A stretch of DNA of 64,000 nucleotides, from the IMG/VR virus record IMGVR_UViG_3300045988_066443. One strand, 5' to 3'. The DNA is from a virus. A program made the position numbers and the translations under genes. Of this stretch, positions 1-64,000 are shown one piece after another (positions within the stretch are counted from its first letter, which is position 1; each line of letters starts with the position of its first letter). The notes under the pieces are model-generated. The model had not been told where the DNA came from. It did not search any database and saw only the letters and a list, made by a program, of their open reading frames with translations.

Positions 1-120
1 TATTCCATCTCCAGAAATCATTGCAGGTATCTGCATAAATATTACCAGATTGCTCTGAAATACTTTCCTTCTTACTACTTTTCCCTCTTGTAACTTAGAC
101 AATATTTCTCCGAATTTCAT
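1..120 (-). CDS. hypothetical protein, partial (ATG at 118-120; runs off the left window edge)
   Basis: minus-strand ATG overlaps the sigma gene stop (TAATG); translation MKFGEILSKLQEGKVVRRKVF... continues to position 1. Confidence 0.3.
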   Translation of the reverse strand, partial: MKFGEILSKLQEGKVVRRKVFQSNLVIFMQIPAMISGDGI

Positions 121-965
121 TACATTAAATTTTTAAGTTGATTAGAAAATCTACGTCTTAATTTAGCTAAAGCTCCCTCTTTCATCTGTCTTATTCTTTC
201 TCCTCCAACACCGTACATATCAGCTATAATTTTAGGATTGACAGGAGCCATTCCTATACCAAATAACATACAGATTAAATCGTGCTCTCTAATTGTTAAT
301 TTAGAAAGTAGATTCTCTAGCTCTTTAGTTACATAGCTTTTATTTACTTGTTCATCAAGGGGGTCTTCACCATCTGGAATAATATCACAGACTTGACTGT
401 TTTCTTCATCTCCTCCTATGAAATCGTCCACAGAAACTAACTTATTAGAAAACTGTGCTAGATAGTCAATTTGCTCCCTAGGAATATCAGTCATTTCTGA
501 TATTTCTTCGGAACTTGGATTTCTATCATGCGATTGCAAGAATTTATTAGTTGCATCGAGTATACTTATTACCAATAATTGCTGAGACATTGGAAGACGA
601 ATTTCTCGTGCTTGCCAATATATAGAATTATAGATACTTTGTCTAATCCACCATACAGCATATGACAAGAATGTCACTCCTCTTTCTGGGTCAAACTTAT
701 CAATAGCTTTCATTAATCCTTCATTTCCACTAGAGATTAAATCCATTAAAGGGATACCTCTATTCTGAAATTGCTTGGCGATAGTCACAACAAACCTAAG
801 ATTTGATTTTATGACTTGTTCTCTAGCAACATCATCTCCTTTTTGAGCCTCACAAATGAGACGAGTTACCTCAGTACTATCTAAGATCTTATATTTAGAT
901 ATATCCCTGAGATAACTCGTCAACAGTGAGTCAGAACGGTCTGTGAAAATGATTTTTTTACTCAC
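120..965 (-). CDS. sigma-70 family RNA polymerase sigma factor (GTG start)
   Basis: 281 aa; region-2-like DLISSGNEGLMKAIDKFDPERGVTFLSYAVWWIRQSI; C-terminal region-4 HTH MYGVGGERIRQMKEGALAKL; TAA stop. Confidence 0.75.
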   Translation of the reverse strand: MSKKIIFTDRSDSLLTSYLRDISKYKILDSTEVTRLICEAQKGDDVAREQVIKSNLRFVVTIAKQFQNRGIPLMDLISSGNEGLMKAIDKFDPERGVTFLSYAVWWIRQSIYNSIYWQAREIRLPMSQQLLVISILDATNKFLQSHDRNPSSEEISEMTDIPREQIDYLAQFSNKLVSVDDFIGGDEENSQVCDIIPDGEDPLDEQVNKSYVTKELENLLSKLTIREHDLICMLFGIGMAPVNPKIIADMYGVGGERIRQMKEGALAKLRRRFSNQLKNLM

Positions 966-1200
966 CTTCTTTTACAACCTGGGCTTCTGAAATTTCATCT
1001 TTAGGAGCATTAAGACCAATACGAATAGATAGTACTGATATATATGCTTCCATTGCTTTTAGTTGGGCGACTAGTAAGTCTTTATTAAGGTTGTCAACCT
1101 CCTTGAACTTATCCCCTAGGATAAAATCTCTGAGCTTAACAGCACGTTCATTAACTTCGTTAAATTCTCCCAACATTCTTTGAAATACAGCTTGTTCCAT
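958..1200 (-). CDS. hypothetical protein (80 aa)
   Basis: ORF overlaps the sigma gene start by 8 nt, as in translational coupling. Confidence 0.4.
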   Translation of the reverse strand: MEQAVFQRMLGEFNEVNERAVKLRDFILGDKFKEVDNLNKDLLVAQLKAMEAYISVLSIRIGLNAPKDEISEAQVVKEGE

Positions 1201-1338
1201 TTGATTAATTTTTAATATTTACAAATGAATCTAGACCCGTAGGTTTCAAGGAAGTCCTTTTCTTCCTGTATTATCTCATAAATTCCAACTGTTACTAATG
1301 ACAATACTAATCCTCCAAATATATAGACCAGAATAGTA

Positions 1339-2034
1339 TTAAATATCCAAATATAAAGGTTCATAATTAATATCGTAAGAGTCATCGAGAATAGATACAT
1401 TGGCGGTCTTTGTCTCGCCTGCATCTAGTAGCCAATGATTTCCTTCGTGGATATGTCCACAAAAAGCATACTTTGGTTTCTTATCTATAATAGCCTTAGC
1501 CAAGACCTCATTTCCTGCATTTATAGGAGTAGAACTCCACCTACCAGGCGGAATCATACCACAATCATTTAATGCGGGAGCATCATGACTAATCAATATA
1601 TCGCAATTTCCTGGGATATGTGAATAGATTTCTTCCAGTTTCTCATCAGAATACATGAAAGCCCAATTACCAAATTCATGGCAGGCCGGAGTTCCATAAA
1701 TTCTATATACCTTTCCTTCATCACTTAGATAGTCTAGATGAGAATTATCAAGAAATTCAGCTTTTCCTTCTGTAGGAAATTTAATCACAGAGTTATTCCA
1801 AAGAAAATCCCTATTTTCAAAAACAAAATCATGGTTTCCAGCTGTAAATACTACCTTCTTACACGGCAATGATTTAATCCAATCTGCAAATACAGTCTTC
1901 AACCACTTCTCACACTGTGGCTTGTTTCTCTGCATATAAAGAGGAACAATATCTCCACATATTAAAACAAGTTCACATGGCTCTATATAATCAATTAGAA
2001 ATCCATGTAAATCACTTATTGCACATATTTTCAT
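1339..2034 (-). CDS. calcineurin-like metallophosphoesterase
   Basis: motifs MKICAISDLHG, LICGDIV, TAGNHD, GHIHE. Confidence 0.7.
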   Translation of the reverse strand: MKICAISDLHGFLIDYIEPCELVLICGDIVPLYMQRNKPQCEKWLKTVFADWIKSLPCKKVVFTAGNHDFVFENRDFLWNNSVIKFPTEGKAEFLDNSHLDYLSDEGKVYRIYGTPACHEFGNWAFMYSDEKLEEIYSHIPGNCDILISHDAPALNDCGMIPPGRWSSTPINAGNEVLAKAIIDKKPKYAFCGHIHEGNHWLLDAGETKTANVSILDDSYDINYEPLYLDI

Positions 2035-2327
2035 ATCTTATGAGCTAATCCGTAAACATTTTTAGTCCATCCATTCATATGCCCTTTGTTATTTCCAATA
2101 AGGCATCCTTTGTTTGAGTCTATCGCGTATACTTTATGAGTAACGCAAGCGCCTCTAACTTTACAAAATACTACATCTCCAACATTACATTCTTGCCACC
2201 TTATAGGAGTGACAAGATGCTTTTCATTGCTCTTATACAGAGGGAGCATTGAATTTCCCGGCTCGCTTGTTATAAACGATTCACCAGCCTCCAATCTCTG
2301 TATCTTTCTCAGTGTGTTTGGATTCAT
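2031..2327 (-). CDS. hypothetical protein (98 aa)
   Basis: ORF; ATGA overlap with upstream gene. Confidence 0.4.
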   Translation of the reverse strand: MNPNTLRKIQRLEAGESFITSEPGNSMLPLYKSNEKHLVTPIRWQECNVGDVVFCKVRGACVTHKVYAIDSNKGCLIGNNKGHMNGWTKNVYGLAHKI

Positions 2328-2880
2328 CAGAATATTTATTTAGTCCTTCTCTAGTCATATTAGGTACTATACTAATATAAACCTTTTCACCATCACGGTC
2401 ATACGACCATATATGATTGTCTACTACATAGCTTAGAGATTTATCATATCTAGTATAGTCTAGAATAGCTTCCCAAGTAGCCATGCTGCCAGTAATACTA
2501 TCCTTTTTATGTTTAGTAGCCCAGTTAAATATCCATAATAAATGCCAAGTTCTGAAAAATGTTATACAAATCATCGGGTCCCATTCGTGTCTGGGACTGT
2601 CCCATTTATCCTTCCATCCTAATGCATGAAATCCTATATCTATCACCGGACTATAGTAGTCTCTTCTTATGGGAAGTCCAAATGTCCAAAAGTTCTTTCT
2701 AAATAGAAAGTGGGCCTTGGGGCGTTTAAAGTATTTTCTGGCTTTCCACCAGTGATACCATGGATTACGATACTCGTTCCAGCCAGGAGAAAGGAAAGGA
2801 ATTTTACTATGAAAAAAGTACGACAGCTTGTAACGCAAACTGCCATACTTTTTACTAGTTAAGTACTCTTTAACATTCAT
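2281..2880 (-). CDS. hypothetical protein (199 aa, Trp/aromatic-rich)
   Basis: long ORF, no recognised motif. Confidence 0.4.
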   Translation of the reverse strand: MNVKEYLTSKKYGSLRYKLSYFFHSKIPFLSPGWNEYRNPWYHWWKARKYFKRPKAHFLFRKNFWTFGLPIRRDYYSPVIDIGFHALGWKDKWDSPRHEWDPMICITFFRTWHLLWIFNWATKHKKDSITGSMATWEAILDYTRYDKSLSYVVDNHIWSYDRDGEKVYISIVPNMTREGLNKYSDESKHTEKDTEIGGW

Positions 2881-3133
2881 ATCCTTGTTTTACTAGCTCT
2901 TTCTCCATTTCGTCTAAAATATCATCAATGACATAGTCAGTTAGACAATCAGAGTCAGGAAAGCCTAAGTTCCGCAGATGATAATCTATATTATCTCCCG
3001 CTTCATTAAGTATCATCCAGCCTTCAACTTCTCCCTCTTCATCTTCCTTAAGTGTTTTCACCACTTGGTCGATTAACTTAGGGATATTCACATCGTAGTT
3101 CTTAACTACCTCTACATTATAACTTATTATCAT
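2870..3133 (-). CDS. hypothetical acidic protein (87 aa)
   Basis: ORF. Confidence 0.35.
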   Translation of the reverse strand: MIISYNVEVVKNYDVNIPKLIDQVVKTLKEDEEGEVEGWMILNEAGDNIDYHLRNLGFPDSDCLTDYVIDDILDEMEKELVKQGYEC

Positions 3134-4497
3134 GCTTCGTCTTCAATATTAGTTTCACCTTTGTCAAGTTCCTTTCCTTCCTTATCTAGGAATTTAAAAC
3201 ATTTAAGCTTAAATGCCTCAGATTTCATATTCTCAATCTTAATAACTATTCCCTCATGAGGTACTTTGTTATCGCAAGATGGCGAAGTTCGCTCCATATA
3301 GAATCTAGCGTCGTTAGCTAATTTCTCCATGAAATTTTCGTTCCAGTGCTCAGCTTCGTTAAGTTCTGGATATAAGCTATTGGCAGTACCATAATACCAC
3401 TCTTCTACTGGGATAAGACCTACCTTAGCGCACCATTGTTGAACTTCCCTAGCACTAAATTCGTGAACTACACCGTCAACATTAGTTAATGTTACACGAT
3501 ATATTCGCACTTTAAAGTGCTTTTCGTGAGTATACCATTCTCCTTCTTTAGGAGGCATACAGCCATAGTCATAATTCTTTTGGATATAGCCACCATTAGG
3601 TAAGAAACCAACGATTTCATAATATGCAGTCATACCTTTAGACAAGCAAGGTTTAACTATTTTATCAGCTTCCGCCCAAACGTCACACCCGTAGAATCCA
3701 GGAGTAACATTCTTATTATAGAACTGATTCTTTATTACCGTTCTAGAAGCATACAAATAGTCATACTTATTGAACTCTTCTCCAGTAAGCCATTTAGCGA
3801 TTTTCTGTTTCCAGTTCAGATCTTGTTTACAAAGCACATAAGCTGATATACCAGAAGTTCCGTGAATTTTCTCAGTAATACTGATTAAATCATTTGGATG
3901 AATTACATTAGGACATTTCTTAATAAGAGTTGTGTCGTAGTGGAATCTAAATTGTTCATCAATGACCTTGCTGATTCCTTTGACCTTCTTCGTTTGGTTG
4001 TTACGTGGTGTGCCACCTTGTCCTTGCTGTCTCTTAGGGATGTACTTCTTGTTAATCCAAAATTCTTTGCCTTCATGTTCTACAATATCAAATTCAGTTC
4101 CTACTTCAATTTCTATCTCTTTATTAGTTACGGACATTATGTAGTTTTGGAACTGTATAATGGGCATAATAAAACCTTCCGACAGTTCATTTTTAAGTCT
4201 AATAGCTTTGACTCTACCATTGTCTTCAAACATACCAGTTTGTTCTGGGTCGTTGTTCAACTCCTTATGTCTGTACAAGTTGCAATACCTTAGAAAATCA
4301 GGATTAATGCAACAAGCAGTTGGGAAATAAACATACAATCCTGGCTGGGAATCAATGCCAGTAATGATGTTAAATCCATCAATAGTGCAGCACTTAAGTC
4401 TAGTTACTTCTGGGTTACTGTGTTGTCTAAAATTCTTAATTTCTACAATCTTTGCCAAATAATTGACATTGGCTTTCTTACTTTTTGATAACTTCAT
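3130..4497 (-). CDS. RNA ligase, Rnl2-like nucleotidyltransferase
   Basis: 455 aa; motif I ITEKIHGTSG (KxHGT lysine adenylyltransferase motif as in T4 Rnl2). Confidence 0.55.
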   Translation of the reverse strand: MKLSKSKKANVNYLAKIVEIKNFRQHSNPEVTRLKCCTIDGFNIITGIDSQPGLYVYFPTACCINPDFLRYCNLYRHKELNNDPEQTGMFEDNGRVKAIRLKNELSEGFIMPIIQFQNYIMSVTNKEIEIEVGTEFDIVEHEGKEFWINKKYIPKRQQGQGGTPRNNQTKKVKGISKVIDEQFRFHYDTTLIKKCPNVIHPNDLISITEKIHGTSGISAYVLCKQDLNWKQKIAKWLTGEEFNKYDYLYASRTVIKNQFYNKNVTPGFYGCDVWAEADKIVKPCLSKGMTAYYEIVGFLPNGGYIQKNYDYGCMPPKEGEWYTHEKHFKVRIYRVTLTNVDGVVHEFSAREVQQWCAKVGLIPVEEWYYGTANSLYPELNEAEHWNENFMEKLANDARFYMERTSPSCDNKVPHEGIVIKIENMKSEAFKLKCFKFLDKEGKELDKGETNIEDEA

Positions 4498-4508
4498 TTC
4501 TTATATTT

Positions 4509-4835
4509 TTAAAATGGTTCTTCAGTAGTTTCTATAAATTCACACATAAAGTTAGCATATACTTGAGCCTGAATCTCATTAAATTCATTATTGTAATAGA
4601 ACTGGAAAACATGAAACAGCTCATGATAAAATGTATTCCTAAGCTGTTCATCACTCATAGAGACGTTTCCTTCATATTCAGACTTTACTGTTCTCGCTAA
4701 TTTAATAGTGTTAGTAGCATCACAAAAATAACCGTAATCGTTATTTGGAAGAGAATCTTCTATGATTACGGTTATTTCTTGATTAGCTATTTTAAACTTG
4801 TCTGGGAGCTTTCCTCCATTATTCAATTTCATCAT
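4509..4835 (-). CDS. hypothetical protein with HExxH motif (possible minimal metallopeptidase)
   Basis: 108 aa; FYHELFHVFQ. Confidence 0.35.
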   Translation of the reverse strand: MMKLNNGGKLPDKFKIANQEITVIIEDSLPNNDYGYFCDATNTIKLARTVKSEYEGNVSMSDEQLRNTFYHELFHVFQFYYNNEFNEIQAQVYANFMCEFIETTEEPF

Positions 4836-5310
4836 AATACAGTTTGTACAGACTATTTAAATAATCCACAAACTCCTGTTTGTTTTCAAAAAGATTATCT
4901 ACATCAGGAAGCTCTACCTTATTCTTTCTTCCATCGTTGTCATAATATTCTATACGTATCTGAGATACGCTATGGCACATGATATCACACATTCCAGCGA
5001 ATATCAGAATATCATTTTCAGATAGATACTCCGACAACCAAGGAAAATCTTTGTTTTCATCTACATGGTGCCCATATCCTGCAGAGTTCCATCCTTTCTC
5101 AGAAAATCTTCCGGAATACTTACTAACATATGATAAAACCAATAGGAGAAGCTCGTCTTCTTCAAACGATTCTTTATCAAATTCAATAGTATCTCTCATG
5201 TAATCACCGTCGTTTGCGTCACATTCTACATAGACTACGTACAGTTCTCTATTATTTGGAACGATAGAATATTTAGCTTTCTTTAGAATATCAAATTTTT
5301 CGTATTTCAT
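4819..5310 (-). CDS. hypothetical protein (163 aa)
   Basis: ORF. Confidence 0.4.
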   Translation of the reverse strand: MKYEKFDILKKAKYSIVPNNRELYVVYVECDANDGDYMRDTIEFDKESFEEDELLLLVLSYVSKYSGRFSEKGWNSAGYGHHVDENKDFPWLSEYLSENDILIFAGMCDIMCHSVSQIRIEYYDNDGRKNKVELPDVDNLFENKQEFVDYLNSLYKLYYDEIE

Positions 5311-5525
5311 CGTGTATCAAGTACAATAAAATTATCACACATTTTTATAACATTTACTTTAAGCCCTCCTTTCAAGGCGCGAGTATCACACACTTCATAT
5401 TTCTCTTCAAGAAGGGCTGCATTCTCTTTGGTTATCTTTACCCAATAAACCCCGTTTTTCTGCTTAGAGCCATTCCAGATTAGATGATTAACTAGCCAAA
5501 TATAGCGTTTTTCTACATCACCCAT
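5307..5525 (-). CDS. hypothetical protein (72 aa)
   Basis: ORF, start/stop overlap with neighbours. Confidence 0.3.
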   Translation of the reverse strand: MGDVEKRYIWLVNHLIWNGSKQKNGVYWVKITKENAALLEEKYEVCDTRALKGGLKVNVIKMCDNFIVLDTR

Positions 5526-5528
5526 TTT

Positions 5529-5723
5529 TCAAAGAAGTTTTTTCAATGTCTCATATAGCGGTCTAAGCTCATCTGCATAATACTCCAACTCTAGACCTTC
5601 TATGTACGAGGCTGTATGATACACAAAATTTTCCGTATCCTGTTTCAGATAATTCCACATATCTTCGATGTCAGACTGCATTAGTTCAACGCTGTCATCG
5701 TCTAATCGAATACTTAAATACAT
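5529..5723 (-). CDS. hypothetical protein (64 aa)
   Basis: ORF. Confidence 0.3.
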   Translation of the reverse strand: MYLSIRLDDDSVELMQSDIEDMWNYLKQDTENFVYHTASYIEGLELEYYADELRPLYETLKKLL

Positions 5724-5725
5724 AA

Positions 5726-6364
5726 TTAATAATTTATTATAGAATTATAGATTTTATCTGCTTCTTCCTTAAACTTAGCAACTATATCATTAGAATTAGA
5801 GAACTCCTCAAACCATATACGTCCATATGGTAATTCACTAACAGCCATAGAAGCAACTTCTGTTCCATCTATCCAGTTCTTGAAATACACACTACCTATC
5901 TCTATACCTTTATAAGTAATACGTCTAAGCTTAGATATTTCGGATATACCCTTAGATTCCTTATATAATACTTGTAAGTCACTCCTATCCTGTTCAGAAG
6001 CTTCACTGAGCTTTCCTATTTTACTCAGGATAGCTGATATTTTGTTTTCTGCCACAGCATCTTTGTAGTATCTTACCATATACGCATTTTCAAATCTAGG
6101 AGCCTCCTCTACATTCTGTATAGGTATTTCTGAGTTTTCTATAAAAACATCGTCTAGGTAAGATAGATAAACATTACAAAGCAGTTTAGAATCCTCGATT
6201 TCTGAAGGACAAAGAAAAACATAAGCTTTAGTCTCACCTTCTTCAATCTTGTGAGATATATTCATAAAGCCTATCTCATAGATACGGCATTCGTCGGGAA
6301 CTTCTAACTCTAGGTTAGAAAAGTTCCCATCGTAGTAATATTGCCTATACTTAATCTTCTTCAT
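5726..6364 (-). CDS. hypothetical protein (212 aa)
   Basis: ORF. Confidence 0.4.
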   Translation of the reverse strand: MKKIKYRQYYYDGNFSNLELEVPDECRIYEIGFMNISHKIEEGETKAYVFLCPSEIEDSKLLCNVYLSYLDDVFIENSEIPIQNVEEAPRFENAYMVRYYKDAVAENKISAILSKIGKLSEASEQDRSDLQVLYKESKGISEISKLRRITYKGIEIGSVYFKNWIDGTEVASMAVSELPYGRIWFEEFSNSNDIVAKFKEEADKIYNSIINY

Positions 6365-6551
6365 AAAAATTGATTTTAAAAGTATTTCCAGCTATATAGT
6401 ATTTGCCTTGATGATAGCAGTTGTCCCACTTATCATGTACTTCTAACTCTAGAGACTTTGGAAGATACAGCTCGTGTGATTGCCCGAATCTATTTGAGCT
6501 GTTGCCAACTATATTAGCGATAACTAAAATAATTATATCTTCAGCGCTCAT
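6351..6551 (-). CDS. hypothetical protein (66 aa)
   Basis: ORF. Confidence 0.3.
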   Translation of the reverse strand: MSAEDIIILVIANIVGNSSNRFGQSHELYLPKSLELEVHDKWDNCYHQGKYYIAGNTFKINFYEED

Positions 6552-6786
6552 TCTTTAATCGCCTCCATTCTTCCAAAAATCCTTTCGGGTAACGCCAGTC
6601 TGATTCGCAAGTATATACTCTAGAGAACTTGATATGTTTGCGAAGTGTACCACACAATGTGTCGTTAACTTCATCAAATAACTCATCTTCATCCTCACAG
6701 TATAGATAGTCACTAGGCTGCAGTTCGAATACTCCTTCACTAAGACCAGATATAACAAGCGACACATCAAATTTGTACTTACTCAT
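6541..6786 (-). CDS. hypothetical protein (81 aa)
   Basis: ORF; the alternative 6555..6770 frame is judged spurious. Confidence 0.35.
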   Translation of the reverse strand: MSKYKFDVSLVISGLSEGVFELQPSDYLYCEDEDELFDEVNDTLCGTLRKHIKFSRVYTCESDWRYPKGFLEEWRRLKNER

Positions 6787-7978
6787 AATCGCGAATACAT
6801 TTTAGTACAGGTTGCAATGGAGTACCTTCATCAGACAGATAGAAATACTTAACAGTAGCCATCTTTCCTATCAGCTCCTTAAGTCTTTCCCTATATTGTT
6901 GTTTAAGTTCTCTAGAACCCATTGGTTTAGCTTTAAATTCTATACCATCTTCTGTTATTAGCGTAAAACACATATCTTCTTCCCGAAGACCTTCTGATAA
7001 ACCAGTAATTTCAAACTCTGCATCTTTGTAGAATTTAAATTTTAGCATATCATTAGTACGCTTGCCGAAGCCATACTCTTTATCTGGATTTCTACATACT
7101 ACTCCTTCCCAACCTTCTGAAACATATTGGTTGTGCAGTTTCATAATATTCTCGTACCCAGAGACCTTTTCCTGCGGGACTATTTGCAATTGTAACTCAC
7201 CCTCTTCCCAATCTTTATCTGGATTAAATCCAAGATTAAGTTCTTTCTGAAGCTGCTTAAGAATTTCAAGCCTATCAGAGAACTTCATACTAGGAATCAT
7301 TATATCGTAAACATAATATTCAAGCCAGTCGCAGTCAACTGCGTTTTTCTCAAGACGAGCTGCTCCACTGATTTGTTGGAGACTTTTACCATGTCTATAC
7401 AACTCTCCATCAAGAATGTAAGTGGGATGATTCCTGAAGAACTCAAGCAATCTCTCATTGTTTCGGATATGGCTTGTTGAATAGTCATAATTTCCCCCAC
7501 CTCTGGAAGCAGATAGAATCTCACCGTCCTTATAGTAGAAGGAACACCTAACTCCATCAATTTTTCTGCTAGCATACCAATACTTAACCTTATTGATTGA
7601 GGATTCCTTAACTTTATCTGCAGATTTTGCAAGCATGTGCTTTGCAAATCCATTCTGGTCGGTTTTAATGTCTCCATAAAATTCTTCCAATTGAGTTTCG
7701 CTATAAGTTTCGGGATCGTTCTCTAGCTCCTTGTAACCCTTATCTAAATATTTCTTAAGCTCAGACTTAAACTGCAACTCAAGTTGTTCTCTATGCGTTC
7801 TACCAGCTTTTCCTTTAGTAATGACTATTTCTGGTTGCTCTGTCATCTTTCCATGTAGCTGTCCTGTAACTCTATTAATTACAAATCCAGCTTTTTCTTC
7901 ATCCCACTGTTCTGTAGTAGATAAATATACAACTCTAAATTTGCCAGTTGAGGCTTTGCTTAACAAATATTTAATCAT
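6779..7978 (-). CDS. ATP-dependent DNA ligase
   Basis: 399 aa; motif I YASRKIDGVRCSF (KxDGxR). Confidence 0.75.
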   Translation of the reverse strand: MIKYLLSKASTGKFRVVYLSTTEQWDEEKAGFVINRVTGQLHGKMTEQPEIVITKGKAGRTHREQLELQFKSELKKYLDKGYKELENDPETYSETQLEEFYGDIKTDQNGFAKHMLAKSADKVKESSINKVKYWYASRKIDGVRCSFYYKDGEILSASRGGGNYDYSTSHIRNNERLLEFFRNHPTYILDGELYRHGKSLQQISGAARLEKNAVDCDWLEYYVYDIMIPSMKFSDRLEILKQLQKELNLGFNPDKDWEEGELQLQIVPQEKVSGYENIMKLHNQYVSEGWEGVVCRNPDKEYGFGKRTNDMLKFKFYKDAEFEITGLSEGLREEDMCFTLITEDGIEFKAKPMGSRELKQQYRERLKELIGKMATVKYFYLSDEGTPLQPVLKCIRDYE

Positions 7979-8192
7979 GAATAGTTACCTTATAATCATC
8001 ATAGTCTAATACATCATCTAGTCCACTGTAGTCATATTCATTCTCGATTAAGGTTTTCAAAAGCTCTTCATCGCTAACGAACTCTTCCTCTATATATTTC
8101 TTTAGCCATTCTTCCTGTAAATCTTCTCCTAATACAATATTTTTGTGTACTGTAATAGTGACTACTTTCTTTTTAAGTTCTTCTAGTGTCAT
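7971..8192 (-). CDS. hypothetical acidic protein (73 aa)
   Basis: ORF. Confidence 0.3.
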   Translation of the reverse strand: MTLEELKKKVVTITVHKNIVLGEDLQEEWLKKYIEEEFVSDEELLKTLIENEYDYSGLDDVLDYDDYKVTIHD

Positions 8193-8557
8193 TTCTGATA
8201 GTCCTTAACTAAGTTCCACAAATCATCTATAGTATCAGTAGGAATTATATTTCCGTCTTCATCATAAGCTTCATTAGGAAGACTATTTTTGAATAGTCCA
8301 GGCTTCTCAAATAACCACCAATTAACCCAGTCCACTCCTTCATCAGAGAACAATTCCGGAAGTACCGTATTTAAGAATCCCCAACCTAGTTCGGATATAG
8401 GAAGTTCAAACAAATCAATTCCAAAATCAGACCATCTATCCAATTCCTTAGAATAGTTCTGAGCATTTTCAATAAGCTTTACAAATCCTTCTTTAGTCAT
8501 AGTAGTAATTATTTTAATATTCTTTTTGTAATATCTGTCTTCCAACCGCAATCGCAC
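8189..8557 (-). CDS. hypothetical protein (122 aa)
   Basis: ORF. Confidence 0.35.
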   Translation of the reverse strand: MRLRLEDRYYKKNIKIITTMTKEGFVKLIENAQNYSKELDRWSDFGIDLFELPISELGWGFLNTVLPELFSDEGVDWVNWWLFEKPGLFKNSLPNEAYDEDGNIIPTDTIDDLWNLVKDYQK

Positions 8558-8829
8558 TCCTCGGCTGCTATCTTAAATGATTCCTCTAGGTCTCCACTTT
8601 CCATATACTCTGCAATTAATATATCAGTGTCTACATCGTATTTATCAACAATTCTTTCAGTGACTATTTTAACTGCAACACCTTCGAGTTCGTCATAGAT
8701 AACATCTTCCAACTTACTCATTAATTCATCCCATTCATCACTTAGTTTAGCTGTGGTAGACTTGCTGTCTTCTTCTCTCATAGCTTCTTCGAGTTCTAAT
8801 ATTTTAGACCTCAATTCCCCTTTAGTCAT
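8509..8829 (-). CDS. hypothetical protein (106 aa)
   Basis: ORF. Confidence 0.35.
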   Translation of the reverse strand: MTKGELRSKILELEEAMREEDSKSTTAKLSDEWDELMSKLEDVIYDELEGVAVKIVTERIVDKYDVDTDILIAEYMESGDLEESFKIAAEECDCGWKTDITKRILK

Positions 8830-9071
8830 GGTACTTTTAATACATTTTTAACAACAATTTCCTTTTTCATCTTACCAAATTGCTTCTCGATTTCTTCTGG
8901 AATATTCACTCGTATATCCATTAGAGAAGTTAGATACTTGACTTTGTCTCTTATATCATCAATAAAGTGATAATTAGTTTTGATTTGATTACTAATGTCC
9001 TCAACTCTCCGCATGAGACAAAGTATTAGGGCTAAATTACATAACCCCAATACCATTAATATCCATATCAT
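8826..9071 (-). CDS. small membrane protein (81 aa)
   Basis: N-terminal hydrophobic [20 protein letters not shown]. Confidence 0.35.
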
Positions 9072-9649
9072 ACTCCGGTATGTCCAAATCCCCCTTCTCC
9101 TCGTTCAGTGGAAGGTAATTCTTCAACAACTTCCCATTCTATAGTTTCATGCTTAGCAATAACTATTTGGGCAATTCTTTCTCCATCAGTAATTCTAACT
9201 GGGACATTAGAAGTGTTCACTAATACAACTCCAATCTCTCCTCTGTAGTCGGCGTCAATGGTTCCAGGTGAATTAAGGACAGTAAGTCCCAATTTTAATG
9301 CAAGACCGCTTCGTGGTCGAACTTGCGCCTCGTAACCCTTAGGTAAGGCTATAAACAATCCAGTCGGAATCAAACATCTACCTCCGGGCTTTATTTCAAT
9401 AGTAGAAGCAACGGGAATACTGGGAACTCTTCTATTAGTAGGATTTCCTTCCTTGTCTACCACAAATGGACCATTTGGATCTTCAATTTTACTAATAGCT
9501 ACAACATCAGCATCGAAAAAGAATTTTTCAGGCTTATTGTCTACTAACTTAATTCTACTAAAGTCTCCTCTAATATCCATACCTGCTGATAAGGGAGTTT
9601 CATACTGAGGAAGTTGATGTCTTGATTTATTAATTATGAGTACTTTCAT
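9068..9649 (-). CDS. dut: dUTPase / dCTP deaminase family protein
   Basis: motif [17 protein letters not shown] (dUTPase motif 3). Confidence 0.7.
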
Positions 9650-10184
9650 GTAATAAAATAAATTCAGTTAAATAAAATCTTGCATCTATAACACACTTAG
9701 GAACTAGTCCTTCTAGGCTTAAATTAGATCTTAGGGCATCTCTTACAACAGTAGCCGATATACCTTCTTCTACCTGTTCTCTTGCCATGAGAGTCATTGA
9801 TATATAACCCTTTAGCATAAACTTTGGAAACCATGTTGTAATAATTTCGTATCCATCGCTATAGTAGATATTAAAATGGGACTCTTTTATAATACTAACT
9901 ATGTTAGCATATAAATAGAATCCCCAATCCTGAGAGTTATCAGACTCATCAGTCAAATCATTAAGAGGCTGAATGATACATCTACTAAGTAAACCTTCGT
10001 CCTCTAAGGCAGTTTCTAGTAATTTTATCCTAACCTTTATAGGAATAGGATTACGCTTGTTTACTTTATCAGCACTACCAACTAACAAAAGAACCTTATC
10101 GTTCTCTGAACAAGCTTTTTTAATTAAAGCTAGGTGCCCATTGTGAATGGGCTGAAACCTAGCTAAAATAACTCCATATCTCAT
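9630..10184 (-). CDS. nicotinamide-nucleotide adenylyltransferase (NMNAT-like)
   Basis: N-terminal [14 protein letters not shown] (HxGH nucleotidyltransferase motif). Confidence 0.55.
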
Positions 10185-10486
10185 TTCTGATCTTTTGGTT
10201 TTATCTCTGTTGTTTTAATTATTTCCCTAAAGTCGAGCAATTTCCAGTTCTGCCTCTTATACTTCTTATGGTCTTGTGAAAAATCTTTTAAATCAGATTT
10301 GTTACAGAACAAAGCAAAGGCATAATCAACAATAATCTCAGAAATCTTTTCATAATTCTGTTCCTTGTTTGTAGTCAGGTTGAGAATTACATCATCAATC
10401 TCTAAGTCTGGACAATTATACTTAGCTGGAATATAATTTTTGTCGTTGTAATATACACAAACGATGTTAGTAAATTTTCTTATCAT
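10181..10486 (-). CDS. hypothetical protein (101 aa)
   Basis: ORF. Confidence 0.35.
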   Translation of the reverse strand: MIRKFTNIVCVYYNDKNYIPAKYNCPDLEIDDVILNLTTNKEQNYEKISEIIVDYAFALFCNKSDLKDFSQDHKKYKRQNWKLLDFREIIKTTEIKPKDQK

Positions 10487-10824
10487 ACACTTAATTCGTA
10501 GAGTCTTATTGGAGTAAATTCAAATATAAACCACTCTCCATCTGCATCCTGGAACATACTAGAGTCCCAATCTATCATGGTAATTCTCTGTATTATCTTA
10601 GTCGGCTCACTATCAATAATTAGAGGAAGCCCAACCTTAAACGCTCCAGTTATCCCTTCGTACACTTTACCAGCGCCTGACCTATGACTAACTTTAATCA
10701 TTCCGTGCTTGGAGTGCAAGAGATTTTCTTCTTCTTCAGTAAAGTCCTTGAAGATATTCTCTTCAAGTCCTTTTATCAGAAGTTTCTTCTTCTCAATAAT
10801 ATCTTTAACCTTCAATTCTACCAT
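10483..10824 (-). CDS. hypothetical protein (113 aa)
   Basis: ORF. Confidence 0.35.
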   Translation of the reverse strand: MVELKVKDIIEKKKLLIKGLEENIFKDFTEEEENLLHSKHGMIKVSHRSGAGKVYEGITGAFKVGLPLIIDSEPTKIIQRITMIDWDSSMFQDADGEWFIFEFTPIRLYELSV

Positions 10825-11110
10825 ACACTACAGGATTGTTTAATGCTTTCATTATCTCTTCTATGGTACAAGTATTAGCTTCACTGTAGAATGCCATTAC
10901 TGGAGCTGCATCATTATCAATTAATACAGCAAATGGAGTATGTCTAGCGCTAAAACCTCCCTTAAGCTTGAAGGCGTTTTTACGCTCCTTGAACAAGCCT
11001 TCATGGTAAGTTTGTAATTCTACTAAAGGATATTTAGGAAGAACCTTTTTTAATTCGTCAACCAGATATTGACTGTTATCATCATACGCAACCTTAAGAA
11101 TCATTTCCAA
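10805..11110 (-). CDS. hypothetical protein (101 aa)
   Basis: ORF directly upstream of nrdG. Confidence 0.35.
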   Translation of the reverse strand: MEMILKVAYDDNSQYLVDELKKVLPKYPLVELQTYHEGLFKERKNAFKLKGGFSARHTPFAVLIDNDAAPVMAFYSEANTCTIEEIMKALNNPVVYGRIEG

Positions 11111-11604
11111 AAACGTGATGTTATGTCTTTAACTATGGGTTTTCCACAGCTATTATCTATATGAAGCATAACTTGATTAGTTGTCTTACTATTTAAAGGT
11201 CCGTTTTCTTCAATATATGGACCTAGCTTGATATAATCGAAATGCTTCATATTCACGTGCTCAGATAGTTCTTGTCTACCTGAGTACCATGCCACTTTTA
11301 AATTCGGATAATAATCTTTAACAAAACTAGCTAACACATTTACTAGGTGAGGATCAGAATCCCCTCCCATAAATGCTATACACGAAATACCATCTGTAAT
11401 TAGTTCGTCTAGATGAATAATGTAATCATCGGAGAACCCCTGCGGATATTCAATTAATGGTTTACCTATATCTTCGGCTAGGTATTGACTATGACATCCT
11501 TTACAATGACAAGGACAGTTAGATATATTTATAGCTAATGTAATCTCATCCGGAATTTCCTGAAAGACTACTCTGGCATCAACATATTTAAGCATACTCT
11601 TCAA
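11101..11604 (-). CDS. nrdG: anaerobic ribonucleotide reductase activating protein (radical SAM)
   Basis: CPCHCKGC cluster (CxxxCxxC), adjacent to nrdD. Confidence 0.7.
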   Translation of the reverse strand: MKSMLKYVDARVVFQEIPDEITLAINISNCPCHCKGCHSQYLAEDIGKPLIEYPQGFSDDYIIHLDELITDGISCIAFMGGDSDPHLVNVLASFVKDYYPNLKVAWYSGRQELSEHVNMKHFDYIKLGPYIEENGPLNSKTTNQVMLHIDNSCGKPIVKDITSRFWK

Positions 11605-12253
11605 TCTTTTTAGTTTCTGTATCTAATATAAAAGGTCTTCTTACGTCTAAGCAAGCAAACTTGTCAGTAATAATGGGTTCTGATTCCAATTGAGTATGTC
11701 CAAATATTTGATAATATGTAGACTCTCTATCTCCTTCTCTAACGTCGCTCCATACCATACTGCCTGTATTAGACCACCCTCCTCTCATACGAGATACTTC
11801 CCATAGGAAGCCAACTAGAAAGTCCTCAGGCTTAGTAATTAGGTCAGTAATAGTAAAATCCATACTCTTTAACCAATCATTAGTAACTCCAGCATGAGTA
11901 TATAGAATACCTTCCGAGAAGTATTTGAGTTGGAATAGAGACTTGAAATTCTCAAACATTTCCTTAATTAGCTCTGCATTAGCGTAATCATACCTAGAAG
12001 CACTTCCGAAATCATAGCAATAAGCACAGTCGTGATTTCCAAGGAGTAGTATTACCTTATCGGGATTATCAACTTTGAATTGGATAATCTCTTTAAACTC
12101 CTCTATCGCATTCTCTCTAGTAATACCTTCATAACCATATGGGTCGAGGTAGTCCCCTAAAAAGACTACCTTATCCACACTATTAATCTTCTCTTTTGCT
12201 TTTCTCCAGAATGGTCTACCGTGAACATCTGGAATAATTAAAACTTTACTCAT
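11588..12253 (-). CDS. metallophosphoesterase (Ser/Thr phosphatase-like)
   Basis: IIPDVHG, FLGDYLD, LLGNHD motifs. Confidence 0.65.
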   Translation of the reverse strand: MSKVLIIPDVHGRPFWRKAKEKINSVDKVVFLGDYLDPYGYEGITRENAIEEFKEIIQFKVDNPDKVILLLGNHDCAYCYDFGSASRYDYANAELIKEMFENFKSLFQLKYFSEGILYTHAGVTNDWLKSMDFTITDLITKPEDFLVGFLWEVSRMRGGWSNTGSMVWSDVREGDRESTYYQIFGHTQLESEPIITDKFACLDVRRPFILDTETKKIEEYA

Positions 12254-12255
12254 TT

Positions 12256-14427
12256 TTAATTTACTTCTTTAGAATATGTTCTTTTCTCAGCTTCTATTCT
12301 TCTATCTTTACCAAAAGCAGTGATAGGTCTTAGATAGCCAATAATTCTGGTATATTGAGTAATATGTTCACTCCCACATTTAGGACATACCTTAATGGGA
12401 GCTTTCACAATATGTTTACAATCCTCGCACTTACTATTAGGAATATTGAACGTGAAGTAATTAGTTCCTTGCTGAATAGCAAAGTCTATAAGCTTCAAGT
12501 ATTGCTCCTTAGACAGATGTTCTTCCAAGTTAATGTGAGCTGCACTACCTCCATCTGTATACTGATAAGTCTGTCTTCCATGAAGTATAAACTTATCTAA
12601 TACTGATGTATCATCATGGGCATTATAGAAGTAACTATTGTATAGATTCCTATCTTCAGGAACCCAATAGCCATCTGCTTTATCCCATTTATAATTCTTA
12701 CCTCCTAGACCTTCTGCAGGTACTACCTCAGAATTAAATAAGAAGGGACGCTTTTTGTCATGGATAGAATGAAGTTTATTCTGCTCTTTTATTGTTCCAA
12801 GTATGAGCTGTAAAAACTCAAAATATTCTGGATTATTAGATACCTTCATTCCTAAGAACTCAGCAGCTTCATTCAGACCATTTAGCCCAATAGTGCTATA
12901 TAGGTCTTTGATGTTTATGTAACCTCCATTTGAAGAAGCAAACATCTTCTTATCCTCCCACTCATAGAGCATGGTCTTATAGGTAATGTGATACTTGTAT
13001 ACTCTCTCTAGAATATCTATTAGATATTTTTTGAGTAGGGCAACATTATCTTTACAATGCAAGAGATTTTTGTCTCCATCTTCACTCCACCAAGTAGTTT
13101 CTTGTCTAGCCCAATCTTGGACAATTCTGTTAATATTCAGAGTAATAACATTACAAGAACCTGTCTTTACACCAGTCATACCAGAAGTAGGACTAAATGT
13201 ATTTTCAGCTAATTCATTACGAAGACGACAACAAGATGCAAGACTATCTGCACTGTCTGAGATATAGGTAAAGAAACTATGACCTTGAGAATACATTTCT
13301 GCACATAAGTCTTTATAGTTCTTATCTATAATGTCTTTACCGTCATGCACCATAGCAAAGGTTTCTACTGGAAATGTCAGAACTTGTTTCAAGCGAAGCT
13401 TATTAAACCAAGACATGAACAATCTTTGTAAAGTATCAATTGCTACCCATTCCGGCTTAGTTCCATCTGGATAGTAAAATTCTCCAAATAGAGATTCAAA
13501 ATAGGTCTTATCATAGTACGAAACATTAGTGAAGGGAGATTGATAACTTCTGTTTCCAGCAGGTTGATTAATTCCCCAAACAAACTGTTTAAAAGCTTTA
13601 AGGATAGAGTCTTCGATAGTTCTCTTAATAAGAGAATGTTCCGAAGTACATATACAGTCGAGCTTCTCGTACCACTTTTCTCCGTATTCAGCAATAATAT
13701 AATAGTTAAGTGCAATAAAATAGCTACCTACAGCAACTGCTCCTTTACATTGAGAAGACAATAGAAATACTAAGTTAGTAACCTGCCCACTAAATGACTG
13801 CAAATCATTAGGAGGGCCAGGAGTAACTCCATCAATATTACCTACTCCCTCTAACATTAGAGGATATAACGAGACTGCCATACAATACTGTTTAAGTACT
13901 GACGTAGAAGCCTCATCGTGAGTATAAATAATATGATTGTCTAGGTCTCTAGAATATTGAGAAGAGAGTTCGGGATAAAGAAGTTTTAATTTCTTCTTCA
14001 TACGATAGCGCTGAATTTCTCTGTTCTCGCGCTTTCTATCCTCACTCTCTAATGTAGCAACGTTCTTAGATACAACATTAGCATTTCCATCTGTTTCAGA
14101 TGAAGTAGCTGCATTTTCGGAACTATTAATATAGTTATCTTGATAACTAATCTTAGCTATGATTTCTCTAAGTCTAGATTGTTCACTTCTATACTGAGAA
14201 TATGCTGAGGCTACATCATCGTAACCATAGTCCCTCAAGGTTTCTATTACTACGTCCTGAATCTCTTCTATAGTAATGCCGTCCCATAAATGCATATCAG
14301 CCACCATAGCTGTAATGACTTCTTTATTTTCTTCAGGACAGCAAGCATTAAATGCTTTAGATATTGCTTCTACTATCTTATTACCGTCAAATTCCTGTAA
14401 ACTTCCGTCTCTCTTTACTACTTGCAT
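12256..14427 (-). CDS. nrdD: anaerobic ribonucleoside-triphosphate reductase (class III)
   Basis: 723 aa; N-terminal ATP-cone (VVKRDGSLQEFDGNKIVEAI); C-terminal Zn ribbon CEDCKH..CPKCG and glycyl-radical motif RIIGYLRP. Confidence 0.85.
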   Translation of the reverse strand: MQVVKRDGSLQEFDGNKIVEAISKAFNACCPEENKEVITAMVADMHLWDGITIEEIQDVVIETLRDYGYDDVASAYSQYRSEQSRLREIIAKISYQDNYINSSENAATSSETDGNANVVSKNVATLESEDRKRENREIQRYRMKKKLKLLYPELSSQYSRDLDNHIIYTHDEASTSVLKQYCMAVSLYPLMLEGVGNIDGVTPGPPNDLQSFSGQVTNLVFLLSSQCKGAVAVGSYFIALNYYIIAEYGEKWYEKLDCICTSEHSLIKRTIEDSILKAFKQFVWGINQPAGNRSYQSPFTNVSYYDKTYFESLFGEFYYPDGTKPEWVAIDTLQRLFMSWFNKLRLKQVLTFPVETFAMVHDGKDIIDKNYKDLCAEMYSQGHSFFTYISDSADSLASCCRLRNELAENTFSPTSGMTGVKTGSCNVITLNINRIVQDWARQETTWWSEDGDKNLLHCKDNVALLKKYLIDILERVYKYHITYKTMLYEWEDKKMFASSNGGYINIKDLYSTIGLNGLNEAAEFLGMKVSNNPEYFEFLQLILGTIKEQNKLHSIHDKKRPFLFNSEVVPAEGLGGKNYKWDKADGYWVPEDRNLYNSYFYNAHDDTSVLDKFILHGRQTYQYTDGGSAAHINLEEHLSKEQYLKLIDFAIQQGTNYFTFNIPNSKCEDCKHIVKAPIKVCPKCGSEHITQYTRIIGYLRPITAFGKDRRIEAEKRTYSKEVN

Positions 14428-14428
14428 A

Positions 14429-15196
14429 TTAAATACCCATTACGTCCTTAATTAACAATGTCTTCTCGAATTTATTTACTAAGTCTCTCTTATCCTGGGT
14501 AATCAAGTCAGTAAATGCGTTATACACGGTAAATCCATCTACAACATTGTCTGTTGTATAATACTTAGATTTTTCATCATAAAACAAATCTTTATAAACA
14601 TCAATCGGAGCAGATTCAGCTAATTTTACAGAACCAAATCCCATGTTGATTTTAGAATTGATGCAGTTGTCAACCCAGTGACCTAGGTCAGCATATATAT
14701 CATCTTTCTTATACTCCATCTCTGAAAGTTTCTTAAGCATTAAGTTGGTTTCATCTGTCATCGACATAGCATTTCTTAAGAAGCTATAGTTAATAGCAGA
14801 TTCTGGCTCTAGCTCAGAAACATTTAACATTTCTGGATTAAATACACACAAGTTTAGACAAGCCATATTTAAAGCTCCTACATAGAACTTAACTAATGGT
14901 TTACGAGTATCAAGGGCATAAATCATACTAATTACTCTTTTATGATTATCCCAAGCATATTCGTCCGGCAAAACACCTTGAATCCAAACTCTATTGTATA
15001 TTACATCATCAAAATTAATCTCCCCATCTTTAGTAAGCGATATTTGGTCAGCAGGCTTAGCATTAATGATAAAATTATCAGTCATTTTAGATACTCTGTC
15101 TATAAACGGAGTTACATAGGCTTCAGTAGTAAAATACTCTTTATCCTTAATTCTAGTTGCTTTCCCTTGCATCAATTGTTCAATCGTCAATTCCAT
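14429..15196 (-). CDS. hypothetical protein (255 aa)
   Basis: ORF. Confidence 0.4.
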   Translation of the reverse strand: MELTIEQLMQGKATRIKDKEYFTTEAYVTPFIDRVSKMTDNFIINAKPADQISLTKDGEINFDDVIYNRVWIQGVLPDEYAWDNHKRVISMIYALDTRKPLVKFYVGALNMACLNLCVFNPEMLNVSELEPESAINYSFLRNAMSMTDETNLMLKKLSEMEYKKDDIYADLGHWVDNCINSKINMGFGSVKLAESAPIDVYKDLFYDEKSKYYTTDNVVDGFTVYNAFTDLITQDKRDLVNKFEKTLLIKDVMGI

Positions 15197-15198
15197 AT

Positions 15199-15789
15199 TT
15201 AAACATTATTATAGTAAATCTCCTTTAATAGGAGGTCTAATCTAAAGTGTCCATCCAATGCTTTAACCCTATGCCTTAGAGAATACATAGCTAATTCTGC
15301 AAAACTCTCTAATTCTGGTTCTTTGTATGCTTTGGAAGGTGAAACTCGAAAATATTTGCGCCACAAAGGTTCAAATTTTTCCATTAGAGTATCTATTTCT
15401 CTTCTCGGAATGTAGCAAAAATACCTTGCCGAATCGAGAAATACTCCATTGAAATTATCTACTCCTAAATGAGTACTAGTATCATAATACACGTTTCCTA
15501 AATACATCATAGCCTGTAATAAAGACCTATGTACGAAAACAGAGTTAATACCTATATCTCTTTTAGTTTCTTGAAGAATCCAGAACTTGACATTCCGGTT
15601 TTCATCATAGAACCTAACTATTCCATCTGTAGGTTTTCCCGCGATGGATTCTTTTCTTCCGATTATTAGAGGATTAACTAAGCTAAAATAGTTATAGAAA
15701 TGATTTTCTATTACATCTTCAAGCACACAACCTCTGTTTGTATAGAAATTAATTCTAATCTGAAGTCCTGTTATAGGAGTAAATTCCAT
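15199..15789 (-). CDS. hypothetical protein (196 aa)
   Basis: ORF. Confidence 0.4.
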   Translation of the reverse strand: MEFTPITGLQIRINFYTNRGCVLEDVIENHFYNYFSLVNPLIIGRKESIAGKPTDGIVRFYDENRNVKFWILQETKRDIGINSVFVHRSLLQAMMYLGNVYYDTSTHLGVDNFNGVFLDSARYFCYIPRREIDTLMEKFEPLWRKYFRVSPSKAYKEPELESFAELAMYSLRHRVKALDGHFRLDLLLKEIYYNNV

Positions 15790-15922
15790 TTAATTGTTAA
15801 TTAGTTGTTACACTTCCATAATTAAATTACGTTTAATATCTATTAAATATTGCTTATCTCAAAATAAAAAAGGAAGACCACCCTTAGGCAATCTTCCTTT
15901 TAAACGTATATCTTTCAAGAAA

Positions 15923-16480
15923 TTAGGCTTCGATACCGAAAGCTAACCAAGTACCATTCTTGGTATTCTTAGAAGGAGTATATTGTGCAGTTGCTACTAC
16001 TGCCTGTCCTTCAACAACATCCTTAGTTTTCACCAACTCAGCATTTCCTTTATACTTACCGCTCTTATACAATTCTTTGATTGCGTTCTTAGCGTCAGCT
16101 TTGTTAGTATCAACTTGGCAAACAACAGTCTTAGTTTCTTTGTCAATCCACTTGTAGAAAGTCTTAAACTTACGCTTTCCATCACCTTTAACATCGTCAA
16201 TCTTGTACGGACGCTCACGCGTGTCTGCAACAGACGATTCGATAGTAATCAGATAACCAGCACCGGGGCAGTTCTTGCCTTTCTTAGCGAGATATTCAAG
16301 CATAAACTCTTTTACATCACGCTCAGTAATACCCTTAGTCTGTTTAGCTTTCCAATTTTTGTAAGCCTGAGTTGCATCACCATTTACATGGAATAATGTA
16401 CTTTCAACTTGTGCGATTGCTGCTTCTTTGCTTTCTGCTACTACTTCTACTTTCTTAAAATTCAAAATCGTTGTACTCAT
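15923..16480 (-). CDS. hypothetical Lys-rich protein (185 aa), possibly nucleic-acid binding
   Basis: ORF with high K content. Confidence 0.4.
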   Translation of the reverse strand: MSTTILNFKKVEVVAESKEAAIAQVESTLFHVNGDATQAYKNWKAKQTKGITERDVKEFMLEYLAKKGKNCPGAGYLITIESSVADTRERPYKIDDVKGDGKRKFKTFYKWIDKETKTVVCQVDTNKADAKNAIKELYKSGKYKGNAELVKTKDVVEGQAVVATAQYTPSKNTKNGTWLAFGIEA

Positions 16481-16661
16481 AATAAATAAAATTTTTAAAC
16501 ATAAATCATTAACATATAATCTGAAATTATTTTTCCGTATCTAATCAGTATTGTTTCCCTTACTGATGTAATCAATTATACTACATCATACATAGAAACC
16601 CTAATCTTCAAATGTTAATTTTATGTTAAAGGACGTTAAAATCCTCTTAACTAAAAATCTC

Positions 16662-17015
16662 TTAAAATGGTAAATAATTGTCGAGCAAAATCTGGAGCTG
16701 TTTGGGCATATCTTTCGGCTTAATACCAAAGTCAAGAAAAGTGGTACACCCATACATTAAATCCTCACAGATAGCCCCTAAAGACTTCAGAAAGGTATTT
16801 TTTTCTCCCTCCCTAAAATCTTTTCCGACTTTCAATAAAACATCATAACACGTTACCTTTTGACCTTTTTTCTTTAACTCATTAGTTATATAACAAGTAA
16901 GAGCAATACAGGCTAGTTTATCACCCATATTGCTCCCTAGGTAGTTTAAGGTAAAGTATTTTGAGTAAATTGATGACAATTGTTCAAAGCTGATATTTTG
17001 AAGGTCGTTCATCAA
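16662..17015 (-). CDS. hypothetical protein (117 aa)
   Basis: ORF. Confidence 0.3.
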   Translation of the reverse strand: MMNDLQNISFEQLSSIYSKYFTLNYLGSNMGDKLACIALTCYITNELKKKGQKVTCYDVLLKVGKDFREGEKNTFLKSLGAICEDLMYGCTTFLDFGIKPKDMPKQLQILLDNYLPF

Positions 17016-18033
17016 AAGAATAGTCTCTATAACCTATCTGATAGGCTACATACTTCAAAAGAGTCTTGAACTCATGAAATCCTTGTCGCAATTCCAAATA
17101 AGTAACTGGCCTAACCTTACTATAAAAGTTCGGAATGGTAGAAACTACTAAGTAATTAGCTTGCAATTTTGGATTCTCCAAGTTATAGAACTTTTCAGCA
17201 CACAACTTCAGAAGGTATAAATACATCGCAAACTCCCTACTATAGTGATACTTATTGATATTGGTATCAATTTCACTAACGATTTTTCCAATCGTCTTAA
17301 TATCATTCACTACAATAGTGTTAGTTTCTGTATCTATTGTATAATTATCTAGTTTGGACTTCAGGTGTAAGATAAACTTTTTTCCATTAGGGCAGGTCGC
17401 CTCCACGTCCAATAAAATAGCTTGCTCATTTTCAGAAATAGGTGTTTTAGTTATCCCTTCAGGATGTAAAAGTTTCTGCACTTGCTTATTGCTATTTAAT
17501 GCTGATACACAAGACTTTACGATTTCTAGTGATTTGTTGTCAAGATATATAATTTCCTTATCTTGTGTTAAATCAAATTCTTTTAGCTGTCTATTCTTCC
17601 AATAGTTAGTAGAAGCTTCAATCACAGATTTAGCTAGTTCCTTGGTAAGCTTTCCCTTATAATATTCGACCTTGTCTGATGCTTTCTTTACATCGTCAAA
17701 TGTCACTTCTCCTTTTAGAAAAACGGGATAGAGTTCATTAGCCATTGCTCCTAACTTTGCAGTAGGTTTACCAATGTCTTCTGACAGTTCAAAACTATCT
17801 GGCTGTAGCACCAATTCGTGTACAGCACTTCCAAGTTCCAGAGCAGAAGAGAAAGTATTTTTAAACCCAGTAAAGAATTTATCTGGATTACCATCCTGCC
17901 GAGGATTAATTAATCCTAAACGGGAATTACTAACGTATCCACTGTACTGTTCAGAAAAATATACCTTATCACTTATCTTCTCCAATCTTAGTGTGTCTAG
18001 CAGCGGCCTAAGCTTGATATCTTTTAATTCCAT
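16984..18033 (-). CDS. hypothetical protein, possible PD-(D/E)xK-type exonuclease
   Basis: 349 aa; only weak motif resemblance (LDVEATC...ILHLKSK). Confidence 0.35.
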   Translation of the reverse strand: MELKDIKLRPLLDTLRLEKISDKVYFSEQYSGYVSNSRLGLINPRQDGNPDKFFTGFKNTFSSALELGSAVHELVLQPDSFELSEDIGKPTAKLGAMANELYPVFLKGEVTFDDVKKASDKVEYYKGKLTKELAKSVIEASTNYWKNRQLKEFDLTQDKEIIYLDNKSLEIVKSCVSALNSNKQVQKLLHPEGITKTPISENEQAILLDVEATCPNGKKFILHLKSKLDNYTIDTETNTIVVNDIKTIGKIVSEIDTNINKYHYSREFAMYLYLLKLCAEKFYNLENPKLQANYLVVSTIPNFYSKVRPVTYLELRQGFHEFKTLLKYVAYQIGYRDYSFDERPSKYQL

Positions 18034-18542
18034 CCTAAAGTTGCTAATTCTAATTCATATGCAAATCTAATTTCGTCAATATCTAAACTATAAATGCGGA
18101 ATAAAGGATCTCCATTCTGGTTATGTGGCCTATCTATTAGCAATGCTGGAAGTCCAGAGTTTATTGCCATAGTCACATTACTAATACTGTCGTCGATTAA
18201 TACACCGCATTTGCCTTTTATCAAGTCAGCCTTGTTTCCGTGCTGATAATACATTTGATAAATAGGTCTTATGGGTAAATTGTATTTAGCTAGACAATTT
18301 CGAGTATAAGTTTTACTGTTAATTCTTTTGGTTGCATAAATATGTGGCTCGAAATTTGGCTTTTCTAGCAAGGGTAAATTTTCCCAAAACTCCTTGTTGT
18401 AGCGAAGACTTACTACGTTTCGTGTAATTACGTGCTCAACTAAATCTGATTCTCTAGGGAATAGTGTTTTATATGCTCCCCAGAAATCGAAGATTGTGTC
18501 ATCCAAGTCTAACGCTATCCTTAATGGATTACATAAATTCAT
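18024..18542 (-). CDS. HAD-family 5'(3')-deoxyribonucleotidase-like phosphatase
   Basis: N-terminal IALDLDDTIF (DxDxT HAD motif I). Confidence 0.5.
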   Translation of the reverse strand: MNLCNPLRIALDLDDTIFDFWGAYKTLFPRESDLVEHVITRNVVSLRYNKEFWENLPLLEKPNFEPHIYATKRINSKTYTRNCLAKYNLPIRPIYQMYYQHGNKADLIKGKCGVLIDDSISNVTMAINSGLPALLIDRPHNQNGDPLFRIYSLDIDEIRFAYELELATLGWN

Positions 18543-18750
18543 TTATCTCAGATACGTCTCCTAAATATATTCCATGTTTTTCAGCAAGTTCTATACAGAA
18601 ATCATCATAATCCAGAAGATCATCTAAATCGTCGTATTTATTTATATACATACTCTTTATCTTCTCTTCGCAATCCTCATAGCTTCTTGCTACTACTTTG
18701 CTAATAGTACAGACTTCGTCTGTATGCCATGGAAATAAATATATGTTCAT
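18529..18750 (-). CDS. hypothetical protein (73 aa)
   Basis: ORF. Confidence 0.3.
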   Translation of the reverse strand: MNIYLFPWHTDEVCTISKVVARSYEDCEEKIKSMYINKYDDLDDLLDYDDFCIELAEKHGIYLGDVSEINEFM

Positions 18751-18995
18751 AACTCGATTACTTCAATAACGTTCAATCGCTTCTTTATTAATAGCTCTAG
18801 GTCTTCTCTATCTACGTAGATGAAATGACTTTTCTTCAAATCAGATAAAGTGGAATCAAACTCAAGAGAGAATGCTTCCATTGTTCTCCAATTCTTTTTA
18901 GCTGTCCTTAAATAAAGAGCATATTCATCATCAAAGTCATTAACTATACAATTTTTAATCGTAGGAACCGGACCTTTAACTACTAACTTTTTCAT
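18747..18995 (-). CDS. hypothetical protein (82 aa)
   Basis: ORF. Confidence 0.3.
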   Translation of the reverse strand: MKKLVVKGPVPTIKNCIVNDFDDEYALYLRTAKKNWRTMEAFSLEFDSTLSDLKKSHFIYVDREDLELLIKKRLNVIEVIEL

Positions 18996-19040
18996 TTTCT
19001 AAGCAATTCATAAAAATATTCTATAGGTATTACAGCAACT

Positions 19041-19508
19041 TTATTTCTCAGAGTATTTAACATAACCTCCAATTTTCTTATTAACTACTACCGCTGCGCA
19101 CATCTTATCATCTGGTACATTATAATATTCTGCTGCCTCAGATATAGAATCAAAAGACTTCAATATGTTCCCATCTTTGTCACAAATATCAACTTTGGAG
19201 TTAGAAATTTTATTTCTATTATTTCCAATAGTATCAACCCATCTAAGATTAGAAACACAATTATTCTTTCTATCCTTATCAATATGGTCAGCTATCTCCA
19301 GATTGTCGGGATTAGGAATAAAAGTAATAGCAACTATCCTATTTATTCTTCTATGGTACTTCCTACCCTCAAAGCATAGGCATACTCCTAAATATCCATC
19401 CTTATCCTCATGAGGCTTTAATATATTTCCTCTTTTCCTATTTCGTACTTGTCCATTATTAGACACTTCATACGTCGGAAACTCTGGATATACCTTCCAT
19501 TCCTCCAT
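19041..19508 (-). CDS. HNH-family homing endonuclease
   Basis: 155 aa; HNH_3-like core (YEVSNNGQVRN...H...N) plus C-terminal NUMOD-like DNA-binding tail. Confidence 0.55.
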   Translation of the reverse strand: MEEWKVYPEFPTYEVSNNGQVRNRKRGNILKPHEDKDGYLGVCLCFEGRKYHRRINRIVAITFIPNPDNLEIADHIDKDRKNNCVSNLRWVDTIGNNRNKISNSKVDICDKDGNILKSFDSISEAAEYYNVPDDKMCAAVVVNKKIGGYVKYSEK

Positions 19509-19962
19509 TCTTGCACATTTCTAGTAGCTCATAAAAAAAGCTGATTGGGATTACAGCAACTTGCCCTCTAGCTGACTCTCCATTCTTTCCTGCCTTTTTC
19601 CAGCATATACAGAACGGCTTTGACTTATCACTGCAAGCATCTCTAATATCAAAATAGTTAGGCATATTCTGAGTAAATTTAGCTTGGATATTAACCGGAA
19701 GTTCATTGTTCATGTCAACAATATCTATTTTGTCAGCATCAGCCAATTTGTTTTGACTTCTGCTAGACACACATCCTTCGTATCCTATATCTCTAAGTTT
19801 GTGAATTATTTCTAATTCATACTGAGAGCCTTTTTGTTTACTCTTCTTTGCCTGCTTACTTCTTCTAACTGTGGGGTCTGCCCATTCAAAGGTAATTCCG
19901 TCTTTTGATTTTGCTCCAGAGCCAGGCTTATTAGCTCTAGCTTTGATTGAGTTTATCTCCAA
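19468..19962 (-). CDS. hypothetical protein, possible Hjc-like nuclease/resolvase
   Basis: 164 aa; weak E...D...QAK pattern. Confidence 0.3.
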   Translation of the reverse strand: MEINSIKARANKPGSGAKSKDGITFEWADPTVRRSKQAKKSKQKGSQYELEIIHKLRDIGYEGCVSSRSQNKLADADKIDIVDMNNELPVNIQAKFTQNMPNYFDIRDACSDKSKPFCICWKKAGKNGESARGQVAVIPISFFYELLEMCKNGGMEGISRVSDV

Positions 19963-20041
19963 ACCAGTTCCTTCGGAGGCTAATTCAACAGATTCAAAAG
20001 TTTTCCTACTACCGTCCTTAAAGATGGCTGTAACACTTGTA

Positions 20042-21055
20042 TTAGTCTACTTTTTCATTCTTCTTAAGTTTCTTTATGTAATTAGTAATAAATTCTTGTG
20101 TACCTTTTCTTCCATACATATGGTAATAATCACTTATATCCTTAGCTCCTGTGCTTCTGGGAATCATTGATACAATTAGTTCTGGATGCTCTTTCCTAAT
20201 CTTATTAGTAAAACGTACTCCAGTCAAATCATTATCATATAGCAACACAACGTATTTGAATCTCTGCTTTAATTCTTCTAAAATCTTATCAGAAACAAAC
20301 TGAGTTTCAGAGTTGGGAGCTATAGCTGGTATTCCTAAAGAATATAAACACATTACATCTTTCATAGATTTAGTTATAACAACTAGTTTTCCACTCTTAG
20401 CTAATTGCTTATAGCCTTGAATAGTCTTGGTTGAAACATTTCCTATGAATCTAAACTCCTTTCGTTTTGGCATATAAATTCGCCATTGCTCGATGTTCTC
20501 TTTCTTTCCAAAATAGTAGCCATATATAGGACTATGCTGGGCAGATTGTGCATATATGTTCCCATTCAAAAATACAGTACTACAACTGTATACTTTGAAC
20601 TTATATAGGATGTCTTTAGTTATACCAAAACTTCCCCACCACTTCAACTCAGGTTCTGAAAAATCCTTAGCCTCTATCTGAATAAAAGTTTGTTTCTCTT
20701 CTTCAAACTTAGGCTGGATTTTCACTGCAACTTTCTTTACGGAAGAATCTTTCGTATATCCAAAGTCTTTAGCTATAATCCTTAAAGCAGTGTGGTAGTT
20801 ACAATTATACTTTTCCATAACTACTCCTTCGAATGTGAGACATTTTCCAGAAGCAAAGTCTTTAAAATACAAGTTTCCAGATTTTCCTCTAAAGAAACTG
20901 CAAGTGACATGACTGTCACTACGCAAAGGAGACTTGAACAATCCTTTCTTAACTGGGATGCCCAGATAATAAGTCATGTAAGTCTCCTCATTGTTTTTAG
21001 ATAGAAGAAATTCCTTAGTAATTTTTGGTTCAAAAGTATAATCAAACATGGTCAC
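20042..21055 (-). CDS. DNA primase (TOPRIM domain)
   Basis: 337 aa; TOPRIM-like VVLLYDNDLTGV; Cys cluster near N-terminus. Confidence 0.55.
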   Translation of the reverse strand: MTMFDYTFEPKITKEFLLSKNNEETYMTYYLGIPVKKGLFKSPLRSDSHVTCSFFRGKSGNLYFKDFASGKCLTFEGVVMEKYNCNYHTALRIIAKDFGYTKDSSVKKVAVKIQPKFEEEKQTFIQIEAKDFSEPELKWWGSFGITKDILYKFKVYSCSTVFLNGNIYAQSAQHSPIYGYYFGKKENIEQWRIYMPKRKEFRFIGNVSTKTIQGYKQLAKSGKLVVITKSMKDVMCLYSLGIPAIAPNSETQFVSDKILEELKQRFKYVVLLYDNDLTGVRFTNKIRKEHPELIVSMIPRSTGAKDISDYYHMYGRKGTQEFITNYIKKLKKNEKVD

Positions 21056-21089
21056 TAAGGAATTTATGAATTACTCTACTAACAAATCA

Positions 21090-21785
21090 TTAGAGTAAGT
21101 CAGTGATGTCCAAATCATCTGCTGGAGCTTGGTCTACTCCTGCTACATCTGCAATTGGATCTTCTGACTTCATTTCAGTAGGCTTAGCCTTCAGATATTT
21201 CTGACGTTCTCCTTCCTCATAGTCAGAGAAGAACAGCTTATCGCCAATATAGTTATCAGAAATGAACGACTCACCCTGTTTGTTAATACCAACAATACGC
21301 GGTATATCAGCAACTACCTTACCGTCACGGTTTCTACCAATCAACTTCAACTTAGTCTCTGTTTCCTTCACCTTCTCAGTGATTGTAATCAAAGCCTTAG
21401 CTACATCGTCGAAGCTCTTAAACTTAGAGCTAGCTGCTTGCATCTTTTCGAATCCTGCAGGGTTAAGAACCTGCGCAGTCTGTTTAACTACAGCCATCAA
21501 AGTTTCGAAGTTGGAGGGCATCACTACCTTTCCACCATTCTTACTATCAAATTCTCGTCTCTCATCATCACCAGCTTTCGGGAAGAATCGAGTTACTGAG
21601 AAGTAACCACCTTCGTTCTCAAAATTGATAGACAAAACTTTATAGTGGGCTGTTGGGTCCTTCTTCCCATCAAATTCCTTGATTTCGCAACCCATGAATT
21701 TTACATCATGGATATTCCAAGGGGTTAAAGGACGACGTGTGTTTCTTACTGCTGAGTCTGCTGATATACCAAAATTAAATGCCAT
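21090..21785 (-). CDS. putative single-stranded DNA-binding protein
   Basis: 231 aa; acidic C-terminal tail ...DDLDITDLL typical of phage SSBs; sits among replication genes. Confidence 0.4.
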   Translation of the reverse strand: MAFNFGISADSAVRNTRRPLTPWNIHDVKFMGCEIKEFDGKKDPTAHYKVLSINFENEGGYFSVTRFFPKAGDDERREFDSKNGGKVVMPSNFETLMAVVKQTAQVLNPAGFEKMQAASSKFKSFDDVAKALITITEKVKETETKLKLIGRNRDGKVVADIPRIVGINKQGESFISDNYIGDKLFFSDYEEGERQKYLKAKPTEMKSEDPIADVAGVDQAPADDLDITDLL

Positions 21786-21787
21786 AA

Positions 21788-22363
21788 TTAATTCAAATTA
21801 AAATCAAATTTTTCTAAGTTTTTGTCATCTTCGTCTATGTTTAAATTATCTAATGCTTCTATATCGAGTTCTTTTTCGATATCAATTATCTCTTCCGGCA
21901 CAGGATTTGACTCCTGTACCTTGTCTCCTATCAGATAATAAATTCCTTTATCCTCTGTAGGTTCCAACTTAAAGACAGTACCGTAAGCAGAAAGCTTTTC
22001 GTTAGCAGCTCCTCTATAACTTACAGTATTACTTTTAGTCAGCTTGTTTCCAGCCTTAGTACCGAAAGCAGCATCGGTTCCAATAATAGGAACTGCCTTC
22101 TTATCCTTTTTCTTATACTTGATGTCTACACGACAATCTGCACAGACTTGTAACAAGTCTACTGCCCCTTGGGTCAAAATCAACTTGTTAGAATCAAGCG
22201 TAATAATAGGTTCAGGATTTTCATCTACCTTAGCAGATGAAGATTTACTACTTGCAGCTTTCTTAGTAGCTACGGTGTCAACATGGATTTCTTCTTTACC
22301 AATATAGGTGATTTCACCCGTTTGCTCATTCACATCATAGTGAAACAGTATGTCTAATTTCAT
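21788..22363 (-). CDS. hypothetical protein (191 aa)
   Basis: ORF. Confidence 0.35.
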   Translation of the reverse strand: MKLDILFHYDVNEQTGEITYIGKEEIHVDTVATKKAASSKSSSAKVDENPEPIITLDSNKLILTQGAVDLLQVCADCRVDIKYKKKDKKAVPIIGTDAAFGTKAGNKLTKSNTVSYRGAANEKLSAYGTVFKLEPTEDKGIYYLIGDKVQESNPVPEEIIDIEKELDIEALDNLNIDEDDKNLEKFDFNLN

Positions 22364-23058
22364 TATTCCCCTTCGTTATAAGCGTCAATAACTTTAATAA
22401 TCTCATCCAAATCATTATCAATTTCTAAGTCTTCAAACATTCCCAAAGAAGTCTTTGCTACACAGCTACCATCATTGTTAGTGATAAGCTTATACTCCAT
22501 TCTACCGGAGTCTCCTTCGTTTACTTTAGTAAAGAAGATATATGTAAACAAACCTTCCAAGGTTACTTTTTCAGACAGCAACTTACCAACAGTCTTGATA
22601 ACATACTTAGGATTAACGTTGTCTCCAACATTTTCTGAGTGAGTCAAGAAGATCATTTTGCAATCCTCTCTCATCTTTTCTGAATATCTCAGAATTTCCA
22701 TAGCGTGTTGAGCTAATTCACTAAACTTAGTATAACCAATTTCAGTTGCTCTATCAACGAACTCATAAGAGAGAACATATTGGAAGTCATCAATGATTAC
22801 CTGCTTAATGTGCGGCATCATCTTATCAATAATTTGAAGAATTTTCAGTATTTGGTCCCACTTTGAACTTACATAGTAGTTACCACTCACGTTCTTTCCT
22901 TCGATTTTGATGGGAATATACTTCTTCTTCCATGCACGGAAGGGAAGGGGTTTACCCGTAGTACTTATAATAAAAGTAGTTTCGGGATTAAGATTTCTTA
23001 AACTTGTACTTTTTCCAGTACCTGATTCACCTACGATAGCAATTGTTTCAGCAGCCAT
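22363..23058 (-). CDS. P-loop ATPase, RecA-like/Sak4-like
   Basis: Walker A IAIVGESGTGKST; Walker B VIIDDF. Confidence 0.55.
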   Translation of the reverse strand: MAAETIAIVGESGTGKSTSLRNLNPETTFIISTTGKPLPFRAWKKKYIPIKIEGKNVSGNYYVSSKWDQILKILQIIDKMMPHIKQVIIDDFQYVLSYEFVDRATEIGYTKFSELAQHAMEILRYSEKMREDCKMIFLTHSENVGDNVNPKYVIKTVGKLLSEKVTLEGLFTYIFFTKVNEGDSGRMEYKLITNNDGSCVAKTSLGMFEDLEIDNDLDEIIKVIDAYNEGE

Positions 23059-24152
23059 TATTCTAATGCAAAATTAAAATTCGAATTTGAATTATCTAAT
23101 TCTGTAATATCATCTAGCTCCTGTTCTACAATAGAACTATTATCTTCTAATATATAGTTTGGACTTGTATACCTCTCATAATCATAAATTTCATCGGGCT
23201 TCGGCAGCTCGTAGAACATATTAATCCATCCAAAGAAGTTTACTCCAACCTCAACATCGCAATCCCCATATCGGTTCTTAAGTACCATAATACTCCTATA
23301 ATAAGAGCCTAGATACTCAATATTGTAATGTTTATAAGTCTTCAATCCATCTCTGTGAGGATTATACAATGCAATCATGATATTACAATCTTGCACAGTA
23401 TTACCTGAATCCTTAGCATCGTGAATAGTAAACGCACTTTTGCCTTGTTTAAACCTCTCAATATTTCCTTGCTCTCTATTAGCTTGCTGTATTACTACAG
23501 GACTAATAAAACACTTATCTCTAAGAAAAAGAAGATAGCTAGACAACAAATCAATATCAGGCTTTGTACCAACAAGACCAATATGGTCTACGACTACATT
23601 ATAAATAAGATTAGGATTATTTGGAGTATAGACGAGGCGGGTTTCACTTTCAGAAAAGGTTCCCATTTCCTCCAACCTAGTTTTCAAGATGGCATATACC
23701 TTCTTCGGAGTTACCTTCTTGTCATAGATTTCTAACTTCTTACTAATCTTATCTATCCAAGGCATACATTGCTTAACTAAGTCATAATGCTCATCAGATA
23801 AAATATATTCTTTTTCTCTTGACAATATCTTCTTAAAAGATAGTTGGATTCCATAGGTCTCAAATATATATATGGATAACAGCTTAATATACAAAGCTAC
23901 TTCTCCCATTTCAAGACTGAAATACAATACCTTAAAATCATCATCATCAAGATGTTCCATTAGTGGTCGATATACATAAGCATATAAGGCAAACGAAGTC
24001 TTACCTGCACCAGAGTTTGATAGAATTAAAGTATAGGTTTCCCTAGTAACTCCATCAATAATACTCTCTAGCTTAGGAAGTTTCATAGAAATACCATGAT
24101 TTAGTCCCTGTCTACCTCTATCAATTTCATTGAGAAGTTTATCAGAAATCAT
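23058..24152 (-). CDS. DnaB-like replicative DNA helicase
   Basis: 364 aa; Walker A LILSNSGAGKTSFALY; RecA-fold C-terminal region. Confidence 0.65.
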   Translation of the reverse strand: MISDKLLNEIDRGRQGLNHGISMKLPKLESIIDGVTRETYTLILSNSGAGKTSFALYAYVYRPLMEHLDDDDFKVLYFSLEMGEVALYIKLLSIYIFETYGIQLSFKKILSREKEYILSDEHYDLVKQCMPWIDKISKKLEIYDKKVTPKKVYAILKTRLEEMGTFSESETRLVYTPNNPNLIYNVVVDHIGLVGTKPDIDLLSSYLLFLRDKCFISPVVIQQANREQGNIERFKQGKSAFTIHDAKDSGNTVQDCNIMIALYNPHRDGLKTYKHYNIEYLGSYYRSIMVLKNRYGDCDVEVGVNFFGWINMFYELPKPDEIYDYERYTSPNYILEDNSSIVEQELDDITELDNSNSNFNFALE

Positions 24153-24754
24153 AATAATCTCATAGAATCATAATTAACTCCGCCTTCATTCTTTAATGCC
24201 TCTAGTTCTTCCCACTTATGGTCTATTACAAAATTAGCTATTGTGGTACACAATATATTGTGTTCATTAGCCCACTTAACTAACTCTATAATATGGTTAT
24301 GAGTTTCTGGCTTCCATCTGATAGTTTTACCATAAAACCTATAGAAGTCTTCAATTGTATCAAATTTCTTAGATACGCTTTTCAGACCCACTTGTGTATT
24401 ATTAACTATTCCAAATAATGGATAAGTATCCCACAATTCCTTACCTAAGTCGAATGAACACTTATAAAAGTCTTTCACAACTAACTTATTTAGAGGAACA
24501 TCTAGTGGGTTAAATACAGACCCTTTCTCAGGAATCTTATAGGATTTATGAATAACTCCAGCATCGCGAAGTCCAGTTAATAGTTCTATTGTAAAACCAC
24601 GAGCGCATACTCTAGAAGAGAAATACTCGTGGACAATTTCGGGTTCATCACCCTCTTGGGCGATAAGAAGAATTTCTAACAACAACAGCTCACTTGGGTT
24701 TATGCTATATTTTTCACAAAACAAAAGTTGCTGTTTCAGTTCAAGATTTTTCAC
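24149..24754 (-). CDS. hypothetical protein (201 aa)
   Basis: ORF. Confidence 0.35.
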   Translation of the reverse strand: MKNLELKQQLLFCEKYSINPSELLLLEILLIAQEGDEPEIVHEYFSSRVCARGFTIELLTGLRDAGVIHKSYKIPEKGSVFNPLDVPLNKLVVKDFYKCSFDLGKELWDTYPLFGIVNNTQVGLKSVSKKFDTIEDFYRFYGKTIRWKPETHNHIIELVKWANEHNILCTTIANFVIDHKWEELEALKNEGGVNYDSMRLL

Positions 24755-24841
24755 GTGTACAAATTAATAGATTTTCTACTAATCTATACACCAAGTCTAG
24801 TTTACTTGTTAAAGCGTTAAAACTTGGTTACGTGATAAACT

Positions 24842-25060
24842 TTAGTCCTCAACTTTTTCGCTGGCAGTTTCAAGAAGTACTGCATAGTCCTTCTTTAATT
24901 CCTTCAATTCAGCGGTAAGCTTACTAACTTTAGTTTCCAATGCTTTGCACTTCTTAGTCAAAGCAGACTTCATCTCATTAAACTCTTTTTTAGTGTAATA
25001 AGTTTCCATAATTAAAAACGATAGGTAAAATTCTGCAATTTTTTCTTGTAAGGTTCCCAA
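24842..25060 (-). CDS. hypothetical coiled-coil protein (72 aa)
   Basis: ORF. Confidence 0.3.
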   Translation of the reverse strand: MGTLQEKIAEFYLSFLIMETYYTKKEFNEMKSALTKKCKALETKVSKLTAELKELKKDYAVLLETASEKVED

Positions 25061-26289
25061 GGCTCTCCATTAAGTAACTTTCGCAAGTTATCTACATCAA
25101 TAGTAACATACTCGCTCTTTTGATGAGACTTCTTAAACCATTCTTGTTCAACGGTATCTTCTAGCACTAATGTGAATATTTCAGAGTATTTAGAACCTTC
25201 TTTTCTAATGACCCTACCAGCGGCTTGAGTGCTTTTTGTGCTACTAGAGTCAACTCCAAGCATTATCCCGACCGATAGACCGGGACAATCAAAACCTTCA
25301 ATAGCCAATTTACAGCTATTAATCACGCCCTTGTCTAGTAGGGCGAACTCCTCAAGTGTAATTCTGTTTTGTTTTTTACTTTCTTTGCCAGTGTAAACAT
25401 ATCCTACTCCTATCTTCTCTGCCATTGCAGTGTTAGCAGAGAATGTAATAATTTTCTTGTCTGCTCTATGAGCAATAATCTCCCTAGCCACTTCTAATTT
25501 AGCCGGATGATTATGGATAAACTTTTTTCTAGCTTGTAAAGCTCTCATAAAAGCCGTAGAATGAAAGGTAATCTGCTTCAAAGCATTAGACAGCTCAGCT
25601 TTATCCGAACTACTACAAATCTGGTTTCTGTAATTAAGCCTATTTCTGAGGCCGTCTTTACCAACCATACTCATTGCGAGTCCAAAATCAAAGTTAAAGA
25701 ATTCAAAATGTCTTATAAATTCCCTATTTTGCTCTCGATAGCTTTCGATGTCTTCTGCTGTGATAATTACTTGATATTCAGTAAAATCAGATACCCAACC
25801 ATTGGCTTTGGCTACTTCAATAGTTACACTATCAACTACAGGGCAATATTTCTCGACTATAGTATGTCTACCGTCAAGTCTTTCCAGAGTAGCAGTTAGT
25901 CCAAGAATTAACTTGTATTTAACCTTACTAAATACAAATTGTAAAGTCTCAGCAGCAGTTCTATGGATTTCATCAATGATTAAAAAGTCACATTCGTATC
26001 CATTCTTTGCTGTAGTATTTACAACTTGCACCTCTGTATTTAACCCTAGACCTTCCTTATCTAATATATCTATCCACTGATTCTTTAAAAGTTCCGTGGG
26101 GACTACTACCAATGCTCTAATAGTAGGATATTTAGATAGAACAGCCTTTAAACAATTAATAGCACATCGTGTTTTACCAAAGCCTGTACAGGCTTCTATG
26201 GTGCCTCTTCCTTTATGTAATAACCAGGCTCTCTTACATTGCTCCTGTCGCTCATCACGAGTAACAGGAGTAAAGAGGTCTTTCATCAA
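25012..26289 (-). CDS. superfamily-2 DEAD/DEAH-box helicase
   Basis: Walker A ACTGFGKT; DEAH box LIIDEIHR; helicase C-terminal domain. Confidence 0.7.
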   Translation of the reverse strand: MMKDLFTPVTRDERQEQCKRAWLLHKGRGTIEACTGFGKTRCAINCLKAVLSKYPTIRALVVVPTELLKNQWIDILDKEGLGLNTEVQVVNTTAKNGYECDFLIIDEIHRTAAETLQFVFSKVKYKLILGLTATLERLDGRHTIVEKYCPVVDSVTIEVAKANGWVSDFTEYQVIITAEDIESYREQNREFIRHFEFFNFDFGLAMSMVGKDGLRNRLNYRNQICSSSDKAELSNALKQITFHSTAFMRALQARKKFIHNHPAKLEVAREIIAHRADKKIITFSANTAMAEKIGVGYVYTGKESKKQNRITLEEFALLDKGVINSCKLAIEGFDCPGLSVGIMLGVDSSSTKSTQAAGRVIRKEGSKYSEIFTLVLEDTVEQEWFKKSHQKSEYVTIDVDNLRKLLNGEPWEPYKKKLQNFTYRF

Positions 26290-27149
26290 TCTATATTCCT
26301 AGTGATGTCCCATCCTTTAAGTTCTGCAACTTTCTTGATTTCTTCCATCTTATCCTTCCATTGTTTAGCCTGGTTCTCGCATTGATTTTGGAAGCGATAA
26401 AGAACTTTGTTTGATAGCAGTCTGAGCTGATCACTAGTTAAGTTAGCATATTTATCTCGTTTCAATCTACACATAGATCTAAACTCAGCATAACTTAATC
26501 CAGTATCACAGATTTTCAGAGCTATAGAAGGATTCAAACGAAGTTCCTTACTTACTACTAACAGTCTGTTAACAGCTTTACCTGTCACTGGGTCTTTACG
26601 ATACAAGTCTTTCTGCATTTCTTGCTGTGTAAACCACAGTCCCATTTTTACAATGAAGTTAAGCTTCAAATGAGAGTTGTCAAACAATCCCAAGGAATCT
26701 AAACAAGCATCCATAACTAAACTTACTGGTACTTCTCTAAACTCTACAGGGATTCCATTAAGAATTTCTCCAATTGGATAGACCTTAATAGCCTCATTAG
26801 TTAACACTTCCTTATTGTTTTTGATAACAGCTTTCAAGTCTTCCAAACAACGTGTGTTTGTGTATTGCTTTTCAGCTCTAAGCCATCTAATAAGAAGCTC
26901 TGCACGACATCTTTGTATTTGGTCGGACACAATTCCGAGTAATGTTACACGACCCGGATTCTTGGTATCAGAGTTGTACAACATTTGTTCACAATGATTG
27001 TAGAATCGTCTCAGCTGGTCATAACCTGCGTCTACCAATTTAATTTCCTCCTGGACCCCATTTACCTTAGGTCCTTTCCATACATAGCTATTAACGTCGT
27101 TTGCTTTATCGCTCAAAGCCTCTCTCAGCTTATCTCCTAATACAGTCAT
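26286..27149 (-). CDS. hypothetical protein (287 aa)
   Basis: ORF. Confidence 0.4.
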   Translation of the reverse strand: MTVLGDKLREALSDKANDVNSYVWKGPKVNGVQEEIKLVDAGYDQLRRFYNHCEQMLYNSDTKNPGRVTLLGIVSDQIQRCRAELLIRWLRAEKQYTNTRCLEDLKAVIKNNKEVLTNEAIKVYPIGEILNGIPVEFREVPVSLVMDACLDSLGLFDNSHLKLNFIVKMGLWFTQQEMQKDLYRKDPVTGKAVNRLLVVSKELRLNPSIALKICDTGLSYAEFRSMCRLKRDKYANLTSDQLRLLSNKVLYRFQNQCENQAKQWKDKMEEIKKVAELKGWDITRNID

Positions 27150-27193
27150 AAATTATTCTTTAAAAATACTTCATAGTTTATCTCCTTTTAATG

Positions 27194-27517
27194 TTAATCT
27201 AATAATATTTGTCCATCTTCAATGATAGGCTTTTCATGAATAAATTTCAAGAAAATTATATTACTATCCTTGTATGGAACAAAATCTTTACCATCGTACC
27301 ATTTATCGATGCCTTCTTCTACGTATCTTAGTGAAACATAGCCGACATCTCCTAATTTCATAGAACACTGGTTCCAATTCGGGAATCGAACACACATTAT
27401 ATCCTTGTAATCTAGATTATCATATTCTAGCCTTTCAAAGACATAATTAGCGTATCCCATCCCGTCCTCACATTCAGCAACAAATTTGACATGGTAAGTT
27501 ACTTCTTTGGTTTCCAC
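27194..27517 (-). CDS. hypothetical protein (107 aa)
   Basis: ORF. Confidence 0.35.
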   Translation of the reverse strand: METKEVTYHVKFVAECEDGMGYANYVFERLEYDNLDYKDIMCVRFPNWNQCSMKLGDVGYVSLRYVEEGIDKWYDGKDFVPYKDSNIIFLKFIHEKPIIEDGQILLD

Positions 27518-27671
27518 ACTTCAAATGTATTAATATCCTCGAACTTCCTACAACCATAAGAAGCGAAGTCTCCTTGCAGCTTATCCATGTTAGGCAAGCA
27601 AGGGTAATTCTTACACCTAGTGCAGCTACGTTCAGGATGTTTGTAGTGAAAACCATCTTTGTCCTTAAACA

Positions 27672-28046
27672 TTACTTCAGTAATAGGCATAATAATATTA
27701 ATACACATGAACCAGCAGCGCCATATTTAATGACATTCTGCTTCTTTTTTAAAGACTTATTAAGACCTTCAATAGATCTATTTTTATCTTCAATTATGTT
27801 TCCATAATACAGTAACTGAACTCTACGAAGAGAATCCGTTTTTTCCCAACTCTTATTTATTAGTTCTAGATTAGTTATTCGCTTATTCAATAACGGAACA
27901 GTTTCAGACAACTTCTGATGCTCGGCAAATATCAGATTAGTTGTTTTTAGTTGCTCGCTGGTTATTGTAACGGTCGATGTATTCTGAGAAAAAGCACAAA
28001 TTGATGCTATCAGAACTAGACATAATAGTAGATACTTTCTCATCAT
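27672..28046 (-). CDS. secreted/membrane-anchored hypothetical protein (124 aa)
   Basis: N-terminal signal-like MMRKYLLLCLVLIASICAFSQ; C-terminal hydrophobic segment. Confidence 0.35.
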   Translation of the reverse strand: MMRKYLLLCLVLIASICAFSQNTSTVTITSEQLKTTNLIFAEHQKLSETVPLLNKRITNLELINKSWEKTDSLRRVQLLYYGNIIEDKNRSIEGLNKSLKKKQNVIKYGAAGSCVLILLCLLLK

Positions 28047-28242
28047 ACTCTTTGTCTATATACTTAATTTTCTCCACGATGGAATCGTTAACTATATAGA
28101 TGCTATCTCTAATTATAGAATCCCTTACTATTTCCTGCACATTAGGTGGAGAAACTGCGGTTTCCTTCTTAGGTATTAGCAAATAAATAATTAACAATCC
28201 CATCAAGGCTATTAAGATATAGCAAAACTTAGTCCTGTTCAT
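27937..28242 (-). CDS. small membrane protein (101 aa)
   Basis: TM helix CYILIALMGLLIIYLLI; overlaps upstream ORF in a different frame. Confidence 0.3.
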   Translation of the reverse strand: MNRTKFCYILIALMGLLIIYLLIPKKETAVSPPNVQEIVRDSIIRDSIYIVNDSIVEKIKYIDKEYDEKVSTIMSSSDSINLCFFSEYIDRYNNQRATKNN

Positions 28243-28813
28243 TCAGCTCAACGCCTATTGCCTTGGCTTTAGTTACCAGTTCAGCGCATTTAACTACATC
28301 TATACCTTCTTTAGCTAGATTCAAAGCTTGCTTCTCTTTATCAGAGAGATTTTTGATTTCATTTTTGAGGGCTTCTTTTCTTTCAAACCGAGCTTTCATT
28401 TGGTTATATCCCTTAATGATACGCTCTGGATTTTCTTTCAAGAAAGTAAGCTCCTGTTCCAAGAATGCTTTTACCAGCACTTTACCTGCTACACCTCTAG
28501 ATGTAGTATAAATAGCTGGACACTTTGGATCATGAAGAGCCTTATCGTAAGCCTTCTTCTGTCCCTTAGCCAAATCGAAGGTATCACTAGGATTACATAC
28601 TGCAATACCAACGGTTACTACTCTACAGATTCTAGCATAGTCCGGATCATTTGTGCATATGTATTCATCGGGAGCCACCCAACCTACTGCTAAGACACAA
28701 TCATCCTCACTTACTTCAGCAGCCTGACTTAAAGCACAAGCTACAATTTTACGTTCTTCACCCTTAAAGTCTACAAATGAGTCTACCATGTACTCAATCA
28801 CATCCTGTTTCAT
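28229..28813 (-). CDS. hypothetical protein (194 aa)
   Basis: ORF. Confidence 0.4.
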   Translation of the reverse strand: MKQDVIEYMVDSFVDFKGEERKIVACALSQAAEVSEDDCVLAVGWVAPDEYICTNDPDYARICRVVTVGIAVCNPSDTFDLAKGQKKAYDKALHDPKCPAIYTTSRGVAGKVLVKAFLEQELTFLKENPERIIKGYNQMKARFERKEALKNEIKNLSDKEKQALNLAKEGIDVVKCAELVTKAKAIGVELNEQD

Positions 28814-29078
28814 TTTCTACAATTTTAAAACCGTTATTAATTAAATATTCTTCGGGAGCAAATTGTAATTCAAAGAATCTATGCAGAGAGTATTTCTTCC
28901 TCTTACAACATAGTTGACTCTTTTTCAATACAATAGGTTTATTAGAAGAGTAGTATTTTTCTTCCATTAGAGCAGCTCCCCAGCTCCATATTTGATATAC
29001 TGAACTACAGTAGATAAACTTATCATGCGTATGCACAATCTGTTTATCCTTCTCGTAAGTCCTCCGTGAGGTCGTCAT
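28794..29078 (-). CDS. hypothetical protein (94 aa)
   Basis: ORF. Confidence 0.3.
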   Translation of the reverse strand: MTTSRRTYEKDKQIVHTHDKFIYCSSVYQIWSWGAALMEEKYYSSNKPIVLKKSQLCCKRKKYSLHRFFELQFAPEEYLINNGFKIVENETGCD

Positions 29079-29517
29079 AAAACACCTTTATAGTCTTAAA
29101 AATGAATTGATTCTTTTGAGTATTATAACAGTCATTCCAGCTACATTTCTGATAGTGAGATAGTAGTTCGGAAGCTTTTACTCCAGTATACACATTTCTG
29201 CAAAAGCTATCGTCATCATCACAATCTGCTGCGTTTATGGTGTACTTTCCAATAGAAATCGCATAATGATAATGACTTCTCGCTACTTCGCTAAACTTTT
29301 CTTCTAGTTCATAATCCTCGTAAATAATGACTTTGAACTTGAATTTATCTCTACTTAGTAGCCTAGCTAGACAGTATGCTATATAGCAACACCCTCCACA
29401 ATTAACGTCATATTCCTCATCTAAGAATCTACAAAGCTTATTCAGCCTCTCCGCTAGAATCTCCTGAATCTCCTGAGACTTCGAGTTTAATTTCCTCCTT
29501 TGCCTTTTTAAACTCAT
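29044..29517 (-). CDS. hypothetical Cys-rich protein (157 aa)
   Basis: ORF. Confidence 0.35.
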   Translation of the reverse strand: MSLKRQRRKLNSKSQEIQEILAERLNKLCRFLDEEYDVNCGGCCYIAYCLARLLSRDKFKFKVIIYEDYELEEKFSEVARSHYHYAISIGKYTINAADCDDDDSFCRNVYTGVKASELLSHYQKCSWNDCYNTQKNQFIFKTIKVFYDDLTEDLREG

Positions 29518-29740
29518 CTAAGTACCTACCTAAAGTTATAACTTCATCTTTTCCGAACTTTTTTCTTACTGCATAATGGCGACATCGCTCTATAGCAGCT
29601 TCTAGGGGATAGCCATAGCCCTCCACTTTAAATTCTTTTCTCGGATTTTTCCCACCAATATCATACAACAATTCCAAGTCAAACCTCGGAGAAGATTCAC
29701 TAATGGGAGTAAGTCTGTAAAAAGGACCTTCAATTACCAT
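29438..29740 (-). CDS. hypothetical protein (100 aa)
   Basis: ORF. Confidence 0.35.
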   Translation of the reverse strand: MVIEGPFYRLTPISESSPRFDLELLYDIGGKNPRKEFKVEGYGYPLEAAIERCRHYAVRKKFGKDEVITLGRYLDEFKKAKEEIKLEVSGDSGDSSGEAE

Positions 29741-29749
29741 TTTATTTTG

Positions 29750-30559
29750 TTATTTACAAACGTCTATTACAGTTAAGTTCTCGTTGCTGGGACGATAATT
29801 AATATCCCTATGAGAATTAGATACAATAACCTGGTCAAAATTATTACACATATTAACCAGGCCTTTATCATTAACTGCATGACATACGATTATGATAAAC
29901 TTGCTATTTGGATATCTCTCTTTGAGAACCTTAAGCTCTCCTAGGAAAGTTCCTCCAGCATCACACAAGTCATCAATGAACACAAATGTAGAATAGTAGC
30001 AATTCTTAGACTCCTCTATTTCAAAGGACTCAATTCTTCCAGTCTCTAGATTTCTTTCCTTTTTGAAGACTAAATAACCATAGTGAGAATAGTTACTTCC
30101 ATATCTGTCCTTCGCCCCATGGTCTGGGAACACGATATTACTTTGGGCTGGAATCCAAGAGTGGTGTCCAAATTCCCAAGGTAAACATCTGTCACCAAGA
30201 AGATGAAAAGTTCTACTAGAATGTGCCTCAAGAACATATATGTTTCTATAGCCTAAGCTATTTAACATATTACATACTACTTTCAAGGAGAATGGACGAT
30301 TAAAACTCATTACTCTATCCATACGCATAGACATTAAATAAGTAATGTGTAAATCCCATTCTACTTCTTGTCTATCTAAAATATCTCCTACTTGCATTAA
30401 GAGGAATAAATCCTCAGTATTAGATATTCTACAAATGACATCAATAGATTCCTTTCTGTTTAATTCCTCAGTAAGGAAAAACTGAGGCTCTCCATCAGGA
30501 AATCTAGTAACATCGTACTTAATTTCACTGATTTCCTTGTTGATTAAGTTTAATTTCAT
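29750..30559 (-). CDS. prs: ribose-phosphate pyrophosphokinase (PRPP synthetase)-like
   Basis: 269 aa; PRPP-binding loop VFIDDLCDAGGTF. Confidence 0.55.
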   Translation of the reverse strand: MKLNLINKEISEIKYDVTRFPDGEPQFFLTEELNRKESIDVICRISNTEDLFLLMQVGDILDRQEVEWDLHITYLMSMRMDRVMSFNRPFSLKVVCNMLNSLGYRNIYVLEAHSSRTFHLLGDRCLPWEFGHHSWIPAQSNIVFPDHGAKDRYGSNYSHYGYLVFKKERNLETGRIESFEIEESKNCYYSTFVFIDDLCDAGGTFLGELKVLKERYPNSKFIIIVCHAVNDKGLVNMCNNFDQVIVSNSHRDINYRPSNENLTVIDVCK

Positions 30560-30980
30560 CTACTACATATTTTAAGATTTCATAACTTTCTTCCAGACCT
30601 GCCCTATCATCTAGGAGGATATTATAATAGGGTTTCTCAGAATTAGGAAATACAGGACTTTCATTTGTATATAGCTCAAAGTCTTCATCCAGACCTAATA
30701 ATTTAGCAGTTTTCATCTGTTTAATACATAGCTCTTGAAGATTTGTTTCACAGGTAAACAATATCAAATGAAATCCCAATTTATAACACTTATTAAGTAA
30801 ATTTATGACTTCACTATAATCTCCTCCATTATTATGGTAATCGAAAATAGTATTATCAAAATCGAAAGCGACTATTAGCTTTCCGTATTTATGATACTCT
30901 TCTAAGAGTCGTTTCTTGCAAGCTTCTTTCCCAAAAGGATGATTAAAGTCCACGGTCAATTCTTTGTCTAATTTCTTCAA
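30525..30980 (-). CDS. HAD-like hydrolase
   Basis: IVAFDFDNTIFDY (DxDxT motif). Confidence 0.45.
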   Translation of the reverse strand: MKKLDKELTVDFNHPFGKEACKKRLLEEYHKYGKLIVAFDFDNTIFDYHNNGGDYSEVINLLNKCYKLGFHLILFTCETNLQELCIKQMKTAKLLGLDEDFELYTNESPVFPNSEKPYYNILLDDRAGLEESYEILKYVVDEIKLNQQGNQ

Positions 30981-32493
30981 GAGAATATTCTTTCTTCAAG
31001 ATACCATCTTCAAAGACAGTCTCTAAGCATCCCTCTTTTTCCTCCTCGATTGAGACCTGGTCGGTAGCAGTATACTTCCCATCCAGACCTTTATAGACAG
31101 CAATCAAACCTTTCAAAGAGTTCTTAGTACCATCATCAGTTTTAGGATGTTTGAAGATTTCTTTCAACTCGCCATTTACTACGCAAGCAGTAGCCTTAAT
31201 AGCAAACCCAAGACTATCTCTACTTGCATACTGATAGGAATATGAACCTACTCCCAGAACGAGATTACAAGCCGCCATATGAGCGTTTTCTAATCTCAAG
31301 TAGATTTGCTTTTGACGTTCTAGAGTAATAGAATCTCCATAAAGCAGACCAACCTTAGTGCTAGGATAACGGTAATCCTTTGAAGTAGTATTCCATCCGA
31401 AGATTTTACCAAGCATATAATATGCCCCATAATATTGACCTTCGGACACTTCAACATACTCTGCATCGTCGTTAAACGGAGCATAGCAGCAATAATACTT
31501 ACCTTCTTTCATTCTGGTATTGAAGTGAGGATTAGTTCTCAACCCGCAGATTATATCTACTGGGTCTCCACTATCAGGACGGATTACTACTCTACCATCA
31601 CGAGCCATAATGTCTTTCTTCAGCTTGGGCAAGAAATTTTCAATTACATTCCAGAAATCCCAAGTATCAGATACAATAGAAACAAACCCAGAAGGATACA
31701 AATCATTAATTAGACGTTTGAAAGTGCCCAGCTCATCTTCCTCCCCTCCAGCACACATTACAGAGTGTTCTGTTGCTGGAACTGTAGCAGCAATCAATTC
31801 CTCGTCTGAATTAGCTCCATAATATTCTTCCAGGGCAGCAATAGCTGGAATAGTCTCACTTCCCACAAAAGAAGTCATATGCGCCATACCAGATATGATT
31901 GCAGCTTCCATTCCCGCCATACCTCGCATTGAGAAATCATGACAACAAAAACCAAGATTTACATCTGTTGGAAAACCAGTCTTGCAAGCATGACGATGTA
32001 GCTCTTTCTTATAAAGCCTAGCTCTAGTAGCAGATGTGCATGGCATCCACAAGGTACAGCTGATAATAGTCTCTAAGTAGTTAGTTAACCAAAAGAACTC
32101 GGGTAGGGTATTTGTAATGGTCATCATGGGAACCCGAATAGGGCACACAGAACCTTCAGGAAGAGCCTTTATGCGAATTGGTAGATACCCAAGGTCATAT
32201 AAAGCTTCAATATGTCTGTACCCAACGGATTCAATACCAACAAAGTTGTTTACTCTACGATAGAACATCTCCACAGCTTCCTTCTTTGGTAAATTAAAGA
32301 AGTTTTTCTCAAACTGTTTAATGAGATATTCTTTGATTAGGTATTGAATACCAAATACTACTGAACCTTCGGTTGCTTCTGGGAAGTATTTATTACTTCT
32401 AGGAGTCCAGTTACTATAAACTTGTTCAGTACCTTCGGGGTACATTCTGTGATGGCCCAATTTGTAACCATCTGTAGCATTAATTATTTCCAT
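30943..32493 (-). CDS. nadV: nicotinamide phosphoribosyltransferase (NAMPT/NadV)
   Basis: 516 aa; SDTWDFWN and VIRPDSGDPVD match the NAMPT SDSYDIYN / IIRPDSGNPLD signature; conserved C-terminal ...EYSLEEIRQR. Confidence 0.85.
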   Translation of the reverse strand: MEIINATDGYKLGHHRMYPEGTEQVYSNWTPRSNKYFPEATEGSVVFGIQYLIKEYLIKQFEKNFFNLPKKEAVEMFYRRVNNFVGIESVGYRHIEALYDLGYLPIRIKALPEGSVCPIRVPMMTITNTLPEFFWLTNYLETIISCTLWMPCTSATRARLYKKELHRHACKTGFPTDVNLGFCCHDFSMRGMAGMEAAIISGMAHMTSFVGSETIPAIAALEEYYGANSDEELIAATVPATEHSVMCAGGEEDELGTFKRLINDLYPSGFVSIVSDTWDFWNVIENFLPKLKKDIMARDGRVVIRPDSGDPVDIICGLRTNPHFNTRMKEGKYYCCYAPFNDDAEYVEVSEGQYYGAYYMLGKIFGWNTTSKDYRYPSTKVGLLYGDSITLERQKQIYLRLENAHMAACNLVLGVGSYSYQYASRDSLGFAIKATACVVNGELKEIFKHPKTDDGTKNSLKGLIAVYKGLDGKYTATDQVSIEEEKEGCLETVFEDGILKKEYSLEEIRQRIDRGL

Positions 32494-33308
32494 TCTAATT
32501 TTTTGTTAAAAGTTATTTCTTTTACTTCTTCAGTTTCGAGTTTTCCACCTTTGATAAAGTATTGGTGAATAAGAGTATTAATTGTTCTTGCTCCAAGAGT
32601 ATTATTGCGAAAAGAGCTTTCAAGATACCCTTTCAAATCACTAATGACTTGTTCTCTATTCACATTAAAGAATAAGTCAAGATAATTCTGTAACAAGTCT
32701 GAACACTCCAAGATAGAATACAAATCCTCTAGAGTGAGAGGTTTAGTATTGTAGATTAATCCTACTCTTCCAAGAAACTCTGTTTTAACTCCAAAGTCTC
32801 TTAGTCTATCTAATGTAATGTGAGGCTCATTATTGAACGCTCCGGCAAACACAAATAGTACATTATCAATAGGGACTGATATGTACTTCCCATAATCGCC
32901 AAAAACACTAGTAGTATCAGACTCTAAAAGTTTGAGAAACTCGTTCTGTACACTGGCAGTAGATTCATTAGCTAGTTGGCTATTAGTGTTTCCGTTGATG
33001 AAAAGTTTATCAAACTCGTCTACGAAGACTACGATAGGTGTGTGACTATAGTTAACAAGCGGAGATAGAATTTTGCTTAAACTATTTCCAGAAATACCCT
33101 CTTTAGTTATTTGAGCTGCATTAACTTCTAGAAAGTTAAGTTCATTCATATCACATAACTGTTTAATAGTAAAGCTCTTACCAGACCCACTCTCACCTGT
33201 AAGAATAAAGTGCGGTCTTATCTTGCAATTACTATTTACAAATACCTGAAATATTCTATTAACTTCCTTAATTAACTTGTCTTGCCCTATTATCTTACTC
33301 ATAGTCAA
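32484..33308 (-). CDS. AAA+ ATPase
   Basis: Walker A ILTGESGSGKSFT; Walker B VVFVDEFDKL. Confidence 0.6.
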   Translation of the reverse strand: MTMSKIIGQDKLIKEVNRIFQVFVNSNCKIRPHFILTGESGSGKSFTIKQLCDMNELNFLEVNAAQITKEGISGNSLSKILSPLVNYSHTPIVVFVDEFDKLFINGNTNSQLANESTASVQNEFLKLLESDTTSVFGDYGKYISVPIDNVLFVFAGAFNNEPHITLDRLRDFGVKTEFLGRVGLIYNTKPLTLEDLYSILECSDLLQNYLDLFFNVNREQVISDLKGYLESSFRNNTLGARTINTLIHQYFIKGGKLETEEVKEITFNKKLEWK

Positions 33309-33807
33309 TTTTCAATAAATATTTAATATTACCTCCGGCACTCAAATGCCTAAAGCATTTAGTTACGAAGTCCTTGGTTTCGGGGTGTATAGCTCTAGGT
33401 GAACTTAGAAATTTAATCCACCAGTTGTACTCACTCCCATAGGTAAAATCTTTATTATAGGTTCTCCCAGCAGCCAGATAATCACAGACTAATTCCAAAG
33501 CATATTTTCTTGGCATTTTCGCTGGAACTCCTCCTTCATCTAAACTATGAACCCAATATTCATAGTGATGTGGATTTCTTCCTCGATGATGTAGGAAGGT
33601 TTCAGAATATCCGTGTATGTTTTTCTCATTAGCTAGAGGACTAATAGCATCGTCCCAGTACTTTATTGACCTACTAAATTCAGTATAGCTAAACTTAGAC
33701 CAGTCATGTACTATTCCCTGCCAATAAAGACCTAACTGGAAACAATAGTGTGCTACCCAGTATTTATGCTTAATAATCCTAATTAGATGTTTAAATATTC
33801 GTGTCAT
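33295..33807 (-). CDS. hypothetical His/Trp-rich protein (170 aa)
   Basis: ORF. Confidence 0.4.
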   Translation of the reverse strand: MTRIFKHLIRIIKHKYWVAHYCFQLGLYWQGIVHDWSKFSYTEFSRSIKYWDDAISPLANEKNIHGYSETFLHHRGRNPHHYEYWVHSLDEGGVPAKMPRKYALELVCDYLAAGRTYNKDFTYGSEYNWWIKFLSSPRAIHPETKDFVTKCFRHLSAGGNIKYLLKIDYE

Positions 33808-34105
33808 GTATTGAGTTTGATAAAAACTTAATAAAAGAAACGTCTACCTCGTAATATTTATCGCCGAGAAACTTAAGCATATATATAATCCAGCTTACTA
33901 TAGAAAGCGAGACAGCTACAGGAGGAAGACATAGGCTCACTAGGGCTATAACTACAGCCCAACCAGGCACAGATATTCTTCTCCACCTTCTCCACCTTCC
34001 AGAACCTAAATAATCTAGTTCATAGGTATGATAAAGTGTATAGTATAGGAGCGCATAGAGCACAACTCCTATACAATCACTTATCAACATAATCTTTACG
34101 TCCAT
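33791..34105 (-). CDS. small multi-TM membrane protein (104 aa)
   Basis: three hydrophobic segments. Confidence 0.35.
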   Translation of the reverse strand: MDVKIMLISDCIGVVLYALLYYTLYHTYELDYLGSGRWRRWRRISVPGWAVVIALVSLCLPPVAVSLSIVSWIIYMLKFLGDKYYEVDVSFIKFLSNSIHDTNI

Positions 34106-34370
34106 ACTTAATTAGTATTTCTGGACCACAGAATAATGTATTCCCTATATCCCTTACCATTATACCATAATAAGACATTATCCTCTGTAATATCTACATA
34201 TGGGTCGTAATAAATAAAGGCGATTATCAAGACTATTGCTAGTATAATAGCTAACATAGATTATCGAGTTTTAACGGAACCAGGTCTAGTGGTTGCAGCT
34301 TGGAAATCTTTTCCCTGCTTATCCCACCATGCCTGTTTATCCTTTAACCATTTTACTTTTTTCTTGTATT

Positions 34371-35387
34371 TCATTGTTCTGTTACGATTACGATTCTGTT
34401 AAATTCTCTATCTCCAAACTCAGTAGTGCTTCCGCAGCCTTTAACTATAAGCTTATCCTCTGGAGCGCCATAACTGATAAGGGCCTTCTTCATAGATTCT
34501 GCTCTAGCTACAGCTAAGTTGTCATTAAAATCTACTGGACCTTCTTCAGAAGCATATCCCTCAATCATATATGACTTACCACTATTTGAAATATAAGCTG
34601 CTAACTCCGATACTGCAACATTAGAAGTTGTAGAGATTTCAGAAGAGTTCTGTAAAAACTGAATTTTAGGTGTAAGAAGTTCTACCTTAGTAACTACTAT
34701 AGTATCAGTCTTAATTATTTCTACTGGTTTACGAGATTCCAATTCGCTATTCTTAGCCCTCAACTCGTTAATGGCAGCATTAAGACTTTCTACTTCAGCG
34801 TCACTATATAGTTTCATCATAGGAAAGTTTCCTTTATTAGACTTAAATCGGTAAGTAGCTCCTACATAAACATTTACTTCATGATTTAGAGGAGTAGTCT
34901 TTGGAAGTAGCATATACTCTGGAGTAACATTTAGTGCCCAACTATCAGTAATATTAAAGTTGCATCTAATTGCACCTCTTGCAGATACATTATTATAAAC
35001 ATCACCATAAGTATGATACCAACCAGCACCTATCAGTAATACAGGCTCAAATAAACGTCTAGAGCCTTCGTATCCACAAATAAGATTAGTTAGATTAGTA
35101 GTTACATTAGCTGTAAGGTTATGGGAATCGAAGAACGTTTTACTGCCTTGATTCATACCTGCCATCATATCTAACTCTAGTCCGAAGATAGGAGTAATTT
35201 CTTTACCCACCGCAATATTTACTAATACATCATGAGGTTCAGCCCAACTTCTTGAGTTGTCCCAAATTGTAGTACCCACATTACCAGAAACATACCAGTT
35301 ATCTTTCAAACTTCCAGTTTCAACAACTTGTGCGCTAGCAAACACGCACATTAAACACAAACAAATAATACTAAAAATTTTCTTCAT
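34371..35387 (-). CDS. OmpA-family outer-membrane protein
   Basis: signal peptide MKKIFSIICLCLMCVFASAQ; C-terminal OmpA-like domain ...YMIEGYASEEGPVDFNDNLAVARAESMKKALISYG. Confidence 0.7.
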   Translation of the reverse strand: MKKIFSIICLCLMCVFASAQVVETGSLKDNWYVSGNVGTTIWDNSRSWAEPHDVLVNIAVGKEITPIFGLELDMMAGMNQGSKTFFDSHNLTANVTTNLTNLICGYEGSRRLFEPVLLIGAGWYHTYGDVYNNVSARGAIRCNFNITDSWALNVTPEYMLLPKTTPLNHEVNVYVGATYRFKSNKGNFPMMKLYSDAEVESLNAAINELRAKNSELESRKPVEIIKTDTIVVTKVELLTPKIQFLQNSSEISTTSNVAVSELAAYISNSGKSYMIEGYASEEGPVDFNDNLAVARAESMKKALISYGAPEDKLIVKGCGSTTEFGDREFNRIVIVTEQ

Positions 35388-35403
35388 AATTCTATTAATT
35401 AAA

Positions 35404-35838
35404 TTAATCCCACCAAGACCTCATACGTTCAAACTTTAGTTTGTTGTATAAGTACCAGGCTTTTTCTCTTCTCAGATAATCTTTAAGGATTGGGGTATTC
35501 CAATCGAGATCAGCAGCCTTAGGGTGGAATCGATTCCAATTTTTAGTATTTATGTGTCTATCTACAAATCCCTTTGACCCAGGTCTAAAGTCATGGTGAT
35601 ACGCAGAATCTATTTCTAGCACAATATCTAATAGCTTTAGTGCTAGATTTAGCTCTTTTTCGACACGTTCATTGCCTTCCGCAATTCTAGATACCTTAAA
35701 GTATTCATACATTCTAATTAGGGCTTGTTTCTCTAAAGAGAGAACAAATCCATAATCGAATGGATAAAACTTCATAGCTTCTTTGATAAGTTTCTTATTC
35801 TTATTCTTTCTTAGTTTCATATTCCTGACTTGCTTCAA
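35404..35838 (-). CDS. hypothetical basic protein (144 aa)
   Basis: ORF. Confidence 0.35.
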   Translation of the reverse strand: MKQVRNMKLRKNKNKKLIKEAMKFYPFDYGFVLSLEKQALIRMYEYFKVSRIAEGNERVEKELNLALKLLDIVLEIDSAYHHDFRPGSKGFVDRHINTKNWNRFHPKAADLDWNTPILKDYLRREKAWYLYNKLKFERMRSWWD

Positions 35839-36244
35839 CTGCTAATTTATCTGCGAGATTATTCATCTGAGAAAAGAAGTCTGAACTTGAAGTATGTCCT
35901 TTCACCCAACAAAAATCTATATTAGGACAAAATTGCTTTGCCTTATTTAAGACCTTGTCGTATAAATTCCATAACTCTACATTCTTCTTTCTTTTCCATC
36001 CTTTAGTAGCACATCCTATGACGTACTGAGAATCTGAGTAAATAGTCAGAGATTCGATTTTACGACTTACTGCATTTAGAGCATAAATTACTGCTAACAA
36101 CTCACATTTATTATTAGTAGTATTAGGAATCATCTTACTAAATTCATAGGCTTTTTCCCCATCAATTACGAATACAACTCCTACTCCTCCTGTGTCTCTA
36201 GACGAGCTAAAAGCTCCATCAGTGAACACTTCTAGCCTGCTCAT
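35801..36244 (-). CDS. rnhA: ribonuclease H
   Basis: VFTDGAF...GGVGVV, CELLAVIYAL, IYSDSQYVI, WVKGH...NLADKLA (RNase HI DEDD catalytic layout). Confidence 0.75.
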   Translation of the reverse strand: MSRLEVFTDGAFSSSRDTGGVGVVFVIDGEKAYEFSKMIPNTTNNKCELLAVIYALNAVSRKIESLTIYSDSQYVIGCATKGWKRKKNVELWNLYDKVLNKAKQFCPNIDFCWVKGHTSSSDFFSQMNNLADKLAVEASQEYETKKE

Positions 36245-36632
36245 CAGCAGTATTTACTCTCATGTTAGTTCCGAGTAATATTGCTATCTTTAGCAAATCG
36301 TCTTGATTGTCACAAAATATATTATCTAAAATATAGTTTGCGTAATCAACAATTCTAACTCTCTTTCCTATAGCACCATATTTTTCGTTAAGCCATTTAA
36401 GCTGAGGAGCAAAATCTTCTAGGTCGTCTCCTAAATGCCGTAAAGCCTTCCTAATAGGAACAGGAAACCACATTTTCTCCTTTATCCAGTCTAAATGACA
36501 ATAACCAAACGCAAATGCTCTACTTAAATCCTTCTGAATAAACTCGTCTAACTCGAAATTTCTCTCATGCCTACCAGCTTCCTCGAAATCATCTTTCAAA
36601 TCCTCACAAAAAATCTGATTAAATTCAATCAT
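36219..36632 (-). CDS. hypothetical protein (137 aa)
   Basis: ORF. Confidence 0.35.
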   Translation of the reverse strand: MIEFNQIFCEDLKDDFEEAGRHERNFELDEFIQKDLSRAFAFGYCHLDWIKEKMWFPVPIRKALRHLGDDLEDFAPQLKWLNEKYGAIGKRVRIVDYANYILDNIFCDNQDDLLKIAILLGTNMRVNTADEQARSVH

Positions 36633-37023
36633 AACTCCAAGTTTCTAGGCAAGCTATAAGTTCCAGCATCCCATATCTGCAAATAACCTTGAATGGTCCA
36701 GTAGCTATAGAAAGATAAGGACTTTTGTTGTCATTGTACAGCTTCATTACTTCTCTTAGTAGTATACTAGCATTTCTGGATAGTTCGTAAAGAGTGGGAA
36801 CTCTGTGTTCGTTCGGACCTACATACATTTTCCATGTACTTTTGCCTATACAGCGACCCTCGTCATCATACTCTCTATGACTCTTGTTCCACTGCATATA
36901 CTCCAGAACCTTATCAAAATCAAAGTTCTCCATAATGCTTTTGTATTGTTCCTCCAATGGAGGACAATCATCCCTTGTCAGGACTGTTCTCTTTGTTTTG
37001 CTCATTTTTGTAACAATTAACAA
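36625..37023 (-). CDS. hypothetical protein (132 aa)
   Basis: ORF. Confidence 0.35.
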   Translation of the reverse strand: MLIVTKMSKTKRTVLTRDDCPPLEEQYKSIMENFDFDKVLEYMQWNKSHREYDDEGRCIGKSTWKMYVGPNEHRVPTLYELSRNASILLREVMKLYNDNKSPYLSIATGPFKVICRYGMLELIACLETWSYD

Positions 37024-37309
37024 GATTCTGTAAGTTGGACAACTTATCAGTTCTTACACTGACCAGTAGCCCACCCTTACGTAAGTTGTAACTAAGTTTA
37101 ATTCCGCAATGATTTAGAATTTCGATAAACTCTCTCAATGCGCTTCCCTTTAACACATTTCTGTAGACTAGTTTCTGACCATCTTGATATCCTGCTCGAT
37201 AGTATTCATTCGCAACATCAGAAATAAGCCATCGCTTAATAGGAGATACCCTACTTAAGAGTTCATTGACTCTGGTTGCGATAAAATCCATATTACTGAA
37301 TACTATCAA
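36968..37309 (-). CDS. hypothetical protein (113 aa)
   Basis: ORF. Confidence 0.35.
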   Translation of the reverse strand: MIVFSNMDFIATRVNELLSRVSPIKRWLISDVANEYYRAGYQDGQKLVYRNVLKGSALREFIEILNHCGIKLSYNLRKGGLLVSVRTDKLSNLQNLVNCYKNEQNKENSPDKG

Positions 37310-37466
37310 TTACAAGACTATCCACACCTAGAGTGTCTACACTCATTGTGTCAGCAACTTCTTTAACGATTGCGATAGAATCGTTTTCTGGAGCCTGAGT
37401 TTTTGTATTACCTGCACAAGCAGACATCAGTGCAACCATTCCGAAAAGCAATAGTACTTTCTTCAT
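37293..37466 (-). CDS. small lipoprotein (57 aa)
   Basis: manual translation MKKVLLLFGMVALMSACAGNTKTQAPENDS...; lipobox-like LMSAC; below the ORF-track length cutoff. Confidence 0.35.
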   Translation of the reverse strand: MKKVLLLFGMVALMSACAGNTKTQAPENDSIAIVKEVADTMSVDTLGVDSLVIDSIQ

Positions 37467-37940
37467 TTTTCTTAATTTAAATTAGTTAATAATCATTTTA
37501 TCTATCAAAAAAAAGAGTGGTTCCAGTATCTGTGCTTCACCAGATACTTTCCCCACTCCTATCACTCCGAAGAGCTTGTACCATTATTAGGTTGGTCAAC
37601 CTCCCTCTTCATCTTGTTGAGAATTTGGGATAATAGTCACCAAGTTTAAAGATTACTTGTAACTGAAGCAAAAGGCTAGAATCCCGAAGGGATTCCGTAA
37701 CTCCTTCAACACGTGGTTGACGAGCTATGTAGGAAGCTAACGCGCAGGCAAAGATGAAGCCGTAGTCAAAGACCTAGCTACACTAACAAAGACTAAGACA
37801 AAGACTCTCAATTAGAGAGTAGGTTGTAAATTTTTGTGTAGCCAGCGAATAAAGATTAAATCCATGCGGATTTAAGAATATACTGTTCATAATTATTCCT
37901 GTTAAGTATGTTATGTTAGCTTCCTACGGAAGTCCTCTAA

Positions 37941-38852
37941 TTACTTAGAGGAAGAGTCGCCTTGTCTCCTAATCTCTTCGAAAATATCTAAAAGATTCTT
38001 AGGCAAAGCGATTTTTAGTTTGGAAATACGTTCCATTTCAGAAGTTTTCCAACTATTGAAACGACTTCTCAACTCTCCTAATTCGGAGGTATATTTGTCG
38101 TATTTTGCTTTAAATTCAGCCATTTTCTCACGATACTCTTGTTCTTGAGTGTTAGAAAGTTTATTAACCTCCTCCTTAAGCTCAGCTTTAAGAGCATTTA
38201 ACTCCTTCTCGTAAGAACGATAGGTGTCTTGAAGAGACATGAACATATTGTCCACTTTTTCTACTTCGATGGTAGGGTCTTGGTAGTAGAGAATTAAATC
38301 TCTTCCAGAGCCTTCCTTATAGATAGGACAATTCTCAGCTGCATGAACTTCTTTTCGTGCTTTACTAAAGGCTCCTTTTGGATGAATATACTTTCCATAG
38401 GTAGAAGCAAACGCCTCTAATCTTAGGAATTTATTTCTCTTGTTAATATCCCACGACTTTATGATAGTCTCTTCAGTCGGAGAAGGTAGAGCTTCTGGAT
38501 ACTTAGGCTGCTCTGGCAGTCCTATTCCCTGACTTTCTGCCCAATCATCAAGCATAGTAGCAGATACTTTGCCAATCATTCCTTCTTTCTCTTTAATAGC
38601 TTCTCGTACCCAAGCACAAAAACTATTCATGGCAGCGACCTTTTCCAAATCATCTTTTATAAAGTCAAGGGACTTTTGTCCTACTGTCATTAACTGCTTT
38701 TCTCCTCCACCGATAGAGGCTACAGATACTTGAAAGAATTTCACATTATTCAAGCGTTCCTGTGCTGCTTGAATCATTTCTTGTGCGATGTTCGCATAGA
38801 AGTTTGCTGACGTAGAAGTCAACCCTTCATTTCCAAAAAATACACTGTTCAT
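37941..38852 (-). CDS. hypothetical coiled-coil protein (303 aa)
   Basis: ORF; by the line numbering the ATG falls at 38851-38853, so coordinates here may be off by 1. Confidence 0.45.
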   Translation of the reverse strand: MNSVFFGNEGLTSTSANFYANIAQEMIQAAQERLNNVKFFQVSVASIGGGEKQLMTVGQKSLDFIKDDLEKVAAMNSFCAWVREAIKEKEGMIGKVSATMLDDWAESQGIGLPEQPKYPEALPSPTEETIIKSWDINKRNKFLRLEAFASTYGKYIHPKGAFSKARKEVHAAENCPIYKEGSGRDLILYYQDPTIEVEKVDNMFMSLQDTYRSYEKELNALKAELKEEVNKLSNTQEQEYREKMAEFKAKYDKYTSELGELRSRFNSWKTSEMERISKLKIALPKNLLDIFEEIRRQGDSSSK

Positions 38853-38854
38853 AT

Positions 38855-39024
38855 TAGTTACGTTTTGTTAGTTTATCCACAACATTAATTATTGATTCTT
38901 CTCCTGCTATAAATCCATCACGATGAACATTTCTAAGTAAACTCTTCAGAGATTCTAATTCTTCATCTGACTTTAGAGTATTTTTTCTATATATTTCAAT
39001 AAGTTCTTCTATATATCTTTCCAT
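38855..39024 (-). CDS. hypothetical small protein (about 56 aa)
   Basis: manual translation MERYIEELIEIYRKNTLKSDEELESLKSLL...; TAA stop sits 1-2 nt before the next ATG. Confidence 0.3.
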
Positions 39025-39043
39025 ATTATTGATATTAAATTAG

Positions 39044-39055
39044 TACCCGAAGTGG
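39044..39055 (-). repeat. 12-nt duplicate of the tRNA-Leu(TAA) 3' acceptor strand (tacccgaagtgg)
   Basis: identical to 39783-39794; lies just past the stop of the GIY-YIG gene. Confidence 0.6.
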
Positions 39056-39057
39056 CA

Positions 39058-39694
39058 TTACTCTGGAAGTATGCCGTACTTCCATATGTAGCCATAAGCA
39101 TGGGTTATTTTATGATTGCAACAATCGGTGATATGTCTTTTGCAATTAACAGTTTTTGCTAGACCATTATCTACAAGCCATTGAGCTGCTTCTTCTCTTC
39201 CCCAGAAGTGCTATATATAATTGCCAGCCATATCAAATTGATCAATTTTCTTAGCAGACCCACCTCTGATTTTAATGTCATGAGCTTTCAATACTTTTCT
39301 TACAGTATCATCACTACATCCCACTTTCTCCGCAACTTTTTTTGCAAGTATATCCCATATTGTACAGTTCGATTATCTCTTGATAATCGTATAACTATGT
39401 TCCGTCACCACCCTTAGTAGCATTATAGCCTTTGGAGCCATAAGTTTCCAACTCTTTTATCCAATATACCTCTCTTTCTGAAAGTATGTTTTCGTCCTTT
39501 ACATATTCTAATTCCTCTACTATAAAGTTTTCAACTCCATATTTATTCATAGCATCATATAATGGACGTTTTTCACATCTTTCTTTTCGAGAATCCTTGC
39601 AGTGTTCCTAAAATCTTTCCTATATAGTAAAGAGGGTTTTACCAACGTATCTTTTATTGTTAATAATATTTGTAATGCAATAGATATATCCCAT
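39058..39694 (-). CDS. GIY-YIG homing endonuclease; intact only if 4 in-frame TAG codons are sense and one frame correction is made at an A7 run
   Basis: minus-strand translation MGYIYCITNIINNKRYVGKTLFTI[TAG]ERF[TAG]EHCKDSRKERCEKRPLYDAMNKYGVENFIVEELEYVKDENILSEREVYWIKELETYGSKGYNATKGGDGT[TAG]LYDYQEIIELYNMGYTCKK / frame change at aaaaaaa / VAEKVGCSDDTVRKVLKAHDIKIRGGSAKKIDQFDMAGNYI[TAG]HFWGREEAAQWLVDNGLAKTVNCKRHITDCCNHKITHAYGYIWKYGILPE*; no TAA/TGA internally. Confidence 0.5.
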
Positions 39695-39782
39695 ATCATA
39701 GACTATTTATAACATTATTAATAATTGATTGAATTAGCTTTACCCAAAACACACCACGTGGAGGTTTCAATCTTGTGTTTCT

Positions 39783-39867
39783 ACCCGAAGTGGGACTCGA
39801 ACCCACACGCCCATTACTGGGCATCAGAGCTTAAATCTGACGTGTCTACCAATTCCACCATTCGGGC
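39783..39867 (-). tRNA. tRNA-Leu (anticodon TAA), type II
   Basis: GCCCGAATGGTGGAATTGGTAGACACGTCAGATTTAAGCTCTGATG...GGGTTCGAGTCCCACTTCGGGTA; anticodon loop TTTAAGC; long variable arm. Confidence 0.8.
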
Positions 39868-39953
39868 ATAGTAATTAGCTATACTCACGTACCGCTAATC
39901 AACTTACTATAATAACAGTACAAGTGTTAAATTCAAAGTTAAAAACCGTTAAC

Positions 39954-40268
39954 TTATTTAAACTGCAAACAAATGTTAATAAATTTATCGACATCAGTTC
40001 CGCAATCTACATAATTCGGAGTGTTAGCTTCGAAGTATTTGAGAACAGCCTCTGTTCCAAAAAGTCCTATCTCTTCGAAATCATACCCCTCACCGTGAAT
40101 ATCCGATGTAGGCATATTTGGTCTGAATACTAACCAGGCTGTACCAGGAAATTCACAACACGTACAAACAGTCAATCCACTTTCCCTTAGTTTATCTAAG
40201 ATTTGTGGACTAACTGTTTTCAATACGACACAATTATCCGAGTTCTGCAAGTCGTTGTCTGATTTCAT
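39954..40268 (-). CDS. hypothetical protein (104 aa)
   Basis: ORF. Confidence 0.35.
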   Translation of the reverse strand: MKSDNDLQNSDNCVVLKTVSPQILDKLRESGLTVCTCCEFPGTAWLVFRPNMPTSDIHGEGYDFEEIGLFGTEAVLKYFEANTPNYVDCGTDVDKFINICLQFK

Positions 40269-40608
40269 CTTCGGACATACTTTCCATTTTCTCAGACTGT
40301 TTCTTAGCCAGCAGTTCAGTCAGGCGTGCCTTCTCAGCTGCCTTATCTTTAGCTGCTTCTCTAGCGGCCTTGTCTTTCAGCTTATCAGTGATAACATCTT
40401 TCACAATGTTGAACTTTAACTCCAGTTCGCTATTGCTAGGAGTATCATTAGTTATGAAAGATTTTCTAGGACTCTTGGCTAATTCTTCGTCATAGGACAC
40501 TGCCAGTCTGTCCAATGCAGGCAGACTTAAGTCCCACAAATCTTCCACACTCAAATTACCTTTACTAGTTGCAAAGCGCAACTTCATTTTAGACGCTTGT
40601 TTGTACAT
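40234..40608 (-). CDS. hypothetical coiled-coil protein (124 aa)
   Basis: ORF. Confidence 0.35.
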   Translation of the reverse strand: MYKQASKMKLRFATSKGNLSVEDLWDLSLPALDRLAVSYDEELAKSPRKSFITNDTPSNSELELKFNIVKDVITDKLKDKAAREAAKDKAAEKARLTELLAKKQSEKMESMSEDEIRQRLAELG

Positions 40609-40610
40609 AA

Positions 40611-42626
40611 TTAGAATTTAATTTTAAATGGTTTATTATCAACTTTAACTACAACCTCGTCGTGAGACGTACTAGAGAATCCTAGTCCACTCAACTGGTT
40701 ATCGTTGTATTCTGCTTTAGCTCTAGAGCCAATAGCTTCGAATACTCTCTTATGATCTTTTTCGAGATCGGGTCTCAGATATTCATTGAAGAATCCTCGA
40801 ACTGGGTCAGGATTTTTACATCCATCAATCATGAAGAATAGGTGCTTGTTTCCTATTTCATTACCTTCCCAATAATTTGGAGAATACATGATGCAAGAAA
40901 CAGTTTGGAAACGCATAGTATCAATGCCCCACTCGTTCATAGACTTGTATGAAGTTGCACCTTCGGCAATTACCGGACTTAGGGTTATATTACCAATAGA
41001 ATCTACCTTGATAATTGCTACCGCAATATATTCTCTGTCTGACACCATCTTATCATAGTTGAACTTATGAAGTTCTCCATTGATTTCGATTTCTACCTCG
41101 AATCCAAAGTCTATATGTTCTCTTTTGCAGAAGTTATGCACGCGCACTTCATATCGACCTGCTCTGAGTCTAGATTGGTCAGTCCAGATAATATTCTCAA
41201 CTGCATCTCTGGTTTTACCAGAACCAGCGTTCATATCTACATCTAGTGTACCACCAGTTAATCCTCTCGTGTGTCCGTAATAGATTTCATTACCACCAGG
41301 TTCTGTTACATGGAGGTCAAGGTCATCATAGTTAAACCAGTGTAGAGAACACCTTAGGAATCCATTTACGTTACCACCTGCTGCTTTCACTTTCTCCTTA
41401 AATGAATCCGCCATAGAGCCATTATACACCCAAGCGAAGTTATTCTTCCATTTGAACAGCTGACCTGCATCAGGGTTCTCTGGAGCAGTTAGGGTAACAA
41501 AATTAGGAATATGCTTATTCTCAACAAGAATTTGCACATCCTTAGAGTGCGGCAATACATTAGTTACAAACTCCGAAATTGAGATTTCAGTAGCTTTGGT
41601 ATACTCTTTAGGATTAACCGTTGAGGTCTCTTTTAAAGAGTCAAATATACCTCCTTTCATACGTGCACGAGTATCTCTATTTACGAACAGAACGTCGTTT
41701 ACAGAAATATCTTCTACACGAGCATGACGGCGAGGAAGGGCATCAGTTAACCCAAGTTCTTCAACCTTCTTCTGAGCAGCCTCAATTTGTTTCTTAGTAA
41801 TAAGAGCAGTAGGTCTCTTATAGTTAGATGGAGCCATAATGTTCTCATAAGACTTAACAGCTCTTTCCAGGTCCACACCATTACTTAAGTCAATCAGTAG
41901 AGTTCCCATAGCTGTATTTCTAATCTTAGCTATTGGAGATTTGAAGTTAAACCAACAATAGTTAGTGCGAACCTCTGGTGAGAGATTATCGGCCTCAAGC
42001 ATAGTTCTTCTGAACTCTTGCAGAGTCTTTAGGAACTCCTCTCCGCGATAGAGATTATTATCCTCTATCAACTCAATTACGGTTTCTACCGCACTTAGTT
42101 TAAGCTCGGAAAGAGAGCGTTCAAAGACACCAGCTCTAGCTCTAACATCTCCGCGATAACCTGCGGCAGAATCGAAATGATGTACTCTCTTGTTGAATTT
42201 AAACTTGTTAGGAATAGTCACGTACAAGTGAGTCCAAGTTCTAGTAGTTCCATCAGGAAGAAGTTGCACATTATGGTCACAACCGTGAAACTCATTAACA
42301 TCCTGAATGAATATATCTCCTATTCCGGCTTCCTTAACGAGTTTAGCCAAATCCGATGCGGTCTTTTCATAGCCAGGAGTGTGAACATCATCCCAGAAGG
42401 TTTTCACCTTGTAGGTTTGAGGGTCTATAGCGACTACCTTACCATAGTGACGTATGAAAGACTTACAAGCATTACAATTGTGATCTTGCCGAATTGTTTC
42501 GTCCTCAAAGGAGAGAAGATAACTCATCCACAAAAGGTCTTTGTCTACATTAACTACAAATAAATTATCTGCAATCATAGCATTGAAAGCAGACTCTACA
42601 TCTTTCTTGAAATCTTTAAAATTCAT
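40611..42626 (-). CDS. large hypothetical protein (671 aa)
   Basis: long uninterrupted ORF; no motif I can name with confidence. Confidence 0.5.
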   Translation of the reverse strand: MNFKDFKKDVESAFNAMIADNLFVVNVDKDLLWMSYLLSFEDETIRQDHNCNACKSFIRHYGKVVAIDPQTYKVKTFWDDVHTPGYEKTASDLAKLVKEAGIGDIFIQDVNEFHGCDHNVQLLPDGTTRTWTHLYVTIPNKFKFNKRVHHFDSAAGYRGDVRARAGVFERSLSELKLSAVETVIELIEDNNLYRGEEFLKTLQEFRRTMLEADNLSPEVRTNYCWFNFKSPIAKIRNTAMGTLLIDLSNGVDLERAVKSYENIMAPSNYKRPTALITKKQIEAAQKKVEELGLTDALPRRHARVEDISVNDVLFVNRDTRARMKGGIFDSLKETSTVNPKEYTKATEISISEFVTNVLPHSKDVQILVENKHIPNFVTLTAPENPDAGQLFKWKNNFAWVYNGSMADSFKEKVKAAGGNVNGFLRCSLHWFNYDDLDLHVTEPGGNEIYYGHTRGLTGGTLDVDMNAGSGKTRDAVENIIWTDQSRLRAGRYEVRVHNFCKREHIDFGFEVEIEINGELHKFNYDKMVSDREYIAVAIIKVDSIGNITLSPVIAEGATSYKSMNEWGIDTMRFQTVSCIMYSPNYWEGNEIGNKHLFFMIDGCKNPDPVRGFFNEYLRPDLEKDHKRVFEAIGSRAKAEYNDNQLSGLGFSSTSHDEVVVKVDNKPFKIKF

Positions 42627-42955
42627 AATCTTTATTAGTTAAATATTTGATTGCATAATATAATAGTTAGACCAGTCATAACTGCGGTCTCAAAACCCAT
42701 TACTTCCCTAGTTACTAATAGTATTGTTCCCATCAGAACTATTACTAGTAATCTTACTAATTCCTTTTTCCACCATTTCATGCTCTAGCTTCTTCAAAGT
42801 TTCTACACTCTCCTCATTGAACTTATCCACTCCCAGTTCACTAACCTTATATCATAAGAATTTGGTGAAATCTTAGATAAGGATATTGGTCAATGATTTG
42901 ACTCAATCTAGTTAATATCTTGAAATTAGCTTTCTTTCTAAATCTGATAGCTTCT

Positions 42956-43450
42956 TCAATTTGAGCTTCCATATTTATTAAGTATATCTAATTCCAATTC
43001 CTTAACTTTACTTTCATACAAGGAATCCTCAGCGTAGCCAATTCTGTCTAGGAATTTGTAGTAATCCTCTTCTGGGTTATACTTACTAAGGATAAATTGC
43101 TTATAAGCGAATACACAGCTTATCCAACTATCGAACTTGAAGTAAGACATTGTTCTGGAATTATACAATCCGAACAGATTGTTATTGTCCTTACAAAGTT
43201 TCGATTTAAAATTGCCAGATTCCAGAACAGCCTGAGCTGTTATAATTGCTGGATTTGGAAAATCGTAATGCTTCAAAGTATTGTACAATACTTCTTCGTT
43301 TACTTCATCCAATAAGTAGAATGGATGCTCTGGCAGCAATACCATTTCCTCCTGTTTCTGATTGAAATGTATCAGATGATGCAAAGAATAACCAGTTGCA
43401 AATCCGAATACAATACTAATCATAATGATAATTAAAACTTTCTTTTTCAT
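42956..43450 (-). CDS. endolysin, N-acetylglucosaminidase family, with N-terminal signal-anchor
   Basis: TM segment VLIIIMISIVFGFATG; glucosaminidase-like ITAQAVLESGNFKSKLCKDNNNLFGLY. Confidence 0.55.
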   Translation of the reverse strand: MKKKVLIIIMISIVFGFATGYSLHHLIHFNQKQEEMVLLPEHPFYLLDEVNEEVLYNTLKHYDFPNPAIITAQAVLESGNFKSKLCKDNNNLFGLYNSRTMSYFKFDSWISCVFAYKQFILSKYNPEEDYYKFLDRIGYAEDSLYESKVKELELDILNKYGSSN

Positions 43451-43604
43451 AAAACTTCTTCTTCTATTAATCTAATATCCCAGTAATTTTGAGTTACCGC
43501 CCATTCTATAGCGTCTTTCTTCTCTAGAAAAAGAGGAGAGATCTTCTCATAGTTTATAGGGACTTGCCCGTCATATGCCGTGGGAATTGAAATATAATAT
43601 ACTT

Positions 43605-43907
43605 TCATATCTCAATTGAATTAATAAATCTCGCATCATTAGCTAATTGATACACAGTAGTATTTAGCTCTGGCACATAGACTATATAGTAGTAATCAAA
43701 GAATTGATTATTATCCTCAAATCCTATGATTACTCCTTTTCGTCCTCCATCTACAATGCAGTCTCTATACATATATTTTGCAATATCTTGACGGATTCCG
43801 TCATGATTTATTACAGCCTGCAATGCAGAAAGTCCGTAGTAAGATGTATTTACACCCCTTATCTCATGTCCAAGCAAATCTTTATCAAAAGGAGAACTTA
43901 CTATCAT
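43605..43907 (-). CDS. hypothetical protein (100 aa)
   Basis: ORF. Confidence 0.35.
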   Translation of the reverse strand: MIVSSPFDKDLLGHEIRGVNTSYYGLSALQAVINHDGIRQDIAKYMYRDCIVDGGRKGVIIGFEDNNQFFDYYYIVYVPELNTTVYQLANDARFINSIEI

Positions 43908-44227
43908 AACAATACTTTAGTTAGATCCTCTACAGTTAGATTAGCTATCTTCGATAATTCACAGATTTGGTTTGAGAAATCTAGCCTTGTTTTAAGTTCT
44001 AAATCCCTCCATTGCCGTACCTCCTCTCGACTCTTTCTAAGTTCTTCTTGTAAGTAGGATATAGCTGCCCTTGCTGACTTTAATTGCTCTATAGAACAAA
44101 CGACAAAGTGCTTAGCTCCCTTCTTATTTGTAGAAGGAAGAGCGGCCTCAGCCTCTTCAATACTATCGAACTGTCCTAAGATAAAAGGAATATTATTACA
44201 TTCCTTAATTAAATAGTATTTACTCAT
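43904..44227 (-). CDS. hypothetical protein (107 aa)
   Basis: ORF. Confidence 0.35.
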   Translation of the reverse strand: MSKYYLIKECNNIPFILGQFDSIEEAEAALPSTNKKGAKHFVVCSIEQLKSARAAISYLQEELRKSREEVRQWRDLELKTRLDFSNQICELSKIANLTVEDLTKVLL

Positions 44228-44304
44228 CTTTAATTCCTAGATAATCCTTTAATAATTGAATGTTTCCTTCTCTCAAATGCCGAATAAAAGCTTCTCTTTC
44301 TCTC

Positions 44305-44427
44305 TCAAATAGCAGAATTTTTTTTACTCTCTAACAGGTCTATCCGTCTTTGTTGATTTTCCTCGTATTCTTCAATAGCGTCAGAAATTGCTTTAAGTAT
44401 AGAAGATTCCTTCATAGCGCTACTCAT
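44305..44427 (-). CDS. hypothetical small protein (40 aa)
   Basis: manual translation MSSAMKESSILKAISDAIEEYEENQQRRIDLLESKKNSAI; below the ORF-track cutoff. Confidence 0.2.
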   Translation of the reverse strand: MSSAMKESSILKAISDAIEEYEENQQRRIDLLESKKNSAI

Positions 44428-44917
44428 TGTAGAACTCTTCGTCCCCATTATCGTCGCCTATAGGATTCTCCCATCCATACTTTACAGCAGTAGCCTTAAA
44501 CAAAGGCAACCCATACATAGCATAATTCTCTTCAGGATAATTCTCTAAGCCCTCTTCTAGAACTTGATTCCACCTTAGTACCACGTAGAACATTAGGCTA
44601 GCTGAAATGCCTCTCTGGTCTAGAGCCTTCTCAAAACCAAACTCCACGTCAGACTTAAGTTGCTCTAGGATATTCTCTCTAGTCCATTCCTTAGGCTCTG
44701 GATAAGGCTCATCACCATCGTACTTGAAGCCTATTTTTTCTAACTGCTCTTCTGTTAAAAACTTTGCTAATCTAGAACCGAAACGGTCATCGAGAACTAC
44801 AGCATAGTCTTTGTAATTGTCTAAAATCTCATTTAACGTTTTCATTTTTACATATCTTTTAGGTAAATATTTTGAGGATATTCCCCGAATACTGATAGAG
44901 TTACAGCACAAATCCAT
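44420..44917 (-). CDS. hypothetical protein (165 aa), TAG-terminated
   Basis: ORF; stop is TAG with an in-frame TAA 9 codons downstream. Confidence 0.4.
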   Translation of the reverse strand: MDLCCNSISIRGISSKYLPKRYVKMKTLNEILDNYKDYAVVLDDRFGSRLAKFLTEEQLEKIGFKYDGDEPYPEPKEWTRENILEQLKSDVEFGFEKALDQRGISASLMFYVVLRWNQVLEEGLENYPEENYAMYGLPLFKATAVKYGWENPIGDDNGDEEFYNE

Positions 44918-45168
44918 ACCCTGTCATTGTAATTCTTACTTTTGCATAAGTAAGTTGCTCCACATTCATCCTCCTCAATTTTAGACAACGTTATCTTAGC
45001 TGCAGCTGGGTCAACCATCTGCAATCTAACAAACTTATTATCTAGAGAATCAAGAAGTTCGTCTGCACCACCAACCATTGCTAGTTCCTCTGGTGTTCCG
45101 TCGTAATCTGGCCACCAATAGAACCAGACTCCTCCAACCTTTACAAACTCAAATGTTTTTCTCATCAA
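44848..45168 (-). CDS. hypothetical protein (106 aa)
   Basis: ORF. Confidence 0.35.
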   Translation of the reverse strand: MMRKTFEFVKVGGVWFYWWPDYDGTPEELAMVGGADELLDSLDNKFVRLQMVDPAAAKITLSKIEEDECGATYLCKSKNYNDRVWICAVTLSVFGEYPQNIYLKDM

Positions 45169-45225
45169 TTATTAATTATATTAAACAAAAAATACCCCAA
45201 CAACTTCCGCTGCTGGGGTACATAG

Positions 45226-45297
45226 TAACGCCAACGGGATTCGAACCCGTATGGCAGGCGTGAAAAGCCTGAATCCTAACCATTAGATGATGGCGCT
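45226..45297 (-). tRNA. tRNA-Glu (anticodon TTC)
   Basis: AGCGCCATCATCTAATGGTTAGGATTCAGGCTTTTCACGCCTGCCATACGGGTTCGAATCCCGTTGGCGTTA; anticodon stem CAGGC/GCCTG; loop TTTTCAC. Confidence 0.7.
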
Positions 45298-45300
45298 ATC

Positions 45301-45975
45301 CTACTGCACAATCAAGCTATAAGCTTCTTGCAACAGTTTAATAGTTGGAACCATACGGTTATCAACAACTATTATTTTATAAATGTTCAGAATTTCTTTG
45401 TAGGTTAAAGATGTACAAGTTAGAAATATCTGCGCATCTTCGTTTACAGAACCATTTGACAATCCCAAATCTACTTTAATCATACTGGGTAATGTTCCAA
45501 TCTGAGAAATGTCCCAAGTAGATTTAGTTCTCCTGAAAACTTCCCGCTGTTTGGAAGTAAGTTGCTTTTCTTTCAATCTAGACTCAATAATAGTACCATC
45601 AAACGTTAACGAACCTCCATCGGTATTACTATTATTTAATGCTAGCTGAATCTTCTGAACTGCAGAGTCTTTAGGTTTTGGCTTAAGTTGCACTCCTTCC
45701 TTCAAGCCCTTAATAATCTGCAATGAAGGAATAAAGTCTTTTATTTGAGTTGCATTCCATACAAGAAATTTTCCAGGACTATCCTTAACAGTAACTATAT
45801 ACTTAGTCCCTCCGTTCAATGGAATAATCACTTGTAAGTCTGCATCACTCATTTTACTTAAATGGTCTGATACTCTAACTTTGACGTTTCCAATGACAAA
45901 GTAGCGAGAAACAGTTGTTTCCGCTTCGATAATCTCAGTAGCAGTTGCTACTAAATACTTTTCTAATCTAGTCAT
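45301..45975 (-). CDS. hypothetical protein (224 aa), TAG-terminated
   Basis: ORF; stop is TAG with an in-frame TAA 5 codons downstream. Confidence 0.4.
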   Translation of the reverse strand: MTRLEKYLVATATEIIEAETTVSRYFVIGNVKVRVSDHLSKMSDADLQVIIPLNGGTKYIVTVKDSPGKFLVWNATQIKDFIPSLQIIKGLKEGVQLKPKPKDSAVQKIQLALNNSNTDGGSLTFDGTIIESRLKEKQLTSKQREVFRRTKSTWDISQIGTLPSMIKVDLGLSNGSVNEDAQIFLTCTSLTYKEILNIYKIIVVDNRMVPTIKLLQEAYSLIVQ

Positions 45976-46002
45976 AAAAATTAATCTGATTTAATGGTTA
46001 AG

Positions 46003-46075
46003 ATCCCCCACTCGGATTCGAACCGAGGTCTCGAGATTACAAATCACGTGTTCTAACCAACTAAACTACAGGGGA
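46003..46075 (-). tRNA. tRNA-Thr (anticodon TGT)
   Basis: TCCCCTGTAGTTTAGTTGGTTAGAACACGTGATTTGTAATCTCGAGACCTCGGTTCGAATCCGAGTGGGGGAT; loop TTTGTAA; one T-T mismatch in the anticodon stem. Confidence 0.6.
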
Positions 46076-46080
46076 ATAAA

Positions 46081-46108
46081 TGCCGAGACTGGGGGATTCG
46101 AACCCCAA
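46081..46108 (-). repeat. orphan tRNA 3' fragment (T-arm plus 3' acceptor strand) duplicated next to tRNA-Asp
   Basis: TGGGGTTCGAATCCCCAGTCTCGGCA is homologous to the tRNA-Asp 3' end ACCAGTTCGAGCCTGGTACTCTCGGCA; no matching 5' half. Confidence 0.5.
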
Positions 46109-46119
46109 CCTTCACAGTG

Positions 46120-46191
46120 CCGAGAGTACCAGGCTCGAACTGGTGACCTTCGCATAGACAGTGCGCTATTCTACCACTGAACTAACCCTCG
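46120..46191 (-). tRNA. tRNA-Asp (anticodon GTC)
   Basis: CGAGGGTTAGTTCAGTGGTAGAATAGCGCACTGTCTATGCGAAGGTCACCAGTTCGAGCCTGGTACTCTCGG; loop CTGTCTA; 27-43 G-A mismatch. Confidence 0.6.
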
Positions 46192-46205
46192 GTGTGAACT
46201 GGATA

Positions 46206-46757
46206 TTAATCCAGACTAATTAAACCTTTCTCTAACATGATATGATGATTTGGACATAGCCATACTAAGTTAGCTTCATCATTAATCTCTTTGATTAGAG
46301 TATCTTTGTCAAATTCAAGTATTCCTTTTAGATGATGAACTTCGAGTATTTCATCAAATTCGTGATTATGGCAGTATTGACATACTTTTTCACGAACGGA
46401 ATTTTCTAATACCTTACGGGCATTAGTTCTTATTTCTTGACATTTAGACGATAAGTACTTTTGTCCAGATATGTAATATCCCAATGTTTTATTTTCTACT
46501 CCATTGAGTTCTTCCCAGCATTTACGACATATTTCTGAATCTTTATGCTTAGGTTTACCACATCTAGGACAAATCTTGTCCTCACTATGCTTAGCTCTAC
46601 TTCTATTATTATAGGAGGCAGCACAGGAATGACTACAGAATTGTTTCTTCCTTACGTCTGTGATTCTCTGATTATCTAGTACTTCGATTACCTTACCACA
46701 TTCTTTACAGTGATTAGGATTCTCATAATACAACTTAAGAGATTGTTCTCGGTTCAC
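46206..46757 (-). CDS. HNH endonuclease
   Basis: 183 aa; Zn-finger Cys pairs; HNH motif EVHHLKG...NLVWLCPNHHIMLE. Confidence 0.65.
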   Translation of the reverse strand: MNREQSLKLYYENPNHCKECGKVIEVLDNQRITDVRKKQFCSHSCAASYNNRSRAKHSEDKICPRCGKPKHKDSEICRKCWEELNGVENKTLGYYISGQKYLSSKCQEIRTNARKVLENSVREKVCQYCHNHEFDEILEVHHLKGILEFDKDTLIKEINDEANLVWLCPNHHIMLEKGLISLD

Positions 46758-46895
46758 AGATAGATTTAATTTAGTTTTAATGACAGTGTGATATGCAAGC
46801 CATTACACCACAGCCTCGAAAATGCAGGTATTTATCTCGTTACACCTGCGAGTCCGGCAATCCTTTCTTATATACCGCGTGAGCTGGCGGTTTTG

Positions 46896-46969
46896 TAGGG
46901 CTAATCAGACTTGAACTGATAACCTCCACATTATCAGTGTGGCGCTCTAACCAGTTGAGCTATAGCCCT
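46896..46969 (-). tRNA. tRNA-Ile (anticodon GAT)
   Basis: AGGGCTATAGCTCAACTGGTTAGAGCGCCACACTGATAATGTGGAGGTTATCAGTTCAAGTCTGATTAGCCCTA; perfect stems; loop CTGATAA. Confidence 0.85.
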
Positions 46970-47058
46970 ATTTCTCTTTGTACCACCGTGCAAAATGCAC
47001 ATTTGTAAGTATCTTTATATCAGGATACCTCCCGTGCCAGGAATTGCTACAAAGAATG

Positions 47059-47621
47059 TGGACCTAACGGGAGTCGAACCCGTGTCCAAACAACCCTCGT
47101 TACAAGGATAACGTGCGTCTCATTTTTATTACACCAGCTAGGGAGTTCTAGCATTTAGGTAGTTTTATAAGTCTTACAAGAGTCCATACTAAGTATTTCT
47201 CTAGATGCTTATCTACAAGCTACCAAACTATAGGGCTGACCGAAGTCAACGTTCCACCACTCCATTTTACGTTGGAGAACGGGATGATACTTTAGAGATT
47301 CGTCACATCTCATGGAACACATCTTCCATCTGTTTTATGACATAGGAGATTCAGTCTTACTAACTCTTAGAGTGTTCCGATTAAGAGTATATTACTAGGA
47401 TTAGAGCCTAGCTCTCCATTATATCAATATACTCAACCTCTTCTGTTTCTAGGTCTCTCCTGTAACCCGACTTAGTTAATAGTGTCTACCAACAAGCCAG
47501 CAGCTTAGGCTGCCATTCTTACTTCGCTATAAGTAGCATTTATTGTTTTTCCTTCGTTTAAAGAGATTGCGCTCTACACGTCCTTATAATTTGTAATCGC
47601 CTGTCAAATCCAAGTAGGCCC
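47059..47621 (-). ncRNA. ssrA: tmRNA (ssrA-like transfer-messenger RNA)
   Basis: 563-nt ORF-free span. 5' end GGGCCTACTTGGATTTGACAGG matches the tmRNA 5' consensus GGGGCUGAUUCUGGAUUCGACGGG. 3' end GGACACGGGTTCGACTCCCGTTAGGTCCA is a tRNA-like T-arm. 7-bp acceptor pairing carries the G3-U70 alanine identity pair and discriminator A73. Candidate tag ORF ...AAU|GCU ACU UAU AGC GAA GUA AGA AUG GCA GCC UAA (ATYSEVRMAA). Confidence 0.7.
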
Positions 47622-47661
47622 ATACCCAGTTTATCTTTAATTAGAAAACTGGAAAAAGAAA

Positions 47662-47913
47662 TTATAACATTATAGTTGTACCCTCAGGTAGTGTTCGTAA
47701 CTTAGTATTAGTATAGTCTCTAGCACCCTTACTAAATATCTCAGGATAGTAAGAACAACTTCCTAATATAAATAGTGCAAGTCCACATCTTTGAATTATA
47801 TCTCCGTTAGATACTGTTCCATCCTCAAACCATTCTATCACTTCTGCAAATTCTCCATCCTTTAGGTCTTTAAGTTGGATTATATCAGAGGCCCTATTTA
47901 CTACTTTTGCCAT
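47662..47913 (-). CDS. hypothetical protein (83 aa)
   Basis: ORF. Confidence 0.35.
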   Translation of the reverse strand: MAKVVNRASDIIQLKDLKDGEFAEVIEWFEDGTVSNGDIIQRCGLALFILGSCSYYPEIFSKGARDYTNTKLRTLPEGTTIML

Positions 47914-48475
47914 AAATACATTGTTTGATTATGTCTTTAGTAATTATTCCACTATCACGAGTAAGAGAATCTAGTTTCTCTATATCAAACTCGTCTTTAT
48001 GAAATTTGAATTGAATCCACGTTGGTTCACTTGGTCTGAAATCTAGATAAGTCTTACACTTGTCAGTTCCTAACACTTCATGCACCATAGCTAGAATACG
48101 CTCACCAGCAGCTTTAGTCTTTACAAAGCCAGAAACATCTGGATAGCCAGGACCGCGAGAGTTCCAATATTCTCCTTCTTCTGGACGTTCGTCAACTGGT
48201 TCCCAATTCCATGCAGGAATACCTTTTCTAGGATGTTCAATTTTGATTGCGCTTTCCATAACCCATTTAGATTTCGGGTCTGAGGGATTTTCTGGATGGC
48301 CGCCATATTTGACTATTCCCATTGGATTTTCGCTTCTAACTTCAAATTTTAACTTGCAATGTCTACAAGTTCCAGATGTTAGACCTCCTCCAGAAACTCC
48401 ACTACTTATAACAGAATCGCACCCACAATTAGGACAACCCCACAGCTTATATTCGCTATATAATACTGATAACAT
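47894..48475 (-). CDS. hypothetical Zn-ribbon protein (193 aa), TAG-terminated
   Basis: CPNCGCDS...CRHCK; stop is TAG with an in-frame TGA 3 codons downstream. Confidence 0.4.
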   Translation of the reverse strand: MLSVLYSEYKLWGCPNCGCDSVISSGVSGGGLTSGTCRHCKLKFEVRSENPMGIVKYGGHPENPSDPKSKWVMESAIKIEHPRKGIPAWNWEPVDERPEEGEYWNSRGPGYPDVSGFVKTKAAGERILAMVHEVLGTDKCKTYLDFRPSEPTWIQFKFHKDEFDIEKLDSLTRDSGIITKDIIKQCIYGKSSK

Positions 48476-48771
48476 TAGTTATTCAATTTAAATTCTACTT
48501 CTCTTAAAACAACATACGACTTGCCATCTTCTCCTTCTTGAACACATCCGTTAGCCTGCAAGAAGCTAATAATGAACTCCATAGGGATATGATAACTATC
48601 TGTAATAAGCATACCGTTACTTATATGGTAACGTTCTTTTCTCTCTAATCTTGTGGGATTACCGTTTAGAGTAATCTCACCAGAATATTCATTCTCTTTA
48701 TCAGGTTTAATCCCCTTTATGTAAATAGAACTGCCTGATTCAGCTAAGTAGACCTGTTGTATTACGCTCAT
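48475..48771 (-). CDS. hypothetical protein (98 aa)
   Basis: ORF; ATGA overlap with neighbour. Confidence 0.35.
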   Translation of the reverse strand: MSVIQQVYLAESGSSIYIKGIKPDKENEYSGEITLNGNPTRLERKERYHISNGMLITDSYHIPMEFIISFLQANGCVQEGEDGKSYVVLREVEFKLNN

Positions 48772-49193
48772 AGTTCTGGAACATCTGAACGGTCATCATA
48801 ATAGCCTTCATCCCCAACGAGCTGAGCCAAGCATCCGTGCATATACGGAACTAATTCCGGTCTTTCTCGATAAGTTCGGAATAAAAGCCAACTCATGCTC
48901 ATAGAGTTTCCAGTATGTCCGTTATCAAAGAACTGAAGTTTGTCCTTAATAGCATCAACTAAGTCGTATAAGCTCTCATATTGCTTCAAGAAGTCTTGAT
49001 ACTGTTCATCACCGAAATCTTGAAAAAATTCCGAGAATGAAAGAGCCTGCTTTATACATAACATTTCATACTCAAACAAGTCATCCTCTTCGAAGGAATG
49101 GTCGGTTGCAGCTGAGAATAGACGATTAAATCGTTCGATTCTGTTTTGAAACTCTACAGGGAGAGTTTCTTTGGTAAGATTTTCGTAATTCAT
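48768..49193 (-). CDS. hypothetical acidic protein (141 aa)
   Basis: ORF. Confidence 0.35.
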   Translation of the reverse strand: MNYENLTKETLPVEFQNRIERFNRLFSAATDHSFEEDDLFEYEMLCIKQALSFSEFFQDFGDEQYQDFLKQYESLYDLVDAIKDKLQFFDNGHTGNSMSMSWLLFRTYRERPELVPYMHGCLAQLVGDEGYYDDRSDVPEL

Positions 49194-49226
49194 AATCTAA
49201 AAATTAAGTATCTAATTAATTACTAG

Positions 49227-49299
49227 TAGCGGGAGAGGGACTCGAACCCTCGACCTTCAGGTTATGAGCCTGACTAGCTACCTCTGCTAACACCCCGCG
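49227..49299 (-). tRNA. tRNA-fMet-like initiator (anticodon CAT)
   Basis: 5' CGCGGGGTG is identical to the E. coli initiator tRNA 5' end. Position 1 is unpaired with 72 (C1 opposite U72) and the variable loop is AGGTC, as in tRNA-fMet. Anticodon arm TCAGG-CTCATAA-CCTGA. Confidence 0.65.
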
Positions 49300-49302
49300 A
49301 TA

Positions 49303-49488
49303 TTACAAATGTTTTTTAAATATTTCACAATGATTGTATTCACCTCCCCAACGTATGGGATATTCTTCTTCCTTGGCTTTCTTATAGCCTTCGGCTTCCT
49401 TTTTATCCAGAAATATCTGACACTCAGTTTTATAGTTCTGAGGCGCATTAGCTGGATGATGATTCACTACGACTACGTATACTTTCAT
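49303..49488 (-). CDS. hypothetical small protein (61 aa)
   Basis: ORF between two tRNAs. Confidence 0.3.
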   Translation of the reverse strand: MKVYVVVVNHHPANAPQNYKTECQIFLDKKEAEGYKKAKEEEYPIRWGGEYNHCEIFKKHL

Positions 49489-49506
49489 AATTATTTAATT
49501 TTGTTG

Positions 49507-49579
49507 TGGACACGCAGGGACTCGAACCCTATCTTCCGGTGTGCAAAACCAGCGCTCTAGCCATTTGAGCTAACGGCCC
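49507..49579 (-). tRNA. tRNA-Ala (anticodon TGC), acceptor stem imperfect
   Basis: GGGCCGTTAGCTCAAATGGCTAGAGCGCTGGTTTTGCACACCGGAAGATAGGGTTCGAGTCCCTGCGTGTCCA; loop TTTGCAC; G3-U70 present but base pairs 5-7 do not pair with 66-68. Confidence 0.5.
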
Positions 49580-49843
49580 ATGTTTGAGATTTTCTTTTTA
49601 ATTGGTGACATAACTCATAAATTTCCACTGTTAGGATTCCATAACCTAACATCACCAGATAAGTCTTTAATTAGTTATATTCTGGATACATAAGTTTGTA
49701 ACTATATATCTTTTAACGGCAACCATCCGTTTAACAATTCTCAAGTTCAGCTTGCCTATTATAACTACGCAGGGACTGGCTTCGACTTATTAGCATAAAT
49801 GCTAACAGACCCCGACTGGATTTTTACCTTGCCAGGTTAGTAT

Positions 49844-50041
49844 TTACTTAATAATTACTTTCTTAGCGCTTTCTCTAGCTTTAGCTTGCCTAATCTTATA
49901 GTCTCTAACTACTTCCTTCATATGGGTATTAAATTCTTTCATGTCCTCCCATGATACAGGATTAGATAGTTTAGGCTTAGTAAATATGCTATAACTTTCT
50001 AGGCTTTTCATTTTCTTCTTTCTGTTTACGAGCCTTCTCAC
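49844..50041 (-). CDS. hypothetical basic small protein (65 aa)
   Basis: ORF. Confidence 0.3.
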   Translation of the reverse strand: MRRLVNRKKKMKSLESYSIFTKPKLSNPVSWEDMKEFNTHMKEVVRDYKIRQAKARESAKKVIIK

Positions 50042-50278
50042 ACGCTTTCCGTCTCATTACGTATGGACAATCACAGCACCCACTGGCAGGATTATACCAA
50101 CAACAATAATCACATTGATGCATATCTAACAGCAAATTGTTTATTTCTCTTTGTTAATACTTTAATCGCTTCCCATATGTCTTTAATATCATTTGGAATT
50201 TCACCTTTCTTGTCCATCATATTCCTCTTTCTGCACTCTCTAGACACTTCCCTAAGAACTCGTCTTTTGATAGTGGAG

Positions 50279-50644
50279 TTAACCTTCCTTATTTTCATAC
50301 AAATCTAATTTTTCAAATCTAACAAAATGTCCACCGCCTTGTTGAGGCGGAAGTATCAAGTTTGGGAAGCGACTACTCCATAGTGCTAATTCAAGAGGAG
50401 ACGTGCTTGTGAAAAACTCTCCAAGTTCCGATATAGGTTTTTTCAGTTCTCTAAGTTTTTCCGAAATTTCCTTATACCTTTTACTCTTTTTATTAATCCC
50501 ACTTCGCTGTGCCTCTAACTCAGCTATATTATCTAATATAGGTTTGACAATAGACTTGTAGTCTTCCTGAGTTATTAACAGCTTAACTTGACTTATACCA
50601 TTTGCATAAGTAAGTTTAAACTTTCCAATAGGTTGTACTATCAT
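50279..50644 (-). CDS. hypothetical protein (121 aa)
   Basis: ORF. Confidence 0.35.
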   Translation of the reverse strand: MIVQPIGKFKLTYANGISQVKLLITQEDYKSIVKPILDNIAELEAQRSGINKKSKRYKEISEKLRELKKPISELGEFFTSTSPLELALWSSRFPNLILPPQQGGGHFVRFEKLDLYENKEG

Positions 50645-50804
50645 ATCTAATTAATTAAAAGTTGGTGGATGCTAGCCGTTTCTATTCCACCATTGCGTAC
50701 TACAGTGCTAGCTACCGTCTAGACGACTCTCTTCCTCACATCGGTCTAGAGTTTGCTGGATTACTATTGCTTAGTTAAAAACTAAGGAGGGTTCAGCAAA
50801 AAGG

Positions 50805-50889
50805 CGTATGGTGCAGGATTCGAACCTGCGATGGGATTTCTCACGACGGGTTAACAGCCCGCTGCCGTCGGCCACTTGGCTAACCATAC
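50805..50889 (-). tRNA. type II (long-variable-arm) tRNA with anticodon GTT; Ser/Tyr-like architecture; identity uncertain
   Basis: GTATGGTTAGCCAAGTGGCCGACGGCAGCGGGCTGTTAACCCGTCGTGAGAAATCCCATCGCAGGTTCGAATCCTGCACCATACG. Perfect acceptor stem, 3-bp D stem, anticodon arm GCGGG-CTGTTAA-CCCGT, 16-nt variable region with weak pairing, discriminator G. Confidence 0.45.
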
Positions 50890-51141
50890 ATATTATTTCC
50901 TCCCAGACATCTGTAAGTACCCCATTGGTACTTACCTTTTAATGATATTTTTACTCTTGTCCTCTGTATGGAGGAGGTATTGTTCCAGACACTAACCAAG
51001 TGTAGTTCTTAGAACTCTGTTCAAAATACCATTTAGCAGCTTTCTTTACAACATTAATTACTTTCTTCATAACATTAAAGTTTAAAATTGTTAATAATTA
51101 ATCTAATAACAGAGCCACAAAAGGAGTTTAGTTGCGGAGGT

Positions 51142-51158
51142 AGGATTATTTCCAAATA
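51142..51158 (-). repeat. 17-nt duplicate of the 3' end of the CAT tRNA-like gene (tgcggaggtaggatt)
   Basis: matches 51867-51883; lies just past the stop of the second GIY-YIG gene. Confidence 0.6.
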
Positions 51159-51205
51159 AATTTATATGCAGTTTTCAATTTCCCTTTTACACATAAACTA
51201 ATCTT

Positions 51206-51781
51206 CTAGCGAACACCTCCATTATAAGTTTTAGCATAACCATTGTCTACTAACCAGTGTGCAGCATCGGCTATACTGTTCCAAGTCCTGATAAAGTTAT
51301 TATTTAAATCATACTGAGATATTGATACAGGTTGCTTGCAACTTCCCAAATAAAATTTGTTCTTTGGTATATTGTTTATATTTATTACTTTAGAAACTGT
51401 ATCAACAGAACATTGCATTTTGGCGGAAACTTCAATCATTGTCATTCCGCTAGTATATAAAGATATTATTTCTTTATAATCGAATAAGATAGCTCCATCG
51501 CCTCCCATAGTAGCATTATAGCCATTTGAGTATGTGTCTAGCTTATCTATAAATTGAATTTCATAAGAAGCTAATTCCTCATCATCACATTCATACAGCT
51601 ACTCAACTATGAAGTTCTCGATCCCATACTTGTTCATAGCATCATATAGCGGCCTCTTTTCACATCTTTCCTTCTTGCAATCATTACAATGTTCTTTAAA
51701 TCTCTTAGTTACAGAATAAGTAGTTTTTCCAACATACTATTTTCCATTAATTAAATTTGTAATACAATAAATATATCCCAT
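51206..51781 (-). CDS. GIY-YIG homing endonuclease; full length only if 2 in-frame TAG codons are read as sense
   Basis: MGYIYCITNLINGK[TAG]YVGKTTYSVTKRFKEHCNDCKKERCEKRPLYDAMNKYGIENFIVE[TAG]LYECDDEELASYEIQFIDKLDTYSNGYNATMGGDGAILFDYKEIISLYTSGMTMIEVSAKMQCSVDTVSKVININNIPKNKFYLGSCKQPVSISQYDLNNNFIRTWNSIADAAHWLVDNGYAKTYNGGVR*. Single frame throughout. The first TAG (51737-51739) lies between the GIY and YVG motifs. Confidence 0.55.
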
Positions 51782-51865
51782 GTTCTATTCTTATTTAAAA
51801 TTAAACATATTAGTAAGATTAGCGTTATCCAACTCACACCACGTGGAGGTTCTTACTTGTGAGTC

Positions 51866-51945
51866 TTGCGGAGGTAGGATTCGAACCGTTTATGACGATT
51901 TCTAGGTTATGAGCCTAGCGAGATGACCAACTTCTCTACTCCACG
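51866..51945 (-). tRNA. tRNA-like gene with CAT anticodon, initiator-like C1 opposite A72, degenerate T-stem
   Basis: CGTGGAGTAGAGAAGTTGGTCATCTCGCTAGGCTCATAACCTAGAAATCGTCATAAACGGTTCGAATCCTACCTCCGCAA. Perfect D and anticodon arms, conserved GGTTCGAATCC, but T-stem pairs poorly and the variable region is 11 nt. Confidence 0.35.
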
Positions 51946-52083
51946 ATATTAGTAGCTAATTTACATCCGCTACTCAGGGATGCCTTTCACGATAAGGGAC
52001 GCCCTTCTAACCGTAGGTGACGACTGGGTGATAACGTAACCAGACACGTTAACTATTTGTAGTTAAAAGACTTGCACGTCGAG

Positions 52084-52158
52084 ACTCGGTGGTCAGATTC
52101 GAACTGACGAATCAGCAGATTTGCAGTCTGAGCCATTAAACCACTCTGGTACACCGAG
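52084..52158 (-). tRNA. tRNA-Cys (anticodon GCA)
   Basis: CTCGGTGTACCAGAGTGGTTTAATGGCTCAGACTGCAAATCTGCTGATTCGTCAGTTCGAATCTGACCACCGAGT; loop CTGCAAA; discriminator U. Confidence 0.6.
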
Positions 52159-52244
52159 GTGACTACTTCTCCACCCCGTAAGACTAGCTATTCGGAGATA
52201 AGACCAGTTACAACTTGTAACTGCTGTGGAGCCTTGTTTCGTCG

Positions 52245-52326
52245 TTCCGATTAAAGGATTTGAACCTCTGACCTCCCACTAATGCTTTATTGGTATGGGC
52301 GCTCTACCATACTGAGCTAAATCGGA
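52245..52326 (-). tRNA. tRNA-like gene with an 8-nt-expanded anticodon arm (15-nt loop); anticodon unassignable
   Basis: TCCGATTTAGCTCAGTATGGTAGAGCG-CCCAT-ACCAATAAAGCATTA-GTGGG-AGGTCAGAGGTTCAAATCCTTTAATCGGAA; perfect acceptor, D and T arms. Confidence 0.35.
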
Positions 52327-52330
52327 AAAG

Positions 52331-52402
52331 AGTGGATAATGAGAATCGAACTCACATCCTCGGCATGGCAAGCCGATGCACTAACCATTGTGCTATACCC
52401 AC
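52331..52402 (-). tRNA. tRNA-Gly (anticodon GCC)
   Basis: GTGGGTATAGCACAATGGTTAGTGCATCGGCTTGCCATGCCGAGGATGTGAGTTCGATTCTCATTATCCACT. Confidence 0.85.
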
Positions 52403-52407
52403 AAATG

Positions 52408-52482
52408 TGCAGGTAGAGAGACTCGAACTCTCCCCTCCAGATTGGAAGTCTGGCGTGCTCAATCCATTAACACCACACCTGC
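52408..52482 (-). tRNA. tRNA-Gly (anticodon TCC)
   Basis: GCAGGTGTGGTGTTAATGGATTGAGCACGCCAGACTTCCAATCTGGAGGGGAGAGTTCGAGTCTCTCTACCTGCA. Confidence 0.75.
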
Positions 52483-52517
52483 ATAATGGAGAGTTTTACG
52501 ATACTCTCCTAAACGAA

Positions 52518-52862
52518 TTACTCAGATAACAGCTCCTGCATATCAATCTCGCCAGCTACCTTAGTAATAGCGATTTTGAACGGATTCCCCTTGATTTTGT
52601 CAAACAAGTGAGCATCACGAGTTTCTTTCACCTCGTCAGGGACGTTAAATTTCTTCTTGCCTTTCTCTATAGTTTTCCATGTAACCACCTCGCAGCGAGT
52701 TATCTCGTAAACGCTGTCGTTTCGGTCAACGTAAACCTTGAAAAAGTTCTTTTTGTAGTTGAACTTCTCAACCCTTTTGAAATTCTTGGGATGAGCGTGG
52801 AACTTCAAGTCGCATTTTCCATTAGCTAAGAAAATCAATTCTGCCACAATAATACTCCGCAT
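52518..52862 (-). CDS. hypothetical protein (114 aa)
   Basis: ORF. Confidence 0.35.
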   Translation of the reverse strand: MRSIIVAELIFLANGKCDLKFHAHPKNFKRVEKFNYKKNFFKVYVDRNDSVYEITRCEVVTWKTIEKGKKKFNVPDEVKETRDAHLFDKIKGNPFKIAITKVAGEIDMQELLSE

Positions 52863-52983
52863 AGTCGGAGATTCAAAGTTAAACTATGTTAATTCCAGTC
52901 TTTCGTCTGGCACTCCACCTCGTTTTAACCAATAGCTACTATTATTCACTATTTGAGCTAAGCTCTAAACTGGGATAAAGGTA

Positions 52984-53343
52984 TTAGTCTATGTAAATAA
53001 ACGGTTTTCCAAATTCTTCCATGAAGGACTCAAACCATCCCTCCATTTCTTCGTCACTATCAAAATAGATAGATTCATCATGTCTTTTAGAGAACTCTAA
53101 AATGATATGAGGTTTCTGATATACTATTCCATCCTTGTAGAAGGCATATCTTTTCTCTAAAGATGAAATCATTTTTTCTTCCGTATAAGTTCCAAAACAT
53201 GGGTCCCAATAATACCAATAATCTCGATGTATTTTCCAAAACAAGAATCGGTAATCGTTCACATAATGTACCCAATCAGGATGCTTTCTAGTTTTAAAAA
53301 CTAAAACTCTCTTTACTAAACTTCCATTAATATACTTGTCCAT
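52984..53343 (-). CDS. hypothetical protein (119 aa)
   Basis: ORF. Confidence 0.35.
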   Translation of the reverse strand: MDKYINGSLVKRVLVFKTRKHPDWVHYVNDYRFLFWKIHRDYWYYWDPCFGTYTEEKMISSLEKRYAFYKDGIVYQKPHIILEFSKRHDESIYFDSDEEMEGWFESFMEEFGKPFIYID

Positions 53344-53346
53344 ACT

Positions 53347-53775
53347 TTAATCCCAATATTCTGGGCAGTTTTCAGTCATTAATAATCCCTTTTCGCAAAA
53401 GCCTTTATCATAGAAAATGCAGGATGAACACGAAAGATTGTCCCTAGATTCATATTCTTGAATACCTTCTTGAATATCTCTTTTTGCTTTATATCTATCC
53501 TTTCTATTCTCTTTCTTGTATTCATATTGCATCATTCTGCTTCTATAAGGAGAAGTACAATTCTTAAGCATCTTTGCGTATTTAGAACTATCAAGGAAAT
53601 CCGTAATTGACTCACAGACCTTCAACGCCTTATTCCTTATTATAGGAACATTATACCTTACATTGGCTTTAATCCCGGCAACAGGTACGTAAAATTTACC
53701 GCAAGCGTTGTAAACCTTTTTAGCTCTCGAAATCCACTTTCTTTTAGAAAGTTCTCTTCTCAATTCTCTATCCAT
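53347..53775 (-). CDS. hypothetical basic protein
   Basis: track ORF 53347..53922 trimmed to the internal Met (MDRELRRELS...) because its 5' part overlaps the tRNA at 53796-53869. Confidence 0.35.
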   Translation of the reverse strand: MDRELRRELSKRKWISRAKKVYNACGKFYVPVAGIKANVRYNVPIIRNKALKVCESITDFLDSSKYAKMLKNCTSPYRSRMMQYEYKKENRKDRYKAKRDIQEGIQEYESRDNLSCSSCIFYDKGFCEKGLLMTENCPEYWD

Positions 53776-53795
53776 AAGCAATAAGATTAGTGTAG

Positions 53796-53869
53796 AATCT
53801 AGAGTGGGATTCGAACCCACGAAACACGGTTTTGCAGACCGTTCCCTTAGACCGCTCGGGCATCTAGAC
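53796..53869 (-). tRNA. tRNA-Cys (anticodon GCA), second copy, 3-bp D-stem
   Basis: GTCTAGATGCCCGAGCGGTCTAAGGGAACGGTCTGCAAAACCGTGTTTCGTGGGTTCGAATCCCACTCTAGATT. Confidence 0.65.
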
Positions 53870-53896
53870 ATAAAGGGGAGACTAGCTCCCCAAGTT

Positions 53897-55309
53897 TTAT
53901 AGTACCAAAGAGTTGTAAGCACCTCTACGATACAGAGACGGTTTACTATTTGGATCTTTAATCCAGTAGTAATTAATTTCGTTGCCGTCTTTAGTAACTA
54001 CGATTCCTAGTTTCTTGTCAATCGCAATAATTTCGTCATCATAGAAGTCATCTCCAACTGCCAGATTTGCGAACTTAATATCCGAAGATACATAGTAATA
54101 TGACAGATTGTGGAAATTGTGGCGGCGATATTCATAATACTCGTTAAGAGCTTTTCTTTCCTCAACAGTACAGTTATCCTCATCGTCTACAATGGGCTTT
54201 GGCATCGGATTGTTGAATCTCTCAACAGCTTTAGAGAACTCCTCAATAGAGAATTTACTCTTATCAGCAGAAATCTCACCAGCATATGCATAACCTCTAA
54301 TGCAGGAATAGTTATACTCATTAGTTACTACGTTGAAGAAGCCTTTAGCTCTTCTCAATCCTTCTATACCGTGAATATTGACCTCATTAACTATAGTTTT
54401 GAGAATATCAATAGTAGATATAGTCAAAGAATCAATGAAATCAAGCAAATCTTGACGAGCTCCCGGCACTTGAAGTGCGTCGTCCAGATATTCGTTCACA
54501 ACCTTCAAATCCAAGTTGCCAAATTCCTTGACATAACGGATTCTAGACGGACGTCCTACCATATTCTCATTGATGGTCATAGCATTAGTAGTAAGCAGGA
54601 AAACCTTGCGATACTTAGAGTTGTAAACACCGTCCATGATTTGCAAGATAGTAGAATCCGATTCACTGAAATTCTTTTCAAATTCATCCAAGAACAGAAT
54701 GCAATCTCCTTCAATACCAGAAAGGAACTCAATCATAGATTGATTATGGTCTCCCATATCCTTTACGATAATGATGGGCAGATTTAGCTTGTTAGCCAGT
54801 TCCTTAGCAGTAACAGTCTTTCCAGTGCCCTTTGTACCAGTAAGCATAATTCCGAGATTGCCTTCTGTAGCGTGATACGTCTTAATTACATGGTCAATAA
54901 ACTCGTTCTGCAAGCCATACATTTTGTACGGGAATACAAACTTATCCGCATATCTGTCTAGGTGATAACCTGTCATTGTCAGACAAATACTGTAGATTCC
55001 AACTGGGAGAGACTGCTCAACGCTATAGCCTGAGCTTACCTGGGTATATGTAGACCCAGAACACATCCAAACTTTGTTCATTTTTTCTTTTTCTAAGTTA
55101 CTTAAAACAGATGCCTGTTTGAGACATCCTACTAATTGATTAGCTATAGATTCTATAGCTTCTTTGTTATCAGTTTCCTCTGAGAGTCTTTTTACAAACC
55201 ACTCTTTAGAACGGGCAACTATTTGCTCATCAGTCTCATTTTCAGAGATTGTTTCAGCAAATTCATGGTAGATACTAGTCAGCTTACCTTCTAATTCTTC
55301 TACGGTCAT
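53897..55309 (-). CDS. AAA+ ATPase (470 aa)
   Basis: Walker A IMLTGTKGTGKTVT; Walker B CILFLDEFEKN. Confidence 0.6.
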   Translation of the reverse strand: MTVEELEGKLTSIYHEFAETISENETDEQIVARSKEWFVKRLSEETDNKEAIESIANQLVGCLKQASVLSNLEKEKMNKVWMCSGSTYTQVSSGYSVEQSLPVGIYSICLTMTGYHLDRYADKFVFPYKMYGLQNEFIDHVIKTYHATEGNLGIMLTGTKGTGKTVTAKELANKLNLPIIIVKDMGDHNQSMIEFLSGIEGDCILFLDEFEKNFSESDSTILQIMDGVYNSKYRKVFLLTTNAMTINENMVGRPSRIRYVKEFGNLDLKVVNEYLDDALQVPGARQDLLDFIDSLTISTIDILKTIVNEVNIHGIEGLRRAKGFFNVVTNEYNYSCIRGYAYAGEISADKSKFSIEEFSKAVERFNNPMPKPIVDDEDNCTVEERKALNEYYEYRRHNFHNLSYYYVSSDIKFANLAVGDDFYDDEIIAIDKKLGIVVTKDGNEINYYWIKDPNSKPSLYRRGAYNSLVL

Positions 55310-55473
55310 TAGTAATCCTCCTCGTTATGTTCATTAGTTATGAGAGAACGAGCCTTTTCCATACCAGATTCGTAAGCCTCTGTAACAAACACTATGGCAG
55401 TTTTTAGGTCCATTTGACCCATGGAATTGCCATTGTCTACCATCTCCTGAATAATTTCACTTAACTCTTTCAT
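55309..55473 (-). CDS. hypothetical small protein (54 aa)
   Basis: manual translation MKELSEIIQEMVDNGNSMGQMDLKTAIVFVTEAYESGMEKARSLITNEHNEEDY; its TAA overlaps the ATG of the downstream ATPase (TAATG). Confidence 0.3.
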   Translation of the reverse strand: MKELSEIIQEMVDNGNSMGQMDLKTAIVFVTEAYESGMEKARSLITNEHNEEDY

Positions 55474-55495
55474 ATTACTTAATAAATAAAAGTTG

Positions 55496-55577
55496 TAGGG
55501 TAGGAGGGACTCGAACCCTCACGCCTTGCGGCACTAGATCCTAAGTCTAGCGCGTCTACCAATTCCGCCACTACCCC
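55496..55577 (-). tRNA. tRNA-Leu (anticodon TAG), type II
   Basis: GGGGTAGTGGCGGAATTGGTAGACGCGCTAGACTTAGGATCTAGTGCCGCAAGGCGTGAGGGTTCGAGTCCCTCCTACCCTA. Confidence 0.8.
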
Positions 55578-55655
55578 AACTGTTAGGTTGCTTTTATTTC
55601 TTTAGCAACCTTAACCATTTCGTTATATTTCTCTACTACTTTATTAAAGTCTTCT

Positions 55656-56045
55656 TCAGATATTTGAAAAAACTTTGTGAGAGTTTCCATACCACTCTTC
55701 TTGACCAGGAAGCCACATTACATTAATATATCTCTTCTTTTCTAATTCCATATGTACCTTAGATGAATCAATATAAACTGAATAGGCATCCTCTTCGATT
55801 CTACTACTTCGTGGATCTGTTGGGTCGGATGTAAGTCTGAAAAACATTGTTGACATACCATTGAAGTCTATCTTGAAACACTTTCCTATATAGCTTTTAA
55901 GTAGTGCTTTATGTCTATTATCGCTATCTACCTTCTCTTGGTGTCTCTTCCGTTCTTCTTCCTTAACATATTCATTATACTCTCTTAGAGAGCTATCTGG
56001 ATGCTTGTCCAGGTATTCTTCTATAGGACTCTTTCTTCCCCACAT
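55656..56045 (-). CDS. hypothetical protein (129 aa)
   Basis: ORF. Confidence 0.35.
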   Translation of the reverse strand: MWGRKSPIEEYLDKHPDSSLREYNEYVKEEERKRHQEKVDSDNRHKALLKSYIGKCFKIDFNGMSTMFFRLTSDPTDPRSSRIEEDAYSVYIDSSKVHMELEKKRYINVMWLPGQEEWYGNSHKVFSNI

Positions 56046-56046
56046 A

Positions 56047-56457
56047 TTATACTACTTTAAGATGGCAATAAATACTAAATTCTGGAATTGGAATCCAAGT
56101 TGCAATACCATTGCTATCTACTGGTTTACCCTTGTTGATTGTACAAATAGTGATATGAGGTTTAGCATTTGCACAAGGCAGATATTGGTCTCCCAATTCT
56201 ACTCCAAAAGCTATTGCTTTCTCAGAAATCCCTATTTTGTTTACAATTAATCGAAAATTACCATCTATACGATATTGTAGGTCATTAGCCATCTCTTCTT
56301 CATGTTGATTTTTATGGAGAAGAGTGCAATGATCTAAATAAATAGTACTTCCTCTTTGGAACACCAGATTGCAAATGATGGGATTTCCAATGATAACTTG
56401 CATAAGTTTGTTTCTAGTTGGTTCATCTAAGAACAATCCAAAATACTGATAATTCAT
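56047..56457 (-). CDS. hypothetical protein (136 aa)
   Basis: ORF. Confidence 0.35.
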   Translation of the reverse strand: MNYQYFGLFLDEPTRNKLMQVIIGNPIICNLVFQRGSTIYLDHCTLLHKNQHEEEMANDLQYRIDGNFRLIVNKIGISEKAIAFGVELGDQYLPCANAKPHITICTINKGKPVDSNGIATWIPIPEFSIYCHLKVV

Positions 56458-56595
56458 AAGTTTTATTTTTTAATTATTTGAAATCAGACCTCATACCCGT
56501 TCCATGGAGCGCAATATAAGCCGACTATACTCGTGGCAACCTATATTACTTGATATGTCTTTTCGGTTGTACTACTTTCTCCGTATCTGATTATG

Positions 56596-56664
56596 TGAAC
56601 CTATTGGGACTTGAACCCAAATCTAGCCAACGCGTCTAGACCTTTATTCCAATTAGGTAGGCTC
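56596..56664 (-). tRNA. degenerate 69-nt tRNA-like gene; anticodon arm with a 9-nt loop or mismatched stem
   Basis: GAGCCTACCTAATTGGAATAAAGG-TCTAG-ACGCGTTGG-CTAGA-TTTGGGTTCAAGTCCCAATAGGTTCA; good acceptor and T arm; no nt 8-9 spacer; 1-nt variable loop. Confidence 0.3.
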
Positions 56665-56669
56665 AAGTG

Positions 56670-56744
56670 TGGACCTAGAGGGCTTTGAACCCCCGACCTT
56701 CTGATTATGAGTCAGCTGCTCTGACCGGACTGAGCTATAGGTCC
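56670..56744 (-). tRNA. tRNA with CAT anticodon (elongator Met or lysidine-type Ile2)
   Basis: GGACCTATAGCTCAGTCCGGTCAGAGCAGCTGACTCATAATCAGAAGGTCGGGGGTTCAAAGCCCTCTAGGTCCA. Confidence 0.75.
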
Positions 56745-56750
56745 TAAATA

Positions 56751-56960
56751 TTATTCGTATGCACTTATTGATTTGCATTCAAATATTACTGTCTTCCCTA
56801 GAACATCGCTTGGTTTTATATTAAACTTAGCAAATTCTAGCATCAACTTTTCCATTTCTTCTACAGAATGGGTTTCTCCTATGATACTTTTTCTATCTAT
56901 AGAAGTTTGAAAATTGGCAAACAATTCTGTAACTAAACAACTATTAATTATTACTCTCAT
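56751..56960 (-). CDS. hypothetical small protein (69 aa)
   Basis: ORF. Confidence 0.3.
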   Translation of the reverse strand: MRVIINSCLVTELFANFQTSIDRKSIIGETHSVEEMEKLMLEFAKFNIKPSDVLGKTVIFECKSISAYE

Positions 56961-57120
56961 TTCTTACTATTATTTGTTCTTCTGGTTTTAACTTTTCTGC
57001 TGCATCAGAGTGTAGCTTACCACACCTAACACACCAACAAACTCCGAATGAATTTTCCCGGACTTTACATTTACCTTTGTCACAAAACTTGACAACCTTT
57101 CTATAATCTTCTGGCTTCAT
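56944..57120 (-). CDS. hypothetical Cys-rich small protein (58 aa)
   Basis: manual translation MKPEDYRKVVKFCDKGKCKVRENSFGVCWCVRCGKLHS...; ATGA overlap with the upstream gene. Confidence 0.3.
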   Translation of the reverse strand: MKPEDYRKVVKFCDKGKCKVRENSFGVCWCVRCGKLHSDAAEKLKPEEQIIVRNESNN

Positions 57121-57443
57121 AATTTAGAACGTATATCGTTAATTAACGCTTGAATCATATGAGTTTGTTCTCTCCATTTGTAATGAAATTCAAGACTGTT
57201 AGACTCTTCTTCAGTTAATGGAATATGAAATAATATCTTGTGGTGTATATTTTTAAACCATTTCCTCTCAAGTTTTCTACTTTCCTTAGTTCCTACCTCA
57301 TATCCTCTCTTAGATTTACGGTTCTTAGAACGACCACGTGCCCAACCAAATTGTTTGCCATCATTCACCCATTTCCAGTCTGCTCTGGCTTCTTTTTGCC
57401 TAAGCCTCTTGTTAATGATATTAATCTTTTCTATCTCTTCCAT
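57117..57443 (-). CDS. hypothetical basic protein
   Basis: track ORF 57117..57551 trimmed to the internal Met (MEEIEKINII...) to avoid overlap with the tRNA at 57458-57529. Confidence 0.35.
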   Translation of the reverse strand: MEEIEKINIINKRLRQKEARADWKWVNDGKQFGWARGRSKNRKSKRGYEVGTKESRKLERKWFKNIHHKILFHIPLTEEESNSLEFHYKWREQTHMIQALINDIRSKL

Positions 57444-57457
57444 ATTTGTTAATTTTG

Positions 57458-57529
57458 TTGGGCTACTAGGACTCGAACCTAGACTGACAGAATCAAAATC
57501 TGTAGTGCTAACCATTACACCATAGCCCA
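57458..57529 (-). tRNA. tRNA-Gln (anticodon TTG)
   Basis: TGGGCTATGGTGTAATGGTTAGCACTACAGATTTTGATTCTGTCAGTCTAGGTTCGAGTCCTAGTAGCCCAA. Confidence 0.85.
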
Positions 57530-57593
57530 ATTTTGGCTTAGCTATTCTCACGAACCACTAAGTCTATTTACCATGAAAAACACACAATGCAAG

Positions 57594-57670
57594 TGGGACG
57601 AGGCAGGATCGAACTGCCGCTAACGTCCTGGATTTTCAGTCCAGCGCTCTACCTACTGAGCTATCGTCCC
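57594..57670 (-). tRNA. tRNA-Phe (anticodon GAA)
   Basis: GGGACGATAGCTCAGTAGGTAGAGCGCTGGACTGAAAATCCAGGACGTTAGCGGCAGTTCGATCCTGCCTCGTCCCA. Confidence 0.8.
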
Positions 57671-57692
57671 ATATCCGTTTATAATGTAAAGG

Positions 57693-57728
57693 CATAGATG
57701 AAGTAAACGGATAAAACCTTCATCTATG
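57693..57728. repeat. perfect 11-bp inverted repeat hairpin (catagatgaag / 14-nt loop / cttcatctatg)
   Basis: read directly in the 255-bp non-coding gap downstream of tRNA-Phe. Confidence 0.5.
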
Positions 57729-57925
57729 GAAAAGAGTCCCAAAGCAAGTTATGCATTTCCGAGTATGTTACGCACGTACTAAGGCGACTTCAACGGACTT
57801 AAGGTTATTAGCATTGCGCACTACTAATAGCGTTTTGCTGGATTTATCCCTCAGCCATCCACTCTATATACTACATAAGGGGTCTATGCAGTCGATAGTC
57901 TACTAAGTGCACTTTCAACTATCAG

Positions 57926-58180
57926 TTATTCCAATTCTAGTATTTTTTTGTTCCACCAGTTAGTTAAATCCTGTAAAGAAAACTTAAATTCTTTTTCAAA
58001 GTCTTCTAACGGAACAACTTCTTCTCCTACTTCTATAGCCCACTGCCAACACGCTTCTACTTCTGCTAGTTCAATAGGCTCCTCACATAGCCAAGTATCA
58101 TCTAGAAGCATACTGAGAAATTCTTTATGAAGGCTTCTAAATATTTCAATTTTATCTTCCATGAACTTTATGATTTTCAT
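57926..58180 (-). CDS. hypothetical protein (84 aa)
   Basis: ORF. Confidence 0.3.
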   Translation of the reverse strand: MKIIKFMEDKIEIFRSLHKEFLSMLLDDTWLCEEPIELAEVEACWQWAIEVGEEVVPLEDFEKEFKFSLQDLTNWWNKKILELE

Positions 58181-58571
58181 CCTGATTCACGAACTCTGCC
58201 TTAAGTTTATCCTTATAAAGCGGAATGATAGTATCAGCAGAATCAGTAAAACAAAAGTATTGTCCATTACTAAGTCTTTGGAAACGGATATACTTTATCC
58301 ACCAATGGTCAATAGAATCCAATACCAAATGCCTCCAGTCTCCCTCGCCACCAGATGCAGTCTCTAAACTCTTTAGTAGAGGAATAACTTCGTCCTTATT
58401 AAACGAACATTGCTCCACTACAGCTTGATTCTTTTTCAGGAAATTGGTTAATACTTCCCAGGGTTCGTCTATGGCGTCATGAACGACCATATAAAAATCT
58501 CTTGTATCGCAGTGTGCACATTCAAAATCGGATAGCTCTGCGATTGAATCTATGTATTTCCATTCGCTCAT
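58152..58571 (-). CDS. hypothetical protein (139 aa)
   Basis: ORF. Confidence 0.35.
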   Translation of the reverse strand: MSEWKYIDSIAELSDFECAHCDTRDFYMVVHDAIDEPWEVLTNFLKKNQAVVEQCSFNKDEVIPLLKSLETASGGEGDWRHLVLDSIDHWWIKYIRFQRLSNGQYFCFTDSADTIIPLYKDKLKAEFVNQDENHKVHGR

Positions 58572-58595
58572 ATCTAATAATTATTTAAGTTAATG

Positions 58596-58683
58596 CGGAG
58601 GCAGCTGGATTCGAACCAGCGGGACCCTTTTGAGGCCCGGAGTCTTAGCAGGACTCTGGTTTAGACCGCTCACCCATACCTCC
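58596..58683 (-). tRNA. tRNA-Ser (anticodon GCT), type II
   Basis: GGAGGTATGGGTGAGCGGTCTAAACCAGAGTCCTGCTAAGACTCCGGGCCTCAAAAGGGTCCCGCTGGTTCGAATCCAGCTGCCTCCG; discriminator G. Confidence 0.8.
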
Positions 58684-58743
58684 AAATTGCGAAGGGGCTT
58701 TTGTTATACTTTACTAATTCTTTGTAAAGCCCCTTCGCTGTGA

Positions 58744-60702
58744 TTACTTCACTTCTTCAAACTCAGTAGCTTCTGCTTGCTTCTTGCCGAACATTTCCTT
58801 TACTGTGTCAGCGAAAGGAATAGAACGTAACAAGTCAAGAGCAGGATTCAAGTTCTCAGCAGTCTTAGCCATGAAATTACCAGCGGTATTCTCATTACCA
58901 TAAACAGTAACCTGTCCAAGGTGAATGTGTTCAAACATCTGAGCAGATGCCTGAGCAATACCGGCCAATTGGTCAACAGTCTTGTACTGAACCACCATTT
59001 GTGGAGTCAAGCCAGATTCAATCATCTTCTCAACTGCCAAGGCTGGAGCCATTTCGATAGCTTGAACCTTATCAGCTTCTGCCATCAATGATGCTCTCTT
59101 ACCTTCAGCTTCAGCAAGCAATTTCTTGCGAGTACCTTCTGCCTCTGCTTCTAACTGCAGTTTAGTAGCGTCAGCTTTCGCTTCTGCTTCTTTCAAAATC
59201 TTTGCAGCTTCTGCTTCTGCTTCCAATACCGCTTTGGCTTTAATTGCTTCTGCTTCAATAGTTACTCTCTCTTTTTGTTTCTGAGCAGGAACAATCATTT
59301 CAGCTTGAAGTTTTGCTTCCTCTGCCTTAGCAGCAGCTTCGTTAACCTCAATCTGGCGTTCTTGTTCTGTTTTGGCTACAGCCATTCTTGCTTCTACTTT
59401 AGAAGTACCAGCTACCTTTTCTGCTTCAGCTTGTGCCTGTGCAGCTTCTCCTTTTGCCTTTGATACTTCAATAGTTGCTTTCTGCTCAGCTACTCCAGCT
59501 TGCTTGTCAGCTTCTGCAGCCTTAATTCTCTTCTGAGACTCATACTCTGCAGTAGCAGCTTCTTGCTCATTAATTGCTTTCTGAGTGTCTGCTTCCTGCT
59601 TTTGCTTAGCTTGAGCAATACGAGTTTGCTTCAGAGCTTCAGCTTCAGCTTTCTTAGAATCTGCTTCTGCCTTAGCTTTAGCTACATTAGCTTCTGCTTC
59701 TGCGTCAGCAGCAGCTTTCTTAGAAGCAGCCTCTGAAGCGGATTTCGCTACATTAGCTATTCTCTGAGATTCAGCTTCAGCTTTAGCTGATTCTGCTTGA
59801 GTGTTTGCACGAGCAATACTAGCTTCTTGTTCCGCCTTCTGTTCAGCGATACCAGCTTGTTTGTTCTTTTCTGCTTCTGCCAAGCGAATAGCTTTCTCCT
59901 GATTAATCTCAGCAACCTTTACTTCCTGTTCTTGCTTAGTTTGAGCAACTGTAGTTTCTCTTTCCTTTTCAGCATCGGCTACGGCAATCTCACGCTGTTT
60001 GTTGGTTTCTGCAATCTGAATATCTCCTTTCTTCTTCTCTTCTGCAATGTCAGCCTGTGCCTGAGCAAGAGCTTTAGTTGCAGCTTTCTGACCAAGATTC
60101 TTGATATAGTTCGCATCATCCGAGATATCAGCGTTGTTAATATTGATAATACTGAAACCTACCTTGTTCAACTCAGTTTCAATATTCTCTTTTGCCTTGC
60201 CGATAAATTTGATTCTATCAGCATTTATTTCCTCAATCGTCATTGTTGCCATCAAGCTTCTCACTTCACCGATGAGAATATCCTTGATTTGGTCTGAGAT
60301 TTCAGAAGTTTTAGCTGTTAAGAATCTGCTTGCAGCGTTTTGCATTAGTACTTGATCGGTTCCTATACCAGTAGTTAATGTCACAGGAATCCTAACCTTA
60401 ATCATTTGGCTGGATACTCCCTCTACCATTACCTGAATCTGAATAGGTTTCAAGGACATTTTAGCCCAGTCTTGAATGACAGGCATTACGAATGTACCTC
60501 CGCCGTGGATGATTTTAGACGGCAGTATAACTTCCTCCGTTTTACCAGTCTTCTCGTTAACTACCTTCTTCTTTCCTGCCTTACCAAATACTACCAGGAT
60601 TTCATCACTAGCACACTTACGATACCGAGACAAAAGTCCGATAAAAGTTACAACTACTAAGAGTACAATAACACCCGCTACAATAAGAGTTTCTGTTGTC
60701 AT
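58744..60702 (-). CDS. flotillin-like SPFH/band-7 protein with a long Ala/Glu/Lys/Gln-rich coiled-coil repeat region
   Basis: 652 aa; N-terminal TM helix plus SPFH domain (...ILVVFGKAGKKK...IIHGGGTFVMPVIQ...), then about 330 aa of low-complexity AEAEAKA-type repeats. Confidence 0.75.
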   Translation of the reverse strand: MTTETLIVAGVIVLLVVVTFIGLLSRYRKCASDEILVVFGKAGKKKVVNEKTGKTEEVILPSKIIHGGGTFVMPVIQDWAKMSLKPIQIQVMVEGVSSQMIKVRIPVTLTTGIGTDQVLMQNAASRFLTAKTSEISDQIKDILIGEVRSLMATMTIEEINADRIKFIGKAKENIETELNKVGFSIININNADISDDANYIKNLGQKAATKALAQAQADIAEEKKKGDIQIAETNKQREIAVADAEKERETTVAQTKQEQEVKVAEINQEKAIRLAEAEKNKQAGIAEQKAEQEASIARANTQAESAKAEAESQRIANVAKSASEAASKKAAADAEAEANVAKAKAEADSKKAEAEALKQTRIAQAKQKQEADTQKAINEQEAATAEYESQKRIKAAEADKQAGVAEQKATIEVSKAKGEAAQAQAEAEKVAGTSKVEARMAVAKTEQERQIEVNEAAAKAEEAKLQAEMIVPAQKQKERVTIEAEAIKAKAVLEAEAEAAKILKEAEAKADATKLQLEAEAEGTRKKLLAEAEGKRASLMAEADKVQAIEMAPALAVEKMIESGLTPQMVVQYKTVDQLAGIAQASAQMFEHIHLGQVTVYGNENTAGNFMAKTAENLNPALDLLRSIPFADTVKEMFGKKQAEATEFEEVK

Positions 60703-60717
60703 CTTTAAAAATTCTTT

Positions 60718-61245
60718 TTAGTTAAAATAATACTTTCCATTCTCAAATTTTGAAATTCTCACTTTGTCCCCGTTTTTATACGTCTTATGCTCTTCTTCAG
60801 CATAAGCTGACAATTCTTGAAGCATTCCATTTATCTCAACTAAGATAACAGAGCTACCACCAGAAATATCATTAGGGATAGTGATTGTTCCAATTCTCCC
60901 GATTAAGGCTTCACCCTTTTCAGGAATAACTTGATGTTGGAGTTTTAAACAAAGTTTATATAAGTAGTAAAGTATAACCACAAAAAGAATACCGCATATT
61001 AATGCGATTAAATAATCATACCATTCTATAGAATGAGAAACGGAATGCTTAATACAAAGCCATCCACTTGCTCCCATTACAAAATGTACTAGTCCTTTAA
61101 AAGAGACAATATCACTCACATCCATGTCCAATTCTCCATCTAAATCTACATCCAAGTCAGTGTCGCCACCAAACCAAGAGAGTATGAACTGAACAATAAA
61201 AATGCCATACGAAATGGCTGCTAAGAGATAATAAGTTTCGCTCAT
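60718..61245 (-). CDS. NfeD-like membrane protein (partner of the SPFH protein)
   Basis: 175 aa; N-terminal TM helices plus C-terminal beta-rich domain; directly downstream of the flotillin gene, in the usual operon arrangement. Confidence 0.5.
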   Translation of the reverse strand: MSETYYLLAAISYGIFIVQFILSWFGGDTDLDVDLDGELDMDVSDIVSFKGLVHFVMGASGWLCIKHSVSHSIEWYDYLIALICGILFVVILYYLYKLCLKLQHQVIPEKGEALIGRIGTITIPNDISGGSSVILVEINGMLQELSAYAEEEHKTYKNGDKVRISKFENGKYYFN

Positions 61246-61460
61246 TGTAATTTACATAACCCTCCTTGAGTTGTATTATGAAGTATGTAATACACTCTCC
61301 CAGGAACGGAGACTCTATAGACATTCATGTGACTATTAGGGTCGGTATATACCTTTATAACCGAAAAATGATTTCGGTCTTCCCTAGAAGTAAACGAACA
61401 ACAGACTGCCGTAACTATTGCTACAACAGCCATCATACAAATTAATCTAATTCTCTTCAT
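61242..61460 (-). CDS. small secreted/lipoprotein-like protein (72 aa)
   Basis: N-terminal MKRIRLICMMAVVAIVTAVCCS. Confidence 0.3.
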   Translation of the reverse strand: MKRIRLICMMAVVAIVTAVCCSFTSREDRNHFSVIKVYTDPNSHMNVYRVSVPGRVYYILHNTTQGGLCKLQ

Positions 61461-61483
61461 AAGTTTTTAGTTATTGATATTTG

Positions 61484-61556
61484 CATAGGATAAAAGGGTC
61501 GAACTCTTACTTTCAGTTTTGGAGACTGACGTGCTAACCATTAACACTAATCCTAT
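61484..61556 (-). tRNA. tRNA-Trp (anticodon CCA)
   Basis: ATAGGATTAGTGTTAATGGTTAGCACGTCAGTCTCCAAAACTGAAAGTAAGAGTTCGACCCTTTTATCCTATG; all stems perfect. Confidence 0.85.
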
Positions 61557-61562
61557 AGATTG

Positions 61563-61654
61563 AGGAGGCAGTGGGACTCCAACCCACACATCGCTGTTAC
61601 ACGATTACTGGCAGTTTTCAAGACTGCTGCCTTAGCAATTAGGCTTATACCTCC
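61563..61654 (-). tRNA. tRNA-Ser (anticodon TGA), type II
   Basis: GGAGGTATAAGCCTAATTGCTAAGGCAGCAGTCTTGAAAACTGCCAGTAATCGTGTAACAGCGATGTGTGGGTTGGAGTCCCACTGCCTCCT. Confidence 0.75.
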
Positions 61655-62210
61655 ATTATAATGAAACCTTATATTTATCCCAATCACTGGTTAATGTCAA
61701 GGCTCCTTTAACATTTATTTCACTTGAGGGAATCTCATACATGTCCCCAGTTATAACTACTACAAATACTACATCACAAGTAGAATTATCAAAATGTCTA
61801 ATCTTAGAATCTCCAGATGAACCTCCGCAATTCTTCAACAAGACTTCATAATTTCCACTCTTTACCTAATGTTGAGTAGTTTTAACTGATACTCTCTTCA
61901 AACCCTCTTTATCTACTACAATGTCATATTTCTATGTATCATTCAAGGGAATTAGGACCGGAATGCAATGAGCAGTATAGTATGCTATAGCTCTTCCTAG
62001 TCCTAAATTCCCTTGATGAGATTTATACTAACTTTCCCAAGCGTTCATTTTTTACAAAATTTGTATTAGATTTTCATCTTTACGATTACATTAAACCTGA
62101 CTCTGCCACCCTTCCAAAAGCTAGTCTTATGACTAGCTAAGAATCATACCAAGAAGCAATAATACACAGAATATAGCTAGAATACACCAGCCTATAGCCT
62201 GGATTGCTCC

Positions 62211-62690
62211 TCAGCCAAATATACAAATCATTGAAGATATAAAGAATACAGCTCCTCCTACCACACTTATCCAACCTCCAGCATCTTCATCGTTTTTGGA
62301 TAGTTTTCCTCTACCAGTTAGTAGCATAAATACTGATATTCCTAATAGTATGGTGCCTACTACAATTCCGGCTATCTCCTTATAGAGGAGTTTCCACACT
62401 ACGATAGTTATTGCTGTTTGTCCTAGGTTGGATTCTGCTATTCTTATGGCTGAATCTTCAACTGCTTTTAAGGTTTCATTGACTGCTACGCCAATTTCCT
62501 TACCAAGATTTGCATACTCAGAAACTTCCTTGATTTCACCCTTTATAGCTTTCTCTGTTGTTATCTTCTCAATTTGAGTTCTAGTATCGCTTGGCAACTT
62601 ATCATAGTCTTCTTGTGATATAGTTATCTGAGAAAAAGCTGCTACGCTCATCCAGAGCATAGCAAGCATAAATACAAGGAACTTTTTCAT
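62211..62690 (-). CDS. secreted/membrane-anchored hypothetical protein (159 aa)
   Basis: signal peptide MKKFLVFMLAMLWMSVAAFSQ; C-terminal TM segments. Confidence 0.35.
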   Translation of the reverse strand: MKKFLVFMLAMLWMSVAAFSQITISQEDYDKLPSDTRTQIEKITTEKAIKGEIKEVSEYANLGKEIGVAVNETLKAVEDSAIRIAESNLGQTAITIVVWKLLYKEIAGIVVGTILLGISVFMLLTGRGKLSKNDEDAGGWISVVGGAVFFISSMICIFG

Positions 62691-63250
62691 TAGTCAAGCC
62701 ATTCAAATTCTCTACCTTCAAAATGTCTTGCAAAACAAGCATCAAACACTAGCTTTCCAAACTGAGTTGACACATATTTTGCAATTTCTTCAGATTTGCA
62801 CGCTAGCATCCCGACATAGGAAGTGGCATAGCCGACGCCATAGTTAGAAGAGAAAGAGCCGAGACCCGCACGGCCGCCATCATACGCGCCGCCGCCCACC
62901 AACGCGAATTTCTCGCCCTGATAACGGAAGTGACCAATGACCTCTGCATCCTTCGGAACTGATTTCATTCTAAAGAAGCGAACCCAGGGATACCATATAG
63001 TACCAGTTAACAGATTGAACTTGTGACCTTCATTTAGCGCATCCAAGACTGTCTGCAACTTAGCTAGAGAATTTACAGATCTATTATAGTAAATAGTATC
63101 TCTAGTAACACACCCTAGATAGTTTACAGCATCCTCATAGGTTCTTATCCGTCCCATAATGTTTTCTGGAACGATTTCAACATTGCCAGTTTCGGCATTA
63201 TAGATGGGTTTATAACCATCTGGACATTCAATTTCAATTGTCTTTTTCAT
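62690..63250 (-). CDS. hypothetical protein (186 aa)
   Basis: ORF. Confidence 0.35.
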   Translation of the reverse strand: MKKTIEIECPDGYKPIYNAETGNVEIVPENIMGRIRTYEDAVNYLGCVTRDTIYYNRSVNSLAKLQTVLDALNEGHKFNLLTGTIWYPWVRFFRMKSVPKDAEVIGHFRYQGEKFALVGGGAYDGGRAGLGSFSSNYGVGYATSYVGMLACKSEEIAKYVSTQFGKLVFDACFARHFEGREFEWLD

Positions 63251-63280
63251 TCGTTATAATATTTAATAAAACATGATTAG

Positions 63281-63354
63281 GGTGTTATAGCGGACTCGAA
63301 CCGCTGACCTCTACAGCCACAATGTAGCGTTCTGCCAACTGAACTAATAACACC
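63281..63354 (-). tRNA. tRNA-His (anticodon GTG) with encoded G-1
   Basis: G-GTGTTATTAGTTCAGTTGGCAGAACGCTACATTGTGGCTGTAGAGGTCAGCGGTTCGAGTCCGCTATAACAC-C; extra 5' G opposite discriminator C73 is the His hallmark. Confidence 0.85.
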
Positions 63355-63360
63355 ATCAAA

Positions 63361-63825
63361 TTATTTAAGTAATGGCAATAACTTTTTACCAAGAATCTTT
63401 ACTGCTTTCTGTGCATCAGCTACAGTTCTGAAATAAACAACACCTGGATACTTTACATTTTGATGCATGGCGACGTACACTCCTTTTATATCAGTTTTCG
63501 TCTTTCCAGATAGAGAAGAACCTTTTCCAAGAAAATAGCCAGTATTACCTTCTGTTTTGATCCATCCTTTATTTAGATAGTTAGCAACTATTTGTAAACT
63601 AGCTAGAGAACTGAGTTGTTCTGTCATGCTTGGAGGACATACTAATGTATTCCAAAAACCATAATCTTCTTCAGACTCTACTATCTCTTTAAAGGAAGGA
63701 ATTAGCATTTCCTCACTAAATGCAGTAAGAGCTAATTTCTTCAAGTCTTCATTACCGCTTTCATACCATTCGCGTGCCTGCTCTAGAGTTACTTCAAGAT
63801 AGGCTTTTGTCTTAATTCTATTCAT
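63361..63825 (-). CDS. hypothetical protein (154 aa)
   Basis: ORF. Confidence 0.35.
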   Translation of the reverse strand: MNRIKTKAYLEVTLEQAREWYESGNEDLKKLALTAFSEEMLIPSFKEIVESEEDYGFWNTLVCPPSMTEQLSSLASLQIVANYLNKGWIKTEGNTGYFLGKGSSLSGKTKTDIKGVYVAMHQNVKYPGVVYFRTVADAQKAVKILGKKLLPLLK

Positions 63826-64000
63826 TTTTGTTTATTAGTTTTTAATGGACACCAATCTGGAATTAATACCCTTTCGTAAGGTCTTAACATTCCCTCAATT
63901 AGTTTATTCCCTGCTTCTTTACAAAGCGCTTTTTCATCATCGTCATTGAACCAGTCATCAGGGTCAGGAGCGATTCTACAATGAGGACATTCCCTACACT
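63822..64000 (-). CDS. hypothetical Cys-rich protein, partial (start lies beyond the window end)
   Basis: manual translation ...CRECPHCRIAPDPDDWFNDDDEKALCKEAGNKLIEGMLRPYERVLIPDWCPLKTNKQK*; ATGA overlap with the downstream gene. Confidence 0.35.
   Translation of the reverse strand, partial: CRECPHCRIAPDPDDWFNDDDEKALCKEAGNKLIEGMLRPYERVLIPDWCPLKTNKQK

What the first reader, a model, noticed from the sequence alone, without database searches (positions are those of the whole stretch)
39058..39694. Second, diverged GIY-YIG endonuclease with four in-frame TAG codons plus an A7 homopolymer frame change
An independent paralogue, clearly diverged from the first copy, shows the same pattern. Translation from the ATG at 39694 gives MGYIYCITNIINNKRYVGKTLFTI-TAG-ERF-TAG-EHCKDSRKERCEKRPLYDAMNKYG...GGDGT-TAG-LYDYQEII... 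and later ...NYI-TAG-HFWGREEAAQWLVDNGLAKT...GILPE*. All four internal stops are TAG, again at positions where TIEERWKEH-like homologues carry E, K or Q. The only other defect is a 1-nt frame change at a run of seven A (tgcaaaaaaagttgcg). That is more consistent with a homopolymer sequencing error or programmed slippage than with decay. Six of six internal stops in two diverged copies being TAG argues strongly against chance.
Basis: seen in the sequence. Interest (0 to 1): 0.7.

Follow-up and report, generated by a model that had tools for sequence, protein, structure and literature searches.

The report
TAG-recoded homing endonuclease cassette after tRNA
The four TAG "stops" in this endonuclease gene are not damage, because this gut phage reads TAG as glutamine; the gene sits in a small mobile insert (self-cleaving ribozyme plus homing endonuclease) lodged behind a tRNA gene, and only the extra A is a real defect or a sequencing error.

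Summary
Window 39058..39694 (-) encodes a 211-codon GIY-YIG/HTH homing endonuclease with four in-frame TAGs and one frame change at an A7 run.

The TAGs are sense codons.
- A contig 99.9% identical to the window carries a Gln-like tRNA(CUA) 8.4 kb beyond the window end.
- In a close relative, the portal gene has 28 in-frame TAGs and the terminase gene 16.
- In homologues, TAG falls in conserved Gln columns.
- All ten internal stops in the window's three TAG-bearing endonuclease genes are TAG.

This is known biology (code 15, late-gene recoding). Recoded homing endonucleases in early regions have already been discussed for TGA-recoded phages.

A7 is private to the window: six independent relatives have A6, which gives an intact frame. 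Error and fresh mutation cannot be separated here; programmed slippage is unsupported.

The new part is the context. The gene belongs to a 738-bp indel containing:
- a minimal HDV-like ("theta") ribozyme starting one base after tRNA-Leu;
- the endonuclease gene;
- a 12-nt repeat of the tRNA 3' end.

Thirty-four related contigs have the empty site. The family sits behind many different tRNAs, like T4 SegB.

Side lead: a different phage clade carrying this family appears to read TAG as tyrosine.

The parts
39058..39694 (-). GIY-YIG + HTH homing endonuclease gene (copy 2). It has 211 codons once one A of the A7 run is removed, four in-frame TAGs (first bases 39622, 39610, 39397, 39213) and a TAA stop.
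   Evidence: Intact 211-aa versions with the same four TAGs occur in L001, L008, L135 and L136.
39337..39343 (-). A7 homopolymer that shifts the frame. It is A6 in all six relatives examined.
   Evidence: The window also has a second private homopolymer difference, T6 against T7 at about 56471.
39727..39781 (-). Minimal HDV-like ('theta') self-cleaving ribozyme. G1 (39781) lies directly after the tRNA-Leu discriminator base, and the ribozyme ends 32 nt before the endonuclease ATG.
   Evidence: Rfam RF02682 scores 28.7 bits, E=8e-4, full-length match with P4 deleted; this is below the gathering score of 44. P1 and P2 covary across 39 distinct sequences.
39782..39868 (-). tRNA-Leu(UAA). Its last 12 nt (39793-39782, CCACTTCGGGTA) are repeated after the endonuclease stop codon.
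39044..39055 (-). 12-nt direct repeat of the tRNA-Leu 3' end, 2 nt after the endonuclease stop. It marks the distal edge of the 738-bp indel (39044-39781).
   Evidence: The empty site, with the tRNA joined directly to CTAATTT..., occurs in 34 IMG/VR contigs.
51146..51781 (-). Paralogous GIY-YIG endonuclease gene (copy 1), intact, with three in-frame TAGs (first bases 51739, 51601, 51208). None of these positions is shared with copy 2.
51801..51865 (-). Second theta/HDV-like ribozyme, directly after tRNA-Met (51866-51945) and upstream of copy 1. A 16-nt repeat of the tRNA-Met 3' end overlaps the copy 1 stop codon.
   Evidence: RF02682 25.2 bits, E=5e-3.
61656..62048 (-). PD-(D/E)XK (PF11645) endonuclease gene with three in-frame TAGs (first bases 62030, 61934, 61868), immediately upstream of tRNA-Ser.
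   Evidence: The public gene calls read it through as 130 aa. The TAG at 61934 aligns with Gln in L036 and L109.
57457..57529 (-). Phage tRNA-Gln(UUG), the closest relative of the amber-suppressor tRNA(CUA). The suppressor lies outside the window at L002:1604-1676 (minus strand).

Best explanation
The window is the replication and tRNA arm of a roughly 186-190 kb uncultivated human-gut phage that reads TAG as glutamine late in infection.

The gene at 39058..39694 is a free-standing, SegB-like GIY-YIG homing endonuclease written in that late code. TAG encodes 4 of its 7 Gln positions, the same share as in the portal and terminase genes. The roughly 100 surrounding early genes contain no internal TAG.

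The gene is the cargo of a 738-bp insertion behind tRNA-Leu(UAA). The insertion consists of a minimal HDV-like (theta) ribozyme whose cleavage site is the tRNA's 3' end, then the endonuclease ORF, then a 12-nt copy of the tRNA 3' end.

Inferred mechanism (not shown):
1. The cassette is co-transcribed with the early tRNA array.
2. The ribozyme cuts the transcript exactly at the tRNA discriminator base. This releases the tRNA for end repair and CCA addition by the phage's own enzymes and frees the endonuclease mRNA.
3. That mRNA yields only 24-residue fragments until the phage's tRNA-Gln(CUA) accumulates.
4. The enzyme then cuts cassette-free tRNA alleles of co-infecting relatives in or near the T-arm, and repair copies ribozyme plus gene into them.

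In this particular genome the gene also carries a +1 A in a homopolymer. This is either an assembly error or a very recent inactivating mutation.
For: TAG = Gln in this phage
- L002 is 99.9% identical to the window over 10.6 kb. It carries a 73-nt tRNA(CUA) whose D-arm and overall sequence are closest to the phage tRNA-Gln(UUG).
- Genes around that tRNA have in-frame TAGs.
- In L091, which is 97-99% identical to L002 in shared segments, the portal has 28 TAGs and TerL has 16.
- TAG recurs in the two invariant Gln columns of the GIY-YIG family (Q152: L010, L011, L025; Q161: window, L008, L017, L019, L025).
- TAG aligns with Gln in PD-(D/E)XK homologues.
- Gln is the most enriched residue opposite TAG, 10.3% against a 3.0% background.
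- Only 3 of about 100 non-endonuclease genes end in TAG.

The gene is, or recently was, functional
- There are 14 synonymous against 5 non-synonymous codon differences to L008, with the TAGs kept.
- The paralogues share no TAG position.

Mobility
- The tRNA + ribozyme + endonuclease block is about 97% identical between the window and L008, while flanking genes are 75-80% identical.
- 34 contigs have the precise empty site, in both flank lineages.
- In 11 of 12 loci examined, the family sits 18-105 nt behind a tRNA or tmRNA.
- A 12-16 nt duplication of the RNA's 3' end is seen in three independent contexts: Leu, Met and tmRNA.

Ribozyme
- Rfam hits at both copies.
- 86 of 118 IMG/VR matches to the 15-nt core also form the HDV-like P1 and P2 helices.
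- 12 of 13 variable pairs covary.
- A GIY-YIG gene of this family lies within 1 kb after 15 of 54 ribozyme-bearing tRNA contexts, against 45 of 729 without a ribozyme.

A7
- It is A6 in L001, L008, L024/L133, L134, L135 and L136.
Against: - No protein or RNA evidence is available. Timing, co-transcription, ribozyme cleavage and endonuclease specificity are all inferred.
- The suppressor tRNA and the TAG-rich late genes lie outside the window, in near-identical or closely related contigs rather than in the window itself.
- One of the four TAGs (codon 100) sits in a column that is mostly I/L/V.
- Three early genes appear to use TAG as a real stop, so TAG is not purely a sense codon.
- The ribozyme-endonuclease link is partial. 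About three quarters of sampled ribozymes of this core type have no endonuclease gene of this family downstream, and three quarters of tRNA-adjacent genes of the family have no ribozyme. The ribozyme could therefore be a passenger carried by co-conversion rather than an integral part.
- Both Rfam ribozyme hits are below the family's gathering score.
- Two other alleles of this gene are clearly decayed, so this allele may be dead too.
Confidence: 0.8

Rival explanations
1. The gene is an ordinary decaying pseudogene. On this view the TAGs are nonsense mutations and the A7 run is one more lesion.
For: Homing endonuclease genes do decay. L024/L133 carries a 5-bp deletion, a 1-bp insertion and two 8-bp deletions, and L134 has lost its 3' half. 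The window allele has a frameshift.
Against: All 10 internal stops in three endonuclease genes are TAG, with no TAA or TGA. The same four TAGs are kept in four intact alleles, including one in a genome whose flanks are only 75-80% identical. Synonymous differences outnumber non-synonymous ones 14 to 5. TAG sits in invariant Gln columns. The phage has a suppressor tRNA and TAG-rich essential genes.
Confidence: 0.03
2. The TAGs are sense codons, but this allele is truly dead. On this view A7 is a real, recent +1 mutation, so in this genome the gene is a fresh pseudogene at the start of the usual invade-fix-decay cycle.
For: Other alleles are in various states of decay. Homopolymer slippage is the fastest class of mutation (my knowledge). 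No other lesion has accumulated, which fits a very recent event.
Against: A7 is seen in one assembly out of seven. Against L007 the window shows 0 substitutions and a single homopolymer indel in 10.6 kb. Its T6 at about 56471 is T7 in all four comparators. That pattern also fits homopolymer miscalls in the assembly.
Confidence: 0.45
3. The A7 run is a programmed +1 ribosomal or transcriptional slippage site that produces full-length enzyme at a low level.
For: A_AAA_AAA_G is slippery in principle (my knowledge). A low endonuclease dose would be tolerable for the phage.
Against: All intact relatives are in frame with A6. The K-K dipeptide is not conserved in the family, where it is KK, KR or KQ. 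No stimulatory element is conserved, and A7 is shorter than runs that give efficient transcriptional slippage (my knowledge).
Confidence: 0.03
4. The ribozyme is not part of the endonuclease element. On this view theta ribozymes are tRNA-processing devices of the phage, and the endonuclease gene merely landed, or is co-converted, next to one.
For: 59 of 80 evaluable ribozymes of this core type have no GIY-YIG gene of this family downstream. Several of them follow suppressor tRNAs. Kienbeck et al. 2024 (PMC10879173) explain these ribozymes by tRNA maturation alone.
Against: At this site the 34 empty alleles lack both ribozyme and gene, so the two are gained or lost together. The same architecture recurs behind Leu(UAA), Leu(UAG), Met, Pro, Cys, Gln, His and Ala tRNAs and behind tmRNA. 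The chance of a GIY-YIG gene within 1 kb is 28% with a ribozyme against 6% without. A standard-code phage (L027) also has an HDV-like ribozyme, with P4, 25 nt before its homologue.
Confidence: 0.35

Closest known systems
Code-15 (TAG to Gln) stop-codon-recoded gut phages (Ivanova 2014 and Yutin 2021 from my knowledge; Borges et al. preprint 10.1101/2021.08.26.457843; Peters et al. PMC9523058)
   Same: The phage encodes its own suppressor tRNA(CUA). In-frame TAGs are concentrated in structural and packaging genes and absent from replication genes. TAG is depleted as a stop codon. Borges et al. already describe an endonuclease (intron-encoded, in TGA-recoded Agate phages) that is preferentially recoded inside an early gene, and they propose that this delays its production.
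   Different: Here the recoded codon is TAG. The endonuclease genes are free-standing in a tRNA array rather than intron-encoded. Three separate endonuclease genes (two GIY-YIG, one PD-(D/E)XK) are the only TAG-bearing genes in 64 kb.
T4 SegB, a GIY-YIG homing endonuclease in the T4 tRNA gene cluster (Brok-Volchanskaya et al. 2008, PMC2330249)
   Same: It is a free-standing GIY-YIG gene embedded among phage tRNA genes. [quoted passage not shown] Here the family sits directly behind many different tRNAs and tmRNA, and the duplicated segments begin in the T-loop or T-stem 3' strand. Distribution among relatives is sporadic.
   Different: Only generic GIY-YIG similarity was found to cultured-phage enzymes (about 30-45% identity in the catalytic domain). 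No cleavage data exist for this family. SegB has no associated ribozyme and no recoded stop codons.
Theta ribozymes, minimal HDV-like ribozymes next to phage tRNAs (Kienbeck et al. 2024, PMC10879173)
   Same: It is a minimal HDV-like fold lacking P4, with its cleavage site at the tRNA 3' end. It occurs in gut Caudoviricetes that recode TAG and carry CCA-adding and RNA-ligase genes. Met and Leu tRNAs are frequent partners.
   Different: That paper's text does not mention endonucleases, homing or GIY-YIG. Here the ribozyme is gained and lost together with a homing endonuclease gene, which would explain why one ribozyme sequence can sit next to many tRNA isotypes. The suppressor tRNA of this phage has no ribozyme after it.
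HDV-like ribozymes at the 5' ends of R2 and other non-LTR retrotransposons (my knowledge; compare PMC11331408)
   Same: A mobile element inserted into a highly transcribed RNA gene uses a 5' HDV-like ribozyme to cut itself out of the host co-transcript.
   Different: Those are eukaryotic, RNA-mediated elements. This one is a DNA-level homing cassette in a phage.

Membership tests
GIY-YIG homing endonucleases (I-TevI / Seg type) | N-terminal GIY-YIG catalytic domain with the conserved Tyr, Tyr, Arg, His, Glu and Asn residues | tested here: met
   PF01541 scores 1.3e-11 over the full 78-position profile. Y5, Y16, R27, H31, E75 and N91 are invariant in 16 homologues and present in the window gene.
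GIY-YIG homing endonucleases (I-TevI / Seg type) | C-terminal DNA-binding module (HTH / NUMOD) joined by a linker | tested here: met
   HTH_28, HTH_7 and HTH_23 hits at residues 103-137. Copy 1 also has a weak NUMOD1 hit, below the Pfam cut-off.
GIY-YIG homing endonucleases (I-TevI / Seg type) | Sporadic presence or absence at a fixed site among close relatives, with flanks less conserved than the element | tested here: met
   7 filled and 34 empty sites. The block is 97% identical against 75-80% for the flanks.
GIY-YIG homing endonucleases (I-TevI / Seg type) | Site-specific cleavage of the element-free allele and biased inheritance in co-infection | not testable with these tools
   Needs purified enzyme and phage crosses.
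Code-15 (TAG to Gln) recoded phage | Phage-encoded suppressor tRNA with a CUA anticodon and Gln identity | tested here: met
   L002:1604-1676 (minus strand), in a contig 99.9% identical to the window. It is class I, has U1-A72, and is closest to the phage tRNA-Gln(UUG). Charging was not testable.
Code-15 (TAG to Gln) recoded phage | Many in-frame TAGs in essential late genes that are otherwise intact | tested here: met
   Portal 28, TerL 16, and two other ORFs 15 and 5, in L091. PHROG portal 1.8e-47 and terminase 8.3e-63.
Code-15 (TAG to Gln) recoded phage | TAG aligns with Gln in homologues that use CAA or CAG | tested here: met
   Enrichment is 3.4-fold, the highest of any residue.
Code-15 (TAG to Gln) recoded phage | Peptide evidence for Gln at TAG | not testable with these tools
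   Requires metaproteomics, as in PMC9523058.
HDV-like / theta ribozyme | Nested double-pseudoknot order P1-P2-P3-P1'-P1.1-(P4)-J4/2 C-P2', with G1 at the cleavage site | tested here: met
   Hand parse of 7 sequences. Descriptor hits. In 39 distinct sequences P1 and P2 are 100% paired, with 255 double-sided changes, and G1.U occurs 29 times and G1-C 10 times. Caveat: P1 and P2 pairing was a selection criterion. The independent figure is that 86 of 118 hits to the core alone form both helices.
HDV-like / theta ribozyme | Match to a curated HDV-like covariance model at its gathering score | tested here: not met
   RF02682 scores 28.7 and 25.2 bits against a gathering score of 44. The shortfall comes from the missing P4. 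Rfam's default scan found nothing there.
HDV-like / theta ribozyme | Self-cleavage that is abolished by mutating the J4/2 cytosine | not testable with these tools
   Needs in-vitro transcription. Kienbeck et al. showed it for four other members.

The most novel reading that the evidence does not exclude
Theta ribozyme plus TAG-written GIY-YIG gene plus tRNA-end repeat is one self-insulating mobile cassette that homes into the T-arm end of phage tRNA and tmRNA genes.

On this reading the ribozyme makes insertion harmless by restoring the exact tRNA 3' end and detaching the endonuclease mRNA. The amber codons keep the nuclease silent until the phage's own suppressor is made. They also confine functional transfer to phages that share the same amber meaning.

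This would explain why identical theta ribozymes sit next to up to 13 tRNA isotypes (PMC10879173). It would also explain why a clade that appears to read TAG as Tyr carries homologues of the same family with TAG at Tyr positions.
Probability: 0.4. Interest if true: 0.65.

Novelty: new variant of a known kind. Interest (0 to 1): 0.5.

Why it matters
These genes must be called with TAG as Gln, or they and the phage's late genes will be mis-annotated as pseudogenes.

What adds value is the architecture around the gene. A homing endonuclease brings a self-cleaving ribozyme with it when it inserts behind a tRNA. This links two recently described features of recoded gut phages, theta ribozymes and late-code gating, to an old one, SegB-type tRNA-cluster homing.

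It gives a testable account of how theta ribozymes spread among tRNA isotypes. It also offers compact natural parts: a 55-nt ribozyme that trims tRNA 3' ends, and an amber-gated nuclease.

The side observation of an apparent amber-to-Tyr phage clade would, if confirmed, extend the set of phage genetic codes beyond TAG to Gln and TGA to Trp.

Tried and rejected
I used an exact DNA pattern scan instead.
- The promoter/terminator scan of 38800-40000 gave only consensus noise and no terminator, so nothing is claimed about transcription units.
- The near and protein-level searches of cultured phages found no close relative except the unannotated 25-kb MT836666.1.
- A PDB ClpP alignment meant to read the residue opposite a TAG in the L037 phage started three residues too late.
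- Crude per-locus counts of TAG in non-endonuclease ORFs of related loci were contaminated by non-coding frames and other endonuclease genes, and I did not use them.
- MAFFT on raw ribozyme seeds misaligned the helices. I forced the register with N-padding.
- My first strict ribozyme descriptor missed known members, and a relaxed one gave AT-rich false positives. Only hits with the ACC/GGT P3 and the conserved L3 were kept.
- The Rfam-only 'tRNA' at 49507-49579 is a degenerate Ala-like sequence, not a suppressor.
- No tRNA(CUA) was found in contig positions 39410-71414 of the Tyr-type phage.
- I rejected pyrrolysine, despite ARAGORN's 'tRNA-Pyl' label. The label is automatic for CUA anticodons, and the alignments show Gln.
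Full report
**1. The observation**

On the minus strand an ATG at 39694 opens a GIY-YIG reading frame that ends at TAA 39060-39058. It has in-frame TAGs starting at 39622, 39610 and 39397. A run of seven A (39343-39337) then shifts the frame, and a fourth TAG follows at 39213. With one A removed, the product is 211 aa.

Pfam assigns a GIY-YIG catalytic domain (1.3e-11) and a helix-turn-helix module.

The window holds two more endonuclease genes with the same peculiarity:
- a paralogous GIY-YIG gene at 51146..51781, with three TAGs and no frameshift;
- a PD-(D/E)XK gene at 61656..62048, with three TAGs.

All ten internal stops are TAG.

**2. What the window is**

All genes lie on the minus strand and GC is about 36%. 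There are 21 ARAGORN tRNAs plus a tmRNA.

The large ORFs encode RNA ligase, DNA ligase, NrdD, helicases, NAMPT and a sigma factor. This is the replication and tRNA arm of a large phage.

Public contigs carrying identical genes reach 186-192 kb and come from human-gut samples. No cultured relative exists in the phage collection.

**3. TAG is a sense codon in this phage**

- *Suppressor tRNA.* L002 is 99.9% identical to the window over the shared 10.6 kb and extends 10 kb beyond coordinate 64000. It carries a 73-nt tRNA with anticodon CUA. This tRNA is class I, begins with U1-A72, and is most similar to the phage's own tRNA-Gln(UUG).
- *Neighbouring genes.* Genes around it contain in-frame TAGs, including an HNH endonuclease gene.
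- *Late genes.* Ten kilobases further on, in a strain 97-99% identical in shared segments (L091), the portal gene has 28 in-frame TAGs and the large terminase gene 16. Both are otherwise intact and hit the PHROG portal and terminase families.
- *Alignment with Gln.* In the GIY-YIG family, TAG recurs in the two invariant Gln columns. In the PD-(D/E)XK family, the window's middle TAG aligns with Gln in two homologues. Gln is the residue most enriched opposite TAG, 10.3% against 3.0%.
- *Gene calls.* The public gene calls for these contigs already read TAG through.

Within the window, a table-11 gene set of 103 genes uses TAA 66 times, TGA 32 times and TAG 5 times. Two of the five TAG cases are fragments of the endonuclease genes. 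The gaps between genes hide no other TAG-bridged ORF.

TAG supplies 43-60% of the Gln positions in the three endonuclease genes. In the portal and terminase genes it supplies 50-64%.

This is the pattern described for stop-codon-recoded gut phages. The Borges et al. preprint even reports an endonuclease in an early gene of TGA-recoded phages that is preferentially recoded, and proposes delayed production.

**4. The A7 run**

Six independently assembled relatives have A6 and hence one continuous frame: L001 (MT836666.1), L008, L024/L133, L134, L135 and L136. L001, L008, L135 and L136 are fully intact and keep the same four TAGs.

L024/L133 has four frame-breaking indels and L134 has lost the 3' half. 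The gene therefore does decay in some lineages.

Against its nearest relatives, the window differs almost only by homopolymer lengths. Against L007 it shows 0 substitutions and 1 homopolymer indel in 10.6 kb. Its T6 at about 56471 is T7 in four of four comparators. That fits either homopolymer miscalls or the fastest natural mutation class.

I cannot separate these without reads. I rate error and real mutation about equally likely. Programmed slippage is unlikely: intact relatives are in frame and the K-K dipeptide is not conserved.

**5. The gene is mobile**

Between the window and L008, flanking genes are 75-80% identical. The block from tRNA-Leu through the endonuclease stop is about 97% identical. 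Within the ORF there are 14 synonymous and 5 non-synonymous codon differences.

I predicted that an empty site would read tRNA T-arm + CCACTTCGGGTA + CTAATTT. The exact 25-mer occurs in 34 IMG/VR contigs. These represent both flank lineages, and 21 of them carry a flank identical to the window's.

The filled allele differs from the empty one by 738 bp (39044-39781) bounded by a 12-nt direct repeat of the tRNA 3' end. Copy 1 shows the same geometry with 16 nt of tRNA-Met. A homologue in L019 shows it with 12 nt of a tmRNA.

In 11 of 12 loci examined, the family sits 18-105 nt behind a tRNA or tmRNA of varying identity. This matches T4 SegB, a GIY-YIG endonuclease in the T4 tRNA cluster whose recognition site contains the T-psi-C stem-loop motif. 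That the present family recognises the T-arm is my inference.

**6. The spacer is a ribozyme**

Lining up the tRNA-to-ATG spacers revealed a conserved core, ACCTCCACGTGG, flanked by two pairs of covarying arms in the order A-B-core-A'-...-B'. That order is the HDV-like double pseudoknot:
- P1 is 7 bp and starts at a G directly after the tRNA discriminator base;
- P2 follows;
- P3 is ACC/GGT with a 7-nt L3;
- P1.1 is CC/GG;
- there is no P4;
- a C in J4/2 is conserved.

Rfam's HDV-F-prausnitzii model matches both window copies end to end with P4 deleted: 28.7 bits (E=8e-4) and 25.2 bits (E=5e-3). Both scores are below the gathering score of 44.

These are the 'theta' ribozymes that Kienbeck et al. 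(2024) found next to tRNAs of recoded gut phages and showed to self-cleave. Their text does not mention endonucleases or homing.

The empty alleles lack the ribozyme as well as the gene. At this site the two are therefore gained or lost as one unit.

**7. How general the link is**

I sampled IMG/VR by the 15-nt ribozyme core alone. Of these, 86 also form P1 and P2.

Downstream of those 86 lie:
- a GIY-YIG gene of this family in 21 cases;
- an HNH gene in 2;
- the next tRNA in 17;
- other ORFs in 40;
- too little sequence in 6.

I then counted distinct tRNA contexts from loci that were not fetched through the endonuclease query. A GIY-YIG gene lies within 1 kb after 15 of 54 tRNAs with a ribozyme, against 45 of 729 without one. 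My arithmetic gives an odds ratio of about 5.8 and a chi-square of about 33. The contexts are phylogenetically related, so this is not a clean P value.

Covariation on 39 distinct ribozymes shows 12 of 13 variable pairs changing on both sides, with G1.U in 29 sequences and G1-C in 10. P1 and P2 pairing was a selection criterion for these sequences. The 86-of-118 figure is the independent support.

The association is therefore real but partial. The ribozyme may be an integral part of the cassette, or it may be a passenger carried by co-conversion.

**8. Mechanism (inferred)**

1. The cassette is transcribed with the early tRNA array.
2. The ribozyme cuts at the tRNA's discriminator base.
3. The phage's RNA-repair and CCA-adding enzymes finish the tRNA. 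Relevant genes are the RNA ligase at 3130-4497 and, just beyond the window, PolyA_pol/CCA-type, PNKP-type and Thg1 genes.
4. The detached endonuclease mRNA cannot be translated past codon 25 until tRNA-Gln(CUA) is available. That tRNA lies in a separate, oppositely oriented block.

None of these steps has been observed.

**9. Side lead outside the window**

One carrier of the family reads differently. This is L037/L309, contig IMGVR_UViG_3300018495_000098. Its in-frame TAGs fall on conserved tyrosines.
- In the endonuclease genes, the Y of the YIG motif is Tyr in 97% of 107 family members.
- In unrelated genes, examples are VYGVKID#IVAGHTH (Tyr in 15 of 15 homologues) and three sites in an RNA-polymerase-like protein (39-41 of 42).
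- Tyr is the top homologue residue at 10 of 12 TAG positions.
- In a 79%-identical relative (L310), Tyr is the top residue at 5 of 8 positions.

L310 also carries an 87-nt class II tRNA(CUA). It has an A73 discriminator, and its acceptor stem and variable arm resemble tRNA-Tyr(GUA).

The Borges et al. preprint states that only TAG-to-Gln and TGA-to-Trp were seen in phages whose code differs from the host's. My text searches found no phage amber-to-Tyr report. This lead deserves its own study.

**10. Verdict**

The recoding is already-known biology. The ribozyme-endonuclease-repeat cassette behind a tRNA is a new variant that joins three known elements. Interest is moderate.

Noticed in passing
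L037 / L171 / L309 (IMGVR_UViG_3300018495_000098, contig 39410-71414) and L310 (IMGVR_UViG_3300045988_185107, tRNA at 12457-12543): A different TAG-recoded phage clade carrying homologues of the same endonuclease families has in-frame TAG at conserved tyrosine positions. Tyr is the top homologue residue at 10 of 12 sites in L309 and 5 of 8 in L310. L310 has an 87-nt class II tRNA(CUA) resembling tRNA-Tyr. This looks like an amber-to-Tyr code, which I did not find reported for phages (literature).
   Followed up: partly
L031:4683-4776 (IMGVR_UViG_3300028048_000053): A 94-nt tRNA(CUA) with a long variable arm, a G73 discriminator and an encoded CCA. It is of the Ser-like class II type, which suggests a third amber meaning among carriers of this endonuclease family.
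   Followed up: no
window 47056-47621 (-): A phage-encoded tmRNA (Rfam RF00023, 62.5 bits, above the gathering score) that ARAGORN missed in the window. In relative L019 ARAGORN gives a tag peptide, and a copy of the GIY-YIG cassette with ribozyme sits directly behind the tmRNA.
   Followed up: partly
window 30625-30797, 31014-31195, 32499-32691, 35396-35566, 36342-36495, 38001-38222: Six segments of about 150-220 bp are present in the window but absent from the otherwise 99.2-99.6% identical MT836666.1 (L001). They could be small mobile inserts or deletions in the relative.
   Followed up: no
window 46192-46894 (-), frame 2: An HNH endonuclease-like ORF between tRNA-Asp and tRNA-Ile has no in-frame TAG and no obvious ATG start. 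Not every endonuclease gene in the tRNA array is written in the late code.
   Followed up: no
window 44420-44422, 45301-45303, 47894-47896 (-): Three apparently early genes end in TAG, with a back-up TAA or TGA 3-9 codons further on. One back-up stop lies inside tRNA-Glu. TAG may act as a stop early in infection and be read through late.
   Followed up: partly
window ~56471 and ~55672: Homopolymer-length differences from near-identical contigs. T6 in the window is T7 in L002, L005, L006 and L007 (private to the window). A6 in the window is A5 in L002, L005 and L006, while L007 shares the window's A6. This bears on whether the A7 run is an error.
   Followed up: partly
L020:6001-6636: A chimeric GIY-YIG gene. 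Its N-terminal part resembles the L011 copy, and its C-terminal part and downstream tRNA-Met-type repeat resemble the window's copy 1, although it sits behind tRNA-Cys. This is evidence of recombination between cassettes.
   Followed up: no
L138:~5380-5464: In one empty-site contig the 5' half of tRNA-Leu(UAA) is replaced by unrelated sequence right at the anticodon loop. It could be an insertion or intron in the tRNA.
   Followed up: no
window 3130-4497 (-), and L088:17062-19821 (just beyond window position 1): The phage carries an RNA ligase in the window and, just beyond it, a PolyA_pol/CCA-adding-type enzyme, a PNKP-like kinase/phosphatase and Thg1. This tRNA repair and maturation set is what would be needed to finish tRNAs left with a 2',3'-cyclic phosphate by a ribozyme. 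Kienbeck et al. report similar enrichment.
   Followed up: no
L027:5902-5969 (IMGVR_UViG_3300045988_174305): A standard-code phage, whose homologous GIY-YIG gene has no TAG, has an HDV-like ribozyme with a P4 hairpin 25 nt upstream of the gene. The ribozyme-endonuclease pairing is therefore not limited to recoded phages.
   Followed up: no

What the first reader, a model, noticed from the sequence alone, without database searches (positions are those of the whole stretch)
47059..47621. Phage-encoded tmRNA (ssrA) inside the tRNA array
A 563-nt ORF-free stretch has a 5' end GGGCCUACUUGGAUUUGACAGG that matches the tmRNA 5' consensus GGGGCUGAUUCUGGAUUCGACGGG. Its 3' end is a canonical T-arm (ACGGG-UUCGACU-CCCGU) followed by UAGGUCC-A. 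The two ends form a 7-bp acceptor stem containing the G3-U70 alanine identity pair, with discriminator A73. A plausible tag reading frame starts about 100 nt in (GCU ACU UAU AGC GAA GUA AGA AUG GCA GCC UAA, giving ATYSEVRMAA), ending in the Ala-Ala-stop typical of ssrA tags. The length exceeds the usual 350 to 420 nt. tmRNAs are rare in phages. Here it sits beside the TAG-readthrough signal, where ribosomes stalled at inefficiently decoded ambers would need rescue.
Basis: partly seen in the sequence, partly recalled or inferred. Interest (0 to 1): 0.75.

Follow-up and report, generated by a model that had tools for sequence, protein, structure and literature searches.

The report
Oversized phage tmRNA in tRNA array
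The stretch is a genuine, conserved phage gene for tmRNA (the RNA that frees stalled ribosomes and tags their unfinished proteins); phage tmRNAs are already known, but at 563 nt this one is unusually large and the standard tmRNA finder misses it.

Summary
Window 47059-47621 (minus strand) is a real one-piece tmRNA gene. Rfam RF00023 matches end to end (62.5 bits, threshold 47, E 5e-22). The ends fold into a 7-bp acceptor stem with G3-U70 and discriminator A, plus a T-arm and a long helix 2. The tag frame reads ATYSEVRMAA-stop, with the stop in the helix-5 loop.

About 47 related gut-phage contigs (mostly 95-200 kb) carry homologues of 514-601 nt. Across 17 of them, 94.8% of modelled pairs hold (37-47% in shifted controls), with 31 compensatory pairs. 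Ten tag variants all end in RMAA-stop.

ARAGORN misses the gene only because of its length. About 100 extra nt sit inside an expanded pseudoknot 2, whose closing helix covaries, and about 60 more follow it.

No SmpB gene was found nearby.

Ordinary genes here use the standard code. Three homing-endonuclease-type genes are interrupted only by TAG. Two relatives carry a tRNA(CUA). A rescue role at amber codons is untested.

Verdict: new variant of a known kind; moderate interest.

The parts
47059..47621 (-). Complete one-piece (standard-form) tmRNA gene, 563 nt from G1 to discriminator A. CCA is not encoded; CAU follows.
   Evidence: Rfam RF00023 62.5 bits, gathering score 47, model 1-374. Homologues in about 47 phage contigs. 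Structure supported by covariation.
47615..47621 (-). Acceptor stem, 5' strand GGGCCUA (RNA 1-7). G3 pairs with U70.
   Evidence: Pairs with 47060-47066. G3-U70 is invariant in 17/17 sequences, while pairs 5-7 vary and stay paired: GGGCCUA/UAGGUCC, GGGCCAU/AUGGUCC, GGGCUUG/CAGGUCC, GGGCCUG/CAGGUCC.
47059..47066 (-). Acceptor stem, 3' strand UAGGUCC, plus discriminator A (RNA 556-563).
47067..47083 (-). T-arm ACGGG-UUCGACU-CCCGU (RNA 539-555).
   Evidence: Four T-stem variants, all fully paired (ACGGG/CCCGU, GAGGG/CCCUC, CGCGG/CCGCG, GGCGG/CCGCC). Three of 5 pairs show compensatory change.
47576..47603 (-). Helix 2, 5' strand (RNA 19-46). It replaces the anticodon arm.
   Evidence: Pairs with RNA 506-535. 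23 pairs, 95-100% paired, 10 of them with compensatory changes (helices 2-4).
47087..47116 (-). Helix 2, 3' strand (RNA 506-535).
47562..47575 (-). Pseudoknot 1 region, a hairpin AGAG/CUCU (RNA 47-60). The second stem is weak in this lineage.
   Evidence: Invariant 4-bp stem. Relatives have a 7-8 bp stem and a possible 3-bp second stem that changes GCA/UGC to GUA/UAC (read by eye from the sequences).
47505..47537 (-). Tag reading frame: GCU resume codon through UAA, encoding ATYSEVRMAA*.
   Evidence: The frame, the resume context U-A-R-N-U | G, and the RMAA-stop ending are kept in 10 tag variants, with synonymous last-Ala codons and UAA or UGA stops.
47500..47513 (-). Helix 5 (GCAGC/GCUGC), with the tag stop codon in its 4-nt loop.
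   Evidence: helix 6, 95% paired.
47451..47498 (-). Pseudoknot 2, 5' part (RNA 124-171): an outer stem, a covarying hairpin 129-135/141-147, and stem GGGUU/GACCU whose loop carries GGAGA.
   Evidence: helices 7-8 (5 pairs with compensatory change).
47350..47450 (-). Expansion segment inside pseudoknot 2 (RNA 172-272). It holds the invariant A-rich AGAAACAGAAGAGG, then a lineage-specific hairpin (RNA 188-237) enclosing a small H-type pseudoknot, then the conserved island UUAAUCGGAAC...GUUAGUAAGACUGAA.
   Evidence: About 210 nt of insertion relative to the Rfam model. The closing hairpin has different sequences in four lineages but stays paired. Many indels.
47345..47349 (-). UCUCC (RNA 273-277), the 3' strand of the long-range second stem of pseudoknot 2. 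It pairs with GGAGA at RNA 162-166.
   Evidence: 92.9% paired, 2 compensatory pairs (helix 9). An alignment-free check finds 5-6 bp in all 15 distinct variants: GGAGA/UCUCC, GGAAGG/CCUUCC, GGAAGG/CCUUUC, GGAGAA/UUCUCC, with a flanking pair that changes A-U, U-A, G-U.
47282..47344 (-). Second variable segment (RNA 278-340), lineage-specific hairpins between pseudoknots 2 and 3.
   Evidence: Present, absent or resized among lineages.
47230..47281 (-). Pseudoknot 3 (RNA 341-392): an H-type knot CGU/ACG with CUCC/GGAG, then GGUGG, a hairpin and CCC.
   Evidence: helices 10-13 (compensatory changes in both stems). The same GGUGGUGGAG-hairpin-CC motif occurs in other phage tmRNAs, L012 and L022.
47137..47229 (-). 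Last (pseudoknot-4-like) domain, closed by RNA 394-402/460-469, plus hairpin GCUAG/CUAGC (RNA 470-485).
   Evidence: helices 14-15. The interior is highly variable. The knot pairing was not resolved.
46895..46969 (-). tRNA-Ile(GAU), the next gene downstream. The tmRNA lies within a co-oriented array of 21-22 tRNA genes.
   Evidence: The same tmRNA then tRNA-Ile order is seen in relatives.

Best explanation
This is a functional, phage-encoded, standard one-piece tmRNA (ssrA) gene.

Shown here: the RNA has every sequence and structure hallmark of tmRNA. It is kept under purifying selection on both its structure and its tag reading frame across a clade of roughly 95-200 kb human-gut phage contigs. 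It is 140-180 nt longer than the largest classical tmRNAs. About 100 of the extra nt lie inside an expanded pseudoknot 2, and about 60 more lie in variable hairpins before pseudoknot 3.

Inferred from established tmRNA biology: the gene is transcribed with the tRNA array. The 5' end is cut by RNase P (U at -1). CCA is added by the host enzyme. The RNA is charged with alanine by host AlaRS through G3-U70 and A73, and delivered with host SmpB and EF-Tu to ribosomes stalled without a usable A-site codon. Translation then resumes on GCU and adds (A)ATYSEVRMAA, and terminates at the UAA in the helix-5 loop. The ribosome is released and the product carries a phage-specified C-terminal tag.

The likely benefit is to keep ribosomes available during infection, alongside the phage's own tRNA set, while marking truncated products with a tag (RMAA) that differs from the ALAA tag of Bacteroidota tmRNAs. 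The host is probably Bacteroidota; this is circumstantial.
For: - Rfam tmRNA hit over the full model: 62.5 bits against a threshold of 47. Relatives score 56-96 bits.
- The minimum-energy fold joins the ends into the tRNA-like domain.
- On 17 diverse homologues, 94.8% of cells are paired, against 37-47% when partners are slid by 1-3 columns. 31 pairs show compensatory change, against 7-11 in slid controls. 0 of 500 shuffles reach the observed values.
- G3-U70 and discriminator A are invariant while neighbouring acceptor and T-stem pairs covary.
- Ten tag variants keep the frame, the resume context and the RMAA-stop ending. The last Ala codon varies synonymously (GCC/GCG/GCU) and the stop is UAA or UGA.
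- The stop codon sits in the helix-5 loop.
- ARAGORN returns the same tag once the middle is shortened.
- The long-range pseudoknot-2 helix covaries.
- The gene keeps the same place in the tRNA array in relatives.
- Phage tmRNAs are an established category (PMC7162821, PMC9004378; annotated SsrA in Stenotrophomonas phage Yut3).
Against: - There are no expression, aminoacylation or tagging data.
- No SmpB gene was found among 106 ORFs of the window or 104 ORFs flanking relatives, so function depends on an unidentified host SmpB accepting this RNA. About two thirds of the genome was not seen.
- The second stem of pseudoknot 1 is weak in this lineage, and the pseudoknot-4 pairing was not resolved.
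- The score is modest for a tmRNA (62.5 bits, against 84-131 for other tmRNAs), mainly because of the roughly 210-nt insertion.
- It is not known whether the expansion stays in the mature RNA.
- Host assignment to Bacteroidota is circumstantial: helicase relatives in Flavobacterium and Bacteroides phages, OmpA and crAss001_48-like domains, and the intron site in L147.
Confidence: 0.85

Rival explanations
1. The gene contains an intervening sequence. The roughly 150-200 nt middle segment would be removed after transcription, by an unrecognised intron or by RNase III-type cleavage of the strong closing hairpin. The mature tmRNA would then be of normal size, or in two pieces.
For: The gene is about 140 nt longer than the longest classical one-piece tmRNA (425 nt, PMC1168896). 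A 500-bp cut-off was used to pick out intron forms (PMC11915505), and that paper says introns outside the T-loop may have been missed. The middle is hypervariable, with a 9-11 bp closing hairpin. A relative (L147) really does carry a group I intron, but in the T-loop.
Against: No intron or other RNA family matches the middle even at E up to 1. The extra length is spread over several indel sites, not one insertion. Conserved islands inside it pair with the flanking pseudoknot-2 loop and covary, which argues that the segment is part of the folded RNA. All 32 distinct family members extracted are 514-601 nt long; none is of normal length.
Confidence: 0.08
2. The RNA acts mainly as a decoy or inhibitor of host trans-translation. 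It would occupy host SmpB, AlaRS or ribosomes rather than carry out productive tagging, as reported for the CDS-less tmRNA-like RNA of mycobacteriophage DS6A.
For: A precedent is cited in PMC11915505. No phage SmpB was found. The large expansions could hinder passage through the ribosome.
Against: A complete tag frame with the canonical resume context, a stop codon in the helix-5 loop and a conserved RMAA ending is kept across 10 variants, with synonymous changes. A pure decoy would not need this.
Confidence: 0.04
3. One reading: the tmRNA exists chiefly to rescue ribosomes stalled at inefficiently decoded in-frame TAG codons of a phage that reassigns or reads through amber.
For: Three endonuclease-type genes in the window are interrupted only by TAG: 51149-51790, 39061-39706 and 61659-62051. 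Relatives L141 and L142, which carry the same tmRNA family, encode a tRNA(CUA) in the array. In RF1-deleted E. coli, stalls at UAG are resolved partly by tmRNA (PMC6207430).
Against: All 106 ordinary ORFs are intact under the standard code, and TAG-terminated ORFs continue for only 2-19 codons. The 64-kb window holds no suppressor tRNA. With host RF1 active, TAG terminates rather than stalls. tmRNA acts on ribosomes with an empty A site, not on intact mRNA. The family is found both in the lineage with tRNA(CUA) in the stretches examined and in lineages without one there.
Confidence: 0.08
4. The stretch is a non-functional relic: a captured host ssrA gene or an attachment-site remnant that is decaying.
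For: The 3' 30-38 nt are 93-97% identical to tmRNAs of Paludibacter, Roseburia and others. tmRNA 3' ends are common integration sites. One copy (L134) has lost its 3' acceptor strand.
Against: The gene is full length and conserved in about 47 contigs, with compensatory changes and an intact tag frame. No bacterial genome recovered in the end-pattern scan shares the RNA body. The only 'bacterial' hit, L114, has the phage gene order and is a mis-binned phage contig.
Confidence: 0.02

Closest known systems
Bacterial standard one-piece tmRNA (SsrA; Rfam RF00023)
   Same: A tRNA-Ala-like domain with G3-U70 and A73, a T-arm, and helix 2 in place of the anticodon arm. An internal tag frame that resumes on GCN and ends in Ala-Ala-stop inside the helix-5 loop. 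Pseudoknots flank the frame. The Rfam score is above threshold.
   Different: It is 563 nt (family 514-601 nt), against about 350 typical and 250-425 in the classical alignment (PMC1168896). Pseudoknot 2 carries about 100 nt of inserted hairpins. Extra variable hairpins precede pseudoknot 3. The second stem of pseudoknot 1 is weak. The acceptor starts GGGCC rather than the usual GGGG. The tag ends RMAA rather than LAA. It is encoded by a phage, and no adjacent smpB was found.
Previously reported phage-encoded tmRNAs: huge phages (PMC7162821), 402 of 18,146 phage genomes by ARAGORN including the two-piece Melnitz ssrA (PMC9004378), and the annotated SsrA beside tRNA-Leu in Stenotrophomonas phage Yut3. 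Other IMG/VR phages L006, L008, L012, L022 and L032 also carry one.
   Same: A tmRNA gene carried by a large phage, placed in or next to a tRNA array, with a full tag frame. An internal GGUGGUGGAG-hairpin-CC motif is shared with L012 and L022.
   Different: Those are 345-420 nt and ARAGORN detects them with correct tags. This family is 514-601 nt and ARAGORN misses it or gives a wrong tag. Its tags share a distinct RMAA ending.
Intron-form tmRNA genes, with a group I intron in the T-loop (PMC11915505)
   Same: Gene length above 500 bp. One clade member, L147, has a group I intron (94 bits) between the 2nd and 3rd T-loop nucleotides, with U at -1 and a terminal G. By my reading of that paper's numbering this is subsite 3, which it reports only from Bacteroidia.
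   Different: The window's T-loop (UUCGACU) is uninterrupted. Its extra length lies in the pseudoknot region and matches no intron model.
Permuted two-piece tmRNA (Rfam RF04321)
   Same: Shares the tRNA-like domain and the tag frame.
   Different: The gene order here is the standard one: 5' acceptor, then tag, then T-arm and 3' acceptor. RF04321 scores only 23.4 bits against a threshold of 47.

Membership tests
tmRNA, standard one-piece form (RF00023) | Covariance-model score at or above the curated gathering score | tested here: met
   62.5 bits against 47, model positions 1-374 of 374, E 4.8e-22. Thirteen relatives score 56-96 bits.
tmRNA, standard one-piece form (RF00023) | The 5' and 3' ends form a 7-bp acceptor stem with G3-U70 and an A discriminator (alanine identity) | tested here: met
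   GGGCCUA/UAGGUCC-A. G3-U70 in 17/17 sequences. Pairs 6 and 7 change on both sides and stay paired.
tmRNA, standard one-piece form (RF00023) | T-arm with a GGUUCGAnUCC-type loop; no anticodon arm; a long helix 2 links the tRNA-like domain to the body | tested here: met
   T-stem 100% paired, with 3 compensatory pairs. Helix 2 has 23 pairs, 10 of them compensatory. Also recovered by the minimum-energy fold and by RNAalifold.
tmRNA, standard one-piece form (RF00023) | Internal tag frame: G-starting resume codon after a conserved U-A upstream context, ending in Ala-Ala-stop, with the stop in the helix-5 loop | tested here: met
   ATYSEVRMAA*. Ten variants keep the frame, the context and RMAA-stop. 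Helix 5 is 95% paired. Gly resume codons in two lineages match known usage (PMC1168896).
tmRNA, standard one-piece form (RF00023) | Four pseudoknots (PK1-PK4) around the tag frame | tested here: inconclusive
   PK2 (with a long-range second stem) and PK3 are supported by covariation. PK1 is a hairpin with at most a 2-3 bp second stem in this lineage. The PK4 region forms a closed domain, but its knot pairing was not resolved. At least one additional small pseudoknot is predicted by eye inside the expansion.
tmRNA, standard one-piece form (RF00023) | Typical size (about 350 nt; 250-425 nt in the classical alignment) | tested here: not met
   563 nt; family 514-601 nt. Size is descriptive rather than defining, so this makes it a variant and does not exclude membership.
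tmRNA, standard one-piece form (RF00023) | Works with SmpB; is charged by AlaRS; tags nascent peptides | not testable with these tools
   No SmpB domain among 106 window ORFs or 104 ORFs flanking relatives. Host SmpB is presumed. This needs biochemistry.
Intron-form tmRNA gene | Group I intron interrupting the T-loop | tested here: not met
   The T-loop UUCGACU is intact, and no Intron_gpI hit is found in 46980-47700 at E up to 1. It is met in relative L147.
Permuted two-piece tmRNA (RF04321) | Circularly permuted gene order and a model score at or above threshold | tested here: not met
   23.4 bits against 47, and the hit covers only the 5' 150 nt. The gene order is standard.
tRNA-Ala | Cloverleaf with D-arm and anticodon arm, about 76 nt | tested here: not met
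   No tRNA is called here by ARAGORN or the Rfam tRNA model. 531 nt separate the acceptor 5' strand from the T-arm.

The most novel reading that the evidence does not exclude
This clade of roughly 180-190 kb gut phages may run its own customised trans-translation system. The oversized tmRNA's expansion modules would recruit phage-specific or host-specific partners. Its invariant RMAA tag would send rescued products to a fate different from that of the host ALAA tag. The system might work together with conditional amber readthrough (TAG-interrupted homing-endonuclease genes here, tRNA(CUA) in relatives) to manage ribosomes that stall when termination at TAG is suppressed. On size alone, the family would include the largest standard-form tmRNAs I could find reported, and with L147 (about 1.45 kb) a tmRNA gene longer than the 1,152-bp maximum reported in PMC11915505.
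Probability: 0.12. Interest if true: 0.75.

Novelty: new variant of a known kind. Interest (0 to 1): 0.45.

Why it matters
- **Annotation blind spot.** ARAGORN-based surveys miss or mis-tag this whole family because of length. These include the huge-phage survey, the 2.3% phage estimate and the main protocol of the 97,179-sequence tmRNA database. tmRNA frequency in large gut phages is therefore probably underestimated.
- **Size and architecture.** The family extends the known range of one-piece tmRNA. About 100 nt of hairpins are tolerated inside pseudoknot 2, which bears on how tmRNA threads through the ribosome.
- **A testable tag.** The invariant RMAA ending, set against variable upstream residues, is a concrete handle. 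It can be used to ask whether phages redirect the fate of rescued proteins.
- **Link to recoding.** The family co-occurs with TAG-only-interrupted endonuclease genes, and with suppressor tRNAs in relatives. This gives a defined system for testing links between stop-codon recoding and ribosome rescue.

None of this overturns current understanding. It is an informative variant, not a new kind of system.

Tried and rejected
- **ARAGORN** on the window and on the region finds nothing. This was traced to a length limit, not to lack of signal.
- **Brute-force column-pair scan** for conserved helices on alignment A1 was swamped by G-U-rich chance helices in invariant regions and was abandoned.
- **tmRNA database supplements** (PMC11915505) were searched for the tags and the 5' sequence. 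Only 3 small files are held and nothing was found. A find call with 2-letter terms failed.
- **Donor search.** It returned only terminal 30-38 nt similarity in Lachnospiraceae, Vicinamibacterales, Paludibacteraceae and CPR, plus one mis-binned phage contig. Identity at the 5' and 3' ends (0.59-0.73) does not discriminate between candidate donors.
- **SmpB or other rescue factors.** None was found in the window or in flanks of relatives.
- **Promoter and terminator scan.** No convincing sigma-70-type signals. The 'terminators' found are internal tmRNA hairpins. Bacteroidota-type promoters are not covered by the tool.
- **First TAG-readthrough test.** Looking for adjacent segments of at least 60 aa split by one stop was negative and would have been misleading. 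A finer test found the TAG-interrupted endonuclease genes. Aggregate ORF-length gain under TAG-as-sense was ambiguous.
- **Candidate pairings not kept.** I looked by eye, on the sequences printed, for a pairing between the invariant AACAGAAGAGG and the last domain. It is present in some lineages and absent in others, so I rejected it. The register of the small hairpin at RNA 249-260 is ambiguous between lineages and was left out of the tested structure.
- **Taxonomic placement.** This failed. The closest annotated relatives of the helicase are only 24-45% identical, and the 671-aa protein is widespread. The resemblance to zeta crAss-like phages (PMC12386605) is one of lifestyle only.
- **The metagenome scan** was not used, because IMG/VR already gave enough diversity.
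Full report
**1. Observation**

On the minus strand, window 47621 to 47059 reads GGGCCUACUUGGAUUUGACAGG ... The Rfam tmRNA model RF00023 matches 47056-47621 on the minus strand at 62.5 bits (gathering score 47). The E-value is 4.8e-22 for the whole window, and the match covers all 374 model positions. The alignment puts the resume codon at GCU. Translating 47505-47537 (minus strand) gives ATYSEVRMAA*.

The minimum-energy fold of the 563-nt RNA on its own pairs the two ends. It forms the 7-bp acceptor stem, the T-arm and a long helix 2 (z = -2.1). ARAGORN finds nothing here. When RNA positions 187-340 are deleted in silico, it calls a tmRNA with exactly that tag. The miss is therefore a length limit.

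**2. What genome this is**

All genes in the window lie on the minus strand, and GC content is 36%. The content is:
- nucleotide metabolism and replication genes: NrdD, NAMPT, DNA and RNA ligases, helicases, dUTPase, RNase H;
- an OmpA-like protein and a crAss001_48-like protein;
- 21-22 tRNA genes.

The only close GenBank relatives are unannotated human-faecal 'Bacteriophage sp.' fragments. The helicase's nearest cultured relatives are Flavobacterium and Bacteroides phages. IMG/VR homologues sit on contigs that cluster at about 185-192 kb. This is an uncultured large gut phage, probably of a Bacteroidota host. The host assignment is an inference.

**3. Family and conservation**

Three IMG/VR pattern scans (3' end, 5' end, internal pseudoknot-2 motif) recovered the element on about 47 contigs. 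One further copy, L114, lies on a contig binned into a 'Clostridium sp.' MAG. That contig has the phage gene order around the tmRNA, so it is a mis-binned phage contig.

I extracted 32 distinct sequences, 514-601 nt long. All relatives tested pass the Rfam threshold, at 56-96 bits.

In the close lineages the 5' 70 nt and the 3' 110 nt are invariant. The middle is full of indels, with conserved islands. More distant members supply the variation needed to test structure. There are four acceptor-stem versions, all keeping G3-U70 and the A discriminator, and four T-stem versions.

On a 17-sequence alignment, an explicit structure of 93 pairs gives:

| Measure | Observed | Partners slid 1-3 columns |
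|---|---|---|
| Cells forming a standard pair | 94.8% | 37-47% |
| Pairs with compensatory change | 31 | 7-11 |

None of 500 shuffles reaches the observed pairing or covariation score. Helix 2 alone has 10 compensatory pairs.

**4. The tag**

Ten tag variants occur: ATYSEVRMAA, AAYSEVRMAA, ANYSEVRMAA, AEIAPVRMAA, AEIDYNRMAA, AERSEYRMAA, ATTSVRMAA, ANTSVRMAA, GNTEVRMAA and GNTTYRMAA. In all of them:
- the frame resumes on a G-starting codon after U-A-R-N-U;
- the peptide ends in Arg-Met-Ala-Ala;
- the last Ala codon varies synonymously (GCC, GCG, GCU);
- the stop is UAA or UGA and sits in the helix-5 loop.

This is the signature of selection on a translated tag with a constrained C-terminal end. 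My script also printed a longer reading (EGKTIN...). It is an artefact: single-base indels in the A-rich leader break that upstream frame in other lineages. The Bacteroidota tmRNAs recovered for comparison end in ALAA (GENNYALAA), so the phage tag is distinct.

**5. Why it is so long**

The Rfam alignment shows about 210 nt inserted relative to the model. No Rfam family matches the middle at E up to 1; there is no group I intron there.

The hairpin GGGUU/GACCU (RNA 154-171) carries GGAGA in its loop. This pairs with UCUCC at RNA 273-277, about 110 nt downstream. The helix is present in every lineage and changes in a compensatory way: GGAGA/UCUCC, GGAAGG/CCUUCC, GGAAGG/CCUUUC, GGAGAA/UUCUCC. 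A flanking pair switches between A-U, U-A and G-U.

So about 100 nt (RNA 172-272) lie inside an expanded pseudoknot 2. This stretch contains:
- an invariant A-rich run, AGAAACAGAAGAGG;
- a lineage-specific hairpin whose 6-11 bp closing stem differs completely in sequence between four lineages. By eye it encloses a small H-type pseudoknot: AGAG-CUAGG-CUCU-AAU-CCUAG in the window, and CGU-G-CGG-ACG-AUAAU-CCG in L013;
- a conserved island.

A further 60 nt or so (RNA 278-340) of variable hairpins precede an H-type pseudoknot 3, whose two stems covary. Pseudoknot 3 shares a GGUGGUGGAG-hairpin-CC motif with other phage tmRNAs.

Classical one-piece tmRNAs span 250-425 nt (PMC1168896). The 2025 database paper used more than 500 bp as a criterion for intron forms (PMC11915505). 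This family lies outside the usual range. I could not check the full database, so 'largest known standard form' remains a probable statement, not a proven one.

**6. Origin**

The single genome-contig scan looked for the shared 3' end in representative genomes of 185,579 species. It found only terminal similarity of 30-38 nt, in Lachnospiraceae, Vicinamibacterales, Paludibacteraceae, CPR and others. The Paludibacter tmRNA also shares the GGGCCU..UUGG.UUUGACAG 5' motif. Overall end identity does not single out a donor. This is not a recent capture from any genome recovered by that pattern.

**7. Mechanism**

Shown here: the anatomy of a canonical tmRNA, and selection on both its structure and its tag.

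Inferred from established tmRNA biology:
- co-transcription with the tRNA array. No sigma-70-type signals were found, and Bacteroidota promoters are not covered by the tool;
- 5' maturation by RNase P (U at -1);
- CCA addition, since CAU follows the discriminator;
- alanylation through G3-U70 and A73;
- delivery by SmpB and EF-Tu;
- a switch of template to GCU, and termination at UAA.

No SmpB was found in the window or in the flanks of relatives, so host SmpB is presumed. A role in sustaining ribosome availability alongside the phage tRNA set is the simplest reading. This matches what has been proposed for other phage tmRNAs (PMC7162821, PMC9004378).

**8. The TAG question**

Under the standard code, 86% of the window is ORF and 3.6% is RNA genes. 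The four ORFs that end in TAG continue in frame for only 2-19 codons. There is no tRNA(CUA) in the window.

However, reading TAG as sense fills several otherwise empty gaps, while reading TGA as sense fills almost none. The frames that fill the gaps are:
- two paralogous GIY-YIG homing-endonuclease genes, at 51149-51790 and 39061-39706;
- a gene at 61659-62051 that looks like a PD-(D/E)XK endonuclease. This is my reading of its motifs; the window ORF itself was not scanned, although a PDDEXK_5 domain was hit in one ORF of a related locus.

These are interrupted only by TAG, 3-5 times each. The TAGs are conserved in 96-99% identical relatives. In paralogues or orthologues the same positions hold sense codons for Arg, Glu, Gln, Lys, Tyr, Asp or Leu. 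Two divergent relatives that carry the same tmRNA family have a tRNA(CUA) in the array (L141, L142).

So a TAG-readthrough signal exists, but it is confined to mobile endonuclease genes here. Any functional link to the tmRNA is speculative. With release factor 1 active, TAG terminates translation rather than stalling it.

**9. Comparison and novelty**

Phage tmRNAs are known: about 2.3% of phage genomes by ARAGORN (PMC9004378), and huge phages (PMC7162821). The two crAss-like papers that discuss suppressor tRNAs never mention tmRNA. The zeta paper, which describes large gut phages with tRNA blocks and many homing endonucleases, also has no occurrence of 'transfer-messenger'.

The main protocol of the tmRNA database used ARAGORN and BLASTN hits. 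The only viral genomes it covered were RefSeq viruses (PMC11915505). This family would therefore have been missed. In the 515-nt lineage, ARAGORN reports a wrong tag, VQQKDDRATVLNLKAKG.

I classify it as a new variant of a known kind: same function class, unusual architecture and size, distinct tag.

**10. By-products**

- L147 carries an intron form of this tmRNA. A group I intron of about 865 nt lies between T-loop nucleotides 2 and 3. It contains an antisense ORF that looks like an HNH homing endonuclease by motif. The gene spans about 1.45 kb.
- L134 has a copy whose 3' acceptor strand is replaced.
- The locus is rich in freestanding homing endonucleases, including the HNH ORF at 46206-46757 just downstream of the tmRNA.

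**Verdict**

Interest is moderate (0.45).

Noticed in passing
window 51149-51790 (-), 39061-39706 (-), 61659-62051 (-): Two paralogous GIY-YIG homing-endonuclease genes and one gene that looks like a PD-(D/E)XK endonuclease are interrupted only by TAG (3-5 each), never by TAA or TGA. The TAGs are conserved in 96-99% identical relatives and correspond to sense codons (Arg, Glu, Gln, Lys, Tyr, Asp, Leu) in paralogues or orthologues. All ordinary ORFs are intact under the standard code. This suggests conditional amber readthrough restricted to mobile endonuclease genes.
   Followed up: partly
L141 1687-1760 (+); L142 2908-2980 (-): Divergent relatives carrying the same tmRNA family encode a tRNA with anticodon CUA (amber suppressor; ARAGORN labels it Pyl) in the tRNA array. 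The window's lineage shows none in the stretches examined.
   Followed up: partly
L147 7186-8633 (+): An intron form of this phage tmRNA. Exon 1 ends ...GACCGCGGUU at 7750. A group I intron follows at about 7751-8615 (Rfam Intron_gpI, 94 bits), lying between T-loop nucleotides 2 and 3, with U at -1 and a terminal G. It carries an antisense ORF of about 200 aa that looks like an HNH endonuclease by motif. Exon 2 is CGAGUCCGCGAUGGUCCA. The gene is about 1.45 kb, longer than the 1,152-bp maximum reported in PMC11915505. That paper reports this intron subsite only in Bacteroidia, by my reading of its numbering.
   Followed up: partly
L134 about 7390-7950 (+): This tmRNA copy diverges right after the T-stem (CCCGUU|GGCGUUACU...), so it lacks the 3' acceptor strand. 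A terminator-like hairpin follows. It may be a disrupted gene, an insertion or an assembly chimera.
   Followed up: no
window 46206-46757 (-): A freestanding HNH endonuclease ORF (Pfam HNH_2 plus a zinc ribbon) lies between tRNA-Asp and tRNA-Ile, just downstream of the tmRNA. The intron of L147 shares 68% nucleotide identity over about 320 nt with a stretch beside the tmRNA of L140.
   Followed up: partly
window 52244-52326 (-): ARAGORN calls this 'tRNA-Tyr(AUA)', but it looks aberrant. An alternative fold gives a 5-bp anticodon stem CCCAU/GUGGG around a 15-nt loop. It could be an intron-containing or otherwise unusual tRNA. It is conserved in relatives L005, L029 and L036.
   Followed up: partly
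window 49507-49579 (-): A tRNA-Ala(UGC)-like gene is found by Rfam only (39.5 bits). ARAGORN finds it only at relaxed settings, and its acceptor stem is imperfect. It begins GGGCC with G3-U70, like the tmRNA. It is conserved in L001, L003, L005 and L013.
   Followed up: partly
window 47626-47652 (-): A 7-bp hairpin, CCAGUUU-13 nt-AAACUGG, ends 4 nt upstream of the tmRNA 5' end, just after the stop codon of ORF 47662-47913. It could be a processing or termination signal.
   Followed up: no
L139 3252-3359; L141 8775-8872 and 285-358; L147 10164-10261; L137 10331-10435; L138 3518-3589; L006 8700-8759; L032 3551-3610: RAGATH-34 RNAs, a RAGATH-1 hammerhead ribozyme and Pistol ribozymes lie within a few kb of tmRNA genes in related or other phage loci. 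None reached threshold in the window itself.
   Followed up: no
L114 (CALEBD010000016.1, 'uncultured Clostridium sp.' MAG): This contig carries the phage tmRNA and the same flanking gene order as the window. It is a phage contig binned into a bacterial MAG, so the host label is unreliable.
   Followed up: yes
window 37467-37940: A 474-nt stretch has no standard-code ORF and no RNA-family hit. The only long frame needs three TAG readthroughs and gives a low-complexity, unconvincing peptide. The stretch is about 80% identical in relatives.
   Followed up: no
L003, L024, L045 (515-nt lineage): ARAGORN does call these tmRNAs but reports a spurious tag, VQQKDDRATVLNLKAKG**, from inside the pseudoknot region. 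The conserved frame gives ATYSEVRMAA with a UGA stop.
   Followed up: yes
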